Source: an uncultured archaeon
GTDB lineage: Archaea > Asgardarchaeota > Thorarchaeia > Thorarchaeales > Thorarchaeaceae
NCBI GenBank assembly: GCA_964631415.1
Contig: CAZVZC010000010.1
Coordinates: 1-50,881 of the forward strand
DNA: 50,881 bases
Reading direction: 5' to 3'
Shown: one piece after another, positions 1-50,881 of the stretch
Numbering within the stretch: position 1 is the stretch's first letter
Layout of the letters: each line of letters begins with the position of its first letter
Notes under the pieces: model-generated
Databases searched by the model: none
What the model saw: the letters and a program-made list of their open reading frames with translations, nothing else
What the model was told of the DNA's origin: nothing
Translations under genes and position numbers: made by a program

Positions 1-3
1 GAC

Positions 4-837
4 ATGTTCAAGTTCAATGAGGACGGCTTCACTCCTGACTACTCCTCCATCGAGAAGAGAGTCATCATTGGCCTACACCCCTGTGAGATTCATGGGTTGC
101 TCAAGCTCGACAGGATATTCGACAACCCGCCGGCCGACCCGTACTATATGGGCCAGCGAAAGAACTCAATCATCATTGGATGGTCATGTGCTGTATGCGA
201 GAATGCACTGTGTAAGAGCACACATACAGACATCGTCGAGGAGGGCTTCGACCTGTTCTTCGTCGACGTCGGAGGATTCTACCTTGTCTGGATTGGCTCA
301 AGCGTTGGATACGACATGATTCATGACAAGGAGGAGTTCTTCGAGAGCACGGTCACGCGCGATGACCTCAAGGCGTACGTCGACTGGCGCGCAAAGCGCG
401 ATTCCAGTTTCATGAAGTCCTTCAACTTTCCGAACATGCCGGACATTATGGACATGAGCTACCAGAGCCCGATCTGGGACTACTTCGCCAACAAGTGCAT
501 ATCCTGTGGCCAGTGTTCGATGGTCTGCCCAACATGCAACTGCTACAACGTCACGGACCACTTTGATCTCAGCAATGCCAGCACAGGAAGACGTGAGAGG
601 TACTGGGACAGCTGCATGTACTTGGAGTATAGTCTAGTAGCAGGGGGACACAACTTCCGTGCCTCTCGTGCGGACAGACTGAAGCTATGGTACACCCACA
701 AGCTGAAGACTTACGGCAGCCAATACGCAAAACCGGGTTGCGTAGGATGTGGGAGGTGTGTGGACACCTGTCCTGTTGACATCAACGTGCTGACAGTTTC
801 GGAGGCTCTCACGACCGGGGAGGTGCCCAAGAAATGA
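4..837 (+). CDS. hydB: Group 3b [NiFe]-hydrogenase (sulfhydrogenase) beta subunit, 4Fe-4S; probably 5'-truncated by the window edge
   Basis: Motifs CISCGQCSMVCPTCNC, RERYWDSC, GGHNFR and CVGCGRCVDTCPVDI; the frame is open to position 1; first gene of a beta-gamma-delta-alpha operon. Confidence 0.9.
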   Translation: MFKFNEDGFTPDYSSIEKRVIIGLHPCEIHGLLKLDRIFDNPPADPYYMGQRKNSIIIGWSCAVCENALCKSTHTDIVEEGFDLFFVDVGGFYLVWIGSSVGYDMIHDKEEFFESTVTRDDLKAYVDWRAKRDSSFMKSFNFPNMPDIMDMSYQSPIWDYFANKCISCGQCSMVCPTCNCYNVTDHFDLSNASTGRRERYWDSCMYLEYSLVAGGHNFRASRADRLKLWYTHKLKTYGSQYAKPGCVGCGRCVDTCPVDINVLTVSEALTTGEVPKK

Positions 838-1685
838 GCGTACAGATACCATACACTAATCCATTCCTGCCAGAACCTGCAAGGATTGTCCGCCAGTACG
901 ATCTCATCGAGAATCACAGATTCCTGCAGGTACGACATCTCGACATGAAGAAGGCTATGTCGTTCACCTACAATCCCGGGCAGTTCATGATGGTGTCGTT
1001 GCCCGGCGTCGGCGAAGCTCCCTTCTCCATCTCTTCTACACCAAGTCGCCCGGGAATTATCGAGTTCGGCATTCGGAAAGTTGGGAAAGTATCCACGGTG
1101 CTGCACCAAAAGAGAGACAACGACACGATTTATCTGCGGGGGCCTTATGGTGATGGGTTTGCGCTTGAGGACATGTTCGGCAAGGACATCCTCATCGTAG
1201 CCGGTGGGCTTGGTGTCATTCCACTGCGGTCAATTCTCTATTACGTCCTAGACAACCGAGACAAGTTCGGTAGGCTTTTCTTCCTCTATGGTGCCAGAAA
1301 CCCCGGGGAGATTCTGTTCAAATCCGAGTTCTTCCAGCTGAGAGACCGCCAAGACGTCGAGTGCTACTTCACGGTCGACAAGGACCCGACGGGTCAGTGG
1401 ACAGAGAATGTCGGAGTTGTAACGACCCTCTTCTCAAAGCTTCCAAAGATCGACCCACTGAGCGTCAACGCTGTCGTGTGTGGACCTCCAGTCATGTATA
1501 GATTTGTGATTGAGAAGTTTCTCAACCTGAAGATCCCCAAGACACAGATCCAGATGTCGCTTGAGCGGCGAATGCACTGTGGGATAGGGAAGTGTGGTCA
1601 CTGTGTGCTCGACCACTTGTACACGTGCCTGGACGGACCAATCTTCACTTACTGGGACACTCTTCACTTCAGGGAGTTGATCTAG
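834..1685 (+). CDS. hydG: Sulfhydrogenase gamma subunit (FAD/NAD(P)-binding, 2Fe-2S)
   Basis: PGQFMM, GEAPFSISS, RGPYGDGF, VAGGLGVIP, VCGPPVM, CGIGKCGHC..CLDGP; ATGA overlap with hydB. Confidence 0.92.
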   Translation: MSVQIPYTNPFLPEPARIVRQYDLIENHRFLQVRHLDMKKAMSFTYNPGQFMMVSLPGVGEAPFSISSTPSRPGIIEFGIRKVGKVSTVLHQKRDNDTIYLRGPYGDGFALEDMFGKDILIVAGGLGVIPLRSILYYVLDNRDKFGRLFFLYGARNPGEILFKSEFFQLRDRQDVECYFTVDKDPTGQWTENVGVVTTLFSKLPKIDPLSVNAVVCGPPVMYRFVIEKFLNLKIPKTQIQMSLERRMHCGIGKCGHCVLDHLYTCLDGPIFTYWDTLHFRELI

Positions 1686-2483
1686 ATGACAGAACAGAAG
1701 AAACAGAAGGCAATAACAAAGCCCAAAGTGGGCATCTATGGTTTTACTGGCTGCGCAGGCGACCAGCTCCTTCTAATCCACAGTGAAGATCAGCTTCTGG
1801 ACCTCTTCAAGGCGACCGACATAAGGTCATTTGTCATGGCATCCAGCGAACCTGTCGAAGAGGAGATAGATGTCGCCCTCATAGAGGGGAGCATCAGCAC
1901 GGAAGAAGAGAAAGCACGCGTCCAAGAGATTCGGAAACGCGCGAAGATTGTTGTTGCGATAGGTAACTGTGCTGTGAGCGGAGGACCACAGGCCATGTTC
2001 GCTGCCGATGGCGAGTTCGCCAAACGTTTGAAGCAGGTCTACGGCGACGTCAAGTTCATCACGGACCCGCTTGAAGCAACCCCCATCGACGCTCACATCA
2101 TTGTGGACTACTACCTGCCGGGCTGCCCAATCGGTCAGCCGCAGACGTTCGCACTTCTCTCAAGACTCATTCATGGGGCACCGCCTGATGAGTGCACGCG
2201 TCCAGTGTGCCATGAATGCAAGCTGAATGAGAATCGTTGTCTCCTTCGTGACAAGAAGTTCTGCCTCGGGTCATTGACAACTGCAGGCTGCGGGGCAGTA
2301 TGCCCAACCTACGGTTTGCCATGTGTCGGCTGCTGGGGGCCCAACAAGGACGGCAACTTCGCTCAGATCGTCAAGAGCCTTGCCGAGTTCGGGATCATGC
2401 CAGAAGACATCAAGCGGCGGGTGCGCAACTATGGTGGGCACAAGATTCTGCAGTACATCAAGGATCTGGAGATAATGAGGTGA
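1686..2483 (+). CDS. hydD: [NiFe]-hydrogenase small (delta) subunit
   Basis: GFTGCAGDQL, IEGSIS, AIGNCAVSGG, YLPGCP, VCHEC, CLGSLTTAGCGAVCP..PCVGCWG. Confidence 0.92.
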   Translation: MTEQKKQKAITKPKVGIYGFTGCAGDQLLLIHSEDQLLDLFKATDIRSFVMASSEPVEEEIDVALIEGSISTEEEKARVQEIRKRAKIVVAIGNCAVSGGPQAMFAADGEFAKRLKQVYGDVKFITDPLEATPIDAHIIVDYYLPGCPIGQPQTFALLSRLIHGAPPDECTRPVCHECKLNENRCLLRDKKFCLGSLTTAGCGAVCPTYGLPCVGCWGPNKDGNFAQIVKSLAEFGIMPEDIKRRVRNYGGHKILQYIKDLEIMR

Positions 2484-2491
2484 TATGACTA

Positions 2492-3784
2492 ATGGCGACA
2501 AAAAGCAGCATATTCATTGAGCCCTTGGCACGAGTTGAGGGTCATGGAGGCATCAAGGTCGAGATCAAGGACAACAAGATCAGAAACGTTGAGGTCCAGG
2601 TTCTTGAGGGGCCACGGCTGTTTGAGGCCATGTTAGTTGGCAAGACTCCAGAGGAGGACATCAGCATTGTCCCGAGAATATGCGCGATCTGCAACCTCTC
2701 GCACAAGTATTCAGCACTTCGAGGACTCGAGAAGGCGCTTGGAATACAGGTGCCAGAGATCATCAACATGTATCGCCATTTGATGCATCATGGAGAGATG
2801 ATAGAGAGTCATAGCCTTCACCTCTACTTCCTCGCCCTTCCTGATTTCTTTGGCTATCCCAATGCGGTGGCAATGGCTGACAAGTACGGTGCGGTCGTGA
2901 CAAATGCACTCAGGCTGAAGAAATTCGGTAACATGGTCATGAAGACGATGGGTGGCAGGATGATCCATGGGGAGAATCCGATAATAGGAGGCTTTGCTAA
3001 GCTCCCTGATGAGAAGACTCTCCTCGCGATAAAGCAAGAAGCGTCAGCGCTCATGCCGTTTGTTCTTGAAACGATCGACATGCTTTCGATACTGGGCGTT
3101 CCGGACTTCATGGAGCGCGATACACAGTATCTCTGCTGCAAGCCGCCGCACTCTGGATATGATTACTACTGAGATGCGCTCATGACCTCAGACGGGAAGG
3201 AGTATCCACTCGACAGCTACAAGAGCGTCATAACCGAGAGAGTTGTGCCACACAGCTTTGCCAAGCGATGCTCCTATCTCGGAAAGCCGTACTCCGTCGG
3301 TGCGCTTGCCAGGGTGCTTTTACTTGGCTCTCGCCTGAAGGGCGATGCAAAGGCTAGCTACAAGAAGCTCTACAACAAGCGGTGGCCAAGAAACCCACTT
3401 TACAACAACTTCGCCCAAGCAATCGAGATGGTCTACTCGCTCGACGAGATCAAGTCAACAGTGGACAAGCTTCTCGGTCAGCAATCACCGAGTACCATGA
3501 AACCGACTAGGCTGACTGGCATGGGCACCGGTGGCGTGGAAGCACCACGCGGCACCCTCATCCACCACTATGAGCTCAAGGATGGGAAGACAACTGCAGC
3601 TGACATCATAACACCTACTGCTATGTTCCTCGATGATATCGAGGCTTTCATCCGTGAGGGTGGCGAAGAGTTGCTTGCAAAGGGTCAAACCACTAATCTC
3701 GAGTTGCAGTTCGAGATGATAGCCCGGTCCTATGACCCCTGCATCAGCTGTAGTGCTCACATGGTAACACTTGAGTTCAAGTAA
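2492..3784 (+). CDS. hydA: [NiFe]-hydrogenase large (alpha) subunit, interrupted by one in-frame TGA at 3170-3172 (pseudogene, sequencing error or read-through)
   Basis: ORFs 2492-3172 and 3182-3784 are in the same frame; ARVEGHG, L1 RICAIC..SH, EAPRGTLIHHY, L2 YDPCISCSAH plus a short C-terminal extension. Confidence 0.9.
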
Positions 3785-3794
3785 AAGACTCCCG

Positions 3795-3939
3795 CCATGT
3801 AGTAGCGCAGAGATCTGCCCAGTTCCCGGTCGGAGTGAGCCTCCGGCCGGGGCTGAGCGCAAGGTCCGTGTCTGCAAAGAAGAGGTCTTGTTAAGGACCA
3901 GAGAGTCTGGCAGGCACTTTTCGAGGCGCTGCTGCATGG
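3795..3939 (+). ncRNA. Putative structured RNA element (multi-stem) between hydA and the methyltransferase
   Basis: 14-bp closing stem 3795-3808/3926-3939, 5-bp stem 3815-3819/3909-3913, 15-bp hairpin 3820-3855, hairpin 3884-3899; the G-U wobbles work on the + strand only. Confidence 0.45.
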
Positions 3940-6470
3940 ATGCTGACATTCGATTTCTTCAAAGCAAAGGAATCATGAATGATGCAGTCCATGTGACTGT
4001 GCCGACCGAGGCCAAGCCTCTCGACATCCAGTACAGCCCGATGCTTCGCATGGCCTACCTCGAGGGCGACGTATCTATTGACGAGGACTATGTTGCCAAC
4101 CAACTAAGCTCAGCGTTGGTGCTTGACTACCTGTGGCTCTTCAATGGTCACACGAGAGTCTACAGGTTCTTCGGCGAGAGAAGATATGCAGACTTTCCCG
4201 ACACTAAGGCTCTCGAAGACACTCTTAGCGCGGCTGGAAGCACAGGCCTGCGGCCAAACACACTGCACTGCCTGTTCGAAGACCAAAGTATCCTCAAGAA
4301 GATCAATGACAGGCTTTGGCTCACAAGGATGAAGATGGCTGAGTGCATGGATGCACGCAAGCCCCTTAGAGAGAGACTTCTTGATGCCCAGAGAATCATA
4401 GATGATGTGATCGTGGCAAAGTTCCTAGGAGAGCCATGCAGCCGGATGGTTTCTGAACAAGAGGCAACACGCCTGCTCACTGAAGAGCTTGAAGACTGCA
4501 CTTGGAGTCTGAATCCGGTCAATTGCGGCTCTCCGTGCATAACGCCAAGCATCCTGGAATGGACCTACGAGAACTTCACATCAGGCCTGATGAGCCTACC
4601 CGATGGCTCAGATGACGTTGAGTTCCGGCGTGCTACTCTCAAGCGCAACAATCGCAAGACAGGCACCTACTACACGCCTGAATACATCGCTCGGTACATT
4701 GTCGGCAATGCGCTCACAATGTGGCTCAAGCGCAGAACTGGATTGGACGTGACAAACCCTGAGCAGCTTGTGGGTGCCGCAGACGACCTGAAACGTGGAG
4801 CACTTGACCATCTCAAGGGCATCACAATCATTGATCCTGCTGTCGGTGGCGGGGCCTTTCTACTTGCGGCAGGTGAGTGGTTAGAGAGTTGCAGAATCGC
4901 GCTTGGTGATAAGACTCCGAGAGATGCTTTGCGAGCATGCATCATCAGTCACAACCTCCACGGCGTAGACTTGAAGCCCGGAGCTGTGCAACTATGCAGA
5001 CTAAGACTACGATTGTGGTATCTCTCATCGTTCGACCCCTCGAGTAGTCCAGAAGTCCTACAGACCGACCGGAACATAAGATGCGGCAACAGTCTCGTGG
5101 GGCCAACACCCGAAAATCGCGACATAGTTCATCCTGCGTTGTTCACGAATGCTGAAGAATCGCAGTTCGATTGGACTGAGGAATTCGCTCACGTCATGTC
5201 TGGCAAAGAGAAGGGATTTGATGTCGCAGTCGGAAACCCGCCATATGGAAACATCCTCTCGGAACGGGAGAGAAGGTTCATCTCATACTCATACGAACAA
5301 GTAGTAAGCGGCAGCCCTGGCGGCACTTGGAACAGCGCCGCATTCTTCATTGTACGCAGCCGGATGATTGTGAAAGAGGGAGGCGAAATCGGCTTCATCG
5401 TACCGAACAGCATCCTGAGAGTTGGTCAGTTCTCGAAAACGAGACAATTTCTCCTGCATCATACGCGGCTGTGGGAGGTAGTGGATGAAGGAAGCCCGTT
5501 CAATGATGTCACACTGGAGATGGTCAGCGTGTTCTGCACGGCCGAGAATGACAGCGGCGGCCACAGTGTACGAATAGTATCGAGGAGACCGGGCATGGAG
5601 AGTGCACACAACACAACATGGGAGTCACTGCTGTCAGGTAGGCTCTTCGTGCTATACGGCGACGACATCCTCGAGAAGGCGCTAGACAGAGGAGTCAGAG
5701 GACTAATCATGGGCACACGTGGCAGGGACATACCCACCGAACACGTCCGCGCAGAGGTTGGTGGAGCATTCAGAGTTCCATATGCGACCAGCGGCCACAG
5801 TGTAAAACGATACGCCCTGGATTCCAAACACCTGATTCATGTGGACAGATGGTTCGAGCGTGATGCCGCGTTGCTGGACTCCTTCTCCAACAGCTTCCTC
5901 ATAGCCACAAAGAACTACCCCTACCCTCGATGTGTCATGAAACCAAGAGGAGTCATACATGGAGGCGGGGCTGTGAGGATCAAAGCAATGCATGACAATG
6001 TCGACCTTGAGGCTCTCGGCGCAATACTGAACTCGCGTGCGGTCAGATATATATGTCGTCGTTATCTCACGAACTATTCCCAGCTTACGACATGCTTGAA
6101 CACAGGAATCCTAGAAGACCTTCCCGTTGCTTACCCCAAGCACAGCAAGCCTTTCAAGCTCCTATTCAGGGCTCTGAGCGAACTTCATCAAGCGAACGAA
6201 CCCTCACACGATGACAGGGCAGCACAGAAGTATCTCGAAGCACTCGCAGATGCGCTCGCATATTCGCTGTACTTCGACGAAAGTGATGAGCTCCTGCAAG
6301 CTGTGAACATAGTTCTTAGCTCGGTCGACTCGTGCATCACTGCTGGTGATCTCTACAAGGCGCTAAACACCGAGCATCTGGACATTCTAGTGCGTGAAGT
6401 GCTAGAGAGCCCCATTGTAAAGAGGATCGAGTCATCGCCGTTCATGGGGCAGCCTTCCCCGGCCGCTTAG
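3936..6470 (+). CDS. N6-adenine DNA methyltransferase, Eco57I/TaqI-like (type IIG-like architecture), solitary
   Basis: GTYYTPEYI, motif I IIDPAVGGGAFL, HGVD, NIRCGNSL, motif IV FDVAVGNPPY, TaqI-C-like tail (LGAILNS); start at 3936 or 3975 preferred over 3771. Confidence 0.88.
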   Translation: MDADIRFLQSKGIMNDAVHVTVPTEAKPLDIQYSPMLRMAYLEGDVSIDEDYVANQLSSALVLDYLWLFNGHTRVYRFFGERRYADFPDTKALEDTLSAAGSTGLRPNTLHCLFEDQSILKKINDRLWLTRMKMAECMDARKPLRERLLDAQRIIDDVIVAKFLGEPCSRMVSEQEATRLLTEELEDCTWSLNPVNCGSPCITPSILEWTYENFTSGLMSLPDGSDDVEFRRATLKRNNRKTGTYYTPEYIARYIVGNALTMWLKRRTGLDVTNPEQLVGAADDLKRGALDHLKGITIIDPAVGGGAFLLAAGEWLESCRIALGDKTPRDALRACIISHNLHGVDLKPGAVQLCRLRLRLWYLSSFDPSSSPEVLQTDRNIRCGNSLVGPTPENRDIVHPALFTNAEESQFDWTEEFAHVMSGKEKGFDVAVGNPPYGNILSERERRFISYSYEQVVSGSPGGTWNSAAFFIVRSRMIVKEGGEIGFIVPNSILRVGQFSKTRQFLLHHTRLWEVVDEGSPFNDVTLEMVSVFCTAENDSGGHSVRIVSRRPGMESAHNTTWESLLSGRLFVLYGDDILEKALDRGVRGLIMGTRGRDIPTEHVRAEVGGAFRVPYATSGHSVKRYALDSKHLIHVDRWFERDAALLDSFSNSFLIATKNYPYPRCVMKPRGVIHGGGAVRIKAMHDNVDLEALGAILNSRAVRYICRRYLTNYSQLTTCLNTGILEDLPVAYPKHSKPFKLLFRALSELHQANEPSHDDRAAQKYLEALADALAYSLYFDESDELLQAVNIVLSSVDSCITAGDLYKALNTEHLDILVREVLESPIVKRIESSPFMGQPSPAA

Positions 6471-6516
6471 ACACTGATGCTTAAATAAGAGACCGAAGCA
6501 ATAGACCCAGAACGCA

Positions 6517-7125
6517 ATGGCAGAAGAAAGAGACAAGGCGGCCGCGGCCCCGGATGAGTCCTCCCGAATGGCAGAAGAGATTGCCCGTTCGGTAGAACGA
6601 GAGGAGGCGAGTGAGGACGACGGACTGACGCGCCAGGAACGAGTCATCGCAAAGAGCAAGGAAGAGGAAAGGATTCGCAAGGCGCGGGAACTGAAGAAAC
6701 AGCTACGCAAGAGAGAGTTGGGCATTGTCAGGTACCGGTGGCCGGCGATCACACTGATCCTGAGCGGCGTGCTCTCGGTCTGGACCGAGTTTCTAGCAGT
6801 AATGGTACATCCGCCAGACGCAGGATTCGACAGCTTCTTCGAGGCAACGTTCTCGCAATACGGGGGTGGCTTCTTCTTGTTTCCTGCGATTGCCGGTGCA
6901 ATCATGATTGTGTGTGGCGTCCTTGCCTATACGAATCCAAAGGCCACCTTCTTCTCGATCTTCCCAGCCATGATGATGGCCATGGCAGGCATGTACGTCT
7001 TCTTTCTGATCTCAATAGGTCAACAGCTCGACCCCACAGGCTACTCAGTGACAGGAACTCCTTTCACGATGCTTCTGATAGCTCTTCTCTCAGTCATCTC
7101 AATCCTGTTTCGTGAGAAAGAGTGA
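6517..7125 (+). CDS. Membrane protein (about 4 TM) with a charged helical N-terminus
   Basis: E/K/R-rich N-terminus followed by four hydrophobic segments; TTAAATA box at 6481. Confidence 0.75.
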   Translation: MAEERDKAAAAPDESSRMAEEIARSVEREEASEDDGLTRQERVIAKSKEEERIRKARELKKQLRKRELGIVRYRWPAITLILSGVLSVWTEFLAVMVHPPDAGFDSFFEATFSQYGGGFFLFPAIAGAIMIVCGVLAYTNPKATFFSIFPAMMMAMAGMYVFFLISIGQQLDPTGYSVTGTPFTMLLIALLSVISILFREKE

Positions 7126-7166
7126 CCTCTCTCAATGAAGTGTTTCCTCAACTGAAAGAAGCTGTT

Positions 7167-7733
7167 CTAGCTTAGGAACTCGTCAAGCCTTCCCTCGTTA
7201 TCTAACAGTTCCATCCAGTCATACCGAGGCGAGGGCACTGCGGACTCAAGGAACTGGATTATCACATCGGCGACTTGCAGCGGATTGGTGTCAGTCGTAT
7301 CAATCTCGAACACCTTCTCCTCCCCGAACGCTTCAATTGCGTCCATCTGACACACCCCTATGACCTCTGCCTCCACATTCTCGAAGACCTTCTCCTTCGA
7401 GTAGCCCCGGGCAAGCAGTCGCTCTCTCAGAGTGTCAGGATGAGTCCTCAGAACGAATGCATGCTCTACCGACCTGTTTGGAACCAAGTCAATGTAGTGA
7501 CCCTCAACGATGATGCGGTGGGGTTTCCCCTCAACTTCGTCCATTATTGCTTCGACGAGACAGTCTTCGTCGATTATGTCGGTGTCACGGGCATCGTCCC
7601 TAGCCGAAATGCAGCCCTTGCGTTGGGCTAGATCACTCATGGAGATGACTTCAGCTTTGAGCCGTGTGCCCAACACCTCCGCGACCTCGGACTTCCCTGT
7701 GCCTGGAGAGCCTCCAATCAGAATCGCCGTCAT
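7167..7733 (-). CDS. Adenylate kinase, AK6/Fap7 family
   Basis: GGSPGTGKS P-loop, IIVEGHY (hhh[DE]xH), RLLARGYSKEKVFENVEAE; start moved to ATG 7733. Confidence 0.9.
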   Translation of the reverse strand: MTAILIGGSPGTGKSEVAEVLGTRLKAEVISMSDLAQRKGCISARDDARDTDIIDEDCLVEAIMDEVEGKPHRIIVEGHYIDLVPNRSVEHAFVLRTHPDTLRERLLARGYSKEKVFENVEAEVIGVCQMDAIEAFGEEKVFEIDTTDTNPLQVADVIIQFLESAVPSPRYDWMELLDNEGRLDEFLS

Positions 7734-7823
7734 TGAAGGAGTACCACGACATAACTGATAAAAAGCCGACTCATAGCTGTCACCATCGAGCAACAGAGCC
7801 TTTCGCGCAATGGAGCGACAATC

Positions 7824-8327
7824 ATGGCATGGACGGTCCGACAGTTTGAACGCAGCGACATGGAGTCGGTCGTCGAGGTCAACAGGACATGTCTTCCAGA
7901 GAACTACCCAGAGCAGTTCTTCTTGGGGTTGTACTATCACGCACCTAAGGCATTTCTGGTAGCACTTGTCGATGACGTTCTTGTGGGCTATATCATGTGC
8001 AGGATTGAGAGAGGCATGTCCACCTACGGACGCTCTCCCGTGAAGAAGGGCCACATTGTGTCTGTGGCCGTGGCAAATGAGCATCGTCACCAAGGGATAG
8101 GGTCAGACCTCGTCAAGGCCGCTATGAAAGCGATGATAGGCTACGGTGGTGAAGAGTGCTTCTTGGAAGTACGCAAGTCGAATGAGGCGGCAATCTCCAT
8201 CTACGAGAACCTAGCCTTCGAAATCAAGCGTGTTTTGAAAGGATACTACAGGGACGGAGAAGACGCCTACCTGATGACGAAGAAGCTCGACGCTGCGCCG
8301 GAGGCGAGCATTGATGCCGGCGCATGA
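7824..8327 (+). CDS. N-terminal acetyltransferase, ARD1/NAA10 (RimI-like)
   Basis: NRTCLPENY, KGHIVSVAV..HRHQGIG, LEVRKSN, YYRDGEDAY. Confidence 0.92.
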   Translation: MAWTVRQFERSDMESVVEVNRTCLPENYPEQFFLGLYYHAPKAFLVALVDDVLVGYIMCRIERGMSTYGRSPVKKGHIVSVAVANEHRHQGIGSDLVKAAMKAMIGYGGEECFLEVRKSNEAAISIYENLAFEIKRVLKGYYRDGEDAYLMTKKLDAAPEASIDAGA

Positions 8328-9234
8328 CATAGTCGTGCCCCTCATACCTGAGTGTTCAGCGTGCATTGTGAACAGTCTGGAAACCCTCATACCTCTGCTT
8401 GCAGAAAGCAGAGAGGAACAGTTCGAGCTTTTCAGGTTGGCTTACAAACGGTTGTCTGAAGGTTGCGGGCAGGGAGTTGAGCCCGTCATTCTCTCCATCT
8501 TGCTATACAGGGAACTCTATTCTCTCAAGGGTGTTGAGAACCCTCTGAGAGAAATCAAGCGGATGAGCATCGAAGCTGCGCAGAGAGCCCTGCCTTGGGT
8601 TGAGATCGAGGTGTCCTCAAAGAAAGGCTACGAGAAGTTGAGGGCCGCACTGGCTGCATCGATTGCAGGCAACCTTATTGACTATAACACATCCAGTCAC
8701 AGGCCAGACCTCGATCAGCTGGCAGCCTCATTCGCAACTTTGCTGACCCAAGGGTTCGCCATCGACGACTCTCGTAGCATGTGGGAGTCACTGACCCATA
8801 GAAAAGGAAGACTGGTCTTTCTGGCTGACAACGCAGGTGAAACTCTCTTCGACACACCGTTGGTCAGACTCATCAAGGAACTCGGATGGAGCGTAGACTA
8901 TGTGGTCAAGGCCAAGGCCATGGTCAATGATGCAACAGAGGAGGATGTGAGGGGGACAGAGATAGAGAGTCTGGCGAGGATCACGACGACTGGCGCATGG
9001 GCGCACGGTGTCCCCAAGCGATGGGTCAGTCAGGAGTTCCTAGACACAGTGGCAAGGTCAGAAATGGTGATCTCGAAAGGGCAGGCGAACGTCGAAACCT
9101 TCCCAGAGATACAGAAAGACACCGATGTTGAAACCTATTATGTGCTGAAGGCGAAGTGTCCTCACATCGCCCATGCAATCAATGCTAAGAAAGGCGACAA
9201 CGTAGTCCTCCGCAGGCCGCCGGTAGTAGGATAA
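8311..9234 (+). CDS. DUF89/ARMT1-like damage-control phosphatase
   Basis: ECSAC, IAGNLIDY, ADNAGE..FD, NDAT, ISKGQANVET, KAKC. Confidence 0.88.
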   Translation: MMPAHDIVVPLIPECSACIVNSLETLIPLLAESREEQFELFRLAYKRLSEGCGQGVEPVILSILLYRELYSLKGVENPLREIKRMSIEAAQRALPWVEIEVSSKKGYEKLRAALAASIAGNLIDYNTSSHRPDLDQLAASFATLLTQGFAIDDSRSMWESLTHRKGRLVFLADNAGETLFDTPLVRLIKELGWSVDYVVKAKAMVNDATEEDVRGTEIESLARITTTGAWAHGVPKRWVSQEFLDTVARSEMVISKGQANVETFPEIQKDTDVETYYVLKAKCPHIAHAINAKKGDNVVLRRPPVVG

Positions 9235-9319
9235 GGTAGCTCTTACCCTCGAAACATGCCGACAACCTTTTTAGCTCACAACAGCCAGCGGCGCCGTCAC
9301 AGATGGGTTCGGAAGATAA

Positions 9320-9400
9320 TCTTTAAATGCTGAACGCGAAGTCCATGTACAGTTTTATCAGCTGGTCTAGCCGGCAGTTACGGCTAGACTAGGTTGGAGG
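9320..9400 (+). promoter_or_regulatory. Thermosome promoter (TTTAAA) and 5'UTR hairpin abutting the Shine-Dalgarno site
   Basis: ctttaaatg at 9321-9329; 12-bp stem ctggtctagccg/cggctagactag at 9362-9392; GGAGG at 9396-9400. Confidence 0.5.
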
Positions 9401-9408
9401 CGCTAGCG

Positions 9409-11058
9409 ATGAGCCAGCAGCAGATACCAGTAATCGTACTCAAAGAAGGCACAGAAAGGAGCACTGGTCGCGATGCTCAGAGGAACAACATCATGGCAGC
9501 GATTGTGATCGCCGAGGCGGTCAAGTCTGCTCTTGGTCCGAAAGGCATGGACAAGATGCTCGTTGATTCCTTTGGTGATGTCACCGTGACCAATGACGGT
9601 GCAACAATCCTCAAGGAGATGGACGTCGCACACCCAGCGGCGAAGATGGTCATTGAGGTCAGCAAGACAGTCGACTCCGAAGTCGGCGATGGCACGACAT
9701 CGGCGGCCATCCTGACAGGCGAGCTTCTGAAGCAAGCGGAAACTCTTCTGGATCAGAAGATCCATCCGACAACAATCATAACGGGCTACAGGAAAGCAGC
9801 CGCGAAGGCGCTTGAGGTAGTAGATTCGGTGGCAGAGCCTGTCGACCCGGCAAGCCCGGTATTCAAAAAGCTTCTAGTCGATGTTGCCAAGACATCCATG
9901 TGCAGCAAATTCGTGTCTTCGTCAAAGGAAGGTCTAGCCGATGTTGCGGTAGAGGCAATCTTGGCCGTGAGCAAAGACCTTGCGCCTAGCACGGAGATTG
10001 ACATGGACAACATTCAGCGGCAGAAGCAGCATGGAATGTCTGTCGCCGCAACAGAGCTTGTGAGAGGCATCGTTCTTGACAAGGAGGTTATTCACTCAGG
10101 CATGCCTCTGAAAGTGGAGAATGCTCGGATTGCTCTCTTGGAGTGTGCTCTCGAGATCACAAAGACTGAGCTGACCGCAAAAATCGCGATCCATGATCCT
10201 GAGTCCATGCAGGGCTTCCTCAGTGAGGAGGAGAGGATGCTGAAGAGCATGGTCGACAAGGTCATCGAGTCTGGTGCCAACGTTGTTATCTGTCAAAAAG
10301 GCATTGACGATGTGGCACAACACTTCCTCGCAAAGAACGGCATCCTCGCAGTGAGGAGGATCAAGAAGTCGGACGTCGAGCGACTCCACAAGGCCACTGG
10401 GGCAACGATTGTGTCCAAGATCCATAACCTCACCAAGGCAGACCTCGGTAAGGCGAAGCTAGTCGAGCAGAGGAAGGTCGGTAACGACAAGATGCTGTTT
10501 GTTGAAGGCACACCCAAGTCAGCGGCCGTCACTCTGTTGATTAGAGGTAGTACCGAACACGTGGTGGACGAGGTCGACCGCGCTATGAATGATGCTCTGT
10601 ACGTCGTGCGTGATGTTATCATGAATCCCAAGATCAACTACGGAGGCGGTGCAATAGAGGCTGAAGTAGCACTCAAGCTGAGAGATTTCGCATCGACTCT
10701 GGAGGGACGTGAACAGTACGCTGTGAAGGCATTCGCAGATGCACTCGAGGTCATCCCCATAACTCTCGCAGAGAACGCAGGTCTTGACCCAGTCGACGTC
10801 CTAGTCGAGCTCAGGACAGCCCACACCGAGGGCAAGACCACATTTGGCATCGATATCGAGAAGGGCAAGGTAGCTGACATGAGGAGGACCCGCGTGATCG
10901 AACCGACTCTCGTGAAGAAGCAGGTGATTTCGTCAGCGGCTGAGGCCTCTCAGATGATCCTGAAGATTGACGATGTCATCAGCTCGAAGGGTAAGGGTGG
11001 ACTTGGCGGTGCTGGCGAGAAGGGCAAGAAGCCGGACCGCGAAATGGACGAGGACTAG
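9409..11058 (+). CDS. ths: Thermosome subunit (group II chaperonin)
   Basis: [35 protein letters not shown]. Confidence 0.97.
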
Positions 11059-11082
11059 AACAGCGGCAGAAAGGTGCAACTC

Positions 11083-11748
11083 ATGTCAGACGACTTCGAC
11101 AAGGACGAACCGGGTCCTGACGAATATGAAGAGGAACAAGAGCCGGCCTTTGTCCTGACACGTATCCCCGGTGTCGGGCCAAAGACAGCTGAGAAGCTTG
11201 TTGCCTCAGGGTACGGCGAAATCGCGAAGATCGCAGCTGTAGATGCTGAAACTCTCGCGGGTGCAGTACCAGGTCTCAGCAAGACAAAGGCTGAAGCTAT
11301 CGTCAGCGAGGCGCAAGCACTTGTCGAAGCAGTCTCTGAGGCTGCAGAGGCTGGCGAGAAGGCCAAGAAGACCAAACGGAAGAAGGCCACCGAAATCGAG
11401 CCTCAGAGAGTCGAACTCCCGCCAGCGACGGAGATTGCTCCGGACGAGCAGCCAAAATCGCTAGACACGGGATACGACAAGGAGAAGGTTGAGATGGGCA
11501 TTGGCACCGGGCTGAAATGGCTGTCTAAGTATGAGAAGGCCCGGGTCATTGGAGCCCGTGCCCTACAGATATCCATGGGTGCGCCCGTATTGATCGACAT
11601 GAGCACTGCTCCCAAAGGGCTGTTTGCTCTGGCTGAGGCCGAGCTGAGTGCAGGAGTCCTGCCGATGACAGTCAGGCGTACGCTACCAACTGGAGAGCAC
11701 TTCGACATTCCCCTCTCGGTTCTTCTTAAGAGCACGAGGCTGAGCTGA
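11083..11748 (+). CDS. rpoK: RNA polymerase subunit K (Rpo6) with an acidic and helix-hairpin-helix N-terminal extension
   Basis: C-terminal LSKYEKARVIGARALQISMGAP..AEL..LPMTVRR.LP; N-terminal IPGVGPKTAEKL...VPGLSKTKAEAI. Confidence 0.9.
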   Translation: MSDDFDKDEPGPDEYEEEQEPAFVLTRIPGVGPKTAEKLVASGYGEIAKIAAVDAETLAGAVPGLSKTKAEAIVSEAQALVEAVSEAAEAGEKAKKTKRKKATEIEPQRVELPPATEIAPDEQPKSLDTGYDKEKVEMGIGTGLKWLSKYEKARVIGARALQISMGAPVLIDMSTAPKGLFALAEAELSAGVLPMTVRRTLPTGEHFDIPLSVLLKSTRLS

Positions 11749-11865
11749 TTCTCAGCCTCTGCCCCACTCATTCTCGTATCAATCCTGCAACAAACCAAGA
11801 GAGGAGATAACAAAACGCCTTAAGAGCGATTAAGTGTGGCTCATAGGTCCGGATGGTGGTACTAC

Positions 11866-13206
11866 ATGCAGGGACTCTTCCTTCCTGAAGACCTCGTCAT
11901 CAGATGTCTGATTGGGTTCGCCGTAGGCGCACTCATAGGGCTAGAGAGACAGAAACGTATGACTGAGGAACTGTCCCTAGGTGTGAGATCATTCGGTTTG
12001 CATAGCCTTCTGGGCACACTGTCTGCCTACGTCTTCACATTATATGGAAACCCCTACGTGCTCATCTACGCGATTTGCATCTCCATCGTGCTGACTACAG
12101 TACAAGTCATATTCAAGCTGTTCAGGACGATGCGCAAAGGCCTGACCACTTCCCTCGCGTTCGCTTTGTCATTTGTGCTCGGAGCCATGGTTGGCCTTGA
12201 CACAACTCCATCATCTGTTCAGCTTATTGGCGTTCTGGAATTGCTAGCGATGACTGTCGCCTTCCTGGTGTTCTTGGTCCTCAGCTTTAAGGAAGAACTG
12301 ACTGCTGCCGTAGCATCAATCAGTCACGAAGAGATGATAGGAGCAGCAGAGTTCGGAGTACTCGTCCTCTTTCTCTGGCCAATCATGCTGCCGATTCAGA
12401 CGGTACAAATCGGTCTCGTTGCCTTCCCACTGTTTCAGACGTACATAATCATAGTCATTCTGCTGTCCATTCGGTTCACCTGCTACATACTCGTAAAGAA
12501 ATACAAGAGCCGGGGTCCGTACTTCTTTGGCTTCTTTGGTGGTTTTGCGAACAGCGAGGCGACAGCTTCAAGCATCACTGACTTCCACAACGCGACCCAA
12601 GAGAAGTTCCCGGGCAGGATGTCTCTAGCCATCATGCTTGACAACATCGCAATGGTGTTGAGAAACGGGATTCTGGTCGTCATCCTTGACCCAACTCTGA
12701 TGATATTCAGGTTGTACATTGGCCCACTGGCCATCCTTACAGTGGTTGGTACAATCAGGATGATTCATGAGCAGAAGAAGAGAGTGAAGCCCGAGTCAGA
12801 GGACATCGGTGTTGGGTTCGCGTCCCCCTTCTCCCTTCACGTGGCGCTGCGGTTTGCCCTCGTCTTCTCGGCAGTCACACTCCTAGCACTGTTCTTGGAG
12901 GAATCCATCGCTGGTTGGGGCATCATCTTTGCGGCAGTAGTCGGGGGCTTTGCTACTGCCGGAGCGATTGTCGCAGTAGCTTGTACTTCGTATGCTGCAG
13001 GTTCTCTGTATCTTGGGACCGCGGTGCTTGCAGTCATCATTGCCACTACTACGTCTGTGCTGAACAAGATCATCTATGTCTTTGTAGGGGACTACCAAGG
13101 TGACCGAACTCTGACATGGTATGTCGCAAAGGACTCGTTCGTTATGGTCGTGGGTGTAGTCATCTACATTTTACTGCTGCAGGCTGGCATCATCCCAATC
13201 GCATAG
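11866..13206 (+). CDS. MgtC/SapB + DUF4010 integral membrane protein
   Basis: GALIGLERQ..GVRSF, GLTT..A, GFFGGFANSEAT, PFSL..ALRFA; many TM segments. Confidence 0.85.
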   Translation: MQGLFLPEDLVIRCLIGFAVGALIGLERQKRMTEELSLGVRSFGLHSLLGTLSAYVFTLYGNPYVLIYAICISIVLTTVQVIFKLFRTMRKGLTTSLAFALSFVLGAMVGLDTTPSSVQLIGVLELLAMTVAFLVFLVLSFKEELTAAVASISHEEMIGAAEFGVLVLFLWPIMLPIQTVQIGLVAFPLFQTYIIIVILLSIRFTCYILVKKYKSRGPYFFGFFGGFANSEATASSITDFHNATQEKFPGRMSLAIMLDNIAMVLRNGILVVILDPTLMIFRLYIGPLAILTVVGTIRMIHEQKKRVKPESEDIGVGFASPFSLHVALRFALVFSAVTLLALFLEESIAGWGIIFAAVVGGFATAGAIVAVACTSYAAGSLYLGTAVLAVIIATTTSVLNKIIYVFVGDYQGDRTLTWYVAKDSFVMVVGVVIYILLLQAGIIPIA

Positions 13207-13363
13207 CCTTCCTCAAGCCAAGCGGAAGGCTTAAAGAACCAATGCGTGACAGTCAGTCAGGTGACAACGTGACCGGTCGTGGATCTGTTCATACTGGTTT
13301 CTGAATTCTCCAGGACAGACCAGACCTCACTTGATTTCGTCAACACTCCGGGAGGATCATACT

Positions 13364-14668
13364 TTGAGTGAGATGAGAGTAGTACGGGGTATGAGAGACC
13401 TGATGGGCCCCGAGATGTACATCAGTGACTATCTGATTGAAACAGCCGTCAAGGTGTTCCGGCTCTTCAACTATGAACCTCTAGACTCTCCTGTGCTTGA
13501 GCTTTGGGAAACGCTCGCAGCCAAGGGAGGCGAGGAAGTCGAGTCTGATACCTTCAAGTTCACAGACAAGGGCGGACGCGAAGTCGGTCTTAGATTCGAT
13601 CTCACAGTCCCGCTAGCAAGAATCGTTGCGACAAATCCCCATCTCCTCAAGCCGTTCAAGAGGTATGCTATTGGCAAGGCGTGGCGATACGACAGGCCTC
13701 AGGCAGGTCGTTACAGAGAGTTCACTCAAGCAGATGTGGACATCATTGGTGCGAGCAGTCCCGCAGCTGATGCCGAAGTGGTCCTAGTGGCATTGGAATT
13801 CTTCAGAAGGATCCTCGAGAAGGACTACGTGGTTCGGATCAACAACAGGAAGGTCCTCAAGGGCTTGACCGAGAAGGCAAGCATTCCTGATTCACTCGCG
13901 TACGAGTGCTTCAGGGCAATTGACAAGCTTGACAAGATAGGACGAGATGGAGTACTAGAGGAACTCAGGAATAGAGGGATAGATGCCAAGCAGAGTGACT
14001 TCCTTCTCGACAACATAGCACTCAAAGGCAAAGGTGCTGATATCCTTGAGGAGTTCAGGGAGCTTCTGAAAGGATCCGAGATGGGATTGCGCGGAGTTGA
14101 CGAATTGCGCATCATGGCAGATATATTCGAAACCGCCAATGTGACTGATGTGACTGAGTTCGATATGTCACTCGCTCGAGGTCTCGACTACTACACTGGA
14201 CCTGTCTTCGAGGGTCAATACCTTGGAGAGCCACGTGTCGGTTCGGTGGCCGGTGGTGGTCGCTATGATAACCTCATTGAGAAGCTTGGCGGAGTAGCTA
14301 GCCCTGCGACGGGCATCTCACTTGGAATCGGCAGACTCATCGATGTCATGCTCGCCAAAGGACTCGGAGAAACTCTAGCTCCCAGACTCGACGCGCTTAT
14401 CGCACCAATCACAGCCTCTGTGTTGGCAAATGGCATGAAGATCATGGGTGACCTCGTGAGAGCAGGCATCTCATGTGAGATTGACCTCATGGAGAGAAAC
14501 CTCAAGAAGCTCCTCGAGCAGGCCGACTCGAAAAGAGCTAGGTACGTCGTGATAGTGGGCGAGCGCGACCTCAAGAAAGGAGAGGTCAGTCTACGTGACA
14601 TGACGACCAAGGTAACCCGACAGGTCAAACTTGATAGCCTCGTGGAGTCATTTGGACAGAAGAGCTAG
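13364..14668 (+). CDS. hisS: Histidine--tRNA ligase
   Basis: RGMRD, LRFDLTVP, WRYDRPQAGRYREFTQADVD, ARGLDYYTG, GGGRYD, anticodon domain; TTG start 7 nt after GGAGGA. Confidence 0.97.
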   Translation: MSEMRVVRGMRDLMGPEMYISDYLIETAVKVFRLFNYEPLDSPVLELWETLAAKGGEEVESDTFKFTDKGGREVGLRFDLTVPLARIVATNPHLLKPFKRYAIGKAWRYDRPQAGRYREFTQADVDIIGASSPAADAEVVLVALEFFRRILEKDYVVRINNRKVLKGLTEKASIPDSLAYECFRAIDKLDKIGRDGVLEELRNRGIDAKQSDFLLDNIALKGKGADILEEFRELLKGSEMGLRGVDELRIMADIFETANVTDVTEFDMSLARGLDYYTGPVFEGQYLGEPRVGSVAGGGRYDNLIEKLGGVASPATGISLGIGRLIDVMLAKGLGETLAPRLDALIAPITASVLANGMKIMGDLVRAGISCEIDLMERNLKKLLEQADSKRARYVVIVGERDLKKGEVSLRDMTTKVTRQVKLDSLVESFGQKS

Positions 14669-14773
14669 GATTGAGGTTCTGACAGTGAGTTGCCTAGTGA
14701 ACGCTGCCATGCCCCTGTCCGGCCACCAATGCATTTTTCTCATACGATGCAGCTGAGATACGAGGGTCTGTTT

Positions 14774-15613
14774 ATGACACGCATACCGGTTGTCGCAGGA
14801 TCATTCTACGAGGGACAGTCAGACATACTCCTCAAGCGTTTGGCGAACTCTTTCCTCAAGGGTCTCGGACCAGGGAAGCTCCCTGAAGGCGAGCCTGGCA
14901 ATTCGAGGAAACTCAAGGCGATTGTTTCTCCTCATGCTGGCTATATGTACTCAGGAATGCCTGCAGCCCACAGCTATCTCAGGCTCTTCGAGGACGGAAG
15001 ACCAGAACACATAGTCATCCTCGGACCAAACCATACCGGCAGGGGTGGTCGACTTGCTGTCTGTGACGAGGACTGGGAAACACCGCTGGGCATTGTCAAA
15101 TACGACCGGCAGCTCGGCCAACAGATCATGGACCAGAACAAGATCGCCGAGATAGACTGTGTTGCACACAGTGCTGAGCATTCGATTGAAGTTCAGCTCC
15201 CGTTTCTCCAGTTCATATTCAGGAAGGGGCTCAGCTTCGTACCCGTGTGCATAAGCGATCAGAGCTATGAAGTGTGCGAGTCGATTGGGAAGACTTTAGC
15301 GAAGCTCGGGGAAAAGATGGACATTCTGGTAGTGGCAAGCTCGGACTTCACTCATTTCGAGACTGCTGAGAGTGCCAAGAAGAAGGACAACCAGGCATTA
15401 GAGTATCTGGAGAACATGGACCCCGAGGGGTTCCTTCGGTTTGTCAGGGGTCATGGACTCAGCATCTGCGGTGCTGGTCCGATTGCAGCGGCCATGGTAT
15501 TCGCCATTCAGCGAGGGGCCACTGAGTTCAAAGTGCTGAAGTACACAAACTCAGGTGAAGTGACTGGGGACAAGGGTCACGTTGTAGCCTATTGCGCCGC
15601 TGAGATCCTGTAG
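14774..15613 (+). CDS. amrB: MEMO1 family protein (AmmeMemoRadiSam system protein B)
   Basis: VAGSFY, PHAGYMYSG, GPNHTG, EHSIEVQLPFLQ, ASSDFTH, CGAGP. Confidence 0.92.
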   Translation: MTRIPVVAGSFYEGQSDILLKRLANSFLKGLGPGKLPEGEPGNSRKLKAIVSPHAGYMYSGMPAAHSYLRLFEDGRPEHIVILGPNHTGRGGRLAVCDEDWETPLGIVKYDRQLGQQIMDQNKIAEIDCVAHSAEHSIEVQLPFLQFIFRKGLSFVPVCISDQSYEVCESIGKTLAKLGEKMDILVVASSDFTHFETAESAKKKDNQALEYLENMDPEGFLRFVRGHGLSICGAGPIAAAMVFAIQRGATEFKVLKYTNSGEVTGDKGHVVAYCAAEIL

Positions 15614-16915
15614 CTAGTCGACGCTGCTGTCCGAGCGCCTTTCACCTTGACTGCCTTCTTCGGCTTCGCTCCCGTGTCTGACGACCTTGTCTGGAAGCAA
15701 TGCCGCACCGCATAGTGCACCGATTAGGGACACGATGTACCCCAACGCAAGGCTCTCAGTGGCGACGCCGCTGCTCTCGTACAAGAACCCGCCAAGCAGA
15801 GGAGCCACGACATATCCGCTGTTGCTGACGGCACCAAAGACCCCCATGACTGAGCCATAGACACGCTTGTCCGTGAGGTCCGCAATCATAGCCTGAGTGG
15901 TGGGTCCTCTCATCGATACTGCTAGACCCAAGACCACACCGGCCTCAACGAAGCTGATGATGTCCGACCCAATCATGAACATGAAGAGTGACAATGCCCC
16001 CAACAACGATCCAAGGACTATCAGCCACTTCCGCCCCACTCGGTCCGATATCATTCCGAACCCGATGTTACCCACGATCATGATTAGGCCAATGACCCCA
16101 AAGAAGAGCCCTATGGTCAGTGGTGTCACATTGAACCGGGAAACCGCATCTAGTATGAAGGCAACTTGGAGGATTCCAACTGCGAAGACATTGGCGAAGA
16201 CTGACAGACCCAGCGCGGCGTACGCTTTCGGTTTCAGTGAGAGGATCTGCATGACGGGGAGATGGTCACTACTGCGGTCAGGATGGCCTAGACGTGTTTG
16301 TGGCTCGGTCACCAGAGTCTGCAGAGCCATGAGGGTCACCAAGGCCAGCATTGCTGTGATGATGAAAGGCAGCCTGATCCCCAGGAACTCTGCCAGCACG
16401 CCGCCCAGTGTGGGGCCTACAATGAAACCGACCATATTGCCTATGCCCAAGTAGCCCATCGCTTTTCCTCTGTTGGTGGGTGTCGTCACGTCGGCAACGA
16501 AGGCGTTTGCTGCAGGGAAGAACCCGGCCGACACGGCCCCCTCGCCGAAACGTGCCACAGTCATGATGACCACATTGCCTGCAAAGGCATAGACCACATT
16601 TGCTGCCGCGAACCCCATCAGAGAGAATGCCAGCACAGGCTTCCGTCCTACCCGATCCGACATATGGCCGAAAGGCCCTGCGAAGAGGATTTGCGCAATC
16701 GCAAACGATGCAGTGAGTATACCCAGCTCAATGCCCCCGACCCCCAGTGAGATCACATAGTAGGGAAAGATGGGTGTCACAATTCCAAAGCCCATTTGAA
16801 GTATGCTGAGCGAAACCGCAAGCATCAGCACCTGATGCAGTTCTCCGCCCACAGTGCTCCTTCTGGAAGCCTCTGTATCCACAGCCCTGTGGTCACCGAA
16901 CTCGATGTCGCCCAA
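15614..16915 (-). CDS. MFS transporter (DHA1/TetA-like)
   Basis: 12 TM segments; motif A GHMSDRVGRK and GMISDRVGRK; RGKAMG. Confidence 0.9.
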   Translation of the reverse strand: MGDIEFGDHRAVDTEASRRSTVGGELHQVLMLAVSLSILQMGFGIVTPIFPYYVISLGVGGIELGILTASFAIAQILFAGPFGHMSDRVGRKPVLAFSLMGFAAANVVYAFAGNVVIMTVARFGEGAVSAGFFPAANAFVADVTTPTNRGKAMGYLGIGNMVGFIVGPTLGGVLAEFLGIRLPFIITAMLALVTLMALQTLVTEPQTRLGHPDRSSDHLPVMQILSLKPKAYAALGLSVFANVFAVGILQVAFILDAVSRFNVTPLTIGLFFGVIGLIMIVGNIGFGMISDRVGRKWLIVLGSLLGALSLFMFMIGSDIISFVEAGVVLGLAVSMRGPTTQAMIADLTDKRVYGSVMGVFGAVSNSGYVVAPLLGGFLYESSGVATESLALGYIVSLIGALCGAALLPDKVVRHGSEAEEGSQGERRSDSSVD

Positions 16916-16982
16916 CAGTTGCGCCTTCGCCGGGCCGTCAGCCGTTCCTTTTGAGGCTTGTCACTTGCCCATTCAGGCTGAA

Positions 16983-17519
16983 TCACTTCTCGATAATGAC
17001 CCGGCTTACGCCTTTTATCGCTGTTAGGGCCTGAATGATAGAACCAGACAAGGGCTCTTGGGTGATCACTTTCAAACACGGGTCCTTGTAGATTGCGACG
17101 TCCTCAGCAATCACCTGTCTAATTGGAATGCCATAGCCTGCAATTGTGGTCGCTACTTCAGAGAGAATCCCTGGAAGCTCAGGCGACTCGACATATATCG
17201 TCACGACACCATAACCCAAAAATCTGCTCACTTTCTCCAAAGATGGACCAGCAGGTTGGAGTCGGGAGAAGAATTCGTACAGCTTGGGACTAGCACAGAT
17301 GACAGCGGTGGTCGCACGCACTGTGCGCCTGTCAACGTTGAGTGCGTCTGCCATTGACTTCATTGGAATCCTTATTGACCTGCATTTCACAACACCGGGC
17401 GACTCGACATGAAAGCCATGACGAATTATGGCGTGGGCTACCTTAAGCTGCCCTGGTGATTCGTGGAACTGTTCGACGATTGTGCGCCACATCACATGGT
17501 CATTGCGATGGTCGGTCAT
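16983..17519 (-). CDS. ACT-domain regulator of amino acid metabolism (COG2150-like)
   Basis: HTH-like MADALNVDRRTV; ACT PGILSEVA..IA.YGI.IRQ. Confidence 0.82.
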   Translation of the reverse strand: MTDHRNDHVMWRTIVEQFHESPGQLKVAHAIIRHGFHVESPGVVKCRSIRIPMKSMADALNVDRRTVRATTAVICASPKLYEFFSRLQPAGPSLEKVSRFLGYGVVTIYVESPELPGILSEVATTIAGYGIPIRQVIAEDVAIYKDPCLKVITQEPLSGSIIQALTAIKGVSRVIIEK

Positions 17520-18051
17520 CCGCTACGAGCTCCTTTTCCATAAGGATTTCATCGATATATCCCTTCGGCATCTTGAACTGATTCCTGCGGACGCCGACCA
17601 GACGATAACCCAGAGAGGTGTACAGAGCAAGTGCGGCCTCGTTGTCGTTGAAAGTGCTTAAGACAATCTTCTCGTACTGCCTTTTGAGAGCGAACTCTTC
17701 GGCACTCCTCATAAGACTCCTCCCGACACCTTGCTGCCTGTGCCTTTTTGCGACGATGATTCCGAGCTTTGCGACGTGTCTAGAGGCCATCCACTCTTCA
17801 GGCTGAAGAGTCAGGTGGCCTGCGTACTGGCCCCCTATCTCCGCGACAAGGATGACCTCACAGCCTGAGGATGCCCTCTGAATCCAGTTCATCCAGTCAG
17901 TTACAGTCGCAGTCGATACGAAGGTAGGCAACCACTGACCCTCGTTCACTACATCGCAGAACGCATCATGGAGTGCCTTCGCATCGTTCACACCCGCCTG
18001 ACGAACAGTGACCGATCGACCGTCCTCTGACTGGTAACTCCACATGTTCAA
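17500..18051 (-). CDS. GNAT family N-acetyltransferase
   Basis: HVAKLGIIV..HRQQGVGRSLM, NEAALALY.SLGY, DEILM; overlaps the ACT gene start. Confidence 0.88.
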   Translation of the reverse strand: MNMWSYQSEDGRSVTVRQAGVNDAKALHDAFCDVVNEGQWLPTFVSTATVTDWMNWIQRASSGCEVILVAEIGGQYAGHLTLQPEEWMASRHVAKLGIIVAKRHRQQGVGRSLMRSAEEFALKRQYEKIVLSTFNDNEAALALYTSLGYRLVGVRRNQFKMPKGYIDEILMEKELVADDRPSQ

Positions 18052-18146
18052 GGGAAGACCTCTTTACCAGTCAGCCGGCGAGGATACAAAAAGGCTTGTG
18101 GTCTGACCAGTCTGTTCGGGCATTGACTTAGATTCCTGACGGTATG

Positions 18147-19136
18147 CTAGAAGCCCGATGGCCGACCACAGGAGTCCATAGCAGTCGATGGTGACTGAGA
18201 TTCAGGACTCTCTCTTCGCGTCAGGCCAGACCACACGACGTTTTTCAGTCCTTCTTGCCGGGCCACTTCAGCTAGGTGCTCCATCGTTGCCCTCGGAAGT
18301 GGTTCAAGCCCTTTCAGAGGATACTCTAGGCCGAAGAGAGCATACTTGTCTACGCACATGTTGTTGAATGCCAGAAGCTCATAGCGCTCTACTCGAGGCA
18401 TGCTCTTCACAATGAACCTGGCAATCCCCCGGATGTTCGCTTCGTCATCGGTGTGGTTTGGTATCACAGGGGTCCTCACCCAAGTGGGCACATCCTTTGA
18501 GGCTACCAAGCGTGCATTGACAAGCACGCTCTTCAAAGGAACACCTGTGTACTTGACATGCTTCTCAGGATCCATCTGCTTCAGGTCGTACATCACGAGG
18601 TCCACAGATGATATCATCATCTCCATGACCTTCTTGCTGCAGTAACCAGAGGTTTCAATGGCGACGTGCACACCCTCTCTTCGCAGCCCCAACGCAACCT
18701 CAGACGCGAACTCGGGTTGGTATGAGGGTTCACCACCAGACAGCGTGACGCCACCACCCGAGGTCGCGAAGAAGACCTTGTCGCTCAGCAAATCCGTGAC
18801 GAGCTCATCAGACTTCCAAAGTCTGCCCATCACCCTCATTGCGTTCGTTGGGCAGGCGGCTTCGCAGTCGCCACAAGCAGTACACTTGGTGCGGTCAATC
18901 TTGATGCCGCTGGGTGTAAGCTCAAGGGCATGTTCTGGACAGGCTCGCACGCAGCTCTGGTCACCGATGCACTTTACGGCGTACCAGACGAGTTGCGGCT
19001 TTGGGTCAATGTTCTCAATGTTATGACACCACAGACATCTCAAAGGGCAGCCCTTGAGGAATACAGTTGTGCGGATACCTGGCCCGTCCTCTGTTGAACA
19101 CCGCTGGATATTCGTGACAACACCTGTGACGGCCAT
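18147..19136 (-). CDS. Glycyl-radical enzyme activating protein (radical SAM with ferredoxin insert)
   Basis: DGPGIRTTVFLKGCPLRCLWCHN, ferredoxin motifs CIGDQSCVRACP and CTACGDCEAACP, GVTLSGGEP. Confidence 0.92.
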   Translation of the reverse strand: MAVTGVVTNIQRCSTEDGPGIRTTVFLKGCPLRCLWCHNIENIDPKPQLVWYAVKCIGDQSCVRACPEHALELTPSGIKIDRTKCTACGDCEAACPTNAMRVMGRLWKSDELVTDLLSDKVFFATSGGGVTLSGGEPSYQPEFASEVALGLRREGVHVAIETSGYCSKKVMEMMISSVDLVMYDLKQMDPEKHVKYTGVPLKSVLVNARLVASKDVPTWVRTPVIPNHTDDEANIRGIARFIVKSMPRVERYELLAFNNMCVDKYALFGLEYPLKGLEPLPRATMEHLAEVARQEGLKNVVWSGLTRRESPESQSPSTAMDSCGRPSGF

Positions 19137-19254
19137 CCGAGTCGGTCCTCCTCTGTCAGACCCTGTTCAGGGACAACAACGTTCCACGTAAAGTTGACGC
19201 TGTGTCTTTGAACTGGCGTTCGCATCCAAAACAGCCTGCAAGTTTCCAGACAAT

Positions 19255-19545
19255 TCATCTGAAAGGTCCGGTCTTCCAAGCCCACAGTGTTTCCTTTGAG
19301 TAGCCTGTGGGGAGTATGTATGCCAGAAGGCCCACCACGACGAATAGCAGTCCAATCAAGAACATGGGCACCACCAGGCCTTCGCTATCTTGAAGCATCT
19401 CCGGATGACCGGCCATTGCCCAAACAGAGTCAGCCAACGACAGCAGGAAGACCACAGCAATCGCAACGAGTCCGACTGCAAGCAGATTTTTCGCCCCCCG
19501 GCGCCGCCTTTTCAGGGAACCAGATTCCAAAGGACTCTCCTCCAT
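19255..19545 (-). CDS. Small 2-TM membrane protein
   Basis: Basic stretch followed by two hydrophobic helices; start uncertain. Confidence 0.55.
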   Translation of the reverse strand: MEESPLESGSLKRRRRGAKNLLAVGLVAIAVVFLLSLADSVWAMAGHPEMLQDSEGLVVPMFLIGLLFVVVGLLAYILPTGYSKETLWAWKTGPFR

Positions 19546-19883
19546 GCCAATTCCAATCGTCCGCATGTTTCTCCACATGTGACTCAATAAGGTTTTCGAC
19601 CTACAGTCTGGAGGATGATTGCGAACCGGGCCTCCCAAGAGGACCACGACAGACACTTGTCGCTTCAAATCGGCGGGATTGCCCAACCGTTCCACAAGTG
19701 AAACTCTGAATACTCCTGACATATCATGGCCCCCAATCCAAGTCCTGCGGTTGTACTGTTCTCAAAGACATGGCTAACCGCTGGCCTCCATCCACAGAAG
19801 GTTCTTGAGCACAGCGCTCAGATGACGAGATAGATATTCCCCACTGAATAGGAGCTGCCGAGGCTCAGGGAGCAAGAATCAGC

Positions 19884-20948
19884 ATGCCAGTCTTCGAAGA
19901 GGTCAGTCTTATCAGGGATATCGTGTTAGTCCTCGATTCCGCAGTCGTCCTTTACGGGCTGCTGTTCGCGGTCACGCTCGTGTACGGTTGGTTGAAGAGC
20001 CCGCTGAGGAAGTTTGCGGACGTCCGGCTGGCTTGGTCAGTGTTTATGTTTGGGATGGCATGCAACTCGTTCTCATTTACCATGTCTGACTTCTATTTCA
20101 CATCAGACCTTGAGTCACTGCTCTGGATCAAGGCAGGTTACATCTCGATGATGGTGGCACTGATTGGTTTCTTCATAGCACTCGAGAGAATCCTACCATA
20201 TCGATTGCACCACTTCTTCTCAGCAGTAGGCACGATTGTGGTCGTGGTCACATTCCTAGCTCCGCGAGAGATGCTGACTGCCCTCGCGCTCACGGCTTCA
20301 CTTGTCGCCTTCGGGATGCTCGCTCTCTTCTGTGTGTACTTCGTCAGAAACACAACAGGCTTGGTGAGAAGCAGCATACGACTCATCCTCTGTGGCTTCC
20401 TCATCGGGTTTCTAGGGTATTTGGGCCGCAGTGACTTCATCTATGCCAGCTTGGGGCCTGCGGTCTACATCGCTGGTGGTCTGATGCTGGCCGGCGGCCT
20501 GCTGATTCTTGGCACCGCGATACTCGGCTCCCCGGCTCTGGATGAGCTTGACTGGACCGATCAGATGCTCGAACTCTATGTCATTCATGTTAGCGGCCTG
20601 TTAATCTTCCATCACAAGTTCGTATCGGCAATGAACACGGACGAGAACCTCACGGCAGCCGGCATCACAGGCGTGCAGGAGCTGTTCAAGGAAATAACAC
20701 AGAGCAAGGCAGGTCTCAACAACCTGTCAATCGGAAACTTCGAGATTCTGTTCGCCCACGAGGCCAGCTTCGCCGCAGTACTCATCGCCAAGCAACCGTA
20801 TCGTGTCTTACTCGGAAAGGTCAAGGACTTCGCAGACAAGTTCCAGCTCGTGTTCGGGAAGGCTGTACAAGAGTTCTCCGGAGAGATCAGTCAGTTCGGG
20901 GCAGCCGATGCGCTTGTGAAGACCATCTTCAGTCCGGGGTCAAAGTAG
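19884..20948 (+). CDS. 7-TM membrane protein with a C-terminal longin-like domain
   Basis: Seven hydrophobic segments, then ELYVIHVSGLLIFHHKF...L.AAGITGVQELFKEI...ILF.H..FAAVLIA...KVKDFADKF...F. Confidence 0.75.
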   Translation: MPVFEEVSLIRDIVLVLDSAVVLYGLLFAVTLVYGWLKSPLRKFADVRLAWSVFMFGMACNSFSFTMSDFYFTSDLESLLWIKAGYISMMVALIGFFIALERILPYRLHHFFSAVGTIVVVVTFLAPREMLTALALTASLVAFGMLALFCVYFVRNTTGLVRSSIRLILCGFLIGFLGYLGRSDFIYASLGPAVYIAGGLMLAGGLLILGTAILGSPALDELDWTDQMLELYVIHVSGLLIFHHKFVSAMNTDENLTAAGITGVQELFKEITQSKAGLNNLSIGNFEILFAHEASFAAVLIAKQPYRVLLGKVKDFADKFQLVFGKAVQEFSGEISQFGAADALVKTIFSPGSK

Positions 20949-21023
20949 TCAGTCAAGGTGTATGATGCGGCCCAGAATCATTAGGCGGAGCACTTTTCAG
21001 TGACTTAATGCAAAGGAAGATGT

Positions 21024-21314
21024 ATGTCTGCAAAAACACCAACGAAAGCTGCAGCCAAGGCATCCAAGAAGAAGCAGGTTGGTACAGTAACACGCTTTTT
21101 GGACAAGATTAGCGTTGCCGCTATCAAGCTTGAACAGCCGCTACGTATTGGAAACAAGGTCACAATCGAAGGACCAGCAGGATTCCTTGAACAGGTAGTA
21201 GACTCCATGCAGATCGACCGGAAACCGATCCAGCAGGGGGCGCCTGGCCAAGAGATAGCTATCAAGGTCACAAAGGCAGTGCATGAAAACGACAAGGTCT
21301 TCGTCCTAGCGTGA
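21024..21314 (+). CDS. Small beta-barrel protein (translation elongation factor domain 2-like / peptidase U32 C-terminal-like)
   Basis: VGTVTRFLDKISVAAIKL..PLRIG..V.IEG...Q.VDSMQID.KPI...PGQEIAIKV...V.ENDKVF. Confidence 0.78.
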   Translation: MSAKTPTKAAAKASKKKQVGTVTRFLDKISVAAIKLEQPLRIGNKVTIEGPAGFLEQVVDSMQIDRKPIQQGAPGQEIAIKVTKAVHENDKVFVLA

Positions 21315-22232
21315 TCAAAAAGCCGAAACCGACACGTGCTTGCGGTTAATCACGAGTATTCCTGCAACTATGAGGCACATGCCAAAGAGCGAACTCCAAG
21401 AGATCACTTCGGCAAGGATAATGACTGATAGAGTCACTCCGAAGACCGGCACTAGATTCAGAAAAACCCCGGTTCTTGTGGGTCCAATCGTTTCGACACT
21501 CTTCAGGTATAGTAAGTCGCCGACGTAGCAGCCCATGACACCGATGAAGAGTATGTTGAGCCAGAAGGACGGTTCAAGTAGTCCCGGCAAAGACCAAAAC
21601 TGCTCGGCTATGGCTCCGACACCAAACATGAGAGTCCCTGCGAGTACTGCACCCGTCAGTGCCTCGAGTGGTGATATTGCGTCCATCACTCTCTTCCCAA
21701 TTGCTGAATAGAGTCCCCATGCGAACATGGCGCCCAGTATTATCACGTTTCCTACGAACTGCGGCAGTTGGAAGTCGACAAAAGCTTGGACCCCTATCAC
21801 AAGCATGACTCCCATAAAGCTGAGCAAGAAACCGAGGTACTGCCAGTGAGAATCGAGTGACTCCCTGTTCAAGAGATGTGCGAAGACGAACACTGCGGCA
21901 GGCGAGAACCCTGAGATTATGGAGCCTTGGCTCGCAGTTGTGAATTGCACTCCTATGAAGAAGAGAGCACTATACCCGAATATGCCCGTCAAACCGAGCA
22001 GGGTGAAAGCATTGAGATCTCCTCGCCCGTAGCGAGGCTTCGACCTTGGCCCTACAAGAAGCAGCTGCATGAGAAGCAGAACGCTCGCCGACAAATACTG
22101 AAAGAACCCTGCCGTGAACGGCGGAACCGCCGTCACAGCCAGCTTGCCTGCCACCCAGCATGCACCCCAGATCAGCATAGTCAGTATCAACAGGATGTAA
22201 GATCTGTAGACATGGACTGATGCTTTCTGCAT
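21315..22232 (-). CDS. DMT/EamA family transporter
   Basis: 10 TM segments, LIWG, duplicated EamA repeats, FLNLVPVFG. Confidence 0.88.
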   Translation of the reverse strand: MQKASVHVYRSYILLILTMLIWGACWVAGKLAVTAVPPFTAGFFQYLSASVLLLMQLLLVGPRSKPRYGRGDLNAFTLLGLTGIFGYSALFFIGVQFTTASQGSIISGFSPAAVFVFAHLLNRESLDSHWQYLGFLLSFMGVMLVIGVQAFVDFQLPQFVGNVIILGAMFAWGLYSAIGKRVMDAISPLEALTGAVLAGTLMFGVGAIAEQFWSLPGLLEPSFWLNILFIGVMGCYVGDLLYLKSVETIGPTRTGVFLNLVPVFGVTLSVIILAEVISWSSLFGMCLIVAGILVINRKHVSVSAF

Positions 22233-22350
22233 TTTGTCTGTTGGCCATGGCGCCAGCCCCGAATCCCTGTAATAATGGGATTGCATGAGGCAAGCAGCAG
22301 CTCGGTCACGAGAAGACTGTCATCTTGACTTGTGTCAGGCACTAGTGATG

Positions 22351-23013
22351 CTAATGGCGATACCTTCTGATTATCAGTACAGCCACTATGATCTCGGCGG
22401 AAATGATTGCAGCAGACAGAAGAACCGGCGTGCTGACTCCCACCGATAGACGATTGACCCCGGTGTGGAGAACCTCGGCGTCAGTGGCCAAGTCACGCAT
22501 GAGTACATAATACTGGAACGTTGCTCCGTCTGACTTCGAAAAGAGCAGACTCACGTTGGTTTGAAGAGTTCCCATGGTGCTGCCGCCTCTTATCCCCCAC
22601 ACGGAGGAGTCGTCAACCATCTCGTACTCAGAGGGAAGACCGACAAACATGAGGTCTGACAACAGGGGCCAATTCCCAACGGCAACAAAGATGAGGAAGG
22701 ATAGCCCTATCACCCCGCCAACTGCCATTGCTGAGCCATTTGCCCAATATGCAGTTGTGTTGAATGACATGACTTCTGAAGCCATCGTCACGATATCAGG
22801 CAGTGGGGGCATGCCATTCACGATTATGTAAACCCTCTCGTTCAGTGAAGGGATGCCATAGGAGGAGCTGCCGTGCACCACGAAAACATAGTCTAGCCTG
22901 TCGCCGCTCTTCAGCCCCCGGTAGAAGCCTTGAGTGTTTGTTGCACCAACCTGCGAAGTCATCATCGCAAGTACGACGAACGACACGAAACAGAACTTGA
23001 CCGCTCTATCCAC
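22351..23013 (-). CDS. Secreted, C-terminally membrane-anchored protein (paralog A)
   Basis: Signal peptide, GLKSGDRLDY, C-terminal TM + RRYRH; GTG start aligned to paralog B. Confidence 0.75.
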   Translation of the reverse strand: MDRAVKFCFVSFVVLAMMTSQVGATNTQGFYRGLKSGDRLDYVFVVHGSSSYGIPSLNERVYIIVNGMPPLPDIVTMASEVMSFNTTAYWANGSAMAVGGVIGLSFLIFVAVGNWPLLSDLMFVGLPSEYEMVDDSSVWGIRGGSTMGTLQTNVSLLFSKSDGATFQYYVLMRDLATDAEVLHTGVNRLSVGVSTPVLLSAAIISAEIIVAVLIIRRYRH

Positions 23014-23047
23014 GGGTCCCAACTCCGTTCACCTACAAACGAAAGAG

Positions 23048-23078
23048 AAGACGCTTTTCGTCTTGTAACCTTTCACAA
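23048..23078 (-). promoter_or_regulatory. BRE/TATA with adjacent palindrome (paralog A promoter)
   Basis: Minus strand reads gtgaaaggttacAAGACG-N5-CGTCTT; conserved in paralog B. Confidence 0.5.
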
Positions 23079-23167
23079 CTTGCGGGCCCAGACCCGGCAA
23101 CAGCAACTTGGCTGCCGAGCTCCGGAATTCAAGCGTTCCGTGATTCAGAAGGGCCGCACTGCTTAAG

Positions 23168-23830
23168 CTAGTGGCGATATCTTCTTACTAACAGCACAGC
23201 GACTACGATCTCAGCAGAAATGATGGCAACAGACACTAGAACCGACGTGCTGATTCCCTGCGTCAGTCGATTGAACTCGGCATAGTAGACCTCAGTGTCT
23301 GTGGTCGGGTCACGCAAGGACGCGGAGTAGTGGTATGTTCCTCCGTCTGACTTCAGAAAGGTCCAACTCATGTCTGAGTACATCGTCGCGATTGTGTAGT
23401 TGCTTGCGAAACCCCACAAAGTCGAGTCGTCGATAAATTGGTACTCAGGAATTACGGGACCGGACATGAGAGATGTCAACAGGGGCCAGTTGCCGACTGC
23501 AACGAACACAGTTGGCGGGAACCCCGTCGCAATACCTTCGGGAGCTAACGGTGTGCCGTTTAACCAGTACGCGCTGGCATTGTAGGCCATCGCCTGTTGA
23601 ATATTGGTGGCTCTGTCAGGCAGCGGAGGCAAGCTGTTTACGATAACGTATATTCTGTCGGTGACAGAGTAAGCAGTATACGAGAGATTACTGCGCGTCA
23701 CAAAAGAATAGTCAATCCTGTCGCCGCTCTTTAGGCCCCAGGAAAGTCCCTGGACATTCGCCCCGTCAGCTGGGGCAGCCATCAGGGCAAGAAACAACAA
23801 CACTGGACAGAACTTGGCGGCTTTGTACAC
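23168..23830 (-). CDS. Secreted, C-terminally membrane-anchored protein (paralog B)
   Basis: Signal peptide, GLKSGDRIDY, VAVGNWPLL, AIISAEI.VAVL..RRYRH shared with paralog A. Confidence 0.75.
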   Translation of the reverse strand: MYKAAKFCPVLLFLALMAAPADGANVQGLSWGLKSGDRIDYSFVTRSNLSYTAYSVTDRIYVIVNSLPPLPDRATNIQQAMAYNASAYWLNGTPLAPEGIATGFPPTVFVAVGNWPLLTSLMSGPVIPEYQFIDDSTLWGFASNYTIATMYSDMSWTFLKSDGGTYHYSASLRDPTTDTEVYYAEFNRLTQGISTSVLVSVAIISAEIVVAVLLVRRYRH

Positions 23831-23864
23831 GGGTCCTCACTCCGTACATTCAAAAACGGACCTG

Positions 23865-23895
23865 ATGACGCTTCTCGTCTTATAACTTTTCACAA
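23865..23895 (-). promoter_or_regulatory. BRE/TATA with adjacent palindrome (paralog B promoter)
   Basis: Minus strand reads gtgaaaagttatAAGACG-N5-CGTCAT. Confidence 0.5.
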
Positions 23896-23991
23896 CCCGC
23901 GGTCGCAAACATTCCACGGGCGACGTAGCTGCCAAGAATTCAGAATGCGAGTGTTTCAAGATGCAGAAGAACTCCGAAATCTAAAAAGACC

Positions 23992-25269
23992 ATGAGTGTC
24001 CATCATCATGCGATGACCGTCAGACTTCCGACCGCCATTCCAAGGCTTGAACGACGTTTCTTGGGCCTCAACTCTGTTCTGTGGCGATTGGCCTCCGTCG
24101 TTGCAGTGGCACAATTTGGATGGAGCATCTGGTACTGGCAGTTCTCGGTGTTTCTCGCTAAGAATGTTGACGAGTGGCAAATCGGGATTGTCCTGGCCTC
24201 AGGAACGGTAGCAACTCTCCTGGGGTACCCCATCTCAGGGGCTCTATCGGATCTGATGGGTCGCAAGAAGACAATGTTGCTTTCTTTCGTCCCAGTATCC
24301 GCTGGCCTGGCACTTCTCGCTATGAGGCCGGAGTGGCCGCTTGTAGTGTTCGAGTACGCTCTGGCGGCATTCGGCTGGTCATTCATAATGGTAGTCGAGA
24401 GGGCTATGGCGGCAGACGTAGTCATTGAGGACAAAGGACAGGACTCGGCAAGGACATTTTCAATGATAATTGCTCCTGCGATCTTTGTTTATGGCCTCGC
24501 TCCCCTTGTGGCTTCGGGTCTACTTGTCTGGGGTCTCACACAGGACATGCTGATCTCGATTGGAGCAGTCACGTCACTCCTTGCATTGGTGATAGCGCCA
24601 CGCGTCCTAAGGGAAACATTGACCGAACAAACAATGGACCGAGCCAGAGCCGGGTCCAAGGTCCCCATCCGAAGCTTTGGTCTCGATTATTGGAAGATCA
24701 TTCTTGGCATGGCGGGCTTCTACTTCGCCTCTGGTATGACTCTATCATACTTCGGTAACCTGTTCGTAGATGAATGGTACCTCGACCTGCCGACTTTCGG
24801 TCTCACATGGACAGCGTTCTCATTCACACAGGCACTCCTGACTTACACGGTGAGCGGTCTAGCTGATCGGAATCTGAGAGCTTCGCTATTCTTGGCGGTC
24901 TTAGGCAACTGGTTCTTGATAGGAGTCAGTGGTGTGGGTGGAGGTGTCGCACTTGCATTCGCAGTGAACATAACATCGGCGCCCCTCATGATTCTCTGGA
25001 TGGGAGCAGAGAACTCCATCATCGCCGCAAACGTCACTGAAGAAGCTCAAGGGCGCGCGATGGGAGTGTACAGCCTACTGTTGAACTCATTAAACATCAT
25101 AGCCGCTCCCCTAGGCGCGATGCTCTGGATTAGTACGGGAAGCCTTCGAAGCGTATTCATCATTACGACAATCGCGAGTGCCCCGTTGCTCTTGGTTCTG
25201 GGTTTTATTCTGAGGGGGATTACAGCACGCCCTTCATCCCAAGAGTCGGGAATAACGGTCACACCCTAG
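23992..25269 (+). CDS. MFS transporter
   Basis: 12 TM segments; GALSDLMGRKK, QGRAMG. Confidence 0.85.
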   Translation: MSVHHHAMTVRLPTAIPRLERRFLGLNSVLWRLASVVAVAQFGWSIWYWQFSVFLAKNVDEWQIGIVLASGTVATLLGYPISGALSDLMGRKKTMLLSFVPVSAGLALLAMRPEWPLVVFEYALAAFGWSFIMVVERAMAADVVIEDKGQDSARTFSMIIAPAIFVYGLAPLVASGLLVWGLTQDMLISIGAVTSLLALVIAPRVLRETLTEQTMDRARAGSKVPIRSFGLDYWKIILGMAGFYFASGMTLSYFGNLFVDEWYLDLPTFGLTWTAFSFTQALLTYTVSGLADRNLRASLFLAVLGNWFLIGVSGVGGGVALAFAVNITSAPLMILWMGAENSIIAANVTEEAQGRAMGVYSLLLNSLNIIAAPLGAMLWISTGSLRSVFIITTIASAPLLLVLGFILRGITARPSSQESGITVTP

Positions 25270-25506
25270 GCGCATGAGCACAAAGCATGTAGTTAGGCCG
25301 ATACTCTGTAGGAATCCAAGACGAAGAGATGGGCCATCGACTCCCCGTGTGGTTTCTGTGTTTCTGTGGCTTGCCGCTCAACGTGTTGATGGCAGTTCCG
25401 CAATGTGAACGCCTCCTCGACTATGACATGCTCCACTAAGGAGCTCGGATAGTCGTCGATACAACTCCATGTGTGTCAAGTGGGCATCTGAAGATGGGCT
25501 CGTGTT

Positions 25507-26511
25507 CTAAGTCTTCTTTGACTCTTCTTCGAGCTTCTGCTTCTCCTTCTCGATCTCTTCTATTCGCTTCTTCTTAGATTCCTCAGCCTTCTTTGTACGC
25601 TTGTCTACATCTTCGATGCGCTTCTCTACAGCCGACAGCTCCTTCTTCCTGTGGCTCTCTGCATTCTTGTATTCTTTGTCGGCATCATCCCACTCTTTCT
25701 TCGCGAGTTTGAGGTCGCGCTCTATGCTCTCGGTACGTGTTCTCTTGGCATCCGCAGCAGTACGGTAGCGCTCGACTTCTGGATCAAGACGTGCACGCAG
25801 GTTGTCTAGATCTGACTGAAGCTGCTTGTGTTCGAGGCCAAGGGCCTTGATGTCTAGTTCAATCTTTCTAATCTTCTCGTCTCTGAGATACTCGTCCGCA
25901 GTTGTCGAGACTGCAGCCGCCGAGACTGAGGAAACGAATCCTTTGGCCTCTTCCTCGCTTGGCCTGAGAACTGACGGTATCCTAACTGACGAGCCCACCG
26001 CAGCCTTAGGCTCTTCTCGCTCTGGCACCAAAGGCTCAGCCTCCTCCGCGGTCGCGGCCGTTTCGAAGACCCCAGCAGAAGGCTCCAGCTTTGGCGCAGC
26101 TGCCTCCTTCTTTGCACGAGCCTCTGCTTCCTTCACTTTCTCCAGAACCAGCTTCATGACCTCCTTGCCTTTCTCGGACTCAACTCCGGCCACCTCGGCC
26201 GATCCCTTTTCGCCCGTTGTTTCGAGAGGCATCTCATAGCTGGAAGTGGTCACCTTGGTCTCTTCAGGGGCGGCCATGGAAGGAACACGTATTTCATCCG
26301 CGCTGCTTGTCTCCTCTCCTTCGGTAACCCCTTCCACCTCTTTGGCGCCCCGAAGGCTGGCCGCAGTTGTCACCCTTCCCGTTTCGGGAACAACAGCAGC
26401 AGGCGCCTTTGGCTTAGCGGCTTCTGCCGTGGCAAGAAGAGAGGCCCCACATCTGACGCAGAACTTGCGTGTAACATCATTGGCTCTTCCACACTTTGGA
26501 CAGGTTTTCAA
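25507..26511 (-). CDS. Zinc-ribbon protein with a low-complexity linker and a long C-terminal coiled coil
   Basis: CPKCGRAN...KFCVRCGASL; A/E/P-rich middle; E/K/R heptad-like tail. Confidence 0.8.
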   Translation of the reverse strand: MKTCPKCGRANDVTRKFCVRCGASLLATAEAAKPKAPAAVVPETGRVTTAASLRGAKEVEGVTEGEETSSADEIRVPSMAAPEETKVTTSSYEMPLETTGEKGSAEVAGVESEKGKEVMKLVLEKVKEAEARAKKEAAAPKLEPSAGVFETAATAEEAEPLVPEREEPKAAVGSSVRIPSVLRPSEEEAKGFVSSVSAAAVSTTADEYLRDEKIRKIELDIKALGLEHKQLQSDLDNLRARLDPEVERYRTAADAKRTRTESIERDLKLAKKEWDDADKEYKNAESHRKKELSAVEKRIEDVDKRTKKAEESKKKRIEEIEKEKQKLEEESKKT

Positions 26512-26661
26512 GATTCACCTACTCCTTTGTCCTTGAGCAATGCCTTGATTGTAGGCGCACTATCAGATATGCATTTGGCTTGTCTCTCTAGAAGCACAGG
26601 GGACTCCGCTTTGCCTCTGAAATCCATCCGAAGAAACCTGGAGGGAATCGTACTGCACAGA

Positions 26662-28434
26662 TTATCTAAGGTAGTGACAATCAGGATCGAACGCTCTCAG
26701 CAGCTGAAGGTCCTCATGTCTCGGCGGAGGTAACATCCTGACGCCTGCCGCCACCTCCAAGTCCCAGCCAGTGTTCTCTCGAATGTCAGCAATCAGGGAT
26801 TCCGAAATGTGGTCGGCACCGTCTGTTGGAGGAATCAGCGCATCCAGTATGAACGGACCTCCCCCAGCCGGCTTTCGAAAGACGGCTTTTGTAGTTACGA
26901 GGGCCGTGACTCTTTTACCTAAGCCGGTTGCATAAGGGACCTGCGGCCAAAGCCTTTGAGCATCGTGAGGACAGCACACGACAACTTCGGCAGCACCACT
27001 CAAAACATCGTTCGCTCCGCCGCTGCCAAGCAACCATGTCTTCATCTCAGGCACACAGGTCGAGTCCACATTGCCATACTGATCCACAATCGCGGCACCC
27101 AACATCCCGATGCACTTCTGTCTTCGAGCACCCGAAACTTGCGTGCCGAGTACGTCGAGCGTCGACCCCAGCCCTGTGCATGTGGAAATGTTGGCCGAAT
27201 TGAAAATGAGGGGTTGGGACGGGCGAGGAGAGTAGCCGTACAGGCCTATCTCAGCCATGAGGTCAACATCTATGCCTTCCTCAGCCAGCATGTAGTATGC
27301 CATCCATGCAGACAGGTTCGATGTTCCTTGGCCAGCCAGGATTGACCGATAGCCCTTGGCTCGCACCTGCTCCGTACACACTTGGGCCATAGCAAGGATC
27401 ATCTGTTCAACCGGCTTGGGTGGTGCATTCATGTCGAGGCGTTTCATCGCATTCGACGTCTGCTCTTTCCATGCATCTGGAAACGCCCTCTCACGCAGCA
27501 GCTTCAGATGGGCCAAGCCAAGTTTCTTGAGATATCCAGCTTGGTCGATGGCCAGCACCCACTCTTTGGCCCAAGCGTCCAACTTGGCTAGGTCCTTGCT
27601 TGACTTCCTGAAGTCGAGAAGGAACTGTTCATCCTCCGAGTATCCCCACTCTGGATGATAGCCGCGGCAAGGCGATGGATGGGCGCCGTAGGGCATGTCA
27701 ACCACAGCGATACACTGTGAAGAGGGCACCAACAGATCTTCGCTGTGAGCCTTCACGAACTCAGAACCCACAATGCGGTCCACGGATGCAATCACGCCTT
27801 CACGGGCGGCCATAGCGCCGTAGTTGCTCTCAGTCCAAGGTGACCTAGCCAGGATATTACCACTGGTATCTGCCGCCCATCCGTGGACCAGAGTGTAGTC
27901 GGGTGCCAGTGCCGACACCACAAGTTGATCGCCATCGGCAAACGGGTTGGTGACCTTAGCCAGACCTGTTCCTGTGTTTTCTGCTTCCATACCACTCCCG
28001 GACAGGCTGTTGGTCGGAACGAATGGCAATCCAAGCGCACCTGCCATCAACCGCTGGACGAGTGTCAGCAGTGACCAGTTTTCGATTGTGACGTCTCCCG
28101 AACGGTAGTTCTCCTGAAACACAGTCGCAGGTGATGGAGCAGGGTACACATTCCCTGCATAGGATGTGATGACTCGCCTAAGAAAGCCGGGATCTCTCAG
28201 CATGACCTGAACATTCACACTCGCGCCCAGTGTGACAAGTTGAAAGCCCGGTCTTCTGCCCCAGAACTGGCGAGTCAACTCATAGGTGAGACCAAAGGGC
28301 ACCGAGTGCGTGGCCGCAAGATGTACGGTACTCCCCGGCCGTACCAGCCGCACAGCCTCAGGGGCCGGCACCAGCTTGCCTTTTCGTTCTCTCTTGTCAA
28401 GCCGCTCAAGCCGCTCGATGATGGGCATAGCCAT
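26662..28434 (-). CDS. Family I CoA-transferase, fused alpha/beta (glutaconate CoA-transferase-like)
   Basis: AGALGLPFVP, VHGWAAD.SGN, YGAHPS, LMAEIG (catalytic Glu region), VDQYGNVDST, GSGGAND. Confidence 0.88.
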   Translation of the reverse strand: MAMPIIERLERLDKRERKGKLVPAPEAVRLVRPGSTVHLAATHSVPFGLTYELTRQFWGRRPGFQLVTLGASVNVQVMLRDPGFLRRVITSYAGNVYPAPSPATVFQENYRSGDVTIENWSLLTLVQRLMAGALGLPFVPTNSLSGSGMEAENTGTGLAKVTNPFADGDQLVVSALAPDYTLVHGWAADTSGNILARSPWTESNYGAMAAREGVIASVDRIVGSEFVKAHSEDLLVPSSQCIAVVDMPYGAHPSPCRGYHPEWGYSEDEQFLLDFRKSSKDLAKLDAWAKEWVLAIDQAGYLKKLGLAHLKLLRERAFPDAWKEQTSNAMKRLDMNAPPKPVEQMILAMAQVCTEQVRAKGYRSILAGQGTSNLSAWMAYYMLAEEGIDVDLMAEIGLYGYSPRPSQPLIFNSANISTCTGLGSTLDVLGTQVSGARRQKCIGMLGAAIVDQYGNVDSTCVPEMKTWLLGSGGANDVLSGAAEVVVCCPHDAQRLWPQVPYATGLGKRVTALVTTKAVFRKPAGGGPFILDALIPPTDGADHISESLIADIRENTGWDLEVAAGVRMLPPPRHEDLQLLRAFDPDCHYLR

Positions 28435-28545
28435 ATCGTGACATTGGGGGAGCGCTCCTCATCAGTCTTTCTTTTCACGGCGAGCATCTCAGAAGAAGGA
28501 TGTAGCAGTACCTGTGGCCGGGTGAACCCTATGGTGTTCAGGAGA

Positions 28546-29220
28546 TCATTTCTTCCTGAAGTGGACCACCAAAGCCAAGACAGCTAGGATTGCACCGACC
28601 GCGGCCACCAGCAAGACTGTATGTCCCCACCGTAGAGTGTCTGAGAGCGGGAATCGGTCCACTCGTCCTTCGACCACGACTAGCTTCTGACCACTGTGAA
28701 GGTCTCCGATTCTCGACATGGCCTTTGGGAATCCGGGTGAGATCCTCTTCTCGTAGTACCTTTGACTCCACTGAGGTAGGTGATGTGTTGTGCCAATCTG
28801 GACGAATCCAACTTTCTCGTAGAACGGTTTCGTTCTAAGGTTCCATTCTGGAGTGTCCAACACCCACAGATCAGCTGATGGATATCTACCCCAAATCAGC
28901 TCGAAGGCTCTCTGCCCTATGCCCTTTCTCATGTAGTTGGGTTCTATCCAGATTCTCTCACACACCTGGTATCCCGGACCCCGATCTCCTGCAATGAATC
29001 CCCCAACGATATCATCTCCATTGAGGATCTTGTGGTATTGCAGGTATGTATTGTTGATCCCGCGTGTGTTCCATGCAACTGAATCATAGCCGGGAGGACC
29101 ACCTAGGCCAGGAGCCCCTACCTCTGAGTCAGATTCAAACGCTCTCTTGCATGTCTGTGTCAGGATCTCAGCATCTTCGGCTTCCGCTCTGCGGACCGTG
29201 ATATCGGTTGTCGCCACCAT
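28546..29220 (-). CDS. GNAT acetyltransferase with an anomalous C-terminus (OB-fold start plus TM anchor)
   Basis: GGPPGYDS, YMRKGIG, LDTPEWNLRT.PFYEKVGF; tail RIGDLHSGQKLVVVEGRV then a TM + RKK. Confidence 0.78.
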   Translation of the reverse strand: MVATTDITVRRAEAEDAEILTQTCKRAFESDSEVGAPGLGGPPGYDSVAWNTRGINNTYLQYHKILNGDDIVGGFIAGDRGPGYQVCERIWIEPNYMRKGIGQRAFELIWGRYPSADLWVLDTPEWNLRTKPFYEKVGFVQIGTTHHLPQWSQRYYEKRISPGFPKAMSRIGDLHSGQKLVVVEGRVDRFPLSDTLRWGHTVLLVAAVGAILAVLALVVHFRKK

Positions 29221-29440
29221 TGAATATGCCCTTTTACTATCAAGGGTACTGGTTTTTCATTCCTTCTCTCGATTCTTGCGAGCTGAGATTAGAGTCAATA
29301 CTAGGCTAAGGGTCTGTTTCAAAAAGAGGCGGTTCCGAGATATAACATCCCCCGAGCACATCCGAACAACAGTTAATATTCCGAACACTGATTTGCCTTC
29401 TGAACCTAAGAACTAACTGACCTGTACCGAGGTTTTTGAC

Positions 29441-30208
29441 ATGGGCGTAGACCTAGCAAAGTTGAAGACTGAAGTCATCGATTTGATGAAGAAAGGAAAA
29501 TCCGGCGACGTAGGCAAGAAGTTGATGGACGCCTTCGGAAAGATTGACTCATCGCAATACCAGACCTTTGGCGAAGCGATGAAGGAAGCCATCATGGTGG
29601 ACCCACAAGCGTTTTCCGAGAAGGCATACATCCTGTTCGACAAGATGATGCGGGCTAAGAACCCCGGAAAGCTGTCTGAATACGAGAAGTTCTTTGTCCA
29701 GAACTTCTGCAAGCTGCCGGGCGAGGAATTCGCTGTCATCGCCGACGGCTGGGTTGAAACGGGCAAGTCCCAGATCGCCGGTAACATCTTCGTATCGAAC
29801 TTCCGCATCATCGCGACCGGCGTACAAGAGGCGAAGGCTGCAAGGGTGAGCGGGGGCGGCATGTTCGCGTTCTTGAGCATGATTCAGCTGGGCAGCTACG
29901 CCTATAACAAGTCGATAATGGATCAGATATCGAAGTCCTTGATAGGCGGATCTGCCACCATGGTGAACTACGGTGTCATGTACCCGATAAAGGGCTGCTA
30001 TGCAATTGAGCAAGAGGCCAAGGGATTCAGAGCAAAGATCAACGACCGAGTCAACTACAAGATCGACGTGCCTTACAAAGACAAGAAGGGTAAGGAAGAG
30101 ATCGCCGACCTCTCAGTTTCGGTCATCATCAACATCAACAATCCCGAGATAGCCTCTCTTCTCGGCAAGATCGAGCAGATCCTCAAAGCAAATGCGAAGG
30201 CCGCGTAG
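29441..30208 (+). CDS. Hypothetical protein with a possible PH/GRAM-like domain
   Basis: LPGEE...GNIFVSNFRII; strong coding bias; GAGG upstream of ATG. Confidence 0.7.
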   Translation: MGVDLAKLKTEVIDLMKKGKSGDVGKKLMDAFGKIDSSQYQTFGEAMKEAIMVDPQAFSEKAYILFDKMMRAKNPGKLSEYEKFFVQNFCKLPGEEFAVIADGWVETGKSQIAGNIFVSNFRIIATGVQEAKAARVSGGGMFAFLSMIQLGSYAYNKSIMDQISKSLIGGSATMVNYGVMYPIKGCYAIEQEAKGFRAKINDRVNYKIDVPYKDKKGKEEIADLSVSVIININNPEIASLLGKIEQILKANAKAA

Positions 30209-30465
30209 GCGCCGCGCAGTAGATTCTTCCTCCAGACATGCTTCTCCTGCTAAGAAGAGTTGCATGTCTTGGAGTCTGTCTTCAGTTATGAACATCCGAA
30301 CGACCCGGATTCTGACAGCGATACCATGGTGACTTCGGGTCCGTTCAACTTCATTGAGCCCATAAGGATGCAACTAGCATTCAATGAGGCTCATCATCTT
30401 GGCATTCTAATGTCAGATCCTTTAGTCCCAGACGGTCCTCGGAAACTACCCCCGCTGAAGTTTAC

Positions 30466-31215
30466 TCATGTTTCTATTAGCGTTCCGCGTTCTGCCGGTG
30501 TACACGAAACTGTACCTCCAACAGTCACGCTATCAAGTCTGACCCAATAGTAACCTGTTGAAACCTGACAAGTCAGATCCCCATAGACCACCGAATTCGC
30601 TATGTCGATTCCGTTATTACCTGGGCAGTTTATCCCATGGTGAAAGTAGATATTCTGAAAGCTCGCTTCGGTGGCAGTCAGGTTTATGTTACCATATCCT
30701 GCCGACGCCTCGATATCAAGGGTATATGCCCTATTGATGGTGACATTGACGAATGCCTTCGCATCTCCTGCCCTTAATGCACATACGTCAGCGGGGTTCT
30801 CTTTCAATATCTGAATGGTAACATACTTGTCATACGAGGTATTTGTTACCTGAAGACGCGTGTTCTTTCCTTTTGCTCCATCGACAAGGACCGTGAGTTT
30901 CCAGTTGATCTTGATCATGAAACCAGGATCATCAACCACATTGAACGTCACATTGTGAAAACACACATCGCAATAGATAGAGATATTCTCAGCACTTGGA
31001 TAGGTGTCATCATAGATGACAACTGTTTCATCATAGTCTACCAGTTCCGTCTGAGAGAGCAACACGTATAGAAGGCCAATAGTCATTGCAGAAACTAGCA
31101 ACAGAACAAAGACGATGCATACTGATCTTCTTCTCATTCTCTTCACTCTCTTCTTGCTGACTTCTGAGAAATTGGCCTGTTTCTTCGTTGTTTGAGATTC
31201 TCCAGTTGAATCCAT
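30466..31215 (-). CDS. Single-pass membrane protein with a beta-rich extracellular domain (DUF4097/adhesin-like), possibly C-terminally truncated
   Basis: Basic N-terminus + TM; many N-x-S/T sequons; GYGNINLT/STG repeats; AT-richer than flanks. Confidence 0.65.
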   Translation of the reverse strand: MDSTGESQTTKKQANFSEVSKKRVKRMRRRSVCIVFVLLLVSAMTIGLLYVLLSQTELVDYDETVVIYDDTYPSAENISIYCDVCFHNVTFNVVDDPGFMIKINWKLTVLVDGAKGKNTRLQVTNTSYDKYVTIQILKENPADVCALRAGDAKAFVNVTINRAYTLDIEASAGYGNINLTATEASFQNIYFHHGINCPGNNGIDIANSVVYGDLTCQVSTGYYWVRLDSVTVGGTVSCTPAERGTLIET

Positions 31216-31594
31216 TCTTAAGTCTTATCTGATTTGGTGTTGCGTATCCGGTCTTCAAGAATCCTGGAGCGACCAGAAGCATGGTTATTGCTCCGTTGAT
31301 ATGAGGCGCAAGGCATCGCCCTACAGCCTCAAGTTGGTCGGACGAAGGTCGATGTCCGGGTTGTACTCATCCACTCAGAGTCCACATTGCCATACGTATA
31401 CGGTCGCGGCTCCGTACATCGATCCAGAGACGGGGGTCAGATTCCCTTTAGCCTATTCCATATTGGCCAGCCTCTCGCCAGAACGACGTTAAGCTGAGCG
31501 CCACAATGGTCATAGCGCGGCTTTCCCTGCTCAGTCCCTTTGCCACAGCAGCAACAGATCACCAGTGCCTAGGCCGTGACTCCTTGCGGACGCG

Positions 31595-32755
31595 CTACCG
31601 CCTCCTGCAAACGATAACTCCGCCGAATACGACAACTACCATGATAGCTGCAAGAACAACTGCATAGAGATCCAAGGTCGGATTCTGCGTTGTGCTCGTG
31701 GTGGTGGTAGTATTGCCCGTGCTGGTTGTGGTAGTCATAGTGGTAGTCGTTGTAGTCGTGGTGGTAGTCGTCGTGGTAGTAGTGGTAGTTGTCGTAGTCG
31801 TCGTAGTAGTCGTTGTGGTCGTGTTACCCGTGGCAAGTTTCACACCGAAATCGATGGCCTGATTGACAAGGTTGCACCCGTCAAGCTCAACGCCATAGTA
31901 GATGTGCTGATACATTGGCTGGAAGTCACCGTAGGGCGATGCTCCTGAAACGACAAGTACGCCGTTCTTGGCCGTGCCCGCGTGAGTTTCGATTGTAGCA
32001 GCGACGAATTCGCCTTTGGCACCATCGGCGTGGGCAATAGGCGGAGTGGCGTCGCTGTCGAGGATTGTAGCATTGCCGCCGTAGTAGAGCAATGGGTAGA
32101 CATCAGTGATGGCCGTTGTTTCCAGGGCCACTGGGCTGATTCCATAGCCAGGCGTTGCGTTGTTGCTGCCAAAGAGGAGTGTTGGTGAGTGCATGAGCAC
32201 CTTTTGTACATTCGTCACGATTGAGGATACATACGGGTCAGTGCTGGTGCCATTAGCTACGACTCTGTAGGAACTGCCGCAGTTCGATATTGGATCCGCC
32301 ACTGCGGTCGGTTCACCGTACACGTGTGACCCCACTAGCATGAGAATCATTGTCATGTACTCATTGATGTACGTGTAGCCGCCATAGTCTGAGTCATAGC
32401 CGATCCACATGAACCTCTCTCCGGCATTGAACCAGTTGGTTATCGCTAACAGCTCCTCGACACTGTAGACATTGGCCTCGCCATTGATGGAGCCGGCGAC
32501 AAAACCCACTGCATTCTCAAGTATGCTCGCATTTATCCCGCCTGTAGCCCAGACAACCGTGTAGCCCAACTGAGTCAGATTGTTCTTCAGCCAAAGGTCC
32601 GTAGTGCTGAGGAGAGGTTCCCTACTCTGGCCGTGGGAGTAGTCGAGGACTATCGTACCAATACCAAGACCCTTCACAGTTGGCGCAGAGTATGGCAGAG
32701 CTGCTATAGGCAAAACCGCCAGACAGACTAACACTACCAGCGCGTTCCCCTTCAT
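31595..32755 (-). CDS. Cell-surface glycoprotein with a poly-Thr linker and C-terminal TM anchor
   Basis: Signal peptide, IVLDYSHGQ domain, Thr run, TM + RRR. Confidence 0.85.
   Translation of the reverse strand: MKGNALVVLVCLAVLPIAALPYSAPTVKGLGIGTIVLDYSHGQSREPLLSTTDLWLKNNLTQLGYTVVWATGGINASILENAVGFVAGSINGEANVYSVEELLAITNWFNAGERFMWIGYDSDYGGYTYINEYMTMILMLVGSHVYGEPTAVADPISNCGSSYRVVANGTSTDPYVSSIVTNVQKVLMHSPTLLFGSNNATPGYGISPVALETTAITDVYPLLYYGGNATILDSDATPPIAHADGAKGEFVAATIETHAGTAKNGVLVVSGASPYGDFQPMYQHIYYGVELDGCNLVNQAIDFGVKLATGNTTTTTTTTTTTTTTTTTTTTTTTTTTTTMTTTTSTGNTTTTTSTTQNPTLDLYAVVLAAIMVVVVFGGVIVCRRR
31690..31822 (-). repeat. ACN codon repeat encoding the poly-threonine linker
   Basis: Mixed gtg/gta/gtc/gtt triplets on the + strand. 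Confidence 0.9.
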
Positions 32756-33227
32756 CCAATCATCACCCACGATCACCTACGCTTAGCGGGCAAAGACACA
32801 ATAGGATGGAAAGCCACTTCCTTCTTGTCAGGCCCGTTCCCAGCTGAATACACTCTTCCTCCTTCCTTATTGTTCTTTGCTCTTCCGCTGCCCTTGTGTG
32901 GTTGCTAGGAAACAGGCACATTCATTGATTCTTCGAGCACAACATAGTCTCAGTCACCCTCCACTGACTCACGTTCTCGCTCTTGCGCGCATCATCGGAC
33001 ATTCCGATGATTTTGCACCTTTTCCAGTGTGAGTCTATCTCGCGGCCAACCTCTGCACCGCGCTCGGAATCTGCGCAGCTCCCCTTGTATTCAGTTCGGG
33101 CTTTGGGCTCTCAACTTCGCCACTAGCTCCGCGACAGACTCCACTGAAGCTCACACGAGCACAAGCCATAGTACATTTAAGACGCAAGGACGCTGGATTG
33201 ACCGAATTGGTTGTCTGGTGAAACAGG

Positions 33228-33698
33228 ATGAGCAGTCCATCAGCTGAAGATGTCAGAAAGACTAGTATGGCGACGGTAGCTAGCGCCCACACGGTCTACA
33301 TCGAAGCGGTCCGAAAGATATCAGGCGAAAAAGGTCTGAGAGCCGTGGGCGAGGCAAACAGGCTTCATGGCTTGGAGCTTGGCAAAGCGGGTATAGCTAG
33401 CGGAGGCCTGAAGAAGGGCGATTTGAAATCCATCTACGAGTTCTTTCAGGGAGCCCATCCATACTTCGGCTTCGAGATAGAGCTTCTCAAGGCCACTAAC
33501 CGTGAGCTCGAAATGAAGGTCACTTACTGCCCGTGGATCGAGACCTTCAAGTCAGAAGGTGCAGGCACGGATATCTGCAACTGGGTCTGCAGAATGGACG
33601 AAGGCATCGGCCAAGCTGTTGATTCCAGGCTTGCGATGACGATTCCGATGTGCATGATGCGAGGAGATGCCTATTGCATCTACCGATACCAGAAGTAG
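33228..33698 (+). CDS. ATC-hydrolase/V4R-like protein
   Basis: KVTYCPW...ICNWVCRMD...CMMRGDAYCIYRY; TTTAAG at ~33176. Confidence 0.75.
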   Translation: MSSPSAEDVRKTSMATVASAHTVYIEAVRKISGEKGLRAVGEANRLHGLELGKAGIASGGLKKGDLKSIYEFFQGAHPYFGFEIELLKATNRELEMKVTYCPWIETFKSEGAGTDICNWVCRMDEGIGQAVDSRLAMTIPMCMMRGDAYCIYRYQK

Positions 33699-33721
33699 CG
33701 AATAGACACACACCATGTATC

Positions 33722-34852
33722 CTATACCCTGATTGGGTATCCGCCCTTCTTGAACGCATAGTCGTACATGTCCACGATCTTCTCTGGCGTGGAGTCAGGT
33801 TGGATGTTGTGCGCTGGGGCAAGTATGTATCCGCCACCCGGGGCGAACGCACGCAGGCGCGCGTCGACCTCCTTTCTTACGGCAGCAATAGTCCCCTCAA
33901 TCGACATCGCTTCCTGAAGGTCCACCCCACCGTGGAAGCTGATTCTGTCACCGTACTTGCGCTTCAGGGTCGCAGAGTCCATGCCCTTGGCCAGCGGCTG
34001 CACAGGATTCAGTATGTCCACGCCAACTTCGATCAAGTCGTTGATGATGGGTTCGATTGCACCGCAGCTGTGGAACAAGATCTTGGCATGAGGCGCTCTC
34101 CTATGGATATCCCCGTAGATTCTCTTGTGCCTGGGTTTGATGAGATTGCGATACATCATTGGACTAACAATCATCCCCTGTTGGTGGCCTAGGTCATCTC
34201 CCACCTGAACGATGTCGAGGTACTGGCTCACCTGGTCGAGAAAGACTCGATTGATGTTCATCGCATACTCCATGCACTTGTCCATCATGGCCTCTGCTAA
34301 GTCGCGACGGGTGGCCAGATCAAGCAGGAATGCCTCATAGCCTCGCATGTAGTGTTCACAAAACTCGAGCACACCCCATGGTCCTCCAACCATACCTACT
34401 ACGGCACAATCGCTGTCCTCGTGCAAATGCCGCGCCCACTCAACAACCCCGTCCATTCGAGATGGGTCATCCGCGTTTGGCCATTCATATTGCATGACCT
34501 GCTCGATCTCAGTGAACTGTGCCCATGGATGGTGCACAATCTCCCAGTAAGGGCCAATCCACTTTCCACGGAATCCATACTCCGAGTCGACTGAGCCGTC
34601 CTGGTACGTCCTCTGTTTGAAGCTGGATGCTTCTCTCATGTACACGCGTCTGAAGTCAACGTGAAGCCGGTTCAGAAGCGTTTCTGAGATTCTCCAGCTA
34701 CTCATTATACCCCACTCTTGTGTTTCAGGCGCAGTTATCTTGAGGTGGTTTCTGACCTTCTCATAAGCGGCAGGCGTGATCCATAGGTCGAGTGGCACTC
34801 TGTCTGCTTCTCTGTGTCCAAGTACCGCATGAACCCTATCTCTTGGTTTCAT
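33722..34852 (-). CDS. Uroporphyrinogen decarboxylase family protein (MtaA/CmuA-like)
   Basis: MKPRDRV..DRVP, MRGYE, GDDLG.Q, FHSCG, LNPVQP, FHGGVD, GGYILAPAHNIQ. Confidence 0.88.
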   Translation of the reverse strand: MKPRDRVHAVLGHREADRVPLDLWITPAAYEKVRNHLKITAPETQEWGIMSSWRISETLLNRLHVDFRRVYMREASSFKQRTYQDGSVDSEYGFRGKWIGPYWEIVHHPWAQFTEIEQVMQYEWPNADDPSRMDGVVEWARHLHEDSDCAVVGMVGGPWGVLEFCEHYMRGYEAFLLDLATRRDLAEAMMDKCMEYAMNINRVFLDQVSQYLDIVQVGDDLGHQQGMIVSPMMYRNLIKPRHKRIYGDIHRRAPHAKILFHSCGAIEPIINDLIEVGVDILNPVQPLAKGMDSATLKRKYGDRISFHGGVDLQEAMSIEGTIAAVRKEVDARLRAFAPGGGYILAPAHNIQPDSTPEKIVDMYDYAFKKGGYPIRV

Positions 34853-35020
34853 TCGCTGCTGCTCTCCTGCCGAGGCTGTCAGACTATTGGAAGCCCATAT
34901 TAAACCCGCACTTGAGGGGATACCGAAGCGCTTTAATGACGGGCATAGGCAAGGTCTGCACTTCACACTATGAATCATGAATGTCATCGACCTGACACTT
35001 CAAGGGAGTGAAACCTCACT

Positions 35021-36055
35021 ATGCGTAATTCGCGAGAATTGGTGCTTCAGAGTCTTCGCCATGAGCCGCCTGACCGCACCCCTGTTATTCCTCTTGCTGG
35101 TCTGTTCACAACGAGCGTTTCAGGAATTCCCGTGAACAAGTTACTGCGTGATCCTGATGCACAGACTCGTTCGCAGCTTGCTTCACTCAGGCAATTCGGC
35201 TACGACGGTGTCGTCACGATCATGGACCTCACGGCAGAGGCTGAGGCACTCGGAGCTACCGTGAAGTATCAAGAGAACGCATTTCCATACATTACTAAGC
35301 ATCCATATCCGGTACCTGCGGACTTTCCAGACCTTGAACTACCAGACATCAGAAAGACCCGGCTCTCTGTGTTCGTTGAAACAACGAGGAGTCTTGTGAA
35401 ACAAGTCGGGAAGACGCACTTCGTCGGCAGCTACGTCATAGGACCATTCACGCTCGCGGGCCAGCTAATGGGAGTTGAGCCACTCTTCGAGCTGATTACA
35501 GACGATCCGGACAGGGCTTTGTCCATTGTGAACAACTGTGAGGAGGTACTCGAACCATACGTTGAGCGGCTCGTCGAGGCGGGTACACACAGTGTCATAA
35601 TCCTAGAACCGACCGCCAGCTCAAGCGTGGTTCCACCTGACTTCTTCGTCAGGTATTCTGTGCCCAACGTCAAGCGACTGATCTCACTCTCAAAGGCTCA
35701 GGGCGCAGGTTCGACGCTTCATATTTGCGGGAACACAACGAAGATCATTGGGCTCATGTGTGATACAGGTGCAGATGCTTTGAGTCTTGATTCCAAGATC
35801 AGCATCGAGGAAGCGATGAAGATTGTCAATCAGAGATGCACGATCATAGGAAACGTTGACACGACCCTGATGCTTACTGGCACAGTTGACGAAATCGTGA
35901 CGGCAACCAAGAAATGCATTCAGGCAGCAGGTCCAAGCGGGGCCGGATTCATTGCTAGCACAGGCTGCGACCTCCCCATTGAAGCCCCATTCGACAATGT
36001 TCGGGCATTAGTAGATACTGCCAAAGGCCACAAGCCCGGCAAGCGTTCTTTGTAG
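35021..36055 (+). CDS. Methylcobamide:thiol (CoM) methyltransferase, MtaA/MtbA/CmuA family
   Basis: DLTAEAEALG, IGPFTLA, EPTAS, Zn ligands LHICG and STGCDLP. Confidence 0.85.
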   Translation: MRNSRELVLQSLRHEPPDRTPVIPLAGLFTTSVSGIPVNKLLRDPDAQTRSQLASLRQFGYDGVVTIMDLTAEAEALGATVKYQENAFPYITKHPYPVPADFPDLELPDIRKTRLSVFVETTRSLVKQVGKTHFVGSYVIGPFTLAGQLMGVEPLFELITDDPDRALSIVNNCEEVLEPYVERLVEAGTHSVIILEPTASSSVVPPDFFVRYSVPNVKRLISLSKAQGAGSTLHICGNTTKIIGLMCDTGADALSLDSKISIEEAMKIVNQRCTIIGNVDTTLMLTGTVDEIVTATKKCIQAAGPSGAGFIASTGCDLPIEAPFDNVRALVDTAKGHKPGKRSL

Positions 36056-36178
36056 GATGACTGTCATATCAGTTGGCATTCGGACTAGGGACTCGTTTAG
36101 ACATGGACCATTCATTGTCAGTTGGACAACCTTGGATACGGTCATCCCAACCATAGCAGTATCGACACACTCTTCGAA

Positions 36179-37621
36179 CTAGGGTCGCTTCTTTGCGCGC
36201 GCCTTGATTATCTCCCGCATCTTCGCCTCGACATCCTTGTTCAGAGGATCGACCTTGTGGGTTTCCAGGATCTTCTTGACCTTCTCCTTTGCTCTCATGA
36301 CCATGTCCTTTGATCCTTTGGCTTCCCAGTCTGGTCTTGAAGTCCTGTCAGTGAGAGATGGTATCCAGTACTCCTCCAGAAGGTGCTTGCGAGTGAAATC
36401 CAGGCCCTCGTCACTAGTCAGGTAGTTGCTCTCATGGCCAATCCCATCAATCAAGTCTACAGCAAGGGTCTCCTTTGAAACCTTCATACCTTTAGCTATA
36501 CGCTTGACTGCCCCGCATATCTCATTGCTGATGGCGAACATCTCATAGCTTGCTGTGATTCCCGTCTCCACAATGCCGTATACAGCATCGTGCACTACAT
36601 CTACGCCTGCAAGAGTTGCCGTCAACACGTTCATTGTGTTCTCATAGGCTGCCTGCGCGTCTGGAACTTTCGAATCGACTATGCCCGCTGCTCCATAGTA
36701 GGGTATTCCGTAGTAATGCGCCACTTGGCAGAACGCAGCGTGGATTAATCCGTTCTCTGGGCAGCCATACGCGGCTGTGCCATGTCTTTGGTCCATGATT
36801 GTCGCACATGATCCCCATATCATCGGAGTGCCCGGTCCGACAAGTTCTGTCAGTACGAGCACGGCGTGATTCTCAGCCACTCCCTGTACAACCATCCCCG
36901 CGAGCGTGATTGGCCCGCTTGCACTGGCCAGGGCTCCTGTGCTTATGTCAAAAGGAATCCTGTACTTAGCGCACTCAAGGGCGATGTCTATTATGTTTGC
37001 CGTGTATTTGAGCGGTGGCACATTGTTGAGGCCAGTATCGATAATGGACGGATTTCTGAGAAACTCCTCTTCTCCTCCTGCGTACAGCTTGGCCATCTCG
37101 ATGACATCTCTGAACCCTTCTTGAGTCACAGCCAAAAAACTCAGGTGTTTCTCAGAGCTCTTGAACATCGAAAGAGCCATGGTCTGCTCAAGGATGTCCT
37201 GTGACACTTCCTGAGGGATTATGTTGGGCTTGATGTAATCCACTGTCGGGAAGTAATCCGAGAGCAGTGTGAACTCCTCCAGGTCCCTGAGAGTAGAAGC
37301 TCTACGCTGGCCGGTGTTCAGATCATACGTGCACTGAGCCCCAAAGGCATTTGTGAAGTAGGAATTGCCGTCGCCGATGAGTACGTTGTATTTCGGATTG
37401 ATGGCTTTGAAGAGGTGCCTGCTCGGAGTCTTCCTCAGCGTTTCCTTCACCAGGTACTCCGGTATATGAGCTACCTTCTTCTTCTGATCAATGGTCGCTC
37501 CCGCTTCTTTGAGTATCTTGAGAGCCTCATCATGCTGAATGAGTATTCCGGTTCTCTCCAGAACCTCCATTGCGGCCATGTGTATCGCATAGACTTCGTT
37601 CCGACTTAGCAGTTCAAACAT
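36179..37621 (-). CDS. mttB: Trimethylamine methyltransferase (MttB) superfamily protein, non-pyrrolysine
   Basis: IHMAAMEVLERTG, SGPITLAG..VQ..AE, GIVDSKVPDAQAAYE, ETLAVDLI; no in-frame TAG. Confidence 0.88.
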   Translation of the reverse strand: MFELLSRNEVYAIHMAAMEVLERTGILIQHDEALKILKEAGATIDQKKKVAHIPEYLVKETLRKTPSRHLFKAINPKYNVLIGDGNSYFTNAFGAQCTYDLNTGQRRASTLRDLEEFTLLSDYFPTVDYIKPNIIPQEVSQDILEQTMALSMFKSSEKHLSFLAVTQEGFRDVIEMAKLYAGGEEEFLRNPSIIDTGLNNVPPLKYTANIIDIALECAKYRIPFDISTGALASASGPITLAGMVVQGVAENHAVLVLTELVGPGTPMIWGSCATIMDQRHGTAAYGCPENGLIHAAFCQVAHYYGIPYYGAAGIVDSKVPDAQAAYENTMNVLTATLAGVDVVHDAVYGIVETGITASYEMFAISNEICGAVKRIAKGMKVSKETLAVDLIDGIGHESNYLTSDEGLDFTRKHLLEEYWIPSLTDRTSRPDWEAKGSKDMVMRAKEKVKKILETHKVDPLNKDVEAKMREIIKARAKKRP

Positions 37622-37645
37622 GTAGCATTCACCCAGTCCTTAGTA

Positions 37646-38302
37646 TCAAACCGGCTTTTTCGCAACCAAGCGCACGACAAGACTCACCGCTGTCACGGCA
37701 TCACCCGCCCATCCATCAGCACCTATGTCCTTTGCCCACTTCTCTGTAGTCGGGGCGCCTCCTATTATGACCTTCACTTTGTCCCTCAAACCGGCCGTCT
37801 TCAGCTCCTCGATTATCTTCCTCTGAATGGGCATCGAGGATGTGATGAGCGACGACAGGCCCAAGACGTCTGGCTTCTGGTCTCGGACGTTCTTCAGGAT
37901 AACGTCTATCGGTACATCTTCGCCCAAGTTTGACACTTCGAATCCGTGCGCCTCCATCATTGTAGCGACGATGTCCTTTCCGATGCTGTGAATGTCTCCC
38001 TGTACAGTTGCTATGACCACCTTTCCGGCGCTCTTGATCTTGCTCTTCGAGGCCTTGATCTCGGGCAGAAGGACAGACATCCCTGCCTTCATGGCCTTCG
38101 CAGCAGCCATAAGCTCGACAAGGAAGACCTCTCCTTCGCCGAACTTGTCACCAATCTCTCTGACGCCTTTTGCCAACCCGCCGGTTATAGCATCCATTGG
38201 AGATATCTTCGCCTCCAATGCCTTCTTGGCAGCATTCATGGCCTTGTCCTTATTCCCTTGGATGACAGCTTCTCGCATTTCCTCGAGTATGACTGACGAC
38301 AT
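37646..38302 (-). CDS. Cognate corrinoid protein (MttC/MtaC-like)
   Basis: Cap domain; GDIHSIGKDIV (DxHxxG), GLSSL, IIGGAP. Confidence 0.93.
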   Translation of the reverse strand: MSSVILEEMREAVIQGNKDKAMNAAKKALEAKISPMDAITGGLAKGVREIGDKFGEGEVFLVELMAAAKAMKAGMSVLLPEIKASKSKIKSAGKVVIATVQGDIHSIGKDIVATMMEAHGFEVSNLGEDVPIDVILKNVRDQKPDVLGLSSLITSSMPIQRKIIEELKTAGLRDKVKVIIGGAPTTEKWAKDIGADGWAGDAVTAVSLVVRLVAKKPV

Positions 38303-38379
38303 TGTTCTGTGACCTCACATCTGTAAACCCAACAAGTATCTGAGAATGATATGTCCTCTGGTAGTTCCCTGCTTTCGAT

Positions 38380-38412
38380 ACGAAAGAAAAAAGGAGGAGG
38401 AGGCTTAGCCCC
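38380..38412 (-). terminator. Putative U-rich terminator after the APC permease
   Basis: Minus strand reads ggggctaagcctc..ccttttttctttcg directly after the stop codon. Confidence 0.45.
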
Positions 38413-38413
38413 C

Positions 38414-40012
38414 TCACTCTGGTGGTAGAGACTCGTAGATAGATCCTATTTCGATGTTCTTCTTCCTGAGATGCCGGGCATACACTACGAACCACAATGC
38501 CGAGAAGCCATACTGCACTGTCATCATGACTACGGAGAGGAACGCTGCTCCTTGGAAGAAGCCGATCATCACGAAGAGTGACAACGGCAGTATTATGATA
38601 CCCAGCAATGACATCAATGGGAATCCAGCAATCTCGGGTTGCTTCCTGATGCTGCCCTCGTATAGTGGTTTCTTCAGATATGGAAGCTGGAGAGCAGCCA
38701 TGGACTGGAATATCATCTCAATGCCCCAAAGGCCAACTAGGGATGTAATGACACCGATGAGACCGACCATTCCTGGCAATGTGAAGACAACTGCAAACGG
38801 CACACCGAAGAGGAAGTAGTAAGCGATTGCCCAGGTTGGGGTGTGGAACTTGGACAGCTTTCCAAAGAACGATGGCATCACGCGGTCAAGCGAGCCTTGG
38901 AAGAACCCTCGGGTAACCCACGCCATGTTGATCGGAGTCGCAGTCAGCCCAATCACTGGAGCGGAGAGTAGGATCCAACCTGAGATAACAGGATTCGCTG
39001 CAAGTACAGCTGACATTGTTCCAAAGCCAGTGGAGAAGACAGGAGATATCGTCAGCAGACCTGAGCCGGCTGCTACTGCATATTGAGTGGAGAAGTAACC
39101 GAACGTGCCTTGGAACACGGCTGCTCCTCCTGCGAGCAATACCGCTAGGATGATGCCGCCAAACACCTGTACGAGCACTAGGTTCTTCGCGGGGTCAGAC
39201 ATCTCGCCGCCATAGTGTAGGATTAGATACGGCCAGACTAGGCCGACGGGCCACACTGTACCTAGGAATGTCATTGTCCAATTGAAAGCGGGCGCAACAG
39301 CATATCCCGCCCCCGTGGCAACACTCACAACCTCGCTGTAGGCTCCCGCTCCAAAGGTGGTGTCCCATCTTGTCTGGACTGCGCCCGTGGGAGTGGAAAC
39401 CAAGACCAAGATTGCCATTATCCATCCTATTGTGGAGAATAGACCACCAATCATCTGAATGCGTGGCTCAACCTTGAATAGCGGACCCAAGTATGCAATG
39501 ATGCAGAAGACTAACATCAGGAATATCGAGAGTCCGACAAGCAAGGCTGGATTTCCTGCCTGTGCTGACATTGCCAACCCCCAACCTGACAGCAATGCAT
39601 TACCGGTTACCGCACCCCACTGAGAGAAGGCCGCCCCGAGGAACACAATGAAGAGGAAGAACTCGCTCATCTTGATGATTGGATTCGCGATTATCCCCCG
39701 CCACACTGCGAGTATCCCCGTGACCGGGTTGAAACCTCTGGCTGAGATCTGGTAGATACCTGCTGACCGAGGCATTGCCATGGACAGCAGTGTTAGCATA
39801 ACTGTGTAAATCAACATGAAGCCCATGCCTATGCCCCAGGTTAAGCCTGCGCTTATGCCCGGGTACATATCCTGAAGTACACCGACGAACATCCATTGCC
39901 AAGTGCCAAGGCTGGCACCTATTATGGCAAACAGAGATGTCCACGTGCCGAAGTACTTGGTAAGGCCTGATGTTGGTCTTAGAAAGAGAACTTCGCCTGT
40001 ACGTTGAGACAT
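38414..40012 (-). CDS. APC-superfamily amino acid/amine permease
   Basis: FLRPTSGL, AMPRSAGIY, YGGEM, DRVMP..FGKL.KFHTP; about 12 TM segments. Confidence 0.88.
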   Translation of the reverse strand: MSQRTGEVLFLRPTSGLTKYFGTWTSLFAIIGASLGTWQWMFVGVLQDMYPGISAGLTWGIGMGFMLIYTVMLTLLSMAMPRSAGIYQISARGFNPVTGILAVWRGIIANPIIKMSEFFLFIVFLGAAFSQWGAVTGNALLSGWGLAMSAQAGNPALLVGLSIFLMLVFCIIAYLGPLFKVEPRIQMIGGLFSTIGWIMAILVLVSTPTGAVQTRWDTTFGAGAYSEVVSVATGAGYAVAPAFNWTMTFLGTVWPVGLVWPYLILHYGGEMSDPAKNLVLVQVFGGIILAVLLAGGAAVFQGTFGYFSTQYAVAAGSGLLTISPVFSTGFGTMSAVLAANPVISGWILLSAPVIGLTATPINMAWVTRGFFQGSLDRVMPSFFGKLSKFHTPTWAIAYYFLFGVPFAVVFTLPGMVGLIGVITSLVGLWGIEMIFQSMAALQLPYLKKPLYEGSIRKQPEIAGFPLMSLLGIIILPLSLFVMIGFFQGAAFLSVVMMTVQYGFSALWFVVYARHLRKKNIEIGSIYESLPPE

Positions 40013-40113
40013 TTGATTAGCCTCTTAAACGTAAATGCAACCTGCGCTGGCATTTAAGAGTTTTGTATCGAATCGAGAAGCTAAAGTGCAACGAGTTCTG
40101 CAGAGGCATGGAG

Positions 40114-40821
40114 CTATAATGTCACTTTAACAATATAGTACCTTCTCCAAGGTCGGGGTTTCTTGACGACCTCGATGTGGTCGTAGTCGATGCATCCTAG
40201 ACCGACCATATGCTTCTCGGGCTCCTCACCTGTCTGCAGGAGGTACTTACGCAGCTCTTCGATGAGCATTTGCACCGTTTCTCGAAGGTCGCCGGAGCGA
40301 AGCTTCTGTGCCTCCGGGTTTTCTCTGAAATAGGCGTCTATCTTGCTGGCGATTCTTGCCCCAAGGATGCTTCTGGAAACTAGGCCTGTGAGTAGTGAGC
40401 CAAGAGCAACAAAGATCATGTAGGGCGCTATCTGCTGAATAATGCTAACCCCGGGAGCCAGAAGTGATGCAAACAGAATGATGAAGGCAACAGGGACCAG
40501 GATTTGCCACATTGCTTCTATGTAGGACTGTATCTTGGCCAGTCGGCGTGCCCCCGGTATCTTGACAGTGATTCGGGCCATTTTGTACATCTTGAGCTGG
40601 ACCGATTTCCAGTCGTCTGCAAAAGAGCGGCCGAGATTGCCCTGCTGAGCTTTCCTGTCAATCCAGCTGAAGTCATAGAACACATGAGACCGGTAGGCGT
40701 CTATGGTATAAGCGACCTTTCCGATTTCGGTGGGGTCTATCTTGCTTTGACGTGCGCTCGGCTGGGAACGTCCACGGTCTGTACGTCCGCTCTCATCGTC
40801 ATCACGCATCATTCTTGTCAC
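40114..40821 (-). CDS. Hypothetical 2-TM membrane protein
   Basis: Two central hydrophobic helices; starts 11 nt after the phosphoesterase stop. Confidence 0.75.
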   Translation of the reverse strand: MTRMMRDDDESGRTDRGRSQPSARQSKIDPTEIGKVAYTIDAYRSHVFYDFSWIDRKAQQGNLGRSFADDWKSVQLKMYKMARITVKIPGARRLAKIQSYIEAMWQILVPVAFIILFASLLAPGVSIIQQIAPYMIFVALGSLLTGLVSRSILGARIASKIDAYFRENPEAQKLRSGDLRETVQMLIEELRKYLLQTGEEPEKHMVGLGCIDYDHIEVVKKPRPWRRYYIVKVTL

Positions 40822-40832
40822 GGCTCTGGTGA

Positions 40833-41807
40833 CTACGCTGACACGTTCAGTACTTCAACCTTCCCACCAGCACTCTTCGGCAGGTCGAGAACAAAAGCAT
40901 TCAGCATGCCTTGAATGTAGACAGAGCCCGAGTTCACACACAGAGTCCTACCTATCTGCTCTATGCCCCCCGACTCATGAATGTGACCGTGAAGGCCAAG
41001 CAGAGGTTGGTGCTTCTCGATCAACTCCCGCATGCTCTTGCTGCCTACGTGGACCATCTCGACGTTGCCAAAGCGAACCTTCACTTTCTGCTGGCTGTCC
41101 AGTTTTGGAGCAAGATCAAGTCGCGTACCGTATGGAGGCGCATGGAAGTTGCAGATCAGGTTCTCGTACTGCACGACTCGATCGAACTCCTTCTGCAGCT
41201 TGGGTCTTAGATCTTCGTCAGAGCATTCACGTGGTGTTCCCCAAGGTGTGGAGTTCACCCACTCACAGCTGATCATCGAGTGAAGGTCATCAATCTCTAC
41301 CACGCGTTCGATGGGGTATATGACCCTCCCGCTGTTTTTGATGAGATCGTCGATGGCCTGCGCGTCATCGTTTCCTGGTGATACGACAACTTTCACGTCA
41401 GCGGGAACCGTTTCCTCAATCCATCGGAGCCAATCGCGCATCCTGTCAATCATTAGTTTGGCAAAGAGATCACTTGCTTTCTTGTGGTCTGACTGCAACT
41501 CAGTCAGCTCAGACTCAGTGGTCATGAACCAGTAGAAGCCGCGCTTCTCGAATGCCTTCTTCGCCGCGTCAACTGCTTCTTGGTTCTTGTACTTCTCCCT
41601 TGTCCCGTACGCAGCTGACCACCAAGAGCCCGGCTTTTCTTCTATGATGGGAACAAGAGCCTTCCCGGTCAGGTCCCCGCACATCATGACCACATCACAC
41701 TTGTATGCTTCGTGGACCTTCGCCATCTTTCGCAGTACTGGAACGCTTCCGTGAGCATCGCAAGAGAAGAAGAGTCGCGTCATCGGCTTAATCCTTTTCG
41801 AAGGCAC
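40833..41807 (-). CDS. Calcineurin-like metallophosphoesterase (Icc-related)
   Basis: CDAHGS, GDLTGK, PGNDD, FHAPP, LHGHIHE; alternative ATG at 41783. Confidence 0.9.
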   Translation of the reverse strand: MPSKRIKPMTRLFFSCDAHGSVPVLRKMAKVHEAYKCDVVMMCGDLTGKALVPIIEEKPGSWWSAAYGTREKYKNQEAVDAAKKAFEKRGFYWFMTTESELTELQSDHKKASDLFAKLMIDRMRDWLRWIEETVPADVKVVVSPGNDDAQAIDDLIKNSGRVIYPIERVVEIDDLHSMISCEWVNSTPWGTPRECSDEDLRPKLQKEFDRVVQYENLICNFHAPPYGTRLDLAPKLDSQQKVKVRFGNVEMVHVGSKSMRELIEKHQPLLGLHGHIHESGGIEQIGRTLCVNSGSVYIQGMLNAFVLDLPKSAGGKVEVLNVSA

Positions 41808-41818
41808 CGGAACAGATA

Positions 41819-41854
41819 TTTAAGTGTTAACGTGGGGGTCCATAACAACTTAAA
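41819..41854. promoter_or_regulatory. Symmetric, overlapping divergent promoter
   Basis: tttaagtgtta (41819-41829) and its near reverse complement taacaacttaaa (41843-41854). Confidence 0.5.
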
Positions 41855-41868
41855 ACTGAGGACTCTTC

Positions 41869-42651
41869 ATGCAGGGAGTTACAGGGTCGAATGATGCATT
41901 CGTCAAGGAAGGCTTGCGGATCGTACGGGCTGCTGAAAAGGAAGGGGTAGTCCTCAGAGTCATGGGTGCTGTGGCAATCAGGATTCATTGCCCTGGGTCC
42001 CTTGACCTGCTCCAAGAGCTTGGACGTGACATATCAGACATCGATTTCGTGGGCTACGAGAAGCAGACCTCAAAGATAGAGAAATTGATGCCGACTCTTG
42101 GCTACACCAGCAGGCAACTATCTTACAGCTTTGTACAGGCAGGACGACTGATCTTCTTGGACAGTTCCGACCCGACTGGGTCCAAGCACATCGATGTCTT
42201 TCTTGATAGACTGGCAATGTGCCATACCATTCCCTACTTGGGACGACTTGAGGTTGACAGTCCTACAGTCCCTCTGGCAGAGATTCTGCTTCAGAAGACT
42301 CAGATTGTGCAGCTGAGTGAGAAGGATGTCAAAGACACCATGGTGCTTTTCAAAGAGCATGACATAGGCGCGAATGACTCGGACACAATCAACATACGCT
42401 ATATCGCTGAGCTACTGTCGAAAGACTGGGGGTTTTACTACACTGTGACTACAAACCTGCAGAAGGTGAAGTCACTAGTCAGCGGGTTTTCGGTCCTGTC
42501 AGCACAAGACAGGCAAGTTGTTGTGTCTAGGATTGACAATAGCCTTGCTAGGCTCGATGCTGAGCCGAAGACCAGTGCTTGGAGAATGCGTGCAAAGGTT
42601 GGGGTTAAGAAAAAGTGGTACAAGGATGTGTACTCCCCCACCAAGCTCTAG
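41869..42651 (+). CDS. Pol-beta superfamily nucleotidyltransferase-like protein
   Basis: VMGAVAI, DISDIDF (DxD), HIDVF (third Asp), KD.KD, DWG. Confidence 0.78.
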   Translation: MQGVTGSNDAFVKEGLRIVRAAEKEGVVLRVMGAVAIRIHCPGSLDLLQELGRDISDIDFVGYEKQTSKIEKLMPTLGYTSRQLSYSFVQAGRLIFLDSSDPTGSKHIDVFLDRLAMCHTIPYLGRLEVDSPTVPLAEILLQKTQIVQLSEKDVKDTMVLFKEHDIGANDSDTINIRYIAELLSKDWGFYYTVTTNLQKVKSLVSGFSVLSAQDRQVVVSRIDNSLARLDAEPKTSAWRMRAKVGVKKKWYKDVYSPTKL

Positions 42652-42761
42652 TCCCGCCAAACCGAATCCTAACTCTGGTCTGCGATGCTCTCTCCTGTCT
42701 CAGCCATCCACTGCCTCTGTCTATTTAACGATACTAGGCCGCCGAGTCCTCCGAAGCTCAA

Positions 42762-43832
42762 TCATTTCGGGAAGACTATCTGCACTTTGATTGATTTCGA
42801 CTTCTCCTTGTTCAGAGCGACGTCGAATGCAGCGGGAGCATCACTGAGAGGATATCGGTGAGTGATGAGCTTCTTAACATCCAGCTTACCTCGAGCCAGA
42901 AGGTCGAGAGATATGGCGAACTCCTTGATGTGAGTCCAGTTCTCGTACCCCCAAGCCGATCTCATGACGAGTTCCTTGGTCAGGAATCCGAATGGTTCGA
43001 TTGTGACTGGCTTCACGTAGATTCCGGTCATCACCAGGATTCCCCTGCGCCTTAGAATGGATAGGCCATCAGTGATTGCAGATGACTCCCCGCCAACAGA
43101 TTCTATGACCTTGTCTACTCCATTGCCACCTGTCAATTCATTGATTCTGTCAACAGGTTTCTCAGTGCGTGCATTGATCGTGCTTGCGGCTCCGAAATCC
43201 TTCGCTGCTCTTAGCTGGAAGTCGTGTGTGCCCACCGCATGAACTTCCCTCGCACCCGCCAGTAACGCCGCCCTGACTGCAAGAAGTCCGATTGTGCCGG
43301 CACCAAACACTGCGACCGTGTCTTCATTGGAAACCCGTGCGAGCCTGACTGCATGCTCGGCCACGGAGATGCAGTCCAGCATGGCTGCCTCTTCGAATGA
43401 TACATTCTCTGGCAGCTTGAAACAACTGTCAGCCGGCACCGCGCAATACTCGGCCATACCACCATTGAGGTAGAATCCTATGAGCCGAGAGGCAGAGCAC
43501 AGATTGTACCATCCGGCACGACACCACTTGCACACGCCGCAGCTGATGGTGGGTTCAACCCCAACTCTGTCACCTTTGACAATCCCTCTTACATCAGGCC
43601 CCACCTGGTAGACCTCTCCCGACAGTTCATGCCCCGGCACGTATTTCCCCTCCCCGAGTTCAGAGGAAACGGGGATGAACGTCTTCTGTTTGTAGAGGTG
43701 CAGGTCGCTCCCACATATCCCTGTGGCTCTGACCTTCAGGAGGACCCAGTCCGGCCGAAGGTCCGCAATGTTGATGTTCTCCACTCTGACGTCCTTCGGA
43801 CCGTACAGAACTGCTGCTCGTGTGCTTTTCAT
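42762..43832 (-). CDS. Zn-dependent medium-chain alcohol dehydrogenase (Tdh/GutB-like)
   Basis: GICGSDLH, GHE, CGVCKWC.......C, GAGTIG. Confidence 0.92.
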   Translation of the reverse strand: MKSTRAAVLYGPKDVRVENINIADLRPDWVLLKVRATGICGSDLHLYKQKTFIPVSSELGEGKYVPGHELSGEVYQVGPDVRGIVKGDRVGVEPTISCGVCKWCRAGWYNLCSASRLIGFYLNGGMAEYCAVPADSCFKLPENVSFEEAAMLDCISVAEHAVRLARVSNEDTVAVFGAGTIGLLAVRAALLAGAREVHAVGTHDFQLRAAKDFGAASTINARTEKPVDRINELTGGNGVDKVIESVGGESSAITDGLSILRRRGILVMTGIYVKPVTIEPFGFLTKELVMRSAWGYENWTHIKEFAISLDLLARGKLDVKKLITHRYPLSDAPAAFDVALNKEKSKSIKVQIVFPK

Positions 43833-44015
43833 GCTCGACACCTCGTCGTATGCAAGGAAGAAGAATGCGATACATAAGTGTTATTCTGAAATCCGCGGCT
43901 CGACCTGCTGTCGTCACACAAACGTCATTAGATATGCCATGGTCCATCACGTGATTATGGCGTGAAGACCTCTTCTTGTCGACCCACTCTTGACTCGCAT
44001 TCGCTCCGTCTGATT

Positions 44016-44351
44016 CTAGACAATGGCCGGCTCTTGTGTGGTTTGTTTCTCTCTCTCCTTTCCTTCTCTGGCACTGCCGAGGCATAGGAGTATAACAATC
44101 GGTATGATGAAGATCCATAAGATAATTGGCACAAAGAGAACACAAATGACAAGGACTAGGACGGCCCACAAATTGGGTGATGACTCGCCAGTGCTTTCGG
44201 CTTCAGCTATATCTACGACGGGTAATCCTTCAGGACGCGTGAGAGGCTTCGCACAGAATTGGCACCTATAAGTTCCATCTGCCGCAAGGATCAGTATTGT
44301 GGATCTGCCGCAAGACTGGCAGTCCGCCATTGCTCCGCGCTCTTGAGCCAA
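44016..44351 (-). CDS. Small Zn-ribbon + TM-hairpin protein (paralog 1)
   Basis: CQSC..ILAADGTYRCQFC, long hydrophobic stretch; TTG start after GGTGGAG. Confidence 0.7.
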   Translation of the reverse strand: MAQERGAMADCQSCGRSTILILAADGTYRCQFCAKPLTRPEGLPVVDIAEAESTGESSPNLWAVLVLVICVLFVPIILWIFIIPIVILLCLGSAREGKEREKQTTQEPAIV

Positions 44352-44576
44352 CGCTCCACCACCTTGTGCAGAAGAGTGGAAAATGTGGTATAAGCCTTTA
44401 GGCAGACAGGAGGGGCTTGAGTGCAGACGCTGCTCGGCAATCTGTGCTATTCATGACGCAGTTCAAAATGAAAAAAGCATTCGTTGGAGATCGCCGGAAG
44501 ACTGGTCGAAACATGAATGTGAGAGTAACTGAAGTCGGACTGTGCCACAGTCCTCCATGGGTAGTCACATCTGACC

Positions 44577-44912
44577 TTAGACAATGCTCGCGTCTTCTGA
44601 GGCCGGCTTCTTTTCTTGGTCCCGGTCGGTGGCCATTCCTATGCATAGTAACACCACAAAGGGTGAGACAACTAACCAGAAGGCTATCGGCAGAAAGAGC
44701 ACGCAAATGGCAAACACAGCTACTGCACACAGAAGACCTGAGATATCGACCGTGCTTTGGGGCTGTGCCTCTGCCGCTGGGGCCAATCCCTCAGGAAATG
44801 TAATAGGCTTCGCACAGTAGCGACACCTGTATGTTCCATCGGCCGCAAGGATTAGTGTTGTAGAGCTAACACAAGAGGGACATATTACGAGATCACCATG
44901 CTCCCGATCCAT
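44577..44912 (-). CDS. Small Zn-ribbon + TM-hairpin protein (paralog 2)
   Basis: CPSC..LILAADGTYRCRYC; same 111-aa length and layout as paralog 1. Confidence 0.7.
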   Translation of the reverse strand: MDREHGDLVICPSCVSSTTLILAADGTYRCRYCAKPITFPEGLAPAAEAQPQSTVDISGLLCAVAVFAICVLFLPIAFWLVVSPFVVLLCIGMATDRDQEKKPASEDASIV

Positions 44913-46375
44913 GGCTCCGACTCCTCACTCAGTACTCTCAGAATAACGAGATAAGGCTTCCGACAGCCAAGACCGGGCAAGTCATGCATGTTGTTTGCAG
45001 AGCAAGAAGCGATGTGCAAGCGGTGTCTGAGCAGTGGCGCAGAGGGGCGTGTGTCAGGCCTACCGAGAGATAGCACAAGATACAACGAGAGCCATGAAGG
45101 CAAGATGGTTCAGATTACACGTGTCGTTTGCGTGCGAGTCAAAGGGCTTGGGCGGCACAAGACATGTCCGGGGACAAGTCCGCGCAACTCTCAAGACTGA
45201 GAGGAGAAGCAAAGCTGGGCAGCTGTGCGATTCACCTTTAGGAGTCAGCTGGTGTTATTGAGAGCGCCATGCCACGAGATCTCCATTTGTCCAAAGAGGC
45301 CAAGTGGAAGCTTCAATACGTTCGGACACCAACATGATGCATAGAGAGAGCAGCCATTCAGGGAACTGCATTACGGGTTTGGCTATGACCTCAAGGTCAT
45401 AGATACATTGAACGAGGAATGTCCACATTGTGGAGGCAGACTCATTGAGAAGCATCAAGAAACCGTCGTCGAGGAAGGCAAGGCGATCGTATTCGTGCAC
45501 TTCCGCTGTGTGAAATGCGGGAAGTGGACAAAGCGAGAACGGCTTTAGCTGTCAGGAAGCCTAGGGGGTGGCCGGGGTCCCCAGGGAATCGTGGTTGCAG
45601 AGGGGAGTTTCTTGCTTGAGGGCATTTGGGGAAAACTAGCCCTGCTGACAGGCCGACCACCGATTGGATGTTTGCTGAGGTCACTAATAAGTGCCGCCTA
45701 TCCTTCAGCGTTAGACATTGGCGCTTCGGACCACTGGGGCGACATCGGCGCCAAGCACGTGATTACGGCTCATGATAGGTCTGTGAAGAGTCTGCGCACA
45801 AGCGATCGAGTCCTGCATGGAAGGGCGGCCTATTTGACTGGTTATATATACATCGACCCCTTGCTGTTGGGGTTATTGATCTGGGTCGATACCTAGTGGG
45901 CTCCATTCTTCTCTGCTGGGTGAAAACCAGTCAATGTCAAAAGGGCCGCCCATTCGTCCTTGTCTGGAATGAAACGAAGGGGCTAGTTCCGACGGCTCAG
46001 AATCACAGGCATCGTGTTGTGAATTGGCTCCAACAGTTCGGCTGATTCTGTTACGATAATCGCATACAACTGTAGAAACAATCAAAGCGAGCAACAGGAT
46101 TCGCGCTTCACACATCTGCTTCCACAAGAGTGGCTACTGCTTCAAGAGGATTTAGGGAGTCCCACAGGTCTCCAGCTGTTCCTCTGTGTGGTGAGCTCAA
46201 TGCAGCCTAAACAGAGTCGGACTAAGAGTGTCCCAAATGAGGTGAAGTCTGTATGAGTTTATCTTATCTGCATTGTTCTGCAAGGTTTAGCCGCTTGCCG
46301 TGATCATGCGGCCAGTCAAAGGATTAGTTGGCCATCGCGAAATGGCCGGCATCTGTTGGGCGGGGACCTCTAACG

Positions 46376-48547
46376 ATGGATGGAACAGAAACGGATTCGT
46401 CGAGTATCCGGATGCTTGTTAGAAGGAGCAGACTGCTCGAAGCCAGTAATAGGATCCTTCTTGATACTCTCGATTGCGAAACCTTGTCAGAAGCGGCAAA
46501 GGTGGGCCTCGAGGCCATCGAGGATCTGATTGGGAGCCGATTCGGATTCGTTGATGAGTTAAACGCCAAGGGAACTCTAGATGCAATCGCTTTGAGTGAC
46601 ATTGGCTGGGAAGGCTGTGCTCAAGAGCCCGAACAGGCGCGAAAGCAGCTGGCAGGAATGCCAATAAGAGGCTACTGGAGCAAACCGGTTGTCACAGGAG
46701 AGCCGGTGCTAGTGAACGACCCCGGTTCACACCCTGAGAGAGTCGGAACACCCAAGGGGCATCCCCCAATTGAATGCTATCTCGGTGTGCCGATGAGACA
46801 TGGAACGAAAATAGTCGGCGTAATCGGACTTGCTAACAAACCAGGGGGATTCACACAGTCAGATGTCGAGGATTTGAGCGTGGTTTCTTCTTGGCTCGCA
46901 GAGGTCATACAACGAAAACGTTTGGAGGAGGTCAAAGAACAGGCTCTCAGGCACTACGAGGAGCTCTTTTCAAACGCAATAGTCGCTTTCGCCTATCACA
47001 GAATCCTGACAGACGAGGCTGGCAAGCCTGTTGACTACGAGTTTCTTGATGTGAACCACGCATTCGAAGCTCTTACGGGGCTTGAGAAGGAGAAGGTGGT
47101 TGGGAGGAGGGTCACGGAAGTGCTTCCAGGCATAGTACACGAGGATTTCGACTGGATTGGCACTTACGGGAAGGTCGCTCTCACTGGCGAGCCTACGACG
47201 TTCGTACAGTACTTTGCACCTCTGGACCAATGGTATCTGGTAAATGCTTACAGCCCAGAGAAGTACTACTTCATAGCATCTTTTGTGAACATCACTAGTG
47301 AACGCTTGGTGCAAGCGGCACTTAGGGAAAGTGAAAACTTTGCCACAGTCCTGTTCGAACACGCACCTATTGCACTATGGGAAGTGGATCTATCAAGCAT
47401 CAGGTCGAAGGTGGTTCAGATGGAGAGTTCTGGCCAGGTGGACCTTGGACGCTACCTGAATGACCACCCCCGAGCTCTCTCCGAGTTCGTGTCTGCGGTG
47501 CGCGTAACTAGGGCCAATGTGCGGACACTTGAGCTCTTTGGCACTAAGACCTTCCAAGCCTTCCAGCTCTACCTGCCAGAGAGCAGTGCTAACGCCGGGA
47601 TCTTCCAGAAAGTTGTTCCCGCTCTTGTGGGACAACAGAACGTAATCATGACTGAAGGGACTCTTGCGACTTTAGATGGTCGCAACATCGATGTTGTTCT
47701 CAAGGCGAAGATCGTCCCAGGTCATGAAACAACCTTGGCGAGAGTGATTGTGTCTGCAGTTGATGTCACGGCCCAGAAGCAGGCTGAGAAACAGCTCAGG
47801 GGTCTAAATGAGGAACTGGACCAACATGTGAAGGAGCGGACTGCACAGCTCGAAAACGCCAATAACGAGCTCGAGTCATTCGCTTACTCCGTCTCACATG
47901 ATTTGAGGGCCCCTCTCCGGGCTGTCGATGGTTTCAGCAGAGAGCTGCTTGAGGGTTATCGTGACAGTCTAGACGAAAAGGGAATACATTACTTGGAACG
48001 TGTGAGAACAGCTGCTCAACGTATGGGAGCCATGATCGATGACCTGTTAAGATTGTCTCGTGTCACTCGTGCGGCGTTGAACCGTGAGTTGGTGGACGTG
48101 ACAGCCATGGCCAAAGAGGTTGCCGAAGAACTTCGCCGCAGCGATGAGAGCAGACATGTCGAGTTCGTTATTGCTGATGATGTTGTCGCAAAGGCAGACA
48201 GGGGACTCATGCGAGCGGTGTTGGACAACCTCATTGGGAATGCGTGGAAGTTTTCGGCGAAGCAGGCACATTCGAGAATCGAAGTAGGCACTCTCAGACA
48301 GGGAAGGAGCACTGTGTATTTCGTGCGGGACAATGGTGTGGGCTTTGACATGCAATATGCAGAGAAGCTGTTCGTTCCGTTTCAGCGGCTCCACTCGCGG
48401 GATGAGTTCGAGGGCACCGGTGTCGGACTGGCAACAGTGCGCCGCATCATCAGACGGCATGGTGGACAGGTCTGGGCAGAGAGCGCTCCTGAGCAAGGTG
48501 CCACGTTTTACTTCACGATAATGCCGGAGGAAGGCAAGGATGTCTAA
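46376..48547 (+). CDS. Soluble sensor histidine kinase (GAF-PAS-PAS-HisKA-HATPase)
   Basis: GAF P.GHPPI..YLGVP..GLANK; H-box VSHDLRAPL; NLIGNAWKF, DNGVG, GTGVGL; start uncertain. Confidence 0.93.
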   Translation: MDGTETDSSSIRMLVRRSRLLEASNRILLDTLDCETLSEAAKVGLEAIEDLIGSRFGFVDELNAKGTLDAIALSDIGWEGCAQEPEQARKQLAGMPIRGYWSKPVVTGEPVLVNDPGSHPERVGTPKGHPPIECYLGVPMRHGTKIVGVIGLANKPGGFTQSDVEDLSVVSSWLAEVIQRKRLEEVKEQALRHYEELFSNAIVAFAYHRILTDEAGKPVDYEFLDVNHAFEALTGLEKEKVVGRRVTEVLPGIVHEDFDWIGTYGKVALTGEPTTFVQYFAPLDQWYLVNAYSPEKYYFIASFVNITSERLVQAALRESENFATVLFEHAPIALWEVDLSSIRSKVVQMESSGQVDLGRYLNDHPRALSEFVSAVRVTRANVRTLELFGTKTFQAFQLYLPESSANAGIFQKVVPALVGQQNVIMTEGTLATLDGRNIDVVLKAKIVPGHETTLARVIVSAVDVTAQKQAEKQLRGLNEELDQHVKERTAQLENANNELESFAYSVSHDLRAPLRAVDGFSRELLEGYRDSLDEKGIHYLERVRTAAQRMGAMIDDLLRLSRVTRAALNRELVDVTAMAKEVAEELRRSDESRHVEFVIADDVVAKADRGLMRAVLDNLIGNAWKFSAKQAHSRIEVGTLRQGRSTVYFVRDNGVGFDMQYAEKLFVPFQRLHSRDEFEGTGVGLATVRRIIRRHGGQVWAESAPEQGATFYFTIMPEEGKDV

Positions 48548-48965
48548 TCGGAATGGTGTCGTACTGCTCGTTGAGGATGACCCTGACGACGCGGAACTAG
48601 CGATGTCTGCTTTAGGGCAGGCGAAACTGCTGAACAGGATAGTGCACGCACGAGACGGAGAAGAGGCTCTTCGATATCTGTTTGAGGAGCCACTGCACCC
48701 TCTTCCCACTGTGGTCTTGCTAGACCTGAAAATGCCCAAAGTAGACGGCCTTGACGTATTAAAGCGTATCAGGTCTGAGAACAAGACGAAGACCCTGCCA
48801 GTTGTAGTGTTGACCTCCTCTAGGGAGGACCGCGACATACGCAAATGCTATGACCTCGGAGTGAACAGCTACATTGTAAAACCAGTGGACTTCGAACAGT
48901 TCGCATCGAGTGTCAAGCAGCTCGGTCTTTACTGGGTGGTCCTCAACACTGTTCCGCCTGTCTAG
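48540..48965 (+). CDS. Single-domain response regulator (Rcp1-like)
   Basis: LLVEDDPDD, LLDLKMP, LTSS, NSYIVKP, LGLYW. Confidence 0.95.
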   Translation: MSNRNGVVLLVEDDPDDAELAMSALGQAKLLNRIVHARDGEEALRYLFEEPLHPLPTVVLLDLKMPKVDGLDVLKRIRSENKTKTLPVVVLTSSREDRDIRKCYDLGVNSYIVKPVDFEQFASSVKQLGLYWVVLNTVPPV

Positions 48966-48980
48966 GAAGGTGAGATTGAG

Positions 48981-50825
48981 GTGGCCGTCCTTCGAGTACT
49001 CATAGTAGAGGACTCAGAAGAAGATGCCGAGCTGATTGTCCTTGAACTGGAACGCGCGGGATATCAGGTTGTCCACAAGCGCATTCAGAACCGTGAACAG
49101 ATGCTGGAGAGCCTGAGAGAGCAAGACTGGGATCTTGTGCTGTCTGACTATAGAATGCCTGGTTTCAGCGGACTTGAGGCACTTGATATCTGGAAACAAC
49201 ATGGCTCCGACCAACCATTCATCATTGTCTCGGGGACCATCGGGGAGGAACTGGCTGTCGAGGCCATGAAGGCTGGGGCGCACGACTACGTCCTGAAGCG
49301 CAACATCAGCAGGCTTGGCCCGGTGGTTGACCGTGCTCTTCGGGATGTGGACGAGAGGCGTCTGCGGCGTGAGGCCGAGGAATCGTTGCGCAGAGCTCTG
49401 GAACTGCTTCAGAGGACTCTCAATAGTCAGAGGGACGCTGTCCTCGTCCTAGACATCCATGACCCTCCCAGTATCCTGGAGGCAAATCCTGCTGCGACAG
49501 AGGTCTTTGGGTACTCACGAGAAGAACTCGTGGGGCAGCCCGTTGGCATTCTTCATGTTGACGAGGCAAGATATGAGGAGTTTCGTTCGATTGTCCTTCG
49601 TGAGTTGCGGGAACGGGGCTATTCTCAGCTCAAATTCAGTATGAGAAGGAAGGACCAGAGTGTCTTCCCAAGCGAACACGTAGTAACGCCGATTCTGGGC
49701 GATGGAGGAGTACAATCTGGATACGTCAGTGTAGTGCGTGATGTGTCTAGTCGGGAAGCTGCGGAGAAGGCTCTGAGAGAGAGCCATGAGCTCTTCCGAC
49801 TGACTGTTGAGTCTACGGGTGATGGCATAGCAGTTGTTGCCCTCGACGGGCACGTTCTTCATACGAATTCGGCCTTCGTCCAAATGTGGGCGGTTCCATT
49901 GTCCGTACTTGAAAAAGGCGAAGGCGGACTCCTCAGCCACATGACGAGAGAACTGGGGTCAGACGGAGGCCCGATGCCTGAAGCATGGACCCCTCTGTCA
50001 CCCAACAGTCTTGACCCTTGGCGAGGCACCTTCCGTTTCGATGATGGTCGCACATATGAGGGCTACCGCGCACCTGTTGTGAGAGAAGGGACACCCATAG
50101 CGCAGCTCTGGACGTTTCATGATATCACCCAACTGAAGAGAGCCCAAGAGTCTGCTGGGTTGTACCTAGACCTCATGTGTCATGACATCAGGAATAGACT
50201 TCAGGCAATCAGCATGACTGTGGACCTCATCGACATGCTCTTTGGAAGTACAGACATTTCGCTTCATCTCACTCAGATACAGGACGACATCGCCAAATGT
50301 GCGGGACTAATCGCCAAGGCAAAACAGACAGAACGTCTCGAGGATGCTCCCATCCGATTGACTTCACTGCCTCAGGCAATCAGAGATAGCACAGGCTTGC
50401 TCCTTGCTCAGCACAGGGATGTCACGGTGGAGCTATGCTTGGGAAACTCAGAAGCCCTCATTGAGGCAAACGAGCATCTAGCGCTCCTATTGGCGCAGCT
50501 TATGCAAAACGCTGTGATCCACAATCATCGCGAGACCAAGACCATATGGGTACGTCTTGAGGAAGACGACAAGAGGTATGAACTCTCAATGGCCGATAAT
50601 GGACCAGGAATCCCCGATGCCAGTAAGCAGAGCCTGTTTGATGGCAGCAGGCGGTATGGGGGTATTGGACTTCACATTGTCCATCAACTCATGAACAGCT
50701 ATGGGGGCCGTGTTGCTGTCCGGGATCGTGTAGCTGGTGATCCGAGTCAGGGAGCCGACTTCCAGCTCTCCTTTCCGAAGCCACATCGACACCAAGTCGA
50801 CTCGGCCGATGGCGCTCCACGTTGA
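48981..50825 (+). CDS. Hybrid kinase REC-PAS-PAS-HisKA-HATPase
   Basis: VEDSEED, LSDYRMP, AHDYVLK; H-box MCHDIRN; QNAVIH, DNGPG, GGIGL. Confidence 0.92.
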   Translation: MAVLRVLIVEDSEEDAELIVLELERAGYQVVHKRIQNREQMLESLREQDWDLVLSDYRMPGFSGLEALDIWKQHGSDQPFIIVSGTIGEELAVEAMKAGAHDYVLKRNISRLGPVVDRALRDVDERRLRREAEESLRRALELLQRTLNSQRDAVLVLDIHDPPSILEANPAATEVFGYSREELVGQPVGILHVDEARYEEFRSIVLRELRERGYSQLKFSMRRKDQSVFPSEHVVTPILGDGGVQSGYVSVVRDVSSREAAEKALRESHELFRLTVESTGDGIAVVALDGHVLHTNSAFVQMWAVPLSVLEKGEGGLLSHMTRELGSDGGPMPEAWTPLSPNSLDPWRGTFRFDDGRTYEGYRAPVVREGTPIAQLWTFHDITQLKRAQESAGLYLDLMCHDIRNRLQAISMTVDLIDMLFGSTDISLHLTQIQDDIAKCAGLIAKAKQTERLEDAPIRLTSLPQAIRDSTGLLLAQHRDVTVELCLGNSEALIEANEHLALLLAQLMQNAVIHNHRETKTIWVRLEEDDKRYELSMADNGPGIPDASKQSLFDGSRRYGGIGLHIVHQLMNSYGGRVAVRDRVAGDPSQGADFQLSFPKPHRHQVDSADGAPR

Positions 50826-50881
50826 AGCAATCTCCTAGAAACTGCTTGTTGCACGGACCATTTGACATGCCGAATGACACG

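What the first reader, a model, noticed from the sequence alone, without database searches (positions are those of the whole stretch)
33722..43832. Candidate undescribed pathway: corrinoid demethylation cluster coupled to a phosphoesterase, nucleotidyltransferase, permease and dehydrogenase
Seen: a co-oriented run of phosphoesterase > 2-TM protein > APC permease > corrinoid protein > MttB, flanked by an NTase and Zn-dehydrogenase on one side and two URO-D/MtaA proteins on the other. Known: non-Pyl MttB enzymes demethylate quaternary amines (glycine betaine MtgB, carnitine MtcB, proline betaine MtpB) via a corrinoid protein and a second methyltransferase. Inference: uptake and unmasking of a phosphorylated or nucleotide-linked N-methyl compound (e.g. 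phosphocholine, CDP-choline or a methylated amino sugar), oxidation, then methyl transfer into C1 metabolism of a presumably non-methanogenic archaeon. The substrate is a hypothesis.
Basis: partly seen in the sequence, partly recalled or inferred. Interest (0 to 1): 0.72.

Follow-up and report, generated by a model that had tools for sequence, protein, structure and literature searches.

The report
Asgard methylamine-demethylation cluster with portable uptake module
An uncultured Asgard archaeon carries a conserved gene cluster that most likely imports an unknown N-methylated amine and removes a methyl group with a vitamin-B12 enzyme system, joined to a widespread four-gene permease / nucleotidyltransferase / phosphoesterase module whose chemistry is unknown.

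Summary

The cluster is not a chance adjacency. ATCh-MttB-corrinoid-permease-2TM-phosphoesterase / NTase / Zn-ADH is kept in every orthologous Thor-, Hermod- and Promethearchaeota-labelled locus that is long enough. The same gene set survives a rearrangement in L008.

The phosphoesterase, NTase-fold protein, 2-TM protein and APC permease form a portable module:
- In 201 Asgard genomes, 82 of 125 NTase copies lie within 10 kb of the phosphoesterase, but only 12 within 10 kb of an MttB.
- The other copies sit beside class-III aminotransferases, aldehyde:ferredoxin oxidoreductases, alcohol dehydrogenases or DUF917/racemase genes.
- In bacteria the module sits beside choline/ethanolamine kinase and N-demethylases.

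The module is therefore a permease-linked unit, not an MttB-specific unmasking step.

The substrate is unknown. The glycine-betaine pocket is not conserved. The genome has RACo, MtrH, Mch and FTHFS; McrA, CdhC and CdhD were not found (85% complete).

I favour internal nucleotidyl-ester formation and later hydrolysis of an amino-alcohol-type solute. Regulation of the transporter is a close rival.

Earlier notes of this scan reported the same module on other DNA.

The parts
33228..33698 (+). ATC_hydrolase-like small Cys-rich protein (156 aa), a conserved cluster member of unknown role
   Evidence: PF14196 at 59 bits. A homologue lies directly beside MttB in 8 of the orthologous loci and in L004, L007 and L008. 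A paralogue lies beside the second module on contig C3.
33722..34987 (-). URO-D-like protein (421 aa); only the C-terminal half matches URO-D/MtaA. Possibly a second corrinoid methyltransferase.
   Evidence: PF01208 at 93 bits over residues 159-410. A 73%-identical paralogue lies beside the second module on C3. Homologues occur in L045, L046 and L051.
35021..36055 (+). MtaA/CmuA-family methylcobamide methyltransferase (MT2), 344 aa, with an H-x-C ... C zinc motif
   Evidence: PF01208 at 238 bits; TIGR01463 at 207 bits, below its cut-off of 235. LHICGN and STGCD motifs are seen in the translation.
36179..37621 (-). Pyrrolysine-free MttB-superfamily substrate:corrinoid methyltransferase (MT1), 480 aa
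   Evidence: PF06253 at 335 bits; TIGR02369 at 444 bits, below its cut-off of 525. The frame is uninterrupted, with Ile314 at the pyrrolysine position. It is the only MttB in the genome. Orthologues at 62-99% identity come from records labelled Thor-, Odin- or Promethearchaeota.
37646..38302 (-). Cognate corrinoid protein (218 aa)
   Evidence: B12-binding_2 plus B12-binding domains; TIGR02370 at 211.5 bits.
38414..40012 (-). APC-superfamily permease (532 aa), the transporter of the portable module
   Evidence: AA_permease_2 at 30.2 bits. The family profile hits CAT1 (E 9e-9) and LysP among solved structures. It travels with the phosphoesterase and NTase in 56 of 80 loci.
40114..40821 (-). Basic 2-TM protein (235 aa, pI about 9.7) with conserved N- and C-terminal soluble domains; no known family
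   Evidence: No Pfam or NCBIfam hit. Alignment A3 has invariant D41, Y43, R44, W71, Q184, D212, Y213. Two hydrophobic segments lie at about 100-155. It was detected only in archaeal copies of the module.
40833..41807 (-). Calcineurin-like metallophosphoesterase (316 aa from the ATG at 41783) with a GNDD variant of motif III; probably a phosphodiesterase
   Evidence: Weak Metallophos_2/_3 hits. Conserved D9xH11, G36D37, N138D139, H214 and H265-G-H267-x-H269. Model pLDDT 93. The best fold matches are the uncharacterised aq_1956 and TT1561.
41808..41868 (.). Divergent promoter spacer between the phosphoesterase operon and the NTase gene, with a conserved AGATATTTAA TATA-like element
   Evidence: Sequence. 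AGATATTTAA is invariant in six orthologous spacers.
41869..42651 (+). Pol-beta-fold nucleotidyltransferase of the ANT(2'')/LnuA/MenT structural group (260 aa); no Pfam family
   Evidence: Model pLDDT 92. VIA-align Z 12.2 to ANT(2'')-Ia, 12.0 to MenT1, 10.2 to TglT and 9.9 to LnuA. Invariant G33-A34, D57xD59 and D109. A distant paralogue on C6 hits DUF6036 and Aminoglyc_resit.
42762..43841 (-). Zn-dependent alcohol dehydrogenase of the polyol / threonine dehydrogenase subfamily (359 aa)
   Evidence: ADH_N plus ADH_zinc_N domains; Tdh model at 221 bits, below its cut-off. The nearest solved relatives are ketose reductase, Tdh and sorbitol/xylitol dehydrogenases. It is present in 11 of 12 orthologous loci.

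Best explanation
This is a conserved Asgard catabolic cluster for a cationic, hydroxyl-bearing N-methylated compound of unknown identity; it is not glycine betaine.

Shown: the gene families, the conserved synteny, the intact catalytic motifs, and the independence of the module from MttB.

Inferred pathway: the APC permease imports the solute. The pyrrolysine-free MttB homologue moves one N-methyl group onto the adjacent corrinoid protein. The Zn-motif MtaA-like protein, and/or MtrH encoded elsewhere, passes the methyl group to a thiol or to H4MPT. RACo, encoded elsewhere, re-reduces the corrinoid. With no ACS found in this genus, the methyl group is probably oxidised through the H4MPT/THF branch. 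The polyol/threonine-type Zn-ADH oxidises a hydroxyl of the substrate or product.

The metallophosphoesterase, NTase-fold protein and 2-TM protein belong with the permease as a portable four-gene uptake module. The same module serves other amine and amino-alcohol catabolic genes.

Favoured chemistry (inference): inside the cell the ANT(2'')/LnuA-like NTase esterifies a hydroxyl of the imported amino-alcohol-type solute with a nucleotide. The downstream enzyme, here MttB, works on the ester, as MthB works only on phosphocholine. The GNDD-type phosphodiesterase then releases the alcohol for the ADH.
For: Gene content.

Synteny:
- ADH / NTase / phosphoesterase / 2TM / permease / corrinoid / MttB is kept in metagenome loci at 79-70% MttB identity.
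- The same gene set is kept after rearrangement at 63% identity.
- Among 12 species-representative orthologous loci, 9 carry the whole set and the other 3 are cut by contig ends.
- Of 8 top-scoring NTase orthologues in the Asgard sample, 7 lie within 10 kb of an MttB.
- L004 joins URO-D, MtrH and RACo directly to the cluster.

Genome background: RACo x2, MtrH x3, Mch and FTHFS are present. McrA, CdhC and CdhD were not found. CdhC was not found in any of the 3 other genomes of the genus.

Portability of the module:
- The NTase and phosphoesterase families have near-identical distributions, 76 and 75 of 201 genomes.
- 82 of 125 NTase copies lie within 10 kb of the phosphoesterase, and only 12 within 10 kb of an MttB.
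- A second module on contig C3 of the same genome lies beside DUF917 genes and a racemase.

Amino-alcohol theme:
- The neighbour tally gives Aminotran_3 x6, AOR x4 and Fe-ADH x3.
- Of 38 bacterial loci, 25 carry a choline/ethanolamine kinase and 23 a DMGDH-like demethylase.
- MthB accepts only phosphocholine (PMC12155760).

Enzymes: the NTase fold is closest to small-molecule O-nucleotidyltransferases, and both catalytic sites are intact.
Against: - No substrate was identified. The MttB pocket differs from MtgB (R312 to Tyr, F356 to Gly), and no comparison with MthB was possible.
- In bacteria a choline kinase accompanies the NTase, so the NTase is not simply the activating enzyme there.
- Several module contexts have no obvious use for an ester: DUF917/racemase, PmbA/TldD, peptidases.
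- MenT-type tRNA nucleotidyltransferases match the fold as well as ANT(2'') does (Z 12.0 against 12.2).
- Between paralogues in this genome the phosphoesterase and NTase are more conserved (48% and 41% identity) than the permease (30%). This fits a substrate-independent role at least as well.
Confidence: 0.42

Rival explanations
1. Regulatory writer/eraser. The NTase and phosphodiesterase reversibly nucleotidylylate a protein (the basic 2-TM protein or the permease), or make and degrade a nucleotide signal that gates uptake. The MttB system is just one of many catabolic clients of this regulated permease.
For: - The module travels with the permease whatever the catabolic context.
- The NTase and phosphoesterase genes diverge from a shared conserved TATA-like spacer.
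- Between paralogues in one genome, the phosphoesterase and NTase are more conserved than the permease and the 2-TM protein.
- The 2-TM protein has invariant Tyr43 and Tyr213 in basic soluble domains.
- In 27 of 38 bacterial loci a four-CBS-domain protein follows the NTase. CBS domains are nucleotide sensors on osmolyte transporters (own knowledge).
Against: - No PII, HD, DAC or cyclase-type partner was seen.
- The NTase is structurally nearer to ANT(2'')/LnuA/MenT than to cGAS-like cyclases (Z 6.9).
- No metallophosphoesterase de-AMPylase is known to me.
- The bacterial loci are mostly Chloroflexota, so the CBS count is not made of independent observations.
Confidence: 0.27
2. A pre-formed phosphorylated or nucleotide-linked N-methyl compound (phosphocholine, CDP-choline and the like) is imported, unmasked by the phosphoesterase, oxidised and demethylated.
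For: - The phosphoesterase has an intact active site and is co-transcribed with the permease and MttB.
- Some metallophosphoesterases hydrolyse phosphocholine-type diesters (own knowledge of GpdQ, YfcE and SMPDL3A; GpdQ appears among the fold matches).
- Phosphocholine is a known MttB-family substrate (PMC12155760).
Against: - APC permeases carry amino acids and amines. The nearest solved relatives are the cationic amino-acid transporters CAT1 and LysP.
- The phosphoesterase has no signal peptide evident in its translation and is cytoplasmic by sequence.
- The model gives the NTase no role.
- The module mostly serves contexts without MttB.
Confidence: 0.1
3. The NTase is a MenT/AbiEii-like toxin or defence gene, or the block is otherwise functionally unrelated to its catabolic neighbours.
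For: The fold matches MenT1, TglT and MenT4 (Z 9-12). The phosphoesterase hits a candidate defence model, PDC-S10, at 45 bits.
Against: - No antitoxin-like partner is present.
- The block is strictly linked with an APC permease and catabolic genes across archaea and bacteria.
- Synteny with MttB survives a rearrangement.
- The NTase itself has no meaningful PADLOC hit.
Confidence: 0.04

Closest known systems
Quaternary-amine:corrinoid methyltransferase systems of the MttB superfamily (MtgB/MtgC/MtgA, MtpB, MtcB, MtyB)
   Same: A pyrrolysine-free MttB homologue sits next to a cognate corrinoid protein and a second methyltransferase, with a reductive activator elsewhere in the genome.
   Different: About 35-38% identical to solved MttB and MtgB. 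The MtgB carboxylate-binding Arg312 and the cation-pi Phe356 are replaced by Tyr and Gly. The substrate is unknown. The host is an Asgard archaeon in which mcr and ACS were not found. The system is permanently linked to an ADH and the four-gene module.
MthK/MthB/MthC/MthA choline:THF methyltransferase system of Eubacterium limosum (PMC12155760)
   Same: An MttB-family enzyme works on an O-esterified amino alcohol, with an esterifying enzyme encoded beside it. Bacterial copies of the module sit beside choline/ethanolamine kinase and MttB or MtmB homologues.
   Different: No choline kinase was found in this genome. The candidate esterifying enzyme is a Pol-beta-fold NTase, and a phosphodiesterase is present. 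MthB orthology could not be tested.
ANT(2'')-Ia and LnuA small-molecule O-nucleotidyltransferases, and MenT/TglT tRNA nucleotidyltransferase toxins
   Same: Shared fold (Z 9.9-12.2) and the same catalytic carboxylates.
   Different: 9-18% identity, no Pfam family, extra C-terminal helical domain, no resistance or toxin context.
Uncharacterised Metallophos_3 proteins aq_1956 (2yvt) and TT1561 (1uf3); YfcE/MJ0936-type diesterases
   Same: Calcineurin-like fold with all metal ligands. Motif III lacks the usual His, as in diesterase-type members (the diesterase link is from my own knowledge).
   Different: Only about 15% identity, with an inserted 90-residue cap between motifs II and III. No biochemical data exist for the nearest structures.
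Nucleotide-controlled transport: GlnD-GlnK-AmtB, and c-di-AMP acting on the CBS domains of OpuC
   Same: A transporter is encoded with a nucleotide-transferring enzyme and a hydrolase. Bacterial copies add a CBS protein.
   Different: No PII, HD or DAC domains. This is an analogy only.

Membership tests
MttB superfamily (PF06253), non-pyrrolysine branch | Full-length match to the MTTB model above its cut-off | tested here: met
   335 bits against a cut-off of 25.
MttB superfamily (PF06253), non-pyrrolysine branch | No in-frame UAG at the pyrrolysine position | tested here: met
   The ORF is uninterrupted, and Ile314 aligns with Pyl334 of M. barkeri MttB.
MttB superfamily (PF06253), non-pyrrolysine branch | Adjacent cognate corrinoid protein and an MT2; reductive activator in the genome | tested here: met
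   The corrinoid protein lies 24 bp upstream. An MtaA-like gene is adjacent. RACo x2 and MtrH x3 are encoded elsewhere.
MttB superfamily (PF06253), non-pyrrolysine branch | Methylation of Co(I)-corrinoid by a quaternary amine | not testable with these tools
   This needs a biochemical assay.
MtgB (glycine betaine methyltransferase) | Substrate-binding residues Y97, R312, H348 and F356 (PMC13080624) | tested here: not met
   Y97 corresponds to F93 and H348 to H344, but R312 is Tyr309 and F356 is Gly354 in the alignment to 9yce.
TMA methyltransferase MttB (TIGR02369 equivalog) | Score above the equivalog cut-off, and pyrrolysine present | tested here: not met
   443.6 bits against a cut-off of 525; no Pyl codon.
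MthK/MthB phosphocholine system | Choline kinase (MthK-like, PF01633) with the MttB homologue | tested here: not met
   PF01633 was not found in the 85%-complete genome. It is present beside bacterial copies of the module.
MthK/MthB phosphocholine system | Orthology of the MttB homologue to MthB | not tested
Pol-beta-fold nucleotidyltransferases (ANT(2'')/LnuA/MenT group) | NTase fold with hG[GSA], DxD and a third carboxylate | tested here: met
   Z 12.2 to 4xje and 12.0 to 8an4. Invariant G33-A34, D57, D59 and D109.
Pol-beta-fold nucleotidyltransferases (ANT(2'')/LnuA/MenT group) | Membership of a curated sequence family | tested here: inconclusive
   The window protein has no Pfam or NCBIfam hit. 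A distant paralogue hits DUF6036 and Aminoglyc_resit weakly.
Calcineurin-like metallophosphoesterases | Five metal-binding motifs and the fold | tested here: met
   DxH, GD, GNDD (His replaced by Asp), H and GHxH are conserved in 20 sequences. 100 Foldseek matches at E <= 0.001.
APC-superfamily permeases | Match to the amino-acid permease models | tested here: met
   AA_permease_2 at 30.2 bits against a cut-off of 27. A paralogue hits AA_permease at 48.6 bits. The profile hits CAT1 at E 9e-9.
GlnD/PII-type or c-di-AMP-type transport regulation | PII protein, HD domain or DAC domain in the module | tested here: not met
   The Pfam scans of the module genes showed none of these domains.

The most novel reading that the evidence does not exclude
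The permease, NTase, GNDD-phosphodiesterase and (in archaea) 2-TM protein form a previously undescribed kind of transport-coupled nucleotidylation system. It would either trap imported amines or amino alcohols as nucleotidyl esters that downstream enzymes use as their true substrates, or it would act as a covalent switch on the transporter. It is spread by horizontal transfer between Asgard archaea, Bathyarchaeia and several bacterial phyla.
Probability: 0.3. Interest if true: 0.85.

Novelty: new variant of a known kind. Interest (0 to 1): 0.6.

Why it matters
Pyrrolysine-free MttB enzymes are numerous in Asgard archaea and other uncultured anaerobes, yet only six substrates are known. A tightly conserved cluster that names its own transporter, dehydrogenase and accessory enzymes gives a concrete handle for finding a new substrate, and for testing non-methanogenic methylotrophy in relatives of the eukaryotic ancestor.

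The four-gene module is separate from that question. It matched at least 578 loci in species-representative genomes of archaea and bacteria. It has no characterised homologue, and no paper describing it turned up in the full-text search. Working out its chemistry would annotate many loci at once, and could reveal a new way of coupling uptake to substrate activation or control.

Tried and rejected
- Complex prediction (2-TM protein against NTase plus phosphoesterase) gave no support: ipSAE 0.07 and 0.00, controls not run. Earlier attempts found the machine busy. This is not evidence either way.
So there are no expression data and no language-model neighbours.
- Sequence and profile searches of the NTase and phosphoesterase against PDB sequences gave nothing significant.
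- A search for a Rosetta-stone fusion of the 2-TM protein to long (570-714 aa) permeases found none.
- PADLOC gave only a generic 45-bit phosphoesterase hit to PDC-S10 and nothing meaningful for the NTase or the 2-TM protein. The defence reading was rejected.
- Literature searches for DUF917 / S-Me-THD and for the gene combination were uninformative. Asgard papers mention non-Pyl MttB with MtrH but not this module.
- The glycine-betaine (MtgB-type) assignment was rejected on pocket residues.
- A choline to betaine aldehyde to glycine betaine route was considered. AOR is adjacent only in L004, and the MtgB pocket is absent, so it was not adopted.

Full report
**What is in the sequence**

On the minus strand, with gaps of 11, 101, 111 and 24 bp, lie:
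- a calcineurin-like metallophosphoesterase (MPE), 40833-41807; public protein sets start it at the ATG at 41783, giving 316 aa;
- a 235-aa protein without any family, 40114-40821;
- an APC permease, 38414-40012;
- a corrinoid protein, 37646-38302;
- an uninterrupted MttB homologue, 36179-37621.

Diverging from the MPE across 61 bp is a 260-aa gene (41869-42651), followed by a convergent Zn-ADH (42762-43841).

**The three poorly annotated genes**

- *260-aa protein.* It has no Pfam or NCBIfam hit. A 20-sequence alignment shows invariant G33-A34, D57xD59 and D109. The AlphaFold model is confident (pLDDT 92). VIA-align ranks ANT(2'')-Ia (Z 12.2), MenT1 (12.0), TglT (10.2) and LnuA (9.9) first. 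It is therefore a Pol-beta-fold nucleotidyltransferase of the small-molecule-ANT / MenT structural group.
- *MPE.* It keeps DxH, GD, H and GHxH, and carries GNDD where GNH[D/E] is usual. Its model (pLDDT 93) is closest to the uncharacterised aq_1956 and TT1561.
- *235-aa protein.* It has two central hydrophobic helices and very basic, conserved N- and C-terminal domains, with invariant D41, Y43, R44, W71, Q184, D212 and Y213.

Neither the NTase nor the MPE has a sequence-level relative among solved structures.

**The organism and its C1 background**

The window is contig C10 of a 2.16-Mb, 85%-complete MAG. The MttB orthologues (62-99% identity) come from records labelled Thor-, Odin- or Promethearchaeota.

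- Present: this single MttB, two RACo reductive activators, three MtrH genes (one beside RACo and a corrinoid-protein paralogue on C34), Mch and FTHFS.
- Not found: McrA, CdhC and CdhD. CdhC is also missing from the three other genomes of the genus, while 13 of 41 genomes searched in the family have it.

This fits a non-methanogenic methyl-oxidising or methyl-assimilating use of the methyl group, as proposed for other Asgard lineages (PMC11291895). Incompleteness of the MAG must be kept in mind.

**Is the cluster real?**

Yes.
- Metagenome contigs carrying MttB orthologues at 79, 73, 71 and 70% identity keep ADH / NTase (opposite strand) / MPE / about 220-aa protein / permease / corrinoid / MttB.
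- At 63% identity the order is rearranged, but the same gene set is still together.
- In L004 the cluster is contiguous with URO-D, MtrH and RACo on one side, and with a flavodoxin-like protein, a ferredoxin and an aldehyde:ferredoxin oxidoreductase on the other.
- Among the 12 closest loci in one-genome-per-species contigs, 9 show ATCh-MttB-corrinoid-permease-2TM-MPE / NTase / ADH. The other three are cut by contig ends.
- In a sample of 201 Asgard genomes, 7 of the 8 top-scoring NTase orthologues lie within 10 kb of an MttB.
- The MPE/NTase spacer holds an invariant AGATATTTAA in six orthologous loci, a shared TATA-like element for the divergent genes.

**The block is not specific to MttB**

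- The NTase and MPE families have almost identical phyletic profiles: 76 and 75 of 201 genomes, in the same GTDB families.
- 82 of 125 NTase copies have an MPE within 10 kb, 70 of them within 2 kb. Only 12 have an MttB within 10 kb.
- This genome holds a second module on contig C3, next to two DUF917/S-Me-THD genes, a hydantoin-type racemase, a FAD_binding_4/CCG pair, and paralogues of the URO-D-like and ATCh genes.
- Other copies sit beside DUF917 plus racemase plus NicX in Bathyarchaeia, beside Fe-ADH plus SDR, or beside a second corrinoid/URO-D set.
- A Pfam tally of 145 neighbour proteins from 16 diverse Asgard modules is led by class-III aminotransferases (6), aldehyde:ferredoxin oxidoreductases (4, with ferredoxins), PmbA/TldD (4) and Fe-ADH (3).
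- The NTase family matched at least 578 loci in species-representative genomes, reaching Bathyarchaeia, Nitrososphaerales, Chloroflexota, Actinomycetota, Acidobacteriota and Proteobacteria. Of the best 80 loci, 64 keep the MPE and 56 the permease.
- In the 38 bacterial loci, 25 also carry a choline/ethanolamine kinase, 23 a dimethylglycine-dehydrogenase-like demethylase, 29 a DeoR regulator and 27 a four-CBS protein. A Thermoleophilia locus has MttB, a corrinoid protein, an MtmB-like gene, a choline kinase, the NTase, the MPE and the permease in a row. These bacterial loci are mostly Chloroflexota and are not independent observations.

**Substrate clues**

- The MttB is about equally distant from the Pyl-containing TMA enzyme (259 bits) and from MtgB (230 bits).
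- Ile314 occupies the pyrrolysine position.
- Of the four glycine-betaine-binding residues of MtgB (PMC13080624), the aromatic Y97 and H348 are kept as F93 and H344. The carboxylate-binding R312 is Tyr309 and F356 is Gly354. A glycine-betaine pocket is therefore not present.
- The permease profile's nearest solved relatives are the cationic amino-acid transporters CAT1 and LysP.
- The ADH belongs to the polyol / threonine dehydrogenase branch.
- No choline kinase was found in this genome.

Together this points to a cationic N-methylated compound bearing a hydroxyl group. The identity remains a hypothesis.

**Mechanism**

The MT1 / corrinoid / MT2 part follows established MttB-superfamily logic. 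For the module I weigh three readings.

(a) *Metabolic ester cycle (favoured).* The NTase, whose closest structural relatives adenylylate hydroxyls of amino-alcohol-like antibiotics, esterifies the imported solute. MttB acts on the ester, as MthB acts only on phosphocholine. The His-less GNDD phosphoesterase, a motif I associate with diesterases such as YfcE and MJ0936 (own knowledge), frees the alcohol for the ADH. The choline-kinase, aminotransferase, AOR and ADH neighbourhoods fit amino-alcohol catabolism through O-esters.

(b) *Regulatory writer/eraser or nucleotide signal acting on the permease.* This is supported by the context-independence of the module, by the greater conservation of the MPE and NTase than of the permease between paralogues (48% and 41% against 30%), by the basic 2-TM protein with invariant tyrosines, and by the CBS protein in bacterial versions.

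I put these at roughly 0.4, 0.27 and 0.1.

**Relation to earlier notes of this scan**

The same NTase / MPE / (2-TM) / permease module had been noted on other DNA. Two follow-ups called it an orphan uptake unit serving choline/glycine-betaine islands in bacteria. I reached the portable-module reading, before seeing those notes. I tested the bacterial choline-kinase association myself.

**Verdict**

The demethylation core is a new member of a known kind. Its fixed association with an uncharacterised, widely distributed permease / NTase / phosphodiesterase module makes the whole a new variant worth experimental work.

Noticed in passing
G000 contig C3, locus L019:2500-19300: A second, paralogous module (permease, 2-TM, phosphoesterase, NTase) is interleaved with two DUF917/S-Me-THD genes, a hydantoin-type racemase, a FAD_binding_4 + CCG pair, a class-I/II aminotransferase, and paralogues of the URO-D-like (73% identity) and ATC_hydrolase-like genes of the window.
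   Followed up: partly
L004:7133-8717: In one orthologous cluster (73% MttB identity) the permease is called as two overlapping genes of 178 and 365 aa. This is a frameshift or an assembly error.
   Followed up: no
Asgard sample genomes G135:C65:25250-26701 and G165:C22:126659-128095: Some Asgard MttB matches carry exactly one in-frame TAG. They could be pyrrolysine-type MttB genes or pseudogenes. NTase copies in G012 and G034 also show single in-frame TAG codons.
   Followed up: no
window 44016-44912: The 2.5-kb stretch between the ADH and the histidine-kinase genes has no ORF above 170 aa, no tRNA and no Rfam match. It holds two about 111-aa minus-strand ORFs 561 nt apart that share a 92-nt direct repeat at 78% identity, so they look like tandem small paralogues.
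   Followed up: partly
G000 contig C6, locus L020:5357-6106: A lone distant paralogue of the NTase (weak DUF6036 and Aminoglyc_resit hits) lies next to a corrinoid adenosyltransferase, an FMN reductase and a methylmalonyl-CoA mutase gene, with no phosphoesterase or permease adjacent.
   Followed up: partly
genus of G000 (G116, G152, G155): CdhC (acetyl-CoA synthase) was not found in any of the four genomes of this genus, although 13 of 41 genomes searched in the family have it. The genus may have lost the carbonyl branch of the Wood-Ljungdahl pathway.
   Followed up: partly
window 46328-50825: Two large PAS/GAF histidine-kinase genes (one with a receiver domain) lie downstream of the cluster. 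Orthologous loci do not keep them next to it.
   Followed up: no
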